DNA of 32,000 nt from Massilicoli timonensis (GCF_900199515.1 NZ_LT963434.1:663272-695271), one strand, 5' to 3'. Positions 1-32,000 are shown, counted from the stretch's first letter. The notes: generated by a model from the letters alone, not told the origin. Program-made: numbers and translations.

Positions 1-1
1 C

Positions 2-811
2 AAGATCGACCCGCGTTCGATCGGTGTCGGGCAGTACCAGCATGACTTGCCGGACGCGCGTTTGGAAGAACGTCTGGACTTTGTCGTTGATAAATGCGTC
101 AATCTGGTCGGTGTCAATGTCAATACTGCCGGGGAAACGCTGTTAAAGCATGTAGCGGGATTAAGCGGTGCCATGGCCAAGCAGATCGTCGCTTATCGGG
201 AGCAGCATGGTAAGATCAAAGAACGCGCCGAACTCGCCAAGGTAAAAGGCATCGGGCCAAAGGCATTTGAACAGGCAGCCGGTTTTTTGCGCATCGAAAA
301 CGGCAGGCATCCATTTGATCGCACAGCGATCCACCCGGAAAGCTATGCGCTTGCCAACACTTTGCTGCGTAAGCTGCACTTAGAAGCAGGCGACATCGGC
401 ACTGAACATGCCAAAGCCATACTGGAAACAGCCGATCCTGCGAAGCTTTGTGACGAACTGCACTGTGATCGCTATACCTTGCAGGATATCTTAGACGCTT
501 GTAAAGCACCGCTGCGAGATTACCGCGATCAAAACGACGGGCCGCTTTTACGCACCGATATCCTCACGATGGAGGACCTGCAGATCGGCGATGCCTTAGA
601 GGGCGTCGTACGCAATGTCGTGGACTTCGGCGCATTTGTCGATATCGGGCTGAAAGAAGACGGTTTGATCCATATTTCACAGCTCTCAGACAAGCGGATC
701 CAGCATCCAAGCGAAGTCGTATCCGTCGGTGATCTGTTAAAAGTATGGGTGTATCGCATTGACGAAGAAAAGCACAAGGTACAGCTGACCCTGCGCCAGC
801 GACCGAATTAA
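2..811 (+). CDS. tex: Tex-like transcription accessory protein, C-terminal part (HhH + S1 domains); 5' end lies upstream of the window
   Basis: The frame is open back to nt 2 (KIDPRSIGVGQYQHD precedes the listed TTG at 47). HhH-like segments are NVNTAGETLLKHVAGLS and LAKVKGIGPKAFEQAAGFLRI. A terminal S1 fold is GDALEGVVRNVVDFGAFVDIGLKEDGLIHISQLSD...KVQLTLR. The call rests on motif recall of the Tex/YhgF family. Confidence 0.85.
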   Translation, partial: KIDPRSIGVGQYQHDLPDARLEERLDFVVDKCVNLVGVNVNTAGETLLKHVAGLSGAMAKQIVAYREQHGKIKERAELAKVKGIGPKAFEQAAGFLRIENGRHPFDRTAIHPESYALANTLLRKLHLEAGDIGTEHAKAILETADPAKLCDELHCDRYTLQDILDACKAPLRDYRDQNDGPLLRTDILTMEDLQIGDALEGVVRNVVDFGAFVDIGLKEDGLIHISQLSDKRIQHPSEVVSVGDLLKVWVYRIDEEKHKVQLTLRQRPN

Positions 812-841
812 AAATGCCGTATTCGCTACGGCATTTTTTTA
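812..841. terminator. Bidirectional rho-independent terminator between tex (+) and the anti-sigma gene (-)
   Basis: Stem atgccgta (814-821) / tacggcat (827-834), loop ttcgc. It is flanked by an A-run upstream and T6 downstream, so it reads as hairpin plus U-tract on both strands. Confidence 0.7.
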
Positions 842-1315
842 CGATCCTGATGCACTGAGCAGCACTTCACCGCCATTTTCTAAACGAAGCAGCAGCCACT
901 TTGCATGTCCATCGACTTGATATAGCGCACCGTCTATTCCAAGCGATGTCTGTGCGTCTTTTTCGTATGATCCCGGCATTTCACTTGCCTGTCCGATGTA
1001 ATCGCCGATGACAAGCTGTGAGACATCTGCACCCGCCACCTGCACATATTCCTTTCCTTCATAGCGGATCCAACCCAACTGATCAGCGCCGCCTTTTTCA
1101 TACACCGGTGCTTCTTCTGCCGGTGGCGTTTGTTTTTCCTTGACCGCACTGAATGTTTCCTGCTTTTGTCCCTGTCCCTGCTGCCAGATGCCAAAACCGC
1201 CCAGCACCACTAAAAATGACAGTGCGGCGCCGATACAAAACTGTTTTTTTCTACGCTGCTCATGAGCATGGATCCGCCGCAGCGCACTGTTCGCCATTTC
1301 ATCATATGTCTTCAT
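839..1315 (-). CDS. Putative anti-sigma factor / single-pass membrane protein coupled to the ECF sigma gene
   Basis: It overlaps the stop of the upstream sigma gene by 14 nt. It has a short cytoplasmic N-terminus, one TM helix (FCIGAALSFLVVLGGFGIW) and an extracytoplasmic tail. The call is by position and topology only. Confidence 0.5.
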   Translation of the reverse strand: MKTYDEMANSALRRIHAHEQRRKKQFCIGAALSFLVVLGGFGIWQQGQGQKQETFSAVKEKQTPPAEEAPVYEKGGADQLGWIRYEGKEYVQVAGADVSQLVIGDYIGQASEMPGSYEKDAQTSLGIDGALYQVDGHAKWLLLRLENGGEVLLSASGS

Positions 1316-1859
1316 CTGAAAATCCCTCCTTTTCTAAAACTGCTCTTAGAGAAAGCCTTGCGCGATAAGCGATCGTTTCCACATTGTGCACACTTTTTTT
1401 CAAGATCTTCGCAATTTCCTTGTGTGAAAATCCTTCAAAATACAAGAGCCACAATACCTGCTGATAAATCGGTTTCAACTGATCCATCGCCTGATAAAGC
1501 AAGCGTTTGCGTGTTTCTTGCAGGTAGAGCCCTTCCGCTTCGTTTCGTTCATCGCCGATTTCCCTGTATCCCTCTAATGATTGTTCCCGGTGCTTTGCGT
1601 GCTTGCGAAGATAATCGATCGCAAGATTTCTCGCAATCGCATAAAGCCATGTTTTGAACGCCGCCTGCCCTTTGTATTTGGGCTTTTTGATGCCCAATTT
1701 CACAAATGTATCTTCCGTGAGCTCTTCCGCCGCATAAATATCGTGCACATAGCTGTTTATATAAAGCAGCAGTCCGTCTTTATACGCTTTTACGATTGCT
1801 ACGAACCCATCTTCATCACCGCTTAGAAAACGGGCATAGTTTTCTGCTCCATGGTCCAT
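1302..1859 (-). CDS. RNA polymerase sigma-70 family (ECF-type) sigma factor
   Basis: Region 2-like: YINSYVHDIYAAEELTEDTFVKL...AFKTWLYAIARNLAIDYLRK. Region 4 HTH: YQQVLWLLYFEGFSHKEIAKILKKSVHNVETIAYRARLSLR. The start is moved to the ATG at 1859 (MDHGAEN) because AAAGGAGTGAGCGC sits just upstream of it; the listed start at 1889 has no SD. Confidence 0.85.
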   Translation of the reverse strand: MDHGAENYARFLSGDEDGFVAIVKAYKDGLLLYINSYVHDIYAAEELTEDTFVKLGIKKPKYKGQAAFKTWLYAIARNLAIDYLRKHAKHREQSLEGYREIGDERNEAEGLYLQETRKRLLYQAMDQLKPIYQQVLWLLYFEGFSHKEIAKILKKSVHNVETIAYRARLSLRAVLEKEGFSDEDI

Positions 1860-1923
1860 GCGCTCACTCCTTTCCCTTTCACCTATCATACGTAATCAAA
1901 AGGATAAACCTCACAGTAAAATC

Positions 1924-1956
1924 AAAAAAAAGCAGAAAAGATCCGCTCTCTTCTGC
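1924..1956 (-). terminator. Rho-independent terminator of the GTPase-NYN gene
   Basis: Minus strand reads gcagaagaga-gcgga-tcttttctgc followed by T8. Confidence 0.65.
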
Positions 1957-2006
1957 CATTTGCGCTCCTGATCCTTTCTTTTGCGTGGATGATGCACTTG
2001 CATTGA

Positions 2007-4607
2007 TCACGAAGTATTTTGCTCATCCTCTTTTTCTGAGCGTCCCGCATCATGATCCTGCTTTCTCAATGCCGCCAATGGCTGTGCAAAATGATAGGTA
2101 TTTTGTTGCTGGTGGGCCTTTAATAAGAAGGCGCCGGTTTCTTCCACCTCTTTCAAGAACTCTCTTGCGGAAATTCGCTGTGCGCCCTGGCTCATGCTGA
2201 TCAACTGCACCGCACCATCGGAGGTTGCCACCCGTACCTGATAGTTGCTTGCCAGTTCATGGGTTGCCTGTTCGATATACTGATCGGCGCTTTGTGCATA
2301 TTTCGTATATGCCACATAAATATCGCCGTCTTTGTGCATCATCGGTTGTGATCGCTCCACCTGATAAGCGTCAAACACCAATATCAACAAGCCGCCGTGA
2401 TAGCCTTGATAATTCCCCATCATATCGATCAGCCGTTTTCTTGCCCCTTCCATATTGTCCTTTGCCATCTGCTGCAGCTGCGGCCATGAAAAGATCAAAT
2501 TATAGCCATCTACTAGCAAACATCGCTCACTTGGCTGTTTGGCAGTCGTTTCCTTGTTCATTTTTTCGGTTTTGTGGAAAGCCTTTTTATTCTCTTTCGC
2601 CTTGGTGCGATAAGTTCTTTGAAAGATCGCTTCCAGTTCTTCTTCTCCATACGTCCGCTTGCTTGTTTCATGGGTGATCGGCGATAACACCGCTTCCTTT
2701 TTTTGATATTGATAAGGCAAGTGCATATAATGCTCCACTTCATCCCATGGCACATAAAAACCGGCGCCGTGCTTGCAGAAAATAGAACCGCAGGGAAATG
2801 CGCTGTCTTTTTGTGGATCATAACCGATCTGCGTGATCAAGGCTTCTGCGTTTTCACAAGGCGCAAAACAGGCAAACGAACAGAACAGTTTTCCTTTTCC
2901 TTTGCTGTAAGCATGCAGTTTCCCCTGATAGCCATGCAGCTTGGCAACCGGCGCACGACCGCTTAAAACAGCACTTTCTCCATTATCGCTTACAAGGGCA
3001 AATGTTCCCTGCATCGCTTCCACATCATAGATTGCTTTGGCGACAAGCGCGCTGGGCACTTCCATTTCATAGGCATAATATGGTTCCAAAAGCACACTTT
3101 CCACCTTCATGAGCGCCTGACGAAGCGCCCGATTGCACGCCTCTTTGAAATCATTGCTCTCCATATGCTTCAAATGCGCTTTTCCACTTAACAGCGTGAT
3201 GCGTACATCGGTCAGCGGCATCCCACAAAGCACGCCCGGGAACTGCGTTGTTTCCAAATGATCGAGAATGAGCCTCTGCCAGTTTTTCGCCAATTCATCA
3301 TAAGGACAGACAGAGCGTACTTCTACACCGCTTCCCTGTGGCAATGGTTCTAGCAGCAGATGCACTTCCGCATAGTGCCGCAGCGGTTCAAAATGGCCGA
3401 CACCTTCTGCCGCCGTCCGGATCGTTTCCATGTATGCCACCTTATCCGCTCTTAATGCCACCGACACACCATATCGCGCTTCGATCAGCTGCCTTATTAC
3501 TTCAATTTGAATTTCTCCCATCAGACGGATGAACAAAGTACCGTCTTTCAAAGTTACGTGAAGCTGTGGATCTTCTTTTGCCAACTCTTTCAATTGACGA
3601 TGCAGCTGAAACAAATCCACCTGCTGCAGCGGTTCCACCACATAATTAAGATAAGCGGCAAGCATCGGTTTTTCTGTTTTTTCATACCCTAACGCTGCCC
3701 CGGCATAAAGATGTCGTACCCCTTTCAAGGTAATGATCTCTCCCGCTTTTGCCTCCTGCACGATCTGAAAATCATTTCCCTGATAACGCCGCAGCTGATC
3801 GATCTTTTCTTTGTTTCCCAATACTTGCTTTGCCCGCAGGATCCCGCCGGTTATTTTTACATGTGCCAAGATGCTGCCCTGTTCATCATGAGTGATCTGA
3901 TATACTTTTGCCCCGAATGTATCCGGATAGGTTTTCTGTATCGTAAAACGATCCAGTGCATCTAAAAAGGCGACGACACCTTGCTGTTTCAAGGCTGCCC
4001 CGAAAAAACAAGGAAACAGCTTTCTTTCCATGATCGCCTTTTGTAAAGATGCATCGCTGATATGCAGCGTTTGCGCATATTCTTCCAGCAGCGCTTCTTC
4101 ACAAAGCGCGGCCTGTTCATAAAAAGCATCATCCATATCCGTAAAATCTACACAGGCATCACCCAGCTTCGTTTTGATTTCCTGAAGCAGCTGTGCTTTG
4201 GAAGCATAAGTAATATCCATTTTATTGATAAACAGGAAAGTCGGCACCTGATAATGCTTCAATAGCTTCCAGATCGTTTCCGTATGCGCCTGTACGCCGT
4301 CTAAAGCACTGATGATCACGACCGCATAATCCAATACGCCTAATGTCCGTTCCATCTCTGCTGAAAAATCCACATGACCCGGTGTATCCAATAACTGGAT
4401 GAGCGTATCCTTCCACTTTAACCGCGCCTGTTTGGCAAAAATGGTGATGCCGCGCTTTCGCTCCTGCTGATCATAATCAAAAAAGGTGCTGCCATGATCG
4501 ACCCTGCCCCATTTTCTGATCGTTTTGCTTTGGTAAAGCAGACTTTCCGATAAAGTGGTTTTTCCTGCATCTACATGCGCAAGCATGCCGACTACCGTAT
4601 ATTTCAT
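2007..4607 (-). CDS. Translation-factor GTPase (TetM/EF-G-like) fused to a C-terminal NYN/YacP (Rae1-like) ribonuclease domain
   Basis: G1 AHVDAGKT, G3 DTPGH and G4 NKMD, with EF-G/TetM-like domains II-V (GEIQIEVIRQLIEARYGV, LLEPYYAYEMEVP, GYQGKLHAYSKGKG). A Lys-rich linker follows, then CLLVDGYNLIFSWPQL...LILVFDAY...VRVATSDGAVQ, which closely resembles B. subtilis YacP/Rae1. The start is preferred at ATG 4607 (GAAGGTG, then 6 nt); the listed GTG at 4616 is an alternative. Confidence 0.8.
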   Translation of the reverse strand: MKYTVVGMLAHVDAGKTTLSESLLYQSKTIRKWGRVDHGSTFFDYDQQERKRGITIFAKQARLKWKDTLIQLLDTPGHVDFSAEMERTLGVLDYAVVIISALDGVQAHTETIWKLLKHYQVPTFLFINKMDITYASKAQLLQEIKTKLGDACVDFTDMDDAFYEQAALCEEALLEEYAQTLHISDASLQKAIMERKLFPCFFGAALKQQGVVAFLDALDRFTIQKTYPDTFGAKVYQITHDEQGSILAHVKITGGILRAKQVLGNKEKIDQLRRYQGNDFQIVQEAKAGEIITLKGVRHLYAGAALGYEKTEKPMLAAYLNYVVEPLQQVDLFQLHRQLKELAKEDPQLHVTLKDGTLFIRLMGEIQIEVIRQLIEARYGVSVALRADKVAYMETIRTAAEGVGHFEPLRHYAEVHLLLEPLPQGSGVEVRSVCPYDELAKNWQRLILDHLETTQFPGVLCGMPLTDVRITLLSGKAHLKHMESNDFKEACNRALRQALMKVESVLLEPYYAYEMEVPSALVAKAIYDVEAMQGTFALVSDNGESAVLSGRAPVAKLHGYQGKLHAYSKGKGKLFCSFACFAPCENAEALITQIGYDPQKDSAFPCGSIFCKHGAGFYVPWDEVEHYMHLPYQYQKKEAVLSPITHETSKRTYGEEELEAIFQRTYRTKAKENKKAFHKTEKMNKETTAKQPSERCLLVDGYNLIFSWPQLQQMAKDNMEGARKRLIDMMGNYQGYHGGLLILVFDAYQVERSQPMMHKDGDIYVAYTKYAQSADQYIEQATHELASNYQVRVATSDGAVQLISMSQGAQRISAREFLKEVEETGAFLLKAHQQQNTYHFAQPLAALRKQDHDAGRSEKEDEQNTS

Positions 4608-4774
4608 CAAGCGCACCTTCTTTCTATTTCTTAATAGTAAAAAATATCATGACAAAAATCAAGCACTTCTTGCTTGCCCGCTTTGATCACTATCTTTTTC
4701 TATACAAATCATGATATCCACATAACATTGCTTATAACAAGGGTATTTCCTTTAACGCCGCAAAAAGCTTCTGC

Positions 4775-4836
4775 ATAAAAAACCTCTAAAGCAAAGAGCA
4801 TTTCCGCCTAACTCTGCTTTAGAGGCATTATTTTTT
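4775..4836 (-). terminator. Rho-independent terminator downstream of pflB
   Basis: Arms cctctaaagca / tgctttagagg. On the minus strand they are followed by ttttttatg. A T-run also follows on the plus strand, so it may act bidirectionally. Confidence 0.6.
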
Positions 4837-4920
4837 GAAAGATATATTGCTTTTTAGCGAAGCATGGCGTCCTTCCTTTTTATCTGCAAGGAAGGAACGT
4901 GAATAACGCCGCTCACGTTT

Positions 4921-7149
4921 CTAAAAATGTTCGTGCATCGTACGCTTGATCACTTCATCCTGCTGCTCTTTGGTTAATTTATTGAAGTTAACCGCATAGC
5001 CGGAAACCCGGATCGTCAGCTGCGGATATTTTTCCGGATGTGCCTGTGCGTCAAGCAGCAGCGCACGATCAAACACATTGACATTCAAATGATGTCCGTT
5101 CGCTTTGACATAACCATCTAATAATGTGATCAGGTTAGCCTCACGGCTCGCATCGTCTTTTCCCAGCGCCGCCGGTACGATCGAGAAAGTATTGGAAATT
5201 CCATCGCGCGCATAGTCATACGGCAATTTCGCAACTGATTCCAGCGATGCCAACGCCCCGTTGCAGTCTCGTCCATGCATTGGATTGGCCCCCGGCGCAA
5301 AAGCTTCTCCGGCCGCTCTGCCATCCGGTGTCGCACCGGTCTTTTTGCCATATACCACATTGCTGGTGATCGTCAAAATACTCATAGAATGCACACCTTC
5401 ACGATAAGTATGGTGCTTTTTGATCTTCATCATAAAACGCTTGACGATATCCTTGGCAATCGCATCTACCCGATCATCGTTATTGCCGTATTTCGGGAAA
5501 TCGCCTTCACGGATAAAATCGACCGCGATGCCATCTTCATCACGCACGACCTTTACCTTGGCATATTTAATTGCAGATAAAGAGTCCGCAACGACGGATA
5601 ATCCCGCTACACCGGTCGCAAAGAAACGGCGAACATCCTGATCATGAAGCGCCATCTCCGCTGCTTCATAGCTGTATTTATCATGCATATAGTGAATGAC
5701 ATTCAATGTATTGACATATAAGCCGGCAAGCCATTCCAACATCTGATCATATTTTTTCATGACTTCCTCATAATCGAGATAATCAGATGTGATCGGTTCA
5801 AAACGCGGTGATACCTGTTCTTTTTTCTTTTCATCCATACCGCCGTTGATCGCATACAGCAGTGCTTTCGCCAAATTGGCGCGCGCGCCGAAAAACTGCA
5901 TGTCTTTTCCGATCCGCATGCAGGATACACAACATGCGATACCATAATCATCACCCATATCGATACGCATCAGATCATCATTTTCATACTGAATGGCGCT
6001 GGTTTTGATCGACATTTTCGCACAGTAGCGCTTGAAGCCTTCCGGCAGATCTTTCGACCAAAGCACGGTCAGATTCGGTTCCGGTGCGGGCCCTAAATTG
6101 GTAAGCGTATGTAAAATACGGAATGAGTTTTTGGTTACCAGTGTTCTGCCATCTGTTCCCATACCGCCGATCGATTCCGTTACCCAGTTTGGATCGCCTG
6201 AAAACAGTTCATTGTATTCCGGCGTACGCATAAAACGGATCAAACGCAGCTTCATGACAAACTGATCCATCAGTTCCTGCGCGCCCTTTTCATCCAGCAC
6301 GCCCTGTTCCAGATCACGCTGAATATAAATATCCAAGAAAGTGGATACACGGCCCAAGGACATCGCCGCCCCGTTTTGATCTTTCACCGCTGCCAGATAG
6401 CCGAAATAAACTGCCTGGATCGCCTCCTGCGCCGTCTGTGCCGGTTTGGCAATATCACAGCCGTAGATCTCCGCCATCTTCTTCATATCGTTCAAAGCTC
6501 TCAGCTGTTCGGCAATCTCTTCCCGACTGCGGATCTTCGCATCGGTCATCGTACCATCTAAAGCAGCCAGCGCTTCTTGCTTGTCTATGATCAGCCGATC
6601 GATTCCATATAATGCAACGCGGCGATAATCGCCAATGATACGGCCGCGCCCATACGCATCCGGCAGACCGGTAATGATCGCACAGTGTCTAGCCTTGCGC
6701 ATTTCCGGTGTATAAGCGTCAAAGACACCTTGGTTATGTGTTTTACGATATTTTGTAAAGATCTCTTTGATCTCTTTGTCGATCTCATAGCCATATGCCT
6801 TTAAGGCGCTTTCGCTCATCTTAATGCCGCCAAATGGCTGCAAGGCGCGTTTCAAAGGCGCATCGGTTTGAAAACCGACGATCTTTTCCAGCTTTTGATC
6901 CAAATAGCCGGCCTGATGCGATGTCAAAGTAGATACGACAGCGGTATCCGCATCCAGCACACCGCCTTTTTCCTGTTCTTTCTGACAAAGCGCCAGCGCC
7001 TCTTTCCAAAGTCGGTCGGTCGCTTCGCTTACTTCTGCCAAAAAACTGTCGTCGCCTTCATACGGTGTATAGTTGCACTGAATAAAATCGCGTACATCAA
7101 TTTCTTCACACCATTTTCCTGTTTGAAAACCGTTCCATTCTTTCACCAT
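4921..7149 (-). CDS. pflB: Pyruvate formate-lyase (formate C-acetyltransferase), glycyl-radical enzyme
   Basis: 742 aa. It carries the glycyl-radical motif [11 protein letters not shown] near the C-terminus and the active-site IACCVSCM. Overall length and sequence are typical of PflB. Confidence 0.95.
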
Positions 7150-7171
7150 ATACCTGTCCTCTCTTTCTGTC

Positions 7172-7282
7172 TATAAAGAAAGACCGCACTGCCGGACTTC
7201 CTTCACGCCCAGACGGTCGGCCTTTGATTCTGTCATACTCCCATGTGGTTATTCCACTGTTCCGTCAGTCATATGACCTCAT
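7172..7282 (-). promoter_or_regulatory. ZTP (pfl-motif) riboswitch with intrinsic-terminator expression platform in the pflB leader
   Basis: The minus strand reads GTCATA-UGACUGACGGAACA-GUGG-AAUAA-CCAC-AUGGGAG-UAUGAC, a linker, then GGCCGACCGUCUGGGC-gugaaggaa-GUCCGG. This matches my recollection of the pfl-motif core (UGACUGGCG, GUGG/CCAC P2, GGGAG, CCGCCUGGGC). The GGCG-to-GACG change is compensated by CGCC-to-CGUC in the pseudoknot partner. Downstream, GCGGUC can pair with GACCGU and is followed by UUUCUUU, giving a competing terminator. Confidence 0.75.
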
Positions 7283-7288
7283 GCTTCA

Positions 7289-7317
7289 AGTATACACATT
7301 CTCATCTGATCCGTCAA
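7289..7317 (-). promoter_or_regulatory. Putative sigma-A promoter of the riboswitch-pflB transcript
   Basis: Minus strand: TTGACG, 17 nt, TATACT. It lies just upstream of the riboswitch P1 stem. Confidence 0.5.
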
Positions 7318-7543
7318 ATGATATGATAAAGAAATATGTCTTTTTTTGTCCTTATAAAACGGTTGCAACACACAAATGCCGGATCCTCCCTTGTTAGAAT
7401 GTGCCATTCGATACAGATGATACGAAAAATATCGTTTAGATTTCCTATTTATGATTGTTCTGCAGCTTTTTATGCCTTGGCAGTGCCCAGATCAAATCAT
7501 CTGCACTATCGCGATCATTTGATCCTATTTAACGAACATGCCA

Positions 7544-8959
7544 TTACAGATTGATGCCGCGTAGACGCTGATACAGCGTTTTTGCATAATGATCTGTCAT
7601 ACCGCCGATAAAATCAGCAGCCATCAACAGACGATGATACACTTTTTCCTCATCAGGCAAATCTTTCGTAACGATAAAATAATGATCCATATAATTATGC
7701 GAAAGCAGTGAAACATATTTTTCTTCCATTTCACTCATCGTTTCTGTTTCGCTGTCAAAAGGAAGCAGCGCATTTACAAAACAGTCCATCAGATAAGAGA
7801 TGATCTCATTGCCCATGAGCTCTAATTGAATGATCGAGCTGGTATTGTAGATCTTTTGAAAGGCGAATGTCTTTAAGTTCAAGATCAGTTTCGCATGTGC
7901 ACATACCGCGATGAGCTCTTTTTCAAAGCGCCCCTCCATGATTGCATCATAATGTGTCACAAAGGCATCGGTAATAGCAGAGATGCAATACAGCTGCTTT
8001 AATGTCAGCCAACTGAATACAGCCTGCTTATTGCCATCATGTGGATAATAGGAAGCCACATGAGAGGAAGTCGTCTGCTTCAGCTTTTCTTCCAGCTTTG
8101 CCAAGCCTTTTTCATCATCACTTGCTAGGAGGACAGCTTTCAGATCATCGGTCGTAAATAAGCCTTTATTATAGCCATCTTCTAAATCAGAGAAGGTATA
8201 GGCGAGATCATCAGCGGCTTCCAATATATAGGTCAAAGGGTTACGGGCGTGCAGAGTGCCGGTATTGTTTTTTATTTCCTGAAAGACAGTTGCTTCACTC
8301 GCGTAATAGCCGATCTTTTTCTTCAGCAAGCTGCGCTGCGCTTTCGGTTTTTCCTGTTCTTTCCTTGCTTCTAAAGAATTGCACGGGTATTTTATGATGG
8401 TGTCCAACACGCCTGAAGTAAGATGCATGCCGTTTTTCCCATGTAAATGATGCAGACCGTTTACAATACGCAGGGACTGGGCGTTGCCTTCATAATTCAT
8501 CAGATCGCAGCGTTCCTGCTCCTTTAACAGCGCATGCAGCGTTTTGCCGTGATAGGTCAATTCATCAAGATGCTGCTTAAACCAGTTGCGGATCGCCGTT
8601 TCTCCAAAATGGCCGAACGGCGGATTGCCCAGATCATGGATCAGTGATGCGCTTGCCAATGTTTCAATGATCTCATGGCTATATGGCTGCATCGCTTTTA
8701 TCTTGGCACACACTTGTCTGCCGATCAGTTTGGCGATAGCGGAAACCTCCATGGAGTGGGTCAAACGAGTCCTGACAAAATCACTTTGATCAAGTGGAAA
8801 TACTTGGGTCTTATCTTGTAAACGCCGAAAAGAAGCGCTGTTGATGATGCGGTAATAATCGCTTTCCACTTCACTGCGCAGAAGGGAAAGATCGTTTTTG
8901 GGCTGATTAGGGGGAATGCGTTTGCTTGATACAAGCTGTTCCCATTGAAATTGTTTCAT
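7544..8959 (-). CDS. dgt: dGTP triphosphohydrolase-like HD-domain protein
   Basis: YYRIINSASFRRLQDKTQVFPL, RLTHSMEVSAIAKLIG, LIHDLGNPPFGHFGE and AADDLAYTFSDLEDG are typical of the Dgt family. The start is moved to the ATG at 8959 (MKQFQW), preceded by GAGGTG and 6 nt. Confidence 0.9.
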   Translation of the reverse strand: MKQFQWEQLVSSKRIPPNQPKNDLSLLRSEVESDYYRIINSASFRRLQDKTQVFPLDQSDFVRTRLTHSMEVSAIAKLIGRQVCAKIKAMQPYSHEIIETLASASLIHDLGNPPFGHFGETAIRNWFKQHLDELTYHGKTLHALLKEQERCDLMNYEGNAQSLRIVNGLHHLHGKNGMHLTSGVLDTIIKYPCNSLEARKEQEKPKAQRSLLKKKIGYYASEATVFQEIKNNTGTLHARNPLTYILEAADDLAYTFSDLEDGYNKGLFTTDDLKAVLLASDDEKGLAKLEEKLKQTTSSHVASYYPHDGNKQAVFSWLTLKQLYCISAITDAFVTHYDAIMEGRFEKELIAVCAHAKLILNLKTFAFQKIYNTSSIIQLELMGNEIISYLMDCFVNALLPFDSETETMSEMEEKYVSLLSHNYMDHYFIVTKDLPDEEKVYHRLLMAADFIGGMTDHYAKTLYQRLRGINL

Positions 8960-8975
8960 ATGATACACCTCATTT

Positions 8976-10340
8976 CTATGACTGACGATCAAAGGCATGA
9001 AGCCAGTCTACTTTTTGATAATAAATGAAGAAAGCAAGTGAACTGAGCGTCCATGTCAGTGGATAAACCCAATACACCATATTGATGGAATTGGTGAGCG
9101 GCACCATGATCATCAAAAACGCCACTCGCACGACGCACCAGAATACCAGCATGACGACCATCGGCACCATTGATTTGCCCGCTCCCCGCAAAATAGCGGA
9201 AATGCAATGAGAATAAGCAAGCAGGCAAAAGAAGAATGCGGCGGTACGTGCCCGATCGCTTCCATATAAGACGACCTGCGGATCATTGTTAAAAGCGACT
9301 ATGAGCAGCGGGGCAAATAAGAAGATCGCAAGACCGATCAGCTCTGCCAAGATCATCGAGCACAGGACACCGAACTTTGCCCCTTTTAAGGTACGGCCAT
9401 ATTGCTTGGCACCCAGATTTTGACCGACAAAGGTCGTCAGCGCCATGGTAAAGCTGGTAATCGGCAAAAAAGCAAAGCCTTCGATCTTTGAAAAAGCGCC
9501 GCAGCCTGCCATCGCCATCTCACCGAACGCATTGATATTAGACTGCACGACGACATTGGCAATCGCGATTATGGAATTTTGAAGGCCGGAAGGGAGCCCA
9601 TAGCGAATCACCATTTTTAAGATCGGCAGATCAAATTTCACTTTCTTGATTTCTACGCGATAAGTTTCTTTTGTGCGAAGCAACTGGATCAAACATAAGA
9701 TCGCACTGATAAACTGCGCTAAGATGGTCGCATAGGCCGCACCGTCTACCCCCATATGAAAGACGGTGATGAATACGATATCCAGCACGATGTTGACGAT
9801 CGAAGAAACGATCAAATAATAAAGCGGATGCTTGGAATCACCGACTGCCTGCAATATGCCGACAAATACATTATACATGACAAGTCCCAGTGAACCGAGA
9901 AAATAGATTCTGAAATAGGCGACTGAATCGGGCATGACATTTTCCGGCGTTCCCATCCAGATCAGGATCTGCGGCGCCAACAGCATGCCGAGGATCGTTA
10001 AAGCGATACCCGCAAAAAGGCCAAAGGCAACGGTCGTATGAATTGCCTTGCTCATGTGTTCATAATCCTTCGCGCCAAAATAGCGAGCGATCACGACCCC
10101 TGCGCCCATCGCAATACCGTTAAACAGACCGACCATCAAAAAGATGAGATTACCTGAAGAACTGACTGCAGCTAAGGCGTTGCTGCCGAGGAAATTCCCG
10201 ACGATCAAAGAATCTGCCGTATTGTATAACTGCTGAAAAAGGTTTCCCAGAAACAGCGGCAGGGCAAAGAAGGTAATCTTTTTCCAAATGATTCCTTCCG
10301 TCATTAAATTTTTTTCTGCATATTCCGCCATGTCTTTCAT
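8976..10340 (-). CDS. MATE family efflux transporter
   Basis: 12-TM-type hydrophobic profile. The N-terminal motif is IWKKITFFALPLFLGNLFQQLYNTADSLIVGNFLG. It ends 16 nt upstream of dgt, so the two are probably co-transcribed. The ATG at 10331 is an alternative start. Confidence 0.9.
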   Translation of the reverse strand: MKDMAEYAEKNLMTEGIIWKKITFFALPLFLGNLFQQLYNTADSLIVGNFLGSNALAAVSSSGNLIFLMVGLFNGIAMGAGVVIARYFGAKDYEHMSKAIHTTVAFGLFAGIALTILGMLLAPQILIWMGTPENVMPDSVAYFRIYFLGSLGLVMYNVFVGILQAVGDSKHPLYYLIVSSIVNIVLDIVFITVFHMGVDGAAYATILAQFISAILCLIQLLRTKETYRVEIKKVKFDLPILKMVIRYGLPSGLQNSIIAIANVVVQSNINAFGEMAMAGCGAFSKIEGFAFLPITSFTMALTTFVGQNLGAKQYGRTLKGAKFGVLCSMILAELIGLAIFLFAPLLIVAFNNDPQVVLYGSDRARTAAFFFCLLAYSHCISAILRGAGKSMVPMVVMLVFWCVVRVAFLMIMVPLTNSINMVYWVYPLTWTLSSLAFFIYYQKVDWLHAFDRQS

Positions 10341-10830
10341 CCCCTATCTTATACCTGTGAAATCAGCATCTGATCACAGGCGTTTTGTTTGCTCTTATAT
10401 CGCAACTGCGCTTGTATCTTTCTATAATTTATTATGATACCACAATTTATGCGAAGCGGCAGTAATTTCTTCGTCTTTTCTTTTCTATCCGGTATGGGGC
10501 ATGAAAAAAGCAGACCTTGTTTCCTTTTTTGACGTCTGCTTGTTACAAAAGTGCCACATGGAGAAAGCGGCTGATCCAAAAACAAAACAGGGTGTTTACA
10601 GGAGATGTCAAAAGACTGCCAGACAATCAGGGGATTCGCTCTTGATCAATTTTTTCTTATCCATCCCTCTGAAAAAGGCGATCGCCTGCTCTATTCTCTT
10701 TTCGATGACAAAGCATGCGCATCACTTTGTTTTGTTTATGTGTTTTTGATTTCCGTTTTTTCTATGCTTTCCCATTTATTCCTTTTATTGGCTTTTTATT
10801 AGCTTTCTTCTTGCATTTGAACCATTTCTT

Positions 10831-11226
10831 TTATTTGGATAATTTCTGTTGGGTTCGTTCGAGGAAAGAAGCTGCTTTTACCACACAGCGCTGATGGGTG
10901 CCTTTCCCGATCATGCCGCAGGCATCTTGTGCTGAAACATCGAACGTGATGATCCGGCGATCGATTGCAACGATCTTTGCGGTTGCTTCGACCTGCATAC
11001 CGATTGGCGTGGCGGCATCATGCGTGATCGACATTGCAATGCCGACAGAAGTTTCTCCCTCATCTAAAAACGGGGCAAGCGCTTCTTTGGCGGCCTGTTC
11101 CATCAAAGCGACCATCATCGGCGTCGCATATACTTCTACATCGCCGCTGCCGATCGTCTTAGCGCTCATTTCCGGGCATACCGTTGTAACGACCGTCTTT
11201 TGTGTTTGTAATGTGATTTCTTTCAT
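10831..11226 (-). CDS. Hotdog-fold thioesterase family protein
   Basis: 131 aa. GSGDVEVYATPMMVALMEQAAKEAL...ETSVGIAMSITHDAATPIG...ITFDVSAQD resembles the small FlK/YbgC-like thioesterase fold. A strong SD (GGAGGAGG) precedes the ATG. Confidence 0.7.
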   Translation of the reverse strand: MKEITLQTQKTVVTTVCPEMSAKTIGSGDVEVYATPMMVALMEQAAKEALAPFLDEGETSVGIAMSITHDAATPIGMQVEATAKIVAIDRRIITFDVSAQDACGMIGKGTHQRCVVKAASFLERTQQKLSK

Positions 11227-11498
11227 GTTCCTCCTCCATGCAATTTTTTATTGCACGTTTTTTATAACGATGGCATTATACCATGAGTTGCGCCAAATTG
11301 CGATGACAATCGGAAAAGTGAAACATTATTTGGATCGGTGCCTGCCGAAACGATCTGATCATAGAATAAGGATGGTGCCGAAATACCGTAATTGTGTGTA
11401 TTTATCCGATCTCCCTATAAGTGAAACTGCTTTTACAGACAATATGAATAAGTGCGCACTTGCCATGGCCAGATGAAACAATGCTTATGAAAAAATAG

Positions 11499-11527
11499 TT
11501 GCAGGAATACTATTTTTATGCTAAAAT
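11499..11527 (+). promoter_or_regulatory. Putative sigma-A promoter for tRNA-Trp
   Basis: TTGCAG, 17 nt, TAAAAT, ending 14 nt before the tRNA 5' end. Confidence 0.5.
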
Positions 11528-11541
11528 GTTCTAGCAATCAT

Positions 11542-11615
11542 AGGGGTGTAGTACAAAGGCAGTATAACGGTCTCCAAAACCGCTGATACGGGTTCGATTC
11601 CTGTCACCCCTGCCA
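11542..11615 (+). tRNA. tRNA-Trp (anticodon CCA)
   Basis: A hand-folded cloverleaf: acceptor AGGGGTG/CACCCCT, anticodon loop CTCCAAA, T-loop TTCGATT, encoded CCA end. Length 74 nt. Confidence 0.9.
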
Positions 11616-11625
11616 TTATGCAAGC

Positions 11626-11674
11626 AAACGAATTTTGTTGTTTTTCCAAAAGCGTTCAAAATTCGTTTTTTTTA
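11626..11674 (+). terminator. Rho-independent terminator after tRNA-Trp
   Basis: Perfect 12-bp stem aaacgaattttg / caaaattcgttt followed by a T-run. Confidence 0.75.
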
Positions 11675-11704
11675 TATCTTTCTTGCGTTTTTCCCCCTCT
11701 TTTA

Positions 11705-12532
11705 TTATCTATTGTTCCCGCAATACAGAGTTTTTTCATCTGCGTTCTTGATCTTGATTTGCAGCTGCGTGATATACTCCTTTGGATCAATCGTTTCATG
11801 CACATCAATGATCAATAGTTCCAGTGCATCGCCATCGGCTTCATATCCCATTTTTCGCATATAGGCCATCATTTCATACAAATGTTCAAAGTTTTGATCT
11901 TTCTTGCCGCGGTAAGAAAGCGTCAGATAAGTGCCCTGCGGCAGTTCAAATTCATAAGAAAGCAGTGTGTCTCCCATGATCAGCACATCTTTATAATGAC
12001 AAGGATGAGCATGAATATCAATGATACAGCCGGTATTGAAATTAGCGATCGCAAACAGGTTTTCTTCATATTCTTTGCTAAGCTTAGCTAATAGAAAATC
12101 ATTGTCATTGGCATCATTGGTCGTCGTTTTCAAAGTAACGCATTTGCGTTTCGGCAGCTTTTTTACCTGTATTTTGTCAAATGTCATCTTTTGTGTTTTC
12201 AACAGTTCTTCTTTTCGCCGCTCCATATCAAAACGCATATTTTGCAGCTCCGCCATTTTTTGATCGATGACCTTGATTTCTTCTTCAAATAAATGCAGTG
12301 AATTTTCAATGCTGCGATTTTCTAAATATGTTTTGATCTTAGCCATAGAAAACCCCAGATTGCGCATGTCTTTGATAATATTCAGCCGATATATATCATG
12401 CGTGGAATACTGACGGTAGCGATTTTCTCCCCGCTTTGGCTGTAAAATCCCCAATTCTTCATAATAGCGCAGTGAATCAACACCGATATTATATAGTTTC
12501 GCAATTTCATTGATCTTATAATACTGTTTCAT
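11705..12532 (-). CDS. MerR family transcriptional regulator with C-terminal effector-binding (GyrI-like) domain
   Basis: MerR HTH: YKINEIAKLYNIGVDSLRYYEELGILQPKRGENRYRQYSTHDIYRLNIIKDMRNLGFSMAKIKTYL, then a coiled coil and a C-terminal domain of about 150 aa. Start at ATG 12532 (GAGGTGATTTT-ATG). Confidence 0.85.
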   Translation of the reverse strand: MKQYYKINEIAKLYNIGVDSLRYYEELGILQPKRGENRYRQYSTHDIYRLNIIKDMRNLGFSMAKIKTYLENRSIENSLHLFEEEIKVIDQKMAELQNMRFDMERRKEELLKTQKMTFDKIQVKKLPKRKCVTLKTTTNDANDNDFLLAKLSKEYEENLFAIANFNTGCIIDIHAHPCHYKDVLIMGDTLLSYEFELPQGTYLTLSYRGKKDQNFEHLYEMMAYMRKMGYEADGDALELLIIDVHETIDPKEYITQLQIKIKNADEKTLYCGNNR

Positions 12533-12543
12533 AAAATCACCTC

Positions 12544-12574
12544 TTGACCTTAGTATTATACTAGAGTTTACAAT
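12544..12574 (+). promoter_or_regulatory. MerR-type promoter (19-bp spacer with internal dyad) driving the downstream MATE gene
   Basis: TTGACC (12544-12549), 19 nt, TACAAT (12569-12574). The spacer holds the near-palindrome TTAGTAT-T-ATACTAG. This is the geometry expected for MerR-activated promoters. It is divergent from the merR-like gene. Confidence 0.6.
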
Positions 12575-12634
12575 AAGATACAAGGAAGGAAAAAGAGAGG
12601 AATTTACGTTTTTATCCTGCTCGGAGGTGTTAGC

Positions 12635-13957
12635 TTGAACTCGAAAAAACAGTTTTTGAAATTTGTGATCCCATCTGTCCTATCAATGCTGATCTTTAAT
12701 CTCTATACGATGGTAGATGGCATCTATGTTGCGCAGATCGTCGGTGAAACTGCTCTTTCTGCCGTCAATATTTCTATTCCTTATACCAATTTCATCTTTG
12801 CCTTTGCCCTGCTTTTCGCAGTTGGCACTTCAACGGTGGTTGCGATCTACCGCGGACAGGGAGATCTGCGTGAAGCAAATGAAACATTTACGAAGAATAC
12901 GGTATTTTTATCTGTCTGCGGCTTGCTGGTTACCGTTTTCGCTGTCTTGAATCTGGAAACGCTAGCACGATTTTTAGGGGCGAGTGAAACGACGATGCCT
13001 TATGTGAAAGATTACCTGGGGATCATCGTCTGGTTCTCTTATTTCTATATCGTCAGTTATTCACTGGAGGTTTTGGTGAAAACCGATGGTTTCCCGATGA
13101 TTTCAACACTTGGAGTTTTCATCGGTGCGCTGACCAATATTATATTAGATGCAGTATTTATGATCCTGTTTGATATGGGAATTGCCGGCGCCGCGCTTGC
13201 GACCGGATTATCACAGGTGCTGACGTTCTCGGTCTTTTTCATACATTTCTTAAGACACAAAGGCAGTATTCGCTGGTGCCGCTTCCAATTTGATTTTCGC
13301 ATTTATAAGCGTATCATTCCAATCGGTTTGGCTGATTTCATCACGGAGCTTTCAGCCGGTATCATCGTTTTTATGTTTAATCATGCGATCCTCACTTATA
13401 TCGGCGATGCGGGATTGGTTACCTATACAATCATTACATATGTCTATAATTTGGTCATGATGACCTTTTCGGGCATATCACAGGGCATGCAGCCGCTTGT
13501 CAGCTATCACTATGGAAAGCAGGATGTTCATGCATATCATACCTTTTTCAAATATGCCCTGTTTTCCACCCTGATCGCTTCGCTTTTCGCACTTGTCATC
13601 TGCTTATTTGGTACGAAATGGATCGTGATGATCTTCTTATCGCCTGATTCGCAGCCGCTGTTTTCAAATACGCTCTATGCGTTTCGCTGCTTCTCGCTTT
13701 GTTATCTGGTCATCGGCTACAATATTGTGATTGCCGGTTATTTTGCAGCGGTCGAAAAAAGCCGTAATTCTTTCCTGATCTCCGTTTTGCGTGGATTTGT
13801 ATTGATTGCTTTTGCGCTGTTTTTTACCTCTTACTGTTTTGGCGGAGATGGAATCTGGTTCTCAACACTGATCTGTGAAGGACTTTGCCTAATCGTAAGT
13901 CTATTCTTGATCTTGAGGCAGAAAAAGCAGGAAAGAGCAACAGGCAAAGCAGCGTGA
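12635..13957 (+). CDS. MATE family efflux transporter
   Basis: 440 aa polytopic protein. N-terminal MATE motif: FLKFVIPSVLSMLIFNLYTMVDGIYVAQIVGETALSAVN. TTG start preceded by GGAGGTG. Confidence 0.9.
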   Translation: MNSKKQFLKFVIPSVLSMLIFNLYTMVDGIYVAQIVGETALSAVNISIPYTNFIFAFALLFAVGTSTVVAIYRGQGDLREANETFTKNTVFLSVCGLLVTVFAVLNLETLARFLGASETTMPYVKDYLGIIVWFSYFYIVSYSLEVLVKTDGFPMISTLGVFIGALTNIILDAVFMILFDMGIAGAALATGLSQVLTFSVFFIHFLRHKGSIRWCRFQFDFRIYKRIIPIGLADFITELSAGIIVFMFNHAILTYIGDAGLVTYTIITYVYNLVMMTFSGISQGMQPLVSYHYGKQDVHAYHTFFKYALFSTLIASLFALVICLFGTKWIVMIFLSPDSQPLFSNTLYAFRCFSLCYLVIGYNIVIAGYFAAVEKSRNSFLISVLRGFVLIAFALFFTSYCFGGDGIWFSTLICEGLCLIVSLFLILRQKKQERATGKAA

Positions 13958-14023
13958 TCCGATCATGATCGCTTATGTAATTGTCCATTTCACTTGCATG
14001 CGGACTTGCCCTTATAAATAAAA

Positions 14024-14096
14024 TATCGCTGCCAAGTAAAGAAAAGCGAAAATCTATATCGCTTCGACTTCTTTCCTTTCGGCAGCGGTATTTTTA
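14024..14096. terminator. Possible bidirectional terminator (nested hairpins) between the MATE gene and the PRD regulator
   Basis: Outer stem tcgctgcc / ggcagcg(g); inner stem aagcga / tcgctt. T-rich runs follow on both strands. Confidence 0.4.
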
Positions 14097-14326
14097 TATT
14101 GTAATCTTTTTTATGTACAAAGGCTATGGTTTCATCTGCTTCTCATTCTCAAGCGATCGATTGCTTTAACAGCATGCGCTTTCTCCTATCTTTTTACAGA
14201 TTCTTCAGTATCTTTGGACAGAAAGAAAGTGTAAGGAAGCAATGTGCTGCAAAAGCGGAAACGATATCAGAGGGTACTCTCCTATTATCTGCTTCCTTAG
14301 ATCAAACAAGAAACAGGAGATGATGC

Positions 14327-16249
14327 TTATGATAGCTGTTTCGTATGAATGAAACTCTGTATACTTTTCTTGATCGTTTCCAAATCAAAATGCTTCAACA
14401 GCTGATTCATATCATGATTTGCTTTTAGCCACGCCGCAACAAAGTCAAACAGGCGTTCTGCTGTTTGTTCTAAACAGGATCTTACTTGGATCATGACGAT
14501 CATTTGAATCAGCTTTTGATCTAACATCAGCGGATGCGCTAATGTAGCCATACAAATAAAGGTTGCATCACTTAACGTATCAGTCAAAACGATCGCGCAT
14601 TGATTAGAGAAGGTCAAGAAGCGATATTCCTCAATTTCCTCAAGATGAAACAGCGTTTTTTTCTGTAATTGCCGCATTTTCAAATTGCACGCGGCAATCA
14701 AAGCCGTCTTATTTTCCGCCACCAGATCTTTCCAGATCAGTTCTTCATGCAAATACTCTTCAATTCTTAAAGACTGATAGCGCTGTGTTTGATAAAACGT
14801 TCTCACTTCCTGCAAACCTTCCTCATAGGAATCAATGTAATAAACAGGTATCTGCACACCGCGAATCGGTACGGTAGACACCAGCATTTGATAGGAAGAC
14901 AATTCTTTTTCATTGATCTGCTGGATATCACGCAGATCTACCTCCACCCCAAGTGGGTTCAAAATTTCGCTCAACTGATTGAGTATGGTAATGGATTCCG
15001 GTCTGCCTCTGCCGCAGATCAATGCCGCTTTTTCTTTACGGCGCTGCTGCATCAGGATCATGTTGAAATATAAAACAAGATAAGCAAATTCGTGCATATC
15101 AATTTTGATTTGTATTCTTTGTTCGATGATACGGCAGGCAAAAGCAGTTGCCAGTGCCGCATAAGGATAACGGGTCATGATCTGCGCTGCCTGTGGGTTG
15201 CGCATCGGCAAATGGATCTGATAACGCTGGACCATTTGCACGATATGTGTCTTAAAAAATAAGGCGATCTCATCACTGATGAAAAAATCGATCCCAAAAA
15301 CCTGTTTCATCATCTCCGTAATTTCCCCTATCAATTCATTCAGCCAAGCATAACGCGCATCGCCAATAGGAATCTCATCCATCTTCTTGCTGATGAAGTG
15401 GAGCGCTAAATAAGCGATTTCTGCTTTTGGCAGCGTCATATCCATGTATTCTTCCAATATATGACCATAGGCACAAGCTGCCTGATATGCACTGCTTCCC
15501 TGCAAAAAGGCAGCTTCTCCACTGTCGATCTGCACATATTCACTGAAGGTCAAGCGTCTGATCATGATCATAATGTGGATCATAAGATATTCCTGCGACT
15601 GATTTGACATACGGATTCCATAAGCATCCAACACTTTGCACAATTCTTTCTGCAGTTTGGTTACTTCCTCGTGGTTGCCGATAAACATTGCATGATCCAG
15701 CGCATAAAATTTTGCATCTACTCCGGAATGAAAGAAAAAATCAGCAATGCAGCGACGTTTTGCCACTTCATTTCCCAAAATCATCGTACCTTTTCCGGGA
15801 CGATGAATCAAAGTGAGGTCATAACGCTTCAGCAGTTCCTTTACCGTTTTCATATCATTGGTGATCGTGGAACGACTGATAAATAATTCTTCCGCTAGAT
15901 CATCTAATTTAATGAAATAGTCGATAGTCAGTAGTTTACGTATGATATAATTGACCCGTTGTGAAAAGCCGTTTGGAATGACATTATTCTGGGCCATTTC
16001 ATTCAGATCTAATTCTTTGATCAGTTTTTGTTTCTGATGAGGTGTATCATAAGTCAAATAATAACCGATCCCTTGCTTGGCAATTAAAGAAGCACCGTAC
16101 GCCGATACGAAAACTGCCAGTTCTTTCAGATCTTTTTTTACGGTGCGCGATGTAACTGAAACTGCATCAGCCAAGGTTTTACTAGTCATCGGCTCCTGGC
16201 TTTTTAAGAGCAGATTCAGTAATATCGCTTGTCGTTTGCTGATATACAT
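14327..16249 (-). CDS. PRD-domain transcriptional regulator (HTH-HTH-PRD-PRD-EIIB-like-EIIA-like; MtlR/ManR/LicR class)
   Basis: Two N-terminal HTH segments (TSKTLADAVSVTSRTVKKDLKEL; LDDLAEELFISRSTITNDMKTVKELL). Central PRD-like helices carry His (YLMIHIMIMIRRL, IAYLALHF, FAYLVLYF). There is an EIIB-like Cys segment (KAALICGRGRPES). No AAA+/sigma-54 module is visible. Confidence 0.8.
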   Translation of the reverse strand: MYISKRQAILLNLLLKSQEPMTSKTLADAVSVTSRTVKKDLKELAVFVSAYGASLIAKQGIGYYLTYDTPHQKQKLIKELDLNEMAQNNVIPNGFSQRVNYIIRKLLTIDYFIKLDDLAEELFISRSTITNDMKTVKELLKRYDLTLIHRPGKGTMILGNEVAKRRCIADFFFHSGVDAKFYALDHAMFIGNHEEVTKLQKELCKVLDAYGIRMSNQSQEYLMIHIMIMIRRLTFSEYVQIDSGEAAFLQGSSAYQAACAYGHILEEYMDMTLPKAEIAYLALHFISKKMDEIPIGDARYAWLNELIGEITEMMKQVFGIDFFISDEIALFFKTHIVQMVQRYQIHLPMRNPQAAQIMTRYPYAALATAFACRIIEQRIQIKIDMHEFAYLVLYFNMILMQQRRKEKAALICGRGRPESITILNQLSEILNPLGVEVDLRDIQQINEKELSSYQMLVSTVPIRGVQIPVYYIDSYEEGLQEVRTFYQTQRYQSLRIEEYLHEELIWKDLVAENKTALIAACNLKMRQLQKKTLFHLEEIEEYRFLTFSNQCAIVLTDTLSDATFICMATLAHPLMLDQKLIQMIVMIQVRSCLEQTAERLFDFVAAWLKANHDMNQLLKHFDLETIKKSIQSFIHTKQLS

Positions 16250-16478
16250 GCTATCACCTCATTTCTATTTTTATCTTATCGCATTCTCTTTGATCCTGCC
16301 AGTCATGCAAGCATTTTGGTAATCTTTTCCTTTTTACATGGGAAAGATGACAGCATATATACATACACTGTCATCTGACACAAATGTTTCAGCTCATCAA
16401 GCAGAAACAGAAGGGAGTTGTGAAAAAAGAGCCTGTCTTTTTTCTATCTGACATGAATCATCTCATGTACAGATCTAC

Positions 16479-17648
16479 TTATTTCCCCACCTGCGCTACG
16501 TAAGGATAAATCACGGTCTTGATCCCGACATCAGAATCGTCATGCCCAAATGGATAATCACTTCCGATGCCATAGTCCCAACTGCGATAAACAGCAAGCA
16601 TCTGCGCAACCATTACGTAAGGAAGCGTCAGATATGCCGAAGGCACATCTTTACCATCAATTACGATGACTGTATCACAAACCTCATGCAGCGCCTGCTC
16701 ATCTTGCGTACAAAGTGCAATGAAACAGCTGTTTTGTTTATGATACTCCTTCATTTCTTTTAACATATCCATTGCATACCGATTGGCGTAAGCATCGTTT
16801 TCAAAATACATGACGATAAGATTATGATCATCGGTCTTTACAAAACTGCTTGGACCATGACGATAGCCAAGCGGTGATTCATACATGGTAGACAGTTCTC
16901 CCGCAGTCACTTCCAAGGCCTTTAACGCACTTTCCTGCGCAACACCTTTCAAAGTGCCGCCGCCCAGATACACCAGTCTTTCAAAAGCGGTTTCTTTAAC
17001 GAGTTTACGCAGTTTACTGCCGTATTCCTCTAAAATATAATTGCCGGCATCCGCCATCTTTTCAACACTGTGTTTTTTCGTTTCCGCTGTCTCCGTACCG
17101 AAGATCAACAAAGCGGCGAGCACCATTGCAGTATAACTGGATGTCATTGCGAAACTGGCATCATTGGTACCTTCCGGCATCAGCAATAGATATGTATGAT
17201 CATTGTTTTTCGCATATTGCGCCAATTTGCCATTTGGATTACAGGTAATGAACAAATGGTCGATATGCGAACAAACCTGATTAGCTAATTCAACGGAAGC
17301 CATTGACTCCGGTGAATTACCGCTTCTTGCACAGTTTACCAATAAGATTTTTTTATCAGGATCAAGATAATAATAAGGATGACTGATCAGATCGGTGGTA
17401 CCAATGGAAAGAATCTGTTCTTTTCTTTGGTAAAAGGAACGATAGATACTGTTCCCGACAAATTCACTGGTGCCGGCACCGGTAAAAAGAATCACATCAT
17501 GCCCCTGTATAAAGTTTTGCAAGGCCGATTCCTGCTGCTGCACCAACTCCCAGACTTCTCGCCAAATACGCGGCTGCTGAGAAATCTCCCGAATGACCGA
17601 TTCTGAGTCTTTTATGATCTCTAAGGCAACCCCACTTGTATCAATCAT
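16479..17648 (-). CDS. SIS-domain sugar-phosphate isomerase/deaminase, AgaS-like
   Basis: 389 aa with two SIS repeats (ILFTGAGTSEFVG...; LVYLGGGTLKGVAQESALK). The size and motifs resemble AgaS. It is the last gene of the PTS operon. Confidence 0.75.
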   Translation of the reverse strand: MIDTSGVALEIIKDSESVIREISQQPRIWREVWELVQQQESALQNFIQGHDVILFTGAGTSEFVGNSIYRSFYQRKEQILSIGTTDLISHPYYYLDPDKKILLVNCARSGNSPESMASVELANQVCSHIDHLFITCNPNGKLAQYAKNNDHTYLLLMPEGTNDASFAMTSSYTAMVLAALLIFGTETAETKKHSVEKMADAGNYILEEYGSKLRKLVKETAFERLVYLGGGTLKGVAQESALKALEVTAGELSTMYESPLGYRHGPSSFVKTDDHNLIVMYFENDAYANRYAMDMLKEMKEYHKQNSCFIALCTQDEQALHEVCDTVIVIDGKDVPSAYLTLPYVMVAQMLAVYRSWDYGIGSDYPFGHDDSDVGIKTVIYPYVAQVGK

Positions 17649-18061
17649 TATATTCCACCTTCCTTTTTCTTTTTGCGCTCTGCGTTCATTTTGAAACAGA
17701 GCGCTGTTGTTTTTGTCGCGTTTATCATTGTTTTACAAATTTCACTTAAAGAATCTTCACGGATATAGATTGCCTCTAAAATAGCGGCAAGATTTATTCC
17801 CGCAACGATCCTTACATTTTGATGGTCTTGAAACAGCATAGAACTGACCGTAAACGGCGTCGCTCCTGCCAGATCACAGACAAAGATGTATTGTTCTCCC
17901 TGCTTTACCGTCTGCAAATACTGTCTTTTTAATTCTTCCAGCGGTTTTGTCGTATCATAGTCGATATAAGAAAGACACTCCTGTTCCCCACAGATCGCCT
18001 CGATTGCCGAGCGCATCGCTGTCGCATAATTTGCATGCCCTGTGATAATGTAGTGAATCAT
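17648..18061 (-). CDS. PTS mannose-family EIIA component
   Basis: MIHYIITGHANYATAM carries the N-terminal phospho-His context. About 137 aa. Its stop overlaps the start of the downstream SIS gene. Confidence 0.8.
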   Translation of the reverse strand: MIHYIITGHANYATAMRSAIEAICGEQECLSYIDYDTTKPLEELKRQYLQTVKQGEQYIFVCDLAGATPFTVSSMLFQDHQNVRIVAGINLAAILEAIYIREDSLSEICKTMINATKTTALCFKMNAERKKKKEGGI

Positions 18062-18082
18062 CCTGCATACCTGTATACCTTT

Positions 18083-18877
18083 TTATACGATGCTTAAATA
18101 AGAAAGAATCACGGCAATGACGATGATCAGTGCAATCAAGATCGTCGGTTTAACTTTCTTTCTCTTATACAGGTAATAAACACCTGCGGTTATGACTGCC
18201 GGGAGCAAGTTAGGGAAAATATTATCGATCAAATCCGCCTGTAAGGAAATCGTACTGGATTCATTTAACACGATTTCCGGAAGCAGATTGATGGAAATGA
18301 CCGATGCGACCAATCCACCGATTACCGTTGTTCCTAAAATGGTGGCTGCTCGTGATACTTTTGCGGTCTGTTCTTTTAAGGTGCTGACTGCTTTTGTACC
18401 TAAGCGATAGCCGATTCTTGCCAGCGGAAAACGGCAGCAGAAGAATGCGGCGAATACGATGAAATACAGTACTGGTCCCAGTACGCTGCCTTGCTGAGCA
18501 ATAGATGAAGCGATACCTGCAGTAATCGGCAGCACCGTAAACCAGAATAAGGCATCGCCAATACCGGCAATCGGCGCAAACATAGAATTCTTTAAGCCGT
18601 CAATCAGTTCTCTTGGCTCATGCGCTTCTTCCATCGCCATTAGGATCCCCATTAAAAACGGCGCTAAGGTCGGGTGGGTATTGATGAAACTGGTATGATG
18701 GGAAAGCGCTTTTCCAAGCCCTTCTTTGTCATCACCGTAAATTTTCCCCAGAGTCGGTGCAACTGCCGCTGCCCAACCGGCTCCCTGCATTCTTTCATAG
18801 TTGAATGAAGCTTGTAAAAAAATAGAATTGAATGCCAGACGGTTAATATCGCGATTGGTTAGTTTTTTAGATTCCAC
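18083..18877 (-). CDS. PTS mannose/fructose/sorbose/GalNAc-family EIID component
   Basis: LTNRDINRLAFNSIFLQASFNYERMQGAGWAAAVAP...HHTSFINTHP is the characteristic IID N-terminus. The C-terminus is hydrophobic. Confidence 0.9.
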   Translation of the reverse strand: MESKKLTNRDINRLAFNSIFLQASFNYERMQGAGWAAAVAPTLGKIYGDDKEGLGKALSHHTSFINTHPTLAPFLMGILMAMEEAHEPRELIDGLKNSMFAPIAGIGDALFWFTVLPITAGIASSIAQQGSVLGPVLYFIVFAAFFCCRFPLARIGYRLGTKAVSTLKEQTAKVSRAATILGTTVIGGLVASVISINLLPEIVLNESSTISLQADLIDNIFPNLLPAVITAGVYYLYKRKKVKPTILIALIIVIAVILSYLSIV

Positions 18878-19637
18878 GTTTCACACCTCCGTTTGCCTGT
18901 TTTGCTTCTTTTTCATGATTAAAATAATCTAACAGTGCAAGTGCCAACCCGATCAGTGCAACCGGCAGAATGTTGCCGAAACTGATGAAGCAGGCGCTCA
19001 CAAAACCGATGATCAGATATGCGATAAACTCTTTTTTGAGCAAGATCGAAAGTAACATACAGAAACCTACTGCCGGCAGCACGCCTCCTGCAACGCTTAA
19101 CCCATTCATGAGCGGCTGCGGGAATGCGGCTACAATATCGGAAATCAGATCCTGCGCTGCATACGTACATAAGAATGTAACTACCGCAAAGCATAGACCG
19201 GTAATCGCCAAAGTGCCGATATGCATTAAGACAAGTCCTCTTACATTGCCTTTTGCCGCCATTTCATCAGCCGGCTTCATAAAGAATGCAAAAGCGGCGC
19301 CTTTGATCGTACCTAGGTACTGCATCAAAAAGGAAAACGGCAATGCCAGCGGAAATGCTTCTTCCGGGGAAATATCTTGTGTTACTGCCAGAAATACGGT
19401 CATGATCCCGGCAATCGTACCATTCGGCACAGAGGCTCCGCCAGCCGGCGTCAATCCCGCAAATGCCAGCTCCACTAATCCTCCCGCAATTACACCGGTT
19501 TCAATATCCCCTAAAATAATACCGGTAAAAGTTGCCACCATGATCGGACGCATGACGAAAAAAGCTTCCATCAAATCATCAAAGCCGACAAGAAAGGCCA
19601 TTAACGCAAGCAATAACCCTTGTGTAAGTGTAATCAT
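18867..19637 (-). CDS. PTS mannose-family EIIC component
   Basis: 256 aa polytopic protein. It sits between IIB and IID and overlaps IID by 11 nt. The ALMAFLVGFDD...RPIMVATFTGIILGD motif is typical of IIC-Man. Confidence 0.9.
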   Translation of the reverse strand: MITLTQGLLLALMAFLVGFDDLMEAFFVMRPIMVATFTGIILGDIETGVIAGGLVELAFAGLTPAGGASVPNGTIAGIMTVFLAVTQDISPEEAFPLALPFSFLMQYLGTIKGAAFAFFMKPADEMAAKGNVRGLVLMHIGTLAITGLCFAVVTFLCTYAAQDLISDIVAAFPQPLMNGLSVAGGVLPAVGFCMLLSILLKKEFIAYLIIGFVSACFISFGNILPVALIGLALALLDYFNHEKEAKQANGGVKRGI

Positions 19638-19650
19638 ATCTTTTCCTCCT

Positions 19651-20124
19651 TTATTTTAGTGCTTCTTCTAGTTTCCCGGGAATTTCCTGGATATAGACAC
19701 GCACGCCTTTCTCTTGCATGGCATGCAGGTTTTCCATGTCTTCATCATCTACGAAGACTTTTTGACTGATCTGTCTTTTCCCTTCACTGAAATGCATATT
19801 GCCGACATTGACCTGTTCGATCGGCACATTGTTATCAATCAAAGCACGCATTTCTTTCGGGGTCTTGGTAATGATGAAGATCTTTTGTTCCGGAGCAGCG
19901 TTCCATATGAGATCGATCGTATCCTGAATGCTGAAAAAACGGATATCGGCGCTTGATGTCATAGCGACCATTTCCATGATTTCCTGCTGAATCTCATTTT
20001 GCGCAACCTCATCATCGGCAACGATGATCAAATTGGCACCTAGATAATTGGTCCATGAAACGCCTACCTGCCCATGCACGAGGCGATTGTCAATTCTTCC
20101 TAATAAAATATTTGGTTTTTCCAT
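19651..20124 (-). CDS. PTS mannose-family EIIB component
   Basis: PNILLGRIDNRLVHGQVGVSWTNYLGANLIIVADDEVA contains the conserved phospho-His context. The start is moved to ATG 20124, downstream of AAGGAGG. Confidence 0.85.
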   Translation of the reverse strand: MEKPNILLGRIDNRLVHGQVGVSWTNYLGANLIIVADDEVAQNEIQQEIMEMVAMTSSADIRFFSIQDTIDLIWNAAPEQKIFIITKTPKEMRALIDNNVPIEQVNVGNMHFSEGKRQISQKVFVDDEDMENLHAMQEKGVRVYIQEIPGKLEEALK

Positions 20125-20146
20125 AATCCCGTTGTCCTCCTTCTGT

Positions 20147-20545
20147 TTATGATACATTCCAGTAGCGGATGTCTTGTTTGGCAGTTGTCAGGACGTATTC
20201 GATATAACTTTCGATATCAGTATCCATCTTTGTGGATAAAAGGGTAAACAGCATCATAAGATTGACGCCGGTCAGCAAATGGACGTTTTCTTTTCCTTTG
20301 GAAACATGTACGGCAATCTGGGTGCTGCTGGATAAACCGAAATCGGTCGCAAGAAAGTAGGTATGCTTTTGATCGATAATGGCGTTGATCTGTGCTTCCA
20401 CATGATCCAGTGTTTCGTTTTCACTGATCTCGAAGTAGTGAAATGATGACAGATCGGCGACAAAGTATCCTAAGGTTTCATACAGTCCTTTGCCTACCCC
20501 TTTATGGGTAATCAAGACAACTTGTTTTTCATCCAACTGTTTCAT
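20147..20545 (-). CDS. Second, divergent PTS mannose-family EIIA-like protein
   Basis: VVLITHKGVGKGLYETL has the His context and ...FLATDFGLSSSTQ...LLTGVNLMML follows the EIIA-Man fold pattern. It overlaps the upstream gene by 4 nt. Confidence 0.6.
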   Translation of the reverse strand: MKQLDEKQVVLITHKGVGKGLYETLGYFVADLSSFHYFEISENETLDHVEAQINAIIDQKHTYFLATDFGLSSSTQIAVHVSKGKENVHLLTGVNLMMLFTLLSTKMDTDIESYIEYVLTTAKQDIRYWNVS

Positions 20546-21030
20546 ATCTGTCTGCTTTCGCTGATTTGCAAATCCTGAAAATGGATCTTTGGGTGTTCCG
20601 GTATTTCTTGGAAATAAATTTCAATGGTTCGGCTGAGTTCTTTACAGATCGCAAGATCTGCTTCATTTAGAAAAATAGCCGGTGAAATTTCAATCTTGGC
20701 ATTGCGGGAACGCAGACCGCCGATATTGAGCGATGTGAAAAAGGAAAACGCTTCGAGCAGCGGCAGGGCATCGACAATTTTTTTGACGACGACTAAAATG
20801 CGGCGCTCGCTTTCACTGCTTTCTCTCAAATAGGCGATGGCGTCGGGAATGTCTTGAATGATGATTTGGACGTTGCGCGGTTTGGCAAGGCGCAATGACA
20901 TCATGGTAAATTCGTCATTGACGGCGTTCTCATTGGCAATCAGAATGGTGTCTGTTTTTAGGTAGCTTGTCCATGAGATAGACAATTTGCCATGAAGCAG
21001 GCGATCATCCACTCTCAGAATCGCACGCAT
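20542..21030 (-). CDS. Second, divergent PTS mannose-family EIIB-like protein (first gene of the operon)
   Basis: MRAILRVDDRLLHGKLSISWTSYLKTDTILIANENAVND parallels the IIB motif of the downstream copy. Start at ATG 21030, after AGGAGGAGGTG. Confidence 0.7.
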   Translation of the reverse strand: MRAILRVDDRLLHGKLSISWTSYLKTDTILIANENAVNDEFTMMSLRLAKPRNVQIIIQDIPDAIAYLRESSESERRILVVVKKIVDALPLLEAFSFFTSLNIGGLRSRNAKIEISPAIFLNEADLAICKELSRTIEIYFQEIPEHPKIHFQDLQISESRQI

Positions 21031-21064
21031 GCATTCACCTCCTCCTTTCTGTTTTTCTGATTTC

Positions 21065-21123
21065 ATTATATAGAAGGGGGAAGAAAAACTGAATATAGAA
21101 AAACTTCACTATTGATAGTGAAG
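21065..21123 (-). promoter_or_regulatory. Putative PTS operon promoter with an upstream perfect dyad (candidate binding site for the PRD regulator)
   Basis: On the minus strand, TATAAT (21065-21070) is paired with a poor -35 (TTCAGT). The dyad CTTCACTAT-CA-ATAGTGAAG (21104-21123) is centred roughly 55 nt upstream of the expected start site. Confidence 0.35.
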
Positions 21124-21363
21124 TGAAGTTGGAAAAGAAGAGATTGAAAAGGATTTTATGTGCCGATGAATGAGAATCTTAGCGAATTGATGGAATGGGT
21201 GAGAAAAAGGATAATACAAAAAGAGTTGTCGATAAGATTTTGTGAAATGTGATTTGATTATCTTGATTTTTCATGAGTTTCAGCGTATTATATCAAATGG
21301 GTCTGCTTTCTCTGCTTTTTCAAATCATTTTTATTTTGAAAAGAGATCGACAGATGTAGAAAT

Positions 21364-21452
21364 GGAGATGTACTCAAGAGGCCGAAGAGGTCGCACTCGA
21401 AATGCGATAGGTCCGCAAGGGCGCGTGGGTTCGACTCCCACCATCTCCGCCA
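21364..21452 (+). tRNA. tRNA-Ser (anticodon CGA)
   Basis: Acceptor GGAGATG/CATCTCC, anticodon stem TCGCA/TGCGA with loop CTCGAAA, a long variable arm, T-loop TTCGACT and an encoded CCA. Length 89 nt. Confidence 0.9.
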
Positions 21453-21700
21453 TTTGGTAATTGATCGAACTTTGTTTATACTTTTATCGGGGATCAAACA
21501 GAGCTCGTTTTTTTATTTGTTGCAGAGTTTATCTCATTGAATGGAGCTTATGATCAAACAAGCAAGTGCAGTCTAGCATCCCTTCTTATCTCTGGTTCCA
21601 AAAAGTTCATATATCTGAATAAAATAACCGAAAAGATTGATGAAAGGTAATAGACGGCCATAAAACACTTATAATGTGATTTTATTATATAGTCTCCTAA

Positions 21701-21790
21701 ATAACACTTAAAGTAGTCTTTTCTGTGTTCTTTAATTAAATGAAATTTTAATTCAACGATACAGCCACATAAATACACTTTAAGTGTTAT
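21701..21790. repeat. Perfect 14-nt inverted repeat ATAACACTTAAAGT separated by 62 nt, with a third degenerate copy upstream
   Basis: ATAACACTTAAAGT at 21701-21714 and its exact reverse complement at 21777-21790. A related AAACACTTATAA lies at about 21663-21674. All are in non-coding DNA about 250 nt after the tRNA. Confidence 0.6.
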
Positions 21791-22015
21791 AAATACAAAC
21801 TATTCCCCCATTCGCAAGATATTATCTGCTTTATTTAAGAAGGGCAACAAACCTGCTTGGAAATCTTTGCCAGTTTTCTTATCTCATAATGCTGACTAAA
21901 AATAAGTTGAACCGTTTTACTTGCTAATACTAACAAAACAGTTCACAAAAAGTAGCAGCATCTCTAGGTAAATTTCAATTCTTTATAAAAAACATCACCT
22001 ATCAAATGAATTAAC

Positions 22016-22060
22016 ATATAAAAACAGTTATGTTTAGAAATATACTAAGCCATAACTGTT
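22016..22060 (-). terminator. Probable terminator of the dinJ-yafQ operon
   Basis: Arms aacagttatg / cataactgtt with an 18-nt loop. A T-rich run follows on the minus strand, 3 nt after the yafQ stop. Confidence 0.5.
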
Positions 22061-22062
22061 TC

Positions 22063-22341
22063 TTACTTAAACAAATTAGCATGGCTGCATACACGATAAA
22101 GTATTAAAACCAAAACATTTGCAATTACTTCATACACAAGCAACCAATCAGGTTCCACATGGCATTCGCGACACCCTTTGTAATTCCCACCTAAATCATG
22201 ATCGCGATATTTTTCTTCCAAAGACTTCCCATTCGCTAACTGTTCAATAACAGAAAAAAGTTGATCAATGTCCTTCCCTTGCTTTTTGGCAAGCTTCAAA
22301 TCCTCTTTGAATTGAGTTGTAAATCGAATTTCATATTTCAT
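22063..22341 (-). CDS. yafQ: Type II toxin, YafQ/RelE-family mRNA interferase
   Basis: FKEDLKLAKKQGKDIDQL...RDHDLGGNYKGCRECHVEPDWLLVYEV...LVLILYRVCSHANLF matches the YafQ family pattern. It overlaps the antitoxin gene by 4 nt (ATGA). Confidence 0.85.
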   Translation of the reverse strand: MKYEIRFTTQFKEDLKLAKKQGKDIDQLFSVIEQLANGKSLEEKYRDHDLGGNYKGCRECHVEPDWLLVYEVIANVLVLILYRVCSHANLFK

Positions 22342-22610
22342 ACTTCTAACGCAGCCCTTAAATCAGAGATAGAAGAATAACCCGTTGCATTTTTATCATA
22401 TGCTAAAGTTCTTCCCTCTGTAATAGCAGCGATAGTCATTTCATTTGGAATATTTAACTTTAATTCAAAAGGTATGCCTTTCTCACGGATTGCTTGCCTT
22501 AAAAAGATATTTACAGCAGTAGTCATATTGATTCCTAATGCATCAAAGATCTCTTCAGCTTGCATTTTAATTTCTTTATCAACGCGGATATTCAAATTTG
22601 TAGACGCCAT
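22338..22610 (-). CDS. dinJ: Type II antitoxin, RelB/DinJ family
   Basis: TNLNIRVDKEIKMQAEEIFDALGINMTTAVNIFLRQAIREKGIPFEL is a typical DinJ ribbon-helix-helix N-terminus. SD is GGAGGTG. Confidence 0.85.
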   Translation of the reverse strand: MASTNLNIRVDKEIKMQAEEIFDALGINMTTAVNIFLRQAIREKGIPFELKLNIPNEMTIAAITEGRTLAYDKNATGYSSISDLRAALEV

Positions 22611-22639
22611 AGTAACACCTCCACTTTTATTATATATAA

Positions 22640-22669
22640 ATTATAGCACTTTTATATGTGCAATATCAA
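22640..22669 (-). promoter_or_regulatory. Putative dinJ-yafQ promoter with embedded dyad (autoregulation site candidate)
   Basis: Minus strand: TTGATA, 18 nt, TATAAT. The spacer contains GCAC-atataaaa-GTGC. Confidence 0.5.
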
Positions 22670-23221
22670 CATAATGCACGCATTATGCCAGTGTTTTTAT
22701 CATTCTAAAACATTTCTGATACATTATTATAAATCAGCCATTTGGAAGCCGATCGCCCAATGATAGATCCTCTATCGTAAAATTCTAGAAGTAATATCAT
22801 TTTTCTTCAATTCTTTTCTAAAATTATTAAATATGATATAAATCCAGATATTTTGCGAAAAATAATTCATAACTTTATCCTAGTTACATTTGACCGTACT
22901 TTCTTATCGCTTGTCCTTTTCATTTCATAAATTTTCAGTATCCTTGCTCTCAATTTCAAATTCTAAAAAACTTCTTTATCAAATGATGATAGTTTTTACA
23001 ATTCTATTTATCTGTTAGAAAAAAGCATCGGATGACAACAGTTTCTCCGCAGTATATTGCTATCATTCTTTTTTACTAGGAAAGCATATTTTTTGTACAC
23101 AGTAGAAATTATAAAAGTCAATTCTATGTTTTGATTTCTAATGTTGCGAACTTCATAACGCTTTAACATCGATAAAATATGTCATGCTTTATATGTTATA
23201 ATCAAATTGTGAGGAGGACGT

Positions 23222-24118
23222 ATGAAAGAAAGCAGATTGTTTCGAATTTTATACTATATTCTAGAAAACGGACGTACGAGTGCTCCTGTGTTGGCTAAGC
23301 AATTTGAAGTTTCTGTACGGACGATCTATCGAGATATTGATGTCATCAGCAGCGCCGGTATTCCGATTTATGTAACACCAGGCAGAAACGGCGGTGTTCA
23401 GATCCATAAAAACTATATTTTGAATCGAGCGATGCTCACCGACAAGGAAAAACAAGAAATTCTTTCTGCCCTACAAAGCACTTCTCTTGTCAATGCGTTG
23501 CAGGAAAATGCGACTTTGACCAAATTATCCGCATTATTTCAACAGCCATCTGATAACTGGTTTGAAGTCGATTTCTCCAGATGGGGCATCAAATCGCAGG
23601 ATGATACATCTTTTTCCTTATTGAAAAAAGCTATTTTATCTCATCATGCAGTAAAAATCGTTTATGTCAATACAAACGGTCAAAAGACGGAACGGACGAT
23701 CTACCCTCTTAAAATGGTATTTAAGACGAGACAATGGTATCTGAAAGCTTTTTGTGTAAATAAAAATGACTTCCGCCTATTTAAGATGAGTCGTATGCTC
23801 AAACTACACTTATTGAGTGAAACATTTGCGCCAATGGAATATCCAAATCCTATAGATGATCTTCAAAAAACATATCCAAAAACAGTACTCCTTTTCCCAA
23901 AAGAGATGGCATATCGCGTTTATGATGAATTTGAGGCAACTGAAATCAAAGAAAAAGAAAACGGATCTTTGCTGGTGTCAGTGGAAATGCCACAAGATAA
24001 CTGGCTCATCGGATATCTGCTTTCTTTCGGTTCAACAGTAGAAATTTTAGAGCCTTCTTGGCTGCGTAAGGCCTTAGCAATAGAAGCAGAAAAAATATAT
24101 AATAAAAATATATCCTGA
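23222..24118 (+). CDS. WYL-domain transcriptional regulator (HTH-WYL-WCX; YafY/BrxR/CapW-like architecture)
   Basis: N-terminal HTH: RLFRILYYILENGRTSAPVLAKQFEVSVRTIYRDIDVISSAGIPIY...GRNGGVQI. Central WYL segment: ERTIYPLKMVFKTRQWYLKAFC...FRLFKMSRM. The C-terminal extension ends VEILEPSWLR. Confidence 0.85.
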   Translation: MKESRLFRILYYILENGRTSAPVLAKQFEVSVRTIYRDIDVISSAGIPIYVTPGRNGGVQIHKNYILNRAMLTDKEKQEILSALQSTSLVNALQENATLTKLSALFQQPSDNWFEVDFSRWGIKSQDDTSFSLLKKAILSHHAVKIVYVNTNGQKTERTIYPLKMVFKTRQWYLKAFCVNKNDFRLFKMSRMLKLHLLSETFAPMEYPNPIDDLQKTYPKTVLLFPKEMAYRVYDEFEATEIKEKENGSLLVSVEMPQDNWLIGYLLSFGSTVEILEPSWLRKALAIEAEKIYNKNIS

Positions 24119-24148
24119 CACAGGGTGTCAAGATTCCCTTGCTATAAT
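24116..24148 (+). promoter_or_regulatory. Dyad plus extended -10 promoter candidate in front of the GNAT/radical-SAM pair
   Basis: TGACAC-agg-GTGTCA (24116-24130) overlaps the WYL stop codon. TGCTATAAT (24140-24148) is an extended -10. No good -35 is present. Confidence 0.35.
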
Positions 24149-24179
24149 AGGATTGTGAATGAAATAGGGAGGGCTATTT

Positions 24180-24944
24180 ATGAGCGAAGCATTTATCACG
24201 ATCTCTGGTAATCTGTTGGAACAAGAACACTTATGTTGTGCAATGACAGATAAAAAACACCAGCCCGGTGTTACAGCTAAGAAAAAATGGCTGGCTGATC
24301 GTATTGCAGAAGGCCATATTTTCCGCAAGCTGGATGTAAATGGGAAAGTATTTATTGAATATGCACCATTAGAGACAGCTTGGGTGCCAATCCAAGGGAA
24401 GAGTTATTTGTACATCTACTGTCTTTGGGTAAGCGGATCTTTCAAAGGGAAAGGGTATGGAAAAGCACTGATGGAATCCTGTATTCTAGATGCAAAGAAA
24501 AAAGGAAAATCCGGTATCTGTGTTCTTAGTTCAAAAAAGAAAAAGCCGTTTTTAGCGGACAAGCAATTTTTTCTAAAATTTGGTTTCACGGTAGCAGATG
24601 CAATCAATGAAGAGTATGAATTGCTTGCTTTATCTTTTAGCGGAGAAATGCCTTCTTTTTCTGCTGCGGCCAAGACCATGGAAATTGCGGAAAAAGAATT
24701 GACGATTTATTATAGTGTCCAATGTCCTTGTGTTGTAGACTGTATCAAACAAGTGCGGACATATTGCGGCAAAAATAACATACCTCTTCATCTATTCGCG
24801 GTTGATACTTTAGAAAAAGCGAAAAATCTGCCTTGTGTTTTCAATAATTGGGCGGTTTTTTATAATGGGTGTTTTAAGACACATCATCTGCTTAATGAGA
24901 CATATTTGAAGAAATATGCACTCGCTCATGTAAAGGAGAAATGA
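24180..24944 (+). CDS. GNAT family N-acetyltransferase with YoaP-like C-terminal domain
   Basis: Acetyl-CoA-binding-type motif: LWVSGSFKGKGYGKALMESCILDAKKKG. The Cys-containing C-terminal domain (YYSVQCPCVVDCIKQV...PCVFNNWAVFYNG) is as I recall for B. subtilis YoaP-like proteins. Confidence 0.7.
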   Translation: MSEAFITISGNLLEQEHLCCAMTDKKHQPGVTAKKKWLADRIAEGHIFRKLDVNGKVFIEYAPLETAWVPIQGKSYLYIYCLWVSGSFKGKGYGKALMESCILDAKKKGKSGICVLSSKKKKPFLADKQFFLKFGFTVADAINEEYELLALSFSGEMPSFSAAAKTMEIAEKELTIYYSVQCPCVVDCIKQVRTYCGKNNIPLHLFAVDTLEKAKNLPCVFNNWAVFYNGCFKTHHLLNETYLKKYALAHVKEK

Positions 24945-24946
24945 TC

Positions 24947-25819
24947 ATGCATTTTGTAAAAGCAAAAGGAATATTATCTGCTGCAAACGGGATGAACCTA
25001 TATAGAGGCTGTACGCATGGCTGCATCTACTGTGATTCCAGAAGCAAGTGCTATCACATGGAGCATGCATTTGAGGATGTTGAGGTTAAGGAAAATGCAA
25101 TTCTATTATTGGAACAGGCACTTAAAAGCAAGCGTAGAAAGTGTATGCTAGGAACCGGTGCAATGAGTGATCCTTATCAGCCGATTGAACAGGATCTCGG
25201 TTATACGCGTAAAGCGCTGGAGCTGGCAGGGCGTTATGGATTTGGTTTTACATTATTAACGAAATCTGATCGGGTCTTGCAGGATCTGGATTTATTGAAA
25301 GCGATCAATGAAAAAACAAAATGTGTTGTACAAATGACCCTTACTACTTATGATGATAATTTATGCCGTAAACTTGAGCCTCATGTATGTCCGACAAGTG
25401 AGCGCATCGCTGTTTTGAAACAGTTAAGGGATGAGGGGATCCCAACAGTTGTGTGGCTTTGTCCGATCCTTCCTTTTATCAATGATACGGTGGAAAATAT
25501 CAAGGGGATATTACATGCCTGCATTGATGCAAAAGTATATGGGATCATTTGTTTTGGGATGGGGCTTACCTTACGCGAAGGGAATCGTGAGTATTTTTAT
25601 GAGCAACTGGATTGCTTGTTTCCCCATATGAAGGAAAGATATATTAACACTTATAGTATGCTTTATGAGGTGGACAGTCCGAAAGAAGCAGAGCTGATGC
25701 AGTTATTTCATCAGCTTTGTGAGGAAAACGGTATTGTCCATGATAACCGAGAAATATTCACTTATCTATCAACTTTCGAGACGAAAGAGTATGCTGTTCA
25801 GTTGAAGTTGTTTGAATGA
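24947..25819 (+). CDS. Radical SAM protein, SPL/COG1533-like family
   Basis: The CxxxCxxC cluster motif sits in LYRGCTHGCIYCDSR near the N-terminus. About 290 aa. ATG 24947 is preferred (AAGGAG plus 8 nt); ATG 24941 overlaps the GNAT stop. Confidence 0.8.
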   Translation: MHFVKAKGILSAANGMNLYRGCTHGCIYCDSRSKCYHMEHAFEDVEVKENAILLLEQALKSKRRKCMLGTGAMSDPYQPIEQDLGYTRKALELAGRYGFGFTLLTKSDRVLQDLDLLKAINEKTKCVVQMTLTTYDDNLCRKLEPHVCPTSERIAVLKQLRDEGIPTVVWLCPILPFINDTVENIKGILHACIDAKVYGIICFGMGLTLREGNREYFYEQLDCLFPHMKERYINTYSMLYEVDSPKEAELMQLFHQLCEENGIVHDNREIFTYLSTFETKEYAVQLKLFE

Positions 25820-25849
25820 ATGATAAAGGAATTTATAGTTTAGACGTAG

Positions 25850-26165
25850 TCAGGAAATAAAATCTTTTTTAGCAGCTACTGTTGAGTCATAATCAACACT
25901 TGTAGCAAATATCTCGAGTATCTGTCTATAAAATGCTTTTTCAGATGCACGAATATCACAAATCCTTTCAAGTAATTCTTTGAAGTATCATCTATCACCT
26001 AATTCTTTCAAACGATCATTATCAAGCACAAATCCTTTTTTCAAATATTCTTTGATAATATTATTTACCCATATTCTAAACTGCACTCCTCTTTTGATTT
26101 ATATGATAACCAACAGAGATAATCACATCAAGATTGTAATAATCAACTCGAAAAGTTTTTTTCAT
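25850..26165 (-). pseudogene. Decayed RhuM-family (virulence-associated) gene fragment
   Basis: My own minus-strand translation gives three pieces. The first is MKKTFRVDYYNLDVIISVGYHINQKRSAV*. After a frame change comes VQFRIWVNNIIKEYLKKGFVLDNDRLKELGDR*. Then comes YFKELLERICDIRASEKAFYRQILEIFATSVDYDSTVAAKKDFIS*. These are co-linear with conserved RhuM blocks (YYNLD.IISVGY, QFRIW, ELLERI.DIR.SE..FY, ATS.DYD). The gene is interrupted and truncated at both ends. Confidence 0.7.
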
Positions 26166-26181
26166 TAGAAGTAGTTGTTGC

Positions 26182-26208
26182 AAAAAACGTAATAACTGCC
26201 TTTTACGT
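26182..26208 (-). terminator. Small terminator downstream of the 28-codon ORF
   Basis: Minus strand: ACGTAA-aaggcagtta-TTACGT followed by TTTTTG. Confidence 0.4.
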
Positions 26209-26296
26209 ATGCTATACCCGGCACACATAAAAAGTAACTACACACTTCTCAACTATACTAGTGATTTGTACAAATACTTTTTGAGCTTCCATTTCA

Positions 26297-26383
26297 TCAG
26301 TTTTTGTAGAAAATAATTAATGAAATAGAAAAGCCACTAGCAACAATAACGATTGGTAAATGTTTTGGTTCGATACCTTTCAT
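26297..26383 (-). CDS. Unannotated 28-aa hydrophobic peptide (MKGIEPKHLPIVIVASGFSISLIIFYKN)
   Basis: It is below the ORF-track cutoff. It has a strong SD (AAAGGAGG, 7 nt, ATG), its own consensus-like promoter and a downstream hairpin. A single predicted TM helix follows a charged N-terminus. Confidence 0.45.
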   Translation of the reverse strand: MKGIEPKHLPIVIVASGFSISLIIFYKN

Positions 26384-26434
26384 AAAACTACCTCCTTTCT
26401 GTAGAGTCTACAATTGAAAGTAAATAGTTTTAAG

Positions 26435-26464
26435 ATTATATACTATTCTATTTCCCAAAATCAA
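26435..26464 (-). promoter_or_regulatory. Putative sigma-A promoter of the 28-codon ORF
   Basis: Minus strand: TTGATT, 18 nt, TATAAT, about 50 nt upstream of the ATG. Confidence 0.5.
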
Positions 26465-26498
26465 CATTTTTTCAAATCCGGGAAATACATCCGCAAAA

Positions 26499-26679
26499 TT
26501 ATTTATCTTTATCACTACGAACAAGTACTGCCATTCCTTTCACATCTACGAAACTTTCCTGCTTGCATTTCGGGCAGTATAAAGGTTTTTTTCAGTTCTG
26601 TATCTTCTCGTATCATTGTGTGTGTTTTCCCACCGCAAACAGGACATAAAACCCTTTCTTCCTTGTTCAGAGTCACCAA
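26499..26679 (-). pseudogene. Cysteine-rich KTR-domain (zinc-ribbon) gene interrupted by a frameshift in an A7 run
   Basis: Frame A reads (L/V)TLNKEERVLCPVCGGKTHTMIREDTELKK and runs into the homopolymer (T7 on the plus strand, 26586-26592). The second CxxC half, PLYCPKCKQESFVDVKGMAVLVRSDKDK*, continues in a different frame. Removing one A restores a roughly 60-aa protein that resembles the small KTR proteins I recall from Firmicutes conjugative elements. Confidence 0.65.
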
Positions 26680-26696
26680 CTTTTTCTCAAGCGCCC

Positions 26697-27224
26697 TTAT
26701 TTCTCAAGATAGTCTATTAAGGGTACCAAATATTTTTCATCTGTCCAATCGCAGCTTTGTCCTACTGCACACATAAGTGCTTTCATCCATGGTTCATATG
26801 TGTCTGGATTTCTTTTTGCCACCGACTTTTGAAGTATTTTACACAAAGTCCTGTCTATAAATTTCATCTTACTTTCATCCCAAGCACCTCTACCATAAAA
26901 AAGCGGAATCTCTCTTAAATCCCCTGTTAAATTGTGTGTCTTGATTTCCGCAAACGCACTTTCGTCATAAGGTGAGGCACCAACACAGAATATCGCTATT
27001 TTCTTATTTCTCAAACTATTTATATTCTTTTTTAAGAAAGATAAGCCTGCTATTCCAGAGGCATATATACCACCACATAATAAGACTACTTCATAATTCA
27101 TCACTTCACTAATCAACGCTTTCGGAGTTTCAGCACATTCAAAACCTGTCATCTTGCGTAGCCATTCAACATATTTTTTTGTAGCTCCATATTTCGATTG
27201 ATAAATAATAATCCCTTTTTTCAT
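26697..27224 (-). CDS. Flavodoxin-domain protein
   Basis: MKKGIIIYQSKYGATKKYVEWL is an FMN-binding-loop-type N-terminus. VVLLCGGIYASG and IAIFCVGASP follow. 175 aa. Confidence 0.7.
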   Translation of the reverse strand: MKKGIIIYQSKYGATKKYVEWLRKMTGFECAETPKALISEVMNYEVVLLCGGIYASGIAGLSFLKKNINSLRNKKIAIFCVGASPYDESAFAEIKTHNLTGDLREIPLFYGRGAWDESKMKFIDRTLCKILQKSVAKRNPDTYEPWMKALMCAVGQSCDWTDEKYLVPLIDYLEK

Positions 27225-27266
27225 AGTCGATACCTTTCTTTCAAAATAGTTTATCTGCTTTTATGA

Positions 27267-27833
27267 TTATTCTTCAGAACATAATGCCTGTCTTAAAAAT
27301 GCTTCATAGGCAATTTCTTGCTGCGTATATATTTCATCTGTGGAAATCCCCGGTGTAGTTACTGAAAATATAGTGCCGATACCGATGGTATAAATCAGCA
27401 TATTCAAGTGTAGCCGTTTTGCCTGTTTTATACTGATATTCAATTTTTCCGCGATAAATTCAGCCATATGAGGATTCGTTTCTGATTGATACAAGTCGTT
27501 CAATGAAGAAATCCCCACTCTTTGATGTAAAATGAATATTCTGAATAAGTGAGGCTCCTCTTGCGCTAAACGAATGTATGAATTACCTGTACTCCGAAAC
27601 AGATCGTCTTTGTTAATGTGCGTTGCTACATATTCCCGTATAAAGCAATTGATCTGTTCAACCACATCTTGCCGCAGCCCATCCATATTTTTGCAATAAC
27701 TGTAAATGGGCTGAACAGAACACCCTATTTTATCAGCAATATTTTTTACCATTACCTGCTCCATACCGCTTTTCCTTGCAATCTCAAAAGCAGCATTAAC
27801 AACCATTTCTTTTGTAATTCTCTGTTTTGGCAT
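27267..27833 (-). CDS. TetR/AcrR family transcriptional regulator
   Basis: N-terminal HTH: ITKEMVVNAAFEIARKSGMEQVMVKNIADKIGCSVQPIYSYCKNMDGL. The C-terminus is helical. 188 aa. Confidence 0.9.
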   Translation of the reverse strand: MPKQRITKEMVVNAAFEIARKSGMEQVMVKNIADKIGCSVQPIYSYCKNMDGLRQDVVEQINCFIREYVATHINKDDLFRSTGNSYIRLAQEEPHLFRIFILHQRVGISSLNDLYQSETNPHMAEFIAEKLNISIKQAKRLHLNMLIYTIGIGTIFSVTTPGISTDEIYTQQEIAYEAFLRQALCSEE

Positions 27834-27844
27834 TTCCTACCTCC

Positions 27845-27889
27845 TGTATAATACAGTTATATAATCTTTTTATATAACTGTATTATACA
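27845..27889. promoter_or_regulatory. Perfect 19-bp inverted repeat (two nested CTGTAT-A/T-ATACAG dyads): candidate TetR operator/promoter
   Basis: TGTATAATACAGTTATATA (27845-27863) and its exact reverse complement (27871-27889), starting 12 nt upstream of the tetR start codon. Confidence 0.6.
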
Positions 27890-27922
27890 ATGAAATTGTT
27901 ATTTGTCAATTACGAAACAAAC

Positions 27923-27948
27923 AAAAAAGGCAGAGATTTCTCCCTGCC
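27923..27948 (-). terminator. Terminator following the TnpV remnant
   Basis: Minus strand: GGCAGGGAGAaatcTCTCTGCC-type stem followed by TTTTTTG. Confidence 0.5.
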
Positions 27949-27957
27949 GCTTTGGTC

Positions 27958-28251
27958 TTATACGAAGATGATTTCTTTCTCCACAATTTCCAATGCACGC
28001 CCAAATATTATTCATTCTTTTCGTCCATTCTAAGGCGTTTTCTTCCTTTAGACAACGTACTGTTTCATCTGCTCTGTAAGTGTTTCAAAGCGTTCCTGTG
28101 CCTCCCTGTCAATGTCGGCAAGGTAAGTATTCAGTTTTCCTCTTGTAAGCAGATTTGTGCAGGTAAGCCTTTGATATTCCTTTAAGTGCGCAAACCCACA
28201 TAAATACAGTGTTTTTACGACATGCAAATTATTCGACTTGGATAGCACCAT
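27958..28251 (-). pseudogene. Decayed TnpV-like (transposon-associated) gene
   Basis: The listed 67-aa ORF contains HLKEYQRLTCTNLLTRGKLNTYLADIDREAQERFETLTEQMKQ. My translation beyond its stop gives ENALEWTKRMNNIWAC, and after another frame change ALEIVEKEIIFV*. The pieces are co-linear with my recollection of TnpV (..NLLTSGKLN.YLADID.QAQERF...ENALEW..RMNNIRA...EIVEKEIIF.). There are at least two disruptions. Confidence 0.65.
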
Positions 28252-28409
28252 TAAACATTAAACATATTTGTTCACATAACATATACTATTTAACTATTTT
28301 TAGCATGCTTTATCTCAATTATACTGACTATATGACCTAATGGTATCAAAACGGCAGCAAAAACAAAAATCAATTTATTTTTCTAAATCATTCAGTAAAA
28401 CAAATTCAC

Positions 28410-28440
28410 AAGTAAGTATTTAAAAGTAGTTTACTTACTT
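28410..28440 (-). terminator. Hairpin overlapping the effector stop codon (weak terminator candidate)
   Basis: Perfect 9-bp arms AAGTAAGTA / TACTTACTT with a 13-nt loop. The tail on the minus strand is only moderately T-rich. Confidence 0.35.
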
Positions 28441-29342
28441 CTAAGGTTTACTGTATATTGCTCTCCAACATATGAAACTTTCATTAGCTTTCCTTCTTCT
28501 TCTTGAATAATCTTTTTTGTATGATCTGCAATAACTTCTGCAAGTCTATTATTTTTAGTATCAACTCCTAAAGAAACAATTTCTTCCGCTGTTGCAAAAC
28601 AATATAAACTAGTCCCATTTTCATTTTCCATCAATAATCTCAAATCAGCTTCTTGTTCCTCCGTAAGAATAAGCTCTACTATATCCGCTAAAAGTAGTTC
28701 ATAGGTTTGAAAATGTTCACTAAATTTCACTGTAGTCATATGTCTCCCACAGTAGCGATATGAAATTTGATTCCAATCCAATATTTCTTTTTCTACTATT
28801 TCTTCCTCAAATTCTCTACTTAGATTATATATTTTCTCTCTTTCAGCTCTCTTGTCAAAATGCTTTATAAATTTGCGAAGATATTTATTTTCTAATCTAA
28901 GACGATAATCATTGCGAGAGGAACTGTCAATAGATATTTTATCGTCATCTTTAATTTGGAAAAGATTTTTCATCAACATTTTTTCATTTTCATAAAATTT
29001 ATAAACACCTCCAACTGGTTGATATTTTCCTGTCCCTCGCTCATTTTTAACCAAAAAATATTTATCATCGACTTTAATTCTATAAAGATATGCAAAAGAA
29101 ACACGTATAATTGTGTCATTTTTAATAAGCTTACCTCGTTCAAGTTTCCTTTGAGAATTTTTCCAATCAGTATCATCAAAAATATTTTGTAATGAGAACC
29201 AAAGAGCTGGAAGAGAAAATCCAGTAAATATACCAGCAATACTACTTCCAGCAGGCCAATCCTTAATTTCAAAAATTAATATGGTAAGTAGTAATGCTAT
29301 TGATATAATCACTAATACAATACTTTTCAAAATTTTCTTCAT
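28431..29342 (-). CDS. 2TM membrane protein with NUDIX-like cytoplasmic domain; putative effector of the adjacent cyclase (resembles the 'SMODS-associated NUDIX' class)
   Basis: Two N-terminal TM helices (SIVLVIISIALLLTILIFEI; IAGIFTGFSLPALWFSL). Then VSFAYLYRIKVDDKYFLVKNERGTGKYQPVGGVYKF and a degenerate Nudix-box-like REFEEEIVEKE. The ATG lies 1 nt after the cyclase stop, with SD GGAAGGA inside the cyclase gene. Confidence 0.6.
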   Translation of the reverse strand: MKKILKSIVLVIISIALLLTILIFEIKDWPAGSSIAGIFTGFSLPALWFSLQNIFDDTDWKNSQRKLERGKLIKNDTIIRVSFAYLYRIKVDDKYFLVKNERGTGKYQPVGGVYKFYENEKMLMKNLFQIKDDDKISIDSSSRNDYRLRLENKYLRKFIKHFDKRAEREKIYNLSREFEEEIVEKEILDWNQISYRYCGRHMTTVKFSEHFQTYELLLADIVELILTEEQEADLRLLMENENGTSLYCFATAEEIVSLGVDTKNNRLAEVIADHTKKIIQEEEGKLMKVSYVGEQYTVNLRSK

Positions 29343-29343
29343 A

Positions 29344-30711
29344 TTATATCCTTCCTATCGGTACATTTATTCTTTTTCTTGCGACGCAGATGCCCTCTTT
29401 AACAATATAACACTCAATATAATGATTCCCAAAAAAACTGCTATGCTCTACTATACTATTTCCTTTTTCTACAATTTGGCCTCTAAGCTGATTTCTTCGT
29501 TCTGCTTCAGGTCCAACATTTTTAACTTTCCAGAAAACCTTATATGGTACTGGACAATTTGTATATTCCATCTCACATTCTATTTTAAAATTATGTGGCA
29601 AATAACGCCTTAATGTTGATAAAAACTCTAAAAGAGGTTTAGGTCGCCATCCATCACCACTAACATTACAGGATACATTACAACGATATGAAAGATTCAC
29701 TGGATATAATTCTTCAATATATTCTTCAGTATCCACATATGAAGAAATAGGTTTTGTTAACAATCCTAAAGAACTATTAGCAGTTTCATTAATTTGATCA
29801 CTCCAATACTGATGATTAAAAAAGCCATACCAAGCTTGAAACGCATCAGATTTAGTACATTCATCTTTAAATAATACATCTAAATCTTCAAGTTTACTTT
29901 TTAACCTATTTTTAAAATTAATCATTTTTTGTTCATCACTTTTTCTTGGTGTTAAATCTCTACCATCATCAACAGGAGCAATAACAGAAGTATCAATTTC
30001 TAATCTATTCACAATTTCTTTCATCGTATAATAAAAAAGTTCATCAATTCTTTCATATGAATCTTGCAACTTTTCATCACACAAAATTGTTTGAATTAAT
30101 CCACTAGGCATATTTTTCCATGAAGATCGAGATTTACAAAACATTTTGGACAAGCGAACTATTTTTCTAAGTTTTCCATCTGAATTGTCATTTTGTGTTT
30201 GAAACCATTCTGTTAAACCTTTAAGTTCCCTTTTTGTCCATTCATTTCCAGCATGTTCATAAATCCAACTATCACTTTGAGTATCATATGTTCTTCTATA
30301 GACAGCAAAATCAATATGATAACCCTCTACGTATTTTATCCTAACACAACTTGTTTTCACTTCTGGTTCAGCATTGAATTGTTTTGTTTTTCTTTTGAGT
30401 GCATTAGCAACCATATTCCTAGTTGCTTGAGCCCCTTTATCCCCAAGAGATGTTTTATCAAAAACAATTGCAACATCTATATCATAATCACCCTCATCAT
30501 TTTGAATGATTGTAGATATTGCCATACTACCTTGTACACATGTTTCTACAATAGAATACGCTGTATCATATTCATCATTGTATTCCTTTAGTCCATCCTT
30601 CAAACGTTGTATATTTAAGTTCTTTTTTGCATATAAGTTATCTTGGTTTCCTTGAGATAAAACAACATGCGAACTGTAAAATTCATTAAATTTAGACGAT
30701 AAATCAAACAT
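29344..30711 (-). CDS. cGAS/DncV-like nucleotidyltransferase (CD-NTase / SMODS) with a roughly 150-aa C-terminal sensor-like extension (AGS-C-like)
   Basis: Pol-beta NTase triad in CD-NTase spacing: VQGSMAISTII (G-S), EGDYDIDVAIVF (DxD), GYHIDFAVYRR (third Asp). The C-terminal region is YRCNVSCNVSGDGWRPKP...PYKVFWKVKNVGPEAERRNQLRGQIV...HYIECYIVKEG. Confidence 0.8.
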   Translation of the reverse strand: MFDLSSKFNEFYSSHVVLSQGNQDNLYAKKNLNIQRLKDGLKEYNDEYDTAYSIVETCVQGSMAISTIIQNDEGDYDIDVAIVFDKTSLGDKGAQATRNMVANALKRKTKQFNAEPEVKTSCVRIKYVEGYHIDFAVYRRTYDTQSDSWIYEHAGNEWTKRELKGLTEWFQTQNDNSDGKLRKIVRLSKMFCKSRSSWKNMPSGLIQTILCDEKLQDSYERIDELFYYTMKEIVNRLEIDTSVIAPVDDGRDLTPRKSDEQKMINFKNRLKSKLEDLDVLFKDECTKSDAFQAWYGFFNHQYWSDQINETANSSLGLLTKPISSYVDTEEYIEELYPVNLSYRCNVSCNVSGDGWRPKPLLEFLSTLRRYLPHNFKIECEMEYTNCPVPYKVFWKVKNVGPEAERRNQLRGQIVEKGNSIVEHSSFFGNHYIECYIVKEGICVARKRINVPIGRI

Positions 30712-30899
30712 TTTTCAACCTAATATATATACATGACAATGTAAATGCCACTTATAAATATACCTTTTCCTTTCTATCAACATTTACTCATAGTTGATTT
30801 TATTTAACAATTTCATATTGATTTGACCAAGAGATTTAAATATGTTATTCTTAACGAGATGAAATCATTATGCAAATAGCATATTTGAATCTCAGAACG

Positions 30900-30932
30900 C
30901 ATTATTAAGTTATTGCCACTAACTTAATGATG
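30900..30932. promoter_or_regulatory. 13-bp-arm inverted repeat in the ImmA/cyclase intergenic region (operator candidate)
   Basis: CATTATTAAGTTA-ttgccac-TAACTTAATGATG, with 12 of 13 positions complementary. No U-tract follows on the minus strand, so it is not a canonical terminator for the upstream genes. Confidence 0.4.
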
Positions 30933-30983
30933 TGTTTTTATTTACATCCATTTTGCATCACCTCCTTAAAGAAGAATCTTATA

Positions 30984-31652
30984 TCAATACCATGAATCTC
31001 TTTCATGTTGTAATTCTTCTTCCATATATGGATCATAATAGTCTACTCTTTTTGGAGCAATTGAATCTATAAATGTTTGATACTTTAAAACAATACTTTC
31101 ATCAATTACTCTCTCGTCATAAGAGCGATGACTAAAGTCTATTTTTCGAAGTGTATCCAATCGCTTTTTGGCTGCCGTTTTAGACACTTTAAACCAAGAC
31201 ATCAAATTTTCAACGGTAATTTGCTTTCCTCTATTTATTAACTCATTGATAATTTGTTCTGGCATTAACATCTGTGCCGCAAAAAAGTTCGTTTCAACTT
31301 CATAAATTCCATACATATTTTTATTATCTAAATCATGATTCAATTGAATATGACCAAATTCATGATTTAGACTAAAACGTTGTCTCTCTTTACTAGAAAT
31401 TTCTTCATTATAGAAAATTATTCCTTTTCCCTCTAAATTTTGATAAATTGCATCTTGAGAACCAAATGTTTTAATATCTATACCATACATTCCTGCTTTT
31501 AAGTAACTTCGACATGCAATATTAGTTTTCTCCTTAATAACCTTTTTTATTGAAAAGGGAAAAGTTTCTATAACAATTGAAGACACTAAAACATCATTTG
31601 CTTTTTCCAACGCTTTTTTAAAATCTGGTTTTAAGCAATCACTATAAATCAT
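30984..31652 (-). CDS. ImmA/IrrE-family zinc metallopeptidase
   Basis: HExxH motif in SLNHEFGHIQLNHDL, followed by FAAQMLMPE, which is typical of ImmA/IrrE. ATG 31652 is the preferred start (GAGGGGG plus 6 nt). It overlaps the XRE stop, which implies translational coupling. Confidence 0.85.
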   Translation of the reverse strand: MIYSDCLKPDFKKALEKANDVLVSSIVIETFPFSIKKVIKEKTNIACRSYLKAGMYGIDIKTFGSQDAIYQNLEGKGIIFYNEEISSKERQRFSLNHEFGHIQLNHDLDNKNMYGIYEVETNFFAAQMLMPEQIINELINRGKQITVENLMSWFKVSKTAAKKRLDTLRKIDFSHRSYDERVIDESIVLKYQTFIDSIAPKRVDYYDPYMEEELQHERDSWY

Positions 31653-32000
31653 CATCTTCCCCCTCATCATCATTAAATATATCGTCAAAAACAACTTTTA
31701 GCATTTTTTCTGCTTTTTGAATCTGTTGGTCATCAAGTTGTTCCAAACCACGTTGGATATATGAAAGTTTTTTATTCACTGTTTCAATTTCATCTTCTAC
31801 TCGATTTCCTAATAGATCATCAATAGAAATACTATATAATTTTGATATTTTTAATAAAATATCATCTCGAGGTACAACTCCTTTATTTTCCCACATACTA
31901 ACTGCACCTTTTGTAACGCCTAGTTGATCCGCAATTTCTTGCATAGTAAATTTGTTGTTACTACGTATTCGCTTAATTGCTTTACTAAACTCTTTATTCG
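31642..32000 (-). CDS. XRE-family helix-turn-helix repressor (5' end beyond the window)
   Basis: The frame is open to nt 32000 (NKEFSKAIKRIRSNNKFT precedes the listed Met). HTH: MQEIADQLGVTKGAVSMWENKGVVP. The C-terminal tail is acidic. Confidence 0.85.
   Translation of the reverse strand, partial: NKEFSKAIKRIRSNNKFTMQEIADQLGVTKGAVSMWENKGVVPRDDILLKISKLYSISIDDLLGNRVEDEIETVNKKLSYIQRGLEQLDDQQIQKAEKMLKVVFDDIFNDDEGEDDDL

Follow-up and report, generated by a model that had tools for sequence, protein, structure and literature searches.

The closest described effector is Cap16, in which transmembrane (TM) segments are joined to a NUDIX domain. According to PMC10419184 (citing Duncan-Lowey 2021), Cap16 is toxic through damage to the inner membrane and keeps this toxicity when its NUDIX domain is mutated. 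For Cap15 and Cap14, PMC10419184 and bioRxiv 10.1101/2025.11.13.688252 describe oligomerisation upon ligand binding followed by disruption of the inner membrane; the latter source gives cyclic nucleotide binding, oligomerisation and membrane disruption as properties of Cap14-16 as a group. In the literature we found no ligand is named for Cap16, and its working mode is still poorly understood. The 2TM-NUDIX module is also the partner of UG23 reverse transcriptases, in systems without any CD-NTase (PMC9226505).

On the cyclase side, BfCdnB is a clade B04 CD-NTase whose product is mainly 3′3′-cGAMP. Fusion of the cyclase to a C-terminal AGS-C domain has been reported for about 40% of type I CBASS. 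Such fusions are almost ubiquitous in type I CBASS clades B and H and occur in parts of F and G (bioRxiv 10.1101/2023.05.21.541620). The same work includes a large phage-challenge screen that took in AGS-C-fused cyclases, in which AGS-C correlated with broader Drexlerviridae protection and with escaper-phage cross-resistance. Among repressor-peptidase pairs, those of the CapH/CapP type have been described alongside type I CBASS. The capH and capP genes are divergent in the vast majority of systems and have a promoter region in common with the immune operon. CapP has the domain order peptidase-HTH-GAF with a groove for ssDNA between peptidase and GAF; a cysteine switch is frequent in CapP homologues but not present in all of them.

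Organisation and class of the locus

The stretch of DNA analysed here (the window, 32,000 nucleotides) carries up to its far edge a set of minus-strand genes related to these systems. Two metagenome contigs, L028 and L029, contain close relatives and are used for comparison below. The features are as follows.

28229..28430, minus strand: 3′ flank, inside the conserved block (blastn against L028)
28431..29342, minus strand: Cap16-type effector gene, 303 aa (Pfam, PADLOC, AlphaFold2/Foldseek)
29344..30711, minus strand: CD-NTase gene with fused AGS-C, 455 aa (Pfam, PADLOC, PDB match)
30712..30983, minus strand: peptidase-cyclase spacer of 272 nt, presumed cyclase promoter/operator site
30984..31652, minus strand: M78 (ImmA/IrrE/CapP-like) zinc metallopeptidase gene, 222 aa (Pfam, PADLOC; start according to the L028 gene call)
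31642..32000, minus strand: XRE-family HTH repressor gene (ImmR/CapH-like), 5′ end cut by the window edge

A sequence-only reading had proposed the cyclase and effector ORFs as a minimal type I CBASS-like operon. Both ORFs lie where it placed them, on the minus strand. It had also put the effector start 1 nt past the cyclase stop, and the junction, GGAAGGATA-TAA-T-ATG, agrees; a Shine-Dalgarno-like GGAAGG sits within the 3′ end of the cyclase gene. The interval 28229-32000 holds the HTH, M78, cyclase and effector genes only. As that reading had it, no Cap2/Cap3 (E1/E2/JAB) or HORMA/TRIP13 gene was found, whether in 28000-32000 of the window or in the fuller locus of L028. Three features of type I CBASS are seen at the locus: a CD-NTase active site, an adjacent gene combining predicted sensor and killing functions, and no ancillary genes.

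Profile searches with Pfam and PADLOC matched both proteins to CBASS models end to end, far above chance: Pfam Sa_NUDIX (PF18167) at 1.2e-63 over profile positions 2-199 of 199, PADLOC Cyclase (PDLC00778) at 3.9e-194 over 1-453 of 455, and PADLOC Effector ‘2TM’ (PDLC00667) at 3.1e-104 over 2-299 of 299. Pfam, PADLOC, PDB and synteny agree, and the proposed classification of CD-NTase plus AGS-C plus 2TM/SMODS-associated NUDIX as type I CBASS-like is fully supported. Standard defence finders would be expected to make the same call, and the locus alone adds little to it; it is an intact copy of an already catalogued anti-phage system, itself ordinary. The term minimal does not quite fit, since in this lineage the two genes belong to one conserved block shared with the upstream repressor/peptidase pair. 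This block of about 3.77 kb, comprising the HTH, M78, cyclase and effector genes, is 97% identical in L028 and L029 (window 28229-31998 against L028 6096-9866, 96.9% by blastn). Measured against L028, pN/pS across the four genes is 0.07-0.22 (HTH 0.07, cyclase 0.13, peptidase 0.15, effector 0.22), and all four are under purifying selection.

The operon is surrounded by mosaic accessory DNA of low GC content, in which a toxin-antitoxin pair and a TnpV fragment also occur; elsewhere, the cyclase is frame-shifted in at least one copy carried by a plasmid. These observations would suit a passenger that is in decay or has no part in defence, such as an addiction module with a stabilising effect on the island. 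Such a status is extremely improbable in view of the full-length cyclase and effector ORFs (relative to the PADLOC models), the intact cyclase catalytic residues and the low pN/pS of both genes. In our judgement the locus is likely to be a working anti-phage operon of the type I CBASS class.

Cyclase and effector proteins

The G-S/DxD/D triad in CD-NTase spacing, picked out earlier from the sequence, is located at QGSMAIST (residues 60-67), DYDIDV (75-80) and HIDFAV (132-137) of the cyclase. Gly-61, Ser-62, Asp-77, Asp-79 and Asp-134 do not vary among 20 homologues with 72-97% identity, nor among seven sequences that reach down to 24% identity. The Pfam matches, SMODS (3e-08) and DncV-like_NTFase (7e-17), together with the PADLOC Cyclase match, place the protein with the CD-NTases and not in a KNTase or MNT family. 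Its additional C-terminal residues, which had also been noticed, are a Pfam AGS_C domain (residues 327-452, E 5e-39). The best solved relative is BfCdnB (PDB 7LJO, 4.3e-16; next matches 2e-07). This match spans residues 2-302 only, and the AGS-C region is reached by no PDB match. Judged by BfCdnB, the cyclase appears closest to clade B. The AlphaFold2 model of the cyclase is poor (mean pLDDT 46), with beta strands at 344-452 (pLDDT about 65-84); since it cannot be used, our description of AGS-C as Ig-like relies on Pfam and the literature. The GS/DxD/D core and C-terminal AGS-C are shared with the clade B CD-NTases of type I CBASS (BfCdnB 7LJO; EaCdnB-Cap15), but the EaCdnB operon has Cap15 as its effector where the present one has Cap16.

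The effector had been read as two TM helices followed by a soluble domain with YQPVGGVYKF and REFEEE, and this layout is borne out. The motifs lie at residues 107-116 and 176-181, and both helices are present in the AlphaFold2 model (pLDDT 73). Helix 1 (about residues 4-27; 2-27 in the model) is strongly hydrophobic, with a Kyte-Doolittle maximum of 3.08 at 8-26. Helix 2 (30-55) is Gly/Ser-rich and moderately hydrophobic, and stays below the 1.6 threshold. The charges of the N-terminal MKK and of the K/R-rich stretch past helix 2 predict an N-in/C-in topology. The NUDIX domain occupies residues 79-279. No solved structure matching the effector by sequence was found. In a Foldseek search of the PDB with the model, the top 50 matches all had the Nudix fold, each of them weak (best E 9e-3, best probability 0.94), and the soluble domain is accordingly modelled as a Nudix fold. 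A Cap15-type beta-barrel was considered and rejected, there being none among these 50 matches.

The Nudix motif had been called degenerate, which is accurate: a regular expression for the full 23-residue box, G-x5-E-x7-REUxEE-x-G(-U), does not match the effector, and only the REUxEE core is retained. Glu-169 sits seven, not eight, residues before Arg-176 and there is no glycine at the flanking positions. Within the core, Arg-176, Glu-177, Glu-180 and Glu-181 are invariant across homologues of 33-69% identity.

The effector shares with Cap16 the N-terminal TM helices, the SMODS-associated NUDIX domain and the position of its gene immediately downstream of the CD-NTase gene; the likeness is one of architecture and of the PADLOC ‘2TM’ profile. 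The present copy differs in coming from a low-GC Firmicute-type island. With Cap15 and Cap14 the effector has in common an N-terminal TM segment and, as a presumed role of its cytosolic domain, nucleotide sensing. This domain is however a predicted Nudix alpha/beta/alpha domain in place of a beta-barrel (Cap15) or SAVED domain (Cap14), and it retains catalytic-type Nudix residues. The class is not new. The sequence-only reading had known of no experimental characterisation of either the effector class or the C-terminal extension of the cyclase, and had held the system to be the best candidate in the window for a mechanistically undescribed one. This was overstated, because TM-NUDIX effectors already bear the name Cap16 and are reported as toxic in PMC10419184, and AGS-C-fused cyclases have been through a phage screen (bioRxiv 10.1101/2023.05.21.541620).

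Partners, distribution and proposed mode of action

The effector family is of modest size yet occurs widely: 720 clusters (50% identity) were counted among 1.84 billion proteins, and many of these clusters come from gut/oral Firmicutes and Enterococcus plasmids. The closest relatives of the present effector belong to gut and oral Clostridia, Veillonella and Parvimonas. An alignment-based genome scan yielded 27 loci; exact peptide patterns taken from the single effector proved too strict and gave zero. In at least 22 of the 27 the cyclase gene is directly upstream of the Cap16 homologue, so the gene pairing is conserved. Loci lacking an upstream cyclase are mostly cut by contig ends or have no intact cyclase or TM region. 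The arrangement recurs on a plasmid of Enterococcus and on a contig that is putatively phage.

The partners of the 2TM-NUDIX module include several CD-NTase clades, E2-only CBASS and reverse transcriptases. An E2-only gene is present in some distant Cap16 loci and absent from the present one. In four loci (L018, L019, L020 and L023) an ORF of roughly 150 aa lies between cyclase and Cap16. We considered that it might be a detached AGS-C domain and rejected this, as the ORF is an E2: those of L018, L020 and L023 match PADLOC E2 models (E 1e-22 to 1e-27) and that of L019 aligns with them. The present effector also matches the PADLOC RTasNUDIX model (1.8e-55, residues 74-279). It has the 2TM plus NUDIX architecture of the UG23 systems, but its partner is a CD-NTase and not a reverse transcriptase. 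The occurrence of the module with UG23 reverse transcriptases means that its trigger is not necessarily a CD-NTase product.

In the mechanism we propose, the CD-NTase, apparently closest to clade B and fused to an Ig-like AGS-C, would be kept inactive until phage infection and would then make a cyclic dinucleotide or oligonucleotide. The Cap16-type effector, co-translated with the cyclase, would read this signal through its cytosolic Nudix-fold domain. We infer both signal synthesis and ligand binding; by analogy with the reports on Cap14, Cap15 and Cap16, the effector may then oligomerise via its N-terminal TM hairpin and breach the cytoplasmic membrane. Cell death ahead of phage release would amount to abortive infection.

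The invariance of Arg-176, Glu-177, Glu-180 and Glu-181 in the Nudix helix exceeds the obvious need of a pure receptor and hints at metal-dependent catalysis. The Nudix domain could itself be the killing enzyme, activated Cap16 hydrolysing some essential metabolite with a nucleoside-diphosphate linkage (NAD+, ADP-ribose, NTPs/dNTPs or capped RNA) while the TM hairpin only anchors or regulates it. The invariant metal-binding R-E-x-x-E-E would be explained, the structural neighbours of the effector are all Nudix hydrolases, and depleting a metabolite is a strategy already established for CBASS effectors (PMC10419184). We nevertheless regard an enzymatic killer as very unlikely. The reported persistence of toxicity in NUDIX-mutated Cap16 (PMC10419184, after Duncan-Lowey 2021) speaks against it, as do the absence of a full Nudix box (no G-x5-E, and the E-to-RE spacing one residue short) and the family-wide conservation of the TM hairpin.

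Invariant catalytic-type residues and toxicity that is reportedly NUDIX-independent would be reconciled if the domain sensed the signal and then degraded it via REUxEE, acting as an off-switch or threshold filter in the way of the self-limiting CARF ring nucleases. Reuse of the module with varied CD-NTases, E2-only CBASS and reverse transcriptases also argues for a nucleotide-handling domain. The chemistry of this proposal is no obvious fit, since Nudix enzymes cleave pyrophosphate linkages and these are absent from signals built of cyclic 3′-5′/2′-5′ phosphodiesters; we consider it decidedly unlikely. We continue to favour a receptor that acts through the membrane.

The locus is compact and apparently intact, and its value lies in three questions that it could help to answer: what the Cap16 Nudix domain binds or cleaves, what the Ig-like AGS-C senses and whether short ImmA-like peptidases regulate Gram-positive CBASS. 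A bolder combination, in which Cap16 is a signal-dependent nucleotide pyrophosphatase (a second toxicity or a signal-clearing switch), a GAF-less ImmA-type peptidase makes the type I CBASS of this Firmicute lineage respond to something other than ssDNA, and AGS-C is a direct sensor of phage proteins, is in our view unlikely.

The upstream repressor/peptidase pair

The 222-aa peptidase matches Pfam Peptidase_M78 (6.5e-18), with a weak HTH_11 match after the peptidase domain, and has the motifs HEFGH and EVETNFFA. Its PADLOC match to capP (2.9e-18) covers the peptidase part only (profile 47-150 of 242), and its best PDB match is IrrE (5e-3). Pfam gave no match to a GAF domain in this protein, and there is no cysteine between the HEFGH and EVETN zinc motifs. 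The HTH protein matches Pfam HTH_3 (2e-08) and, weakly, PADLOC capH (2.8e-3); its best PDB match is the ImmR-type Xre regulator of ICEBs1 (7T8I, 7e-05). Its frame runs on without a stop as far as the edge of the window, and full-length orthologues are found in L028 (120 aa) and L029.

The two genes overlap by 11 nt. An XRE HTH gene that overlaps an M78 gene (HExxH plus ExExNxFA) directly upstream of an immune operon is the arrangement of CapH/CapP, ImmR/ImmA and DdrO/IrrE. Unlike most CapH/CapP pairs, the present pair is not divergent but co-directional with the CBASS genes, across a 272-nt gap. The peptidase further differs from CapP in its length and in having neither the GAF domain nor the cysteine of the switch. 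It is thus closer in build to ImmA, and an ssDNA signal should not be assumed. We infer that, in this lineage, the XRE repressor and the M78 peptidase paired with it would probably gate expression of the operon, much as ImmR/ImmA or CapH/CapP do.

It is possible, if doubtful, that the pair is instead a leftover ImmR/ImmA immunity module of an integrative element inserted at the 3′ end of guaA, the CBASS genes having their own constitutive promoter. The match of the HTH protein to the ICEBs1 regulator, the co-directional layout as in ICEBs1, the missing GAF domain and the gap to the cyclase gene would all fit, and the pair is absent from all 27 Cap16 loci of other species. In L028 and L029 the block adjoins guaA, which in L028 lies directly upstream of the regulators, and the cassette lies between direct repeats (D2 and D9), among them a second copy of the guaA 3′ end. 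In the window the final 12 nt of guaA recur in degenerate form at 28229-28240 (CAAGTCGAATAA), where the similarity to L028 and L029 ends; the 3′ flank also contains one copy of a 23-nt repeat (28337-28359, TGCTGCCGTTTTGATACCATTAG). Against a leftover, the pair and the CBASS genes are held together as one 3.77-kb block while the flank beyond differs, no integrase or mobile-element gene was found between guaA and the pair in L028, capP is the best PADLOC match of the peptidase, and pairs of the CapH/CapP type do accompany type I CBASS.

Regulation by the pair is the reading that we prefer. A scan of 28000-32000 for consensus promoters and terminators gave 24 against 23.0 expected from shuffles, so a promoter/operator role of the spacer is presumptive. 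Comparison of the HTH upstream region (in L028) with the peptidase-cyclase spacer gave no shared operator, only 12-15-nt matches at chance level in AT-rich DNA. The spacer has 9 differences in 272 nt relative to L028. It contains an imperfect palindrome at 30898-30934, with 18-nt arms (15/18 complementary) separated by 1 nt; the orthologous palindrome in L028 (I4) is 89% complementary.

Cyclase and effector

The core of the locus consists of two adjacent genes, with two further genes upstream of them.

28431-29342, minus strand: effector gene (303 aa)
29344-30711, minus strand: cyclase gene (455 aa)
30984-31652, minus strand: M78 peptidase gene with HEFGH and EVETNFFA motifs, directly upstream
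31642 to window edge, minus strand: XRE HTH gene, overlapping the peptidase gene by 11 nt

The cyclase/effector junction reads GGAAGGATA-TAA-T-ATG; the effector gene therefore starts 1 nt past the cyclase stop, and a Shine-Dalgarno-like GGAAGG precedes its start. In the cyclase, Pfam recognised SMODS (3e-08), a DncV-like nucleotidyltransferase domain (7e-17) and AGS_C (residues 327-452, 5e-39), and the PADLOC CBASS 'Cyclase' model PDLC00778 matched residues 1-453 of 455 (3.9e-194). The closest solved relative is 7LJO (4.3e-16, residues 2-302), the clade B04 CdnB of Bacteroides fragilis, whose main product was 3'3'-cGAMP in the published analysis. We provisionally call the cyclase clade-B-like. 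Neither close homologues nor more distant ones, down to 24% identity, vary at G61, S62, D77, D79 or D134. The AlphaFold2 model of the cyclase (pLDDT 46) was too poor for use.

The AGS-C part of the cyclase spans residues 323-455 (window 29344-29745). A survey of type I CBASS (bioRxiv 10.1101/2023.05.21.541620) describes AGS-C as a fused Ig-like domain (about 18 kDa) that occurs in about 40% of these systems, almost always in clades B and H, and links it to broader Drexlerviridae protection and to cross-resistance of phage escapers. The residues W394, N398, R410, G411, E422, G428, H430, C434, K438 and C442 do not vary, even when an AGS-C cyclase of 24% identity is included; judged from sequence, the H-x3-C-x7-C spacing might mark a candidate metal or ligand site.

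The effector contains Sa_NUDIX (residues 79-279, 1.2e-63, Pfam) and matches the PADLOC CBASS effector model '2TM' (PDLC00667) over 2-299 of 299 (3.1e-104), as well as the PADLOC RT-associated NUDIX model (1.8e-55). The sequence-only reading had proposed a CBASS-like operon; the Pfam and PADLOC matches of both proteins confirm this, and every motif it quoted lies at the expected position in both. In the AlphaFold2 model of the effector (pLDDT 73), two long helices lead into an alpha/beta domain. Hydrophobicity is strong in helix 1 and only moderate in helix 2, which is rich in Gly and Ser. The charge distribution fits a cytoplasmic location of both ends, which would place the Nudix domain in the cytoplasm. 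The top 50 Foldseek matches of the model in the PDB were Nudix-fold proteins only, each match weak (best E 9e-3, best probability 0.94), with no Cap15-type barrel among them. By sequence, a profile of 29 homologues retrieved no solved structure up to E = 1.

Role of the Nudix domain

A full Nudix box was looked for in the effector and is absent; the REUxEE core is present. Homologues of 33-69% identity all share R176, E177, E180 and E181, together with R-x-SFAYL-x-R (residues 80-88) and QPxGG (108-112). The main point is a tension: the Nudix metal-binding residues are invariant, yet Cap16 with a mutated NUDIX domain is reportedly still toxic. The report comes from a passage in a review (PMC10419184, citing Duncan-Lowey 2021), which attributes the toxicity of the TM effectors Cap13, Cap14 (SAVED) and Cap16 (NUDIX) to oligomerisation and inner membrane damage. 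A Nudix domain that is itself the catalytic killer would suit the invariance and sits poorly with the toxic mutant. A second rival, a sensor that also degrades its signal, could accommodate both.

The best-supported reading is that the locus is a standard type I CBASS. What is observed here is limited to its parts list, conservation, selection and fold. From the known systems named here we infer signal synthesis, ligand binding, oligomerisation and regulation at this locus as follows: infection would activate the cyclase, the cytosolic Nudix-fold domain of Cap16 would read the nucleotide signal, and the TM hairpin would oligomerise and breach the membrane, operon expression possibly being gated by the repressor/peptidase pair.

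A later preprint passage (bioRxiv 10.1101/2025.11.13.688252) summarises Cap14-16 as cyclic-nucleotide binders that oligomerise and disrupt the membrane, with no structural data, and in the literature searched we found no later work on the ligand or activity of the Cap16 Nudix domain. By these statements the class has a name and has in part been put to the test, its mechanism being thinly described. The earlier view of an uncharacterised effector class was thus overstated: this is a type I CBASS with an AGS-C cyclase and Cap16, and its departure from known systems is a minor regulatory variation. The same 2TM-NUDIX module partners UG23 reverse transcriptases (PMC9226505), so a CD-NTase is not necessarily the source of its input.

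Putative upstream regulators and a possible guaA cassette

The top PADLOC match of the peptidase is capP, in the peptidase part only; the HTH protein matches capH weakly, and its closest solved match is the ICEBs1 Xre regulator. In published descriptions canonical CapP is a peptidase-HTH-GAF protein, often with a cysteine switch, and capH/capP are divergent to the operon. In contrast, the window peptidase (222 aa) has neither GAF nor switch cysteine, and both genes of the pair point the same way as the CBASS genes, across a 272-nt gap. On these grounds the pair is classed here as resembling ImmR/ImmA or CapH/CapP and not as genuine CapH/CapP. None of the other 27 loci has it. In the spacer, 50-86 nt past the peptidase stop, lies an imperfect palindrome (30898-30934, minus; 18-nt arms, 1-nt spacer) pairing at 15/18 positions, and at 16/18 in the metagenome contig L028. 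No T-run follows it; it could be a candidate operator or a transcript hairpin.

Two metagenome contigs (L028, L029) carry the same four genes directly after guaA, with 96.9% nucleotide identity over window 28229-31998. Compared with these contigs, all four genes are under purifying selection (pN/pS: HTH repressor 0.07, M78 peptidase 0.15, cyclase 0.13, effector 0.22). The similarity ends exactly at the end of the second copy of GAGTGGGAATAA, the last 12 nt of guaA. This duplicated end (12/12) lies at L028 5255-5266 and 9855-9866, likewise in L029, with a degenerate copy at window 28229-28240; taken by itself, the 12-mer may be coincidence. Nested inside it, a 23-nt direct repeat (21/23) flanks the block (L028 5325-5347 and 9735-9757, likewise in L029), one copy of it lying at window 28337-28359. 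Together, the guaA-end copies and the bracketing repeat suggest that about 4.5 kb of DNA, encoding no integrase, entered the 3' end of guaA as a cassette. Just past its boundary, a 67-aa ORF (28048-28251, minus) matches only the middle of the transposon protein TnpV (profile 32-75 of 111), a mobile-element remnant.

Distribution and surroundings

The effector has 940 matches in a 90%-clustered protein collection, and in a set of 1.84 billion representatives its family accounts for 720 clusters at 50% identity (479/720 below 1e-10). The loci inspected number 27, each from the genome of a different species: Clostridia MAGs for the most part, with Veillonella, Staphylococcus coagulans and Pisciglobus as well. 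In 18 of them the gene directly upstream of the effector encodes an AGS-C cyclase closely related to the one in the window (51-82% identity); in L024 a divergent AGS-C cyclase occupies that position. In L018, L020 and L023 the cyclase has no AGS-C and a small gene comes next; L019 has such a small gene and, upstream, a 442-aa ORF with a weak cyclase match; L027 holds a cyclase, likewise without AGS-C, along with a larger E2 gene downstream of the effector. The rest run into a contig end or are without an intact cyclase or an intact TM region.

L018, 5547-5999: small gene
L019, 5469-6002: small gene
L020, 5553-5984: small gene
L023, 5496-5990: small gene
L027, 7934-8659: larger E2 gene

PADLOC, run on L018, L020, L023 and L027, identified these proteins as E2 (1e-22 to 3e-55), and Pfam recognised none of the four; the L019 ORF was aligned with the L018, L020 and L023 proteins. 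Cap16 is thus common to type I and E2-only (short type II) CBASS.

Plasmids carry effector homologues too (39 plasmids, 34 of them from Enterococcus), as does a single unverified phage contig of Enterococcus; a cyclase again lies directly upstream on the inspected plasmid and on the phage contig. On the plasmid (L030 2543-3894, Enterococcus faecalis pR712_01) the cyclase is split over two reading frames and absent from the gene table, being a pseudogene or a sequencing error. The phage contig (L031 3578-5852; OR846606.1, 'UNVERIFIED_ORG', 44 kb, deposited as phage, unannotated) holds an intact cyclase (53% identity) and a Cap16 homologue (43%); should the contig prove viral, the CBASS would be phage-borne. 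Other Sa_NUDIX architectures comprise proteins with two matched stretches, with an N-terminal NUDIX and a C-terminal extension of about 180 aa, or with a C-terminal NUDIX after about 300 aa (P0267, 649 aa; P0300, P0302, P0337 and P0355, 412-442 aa; P0342, 502 aa). The copy at L025 5708-6475 is without most of the TM hairpin.

In the window, GC content is 29-39% rightward of tRNA-Ser(CGA) (21364-21452) and 39-52% leftward. The low-GC accessory stretch (21000-32000) extends from this tRNA as far as the window end and presumably reaches guaA, with core genome to the left; it contains a YafQ/RelB pair, a WYL regulator and the TnpV fragment. The type II toxin-antitoxin pair (22063-22610, minus) comprises overlapping genes for a YafQ-family toxin (1.7e-33) and a RelB/DinJ-type antitoxin (2.4e-15). 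At 23222-25819 (plus), an HTH-WYL-WCX regulator, built like CapW-type immune repressors, precedes co-directional genes for a GNAT-YoaP acetyltransferase and a radical SAM protein, possibly a candidate regulated module. An 869-aa ORF (2007-4616, minus) joins an EF-G/Tet(M)-like translational GTPase (residues 7-590) to a C-terminal YacP-type NYN nuclease domain (700-840); as a single gene this would be an unusual fusion.
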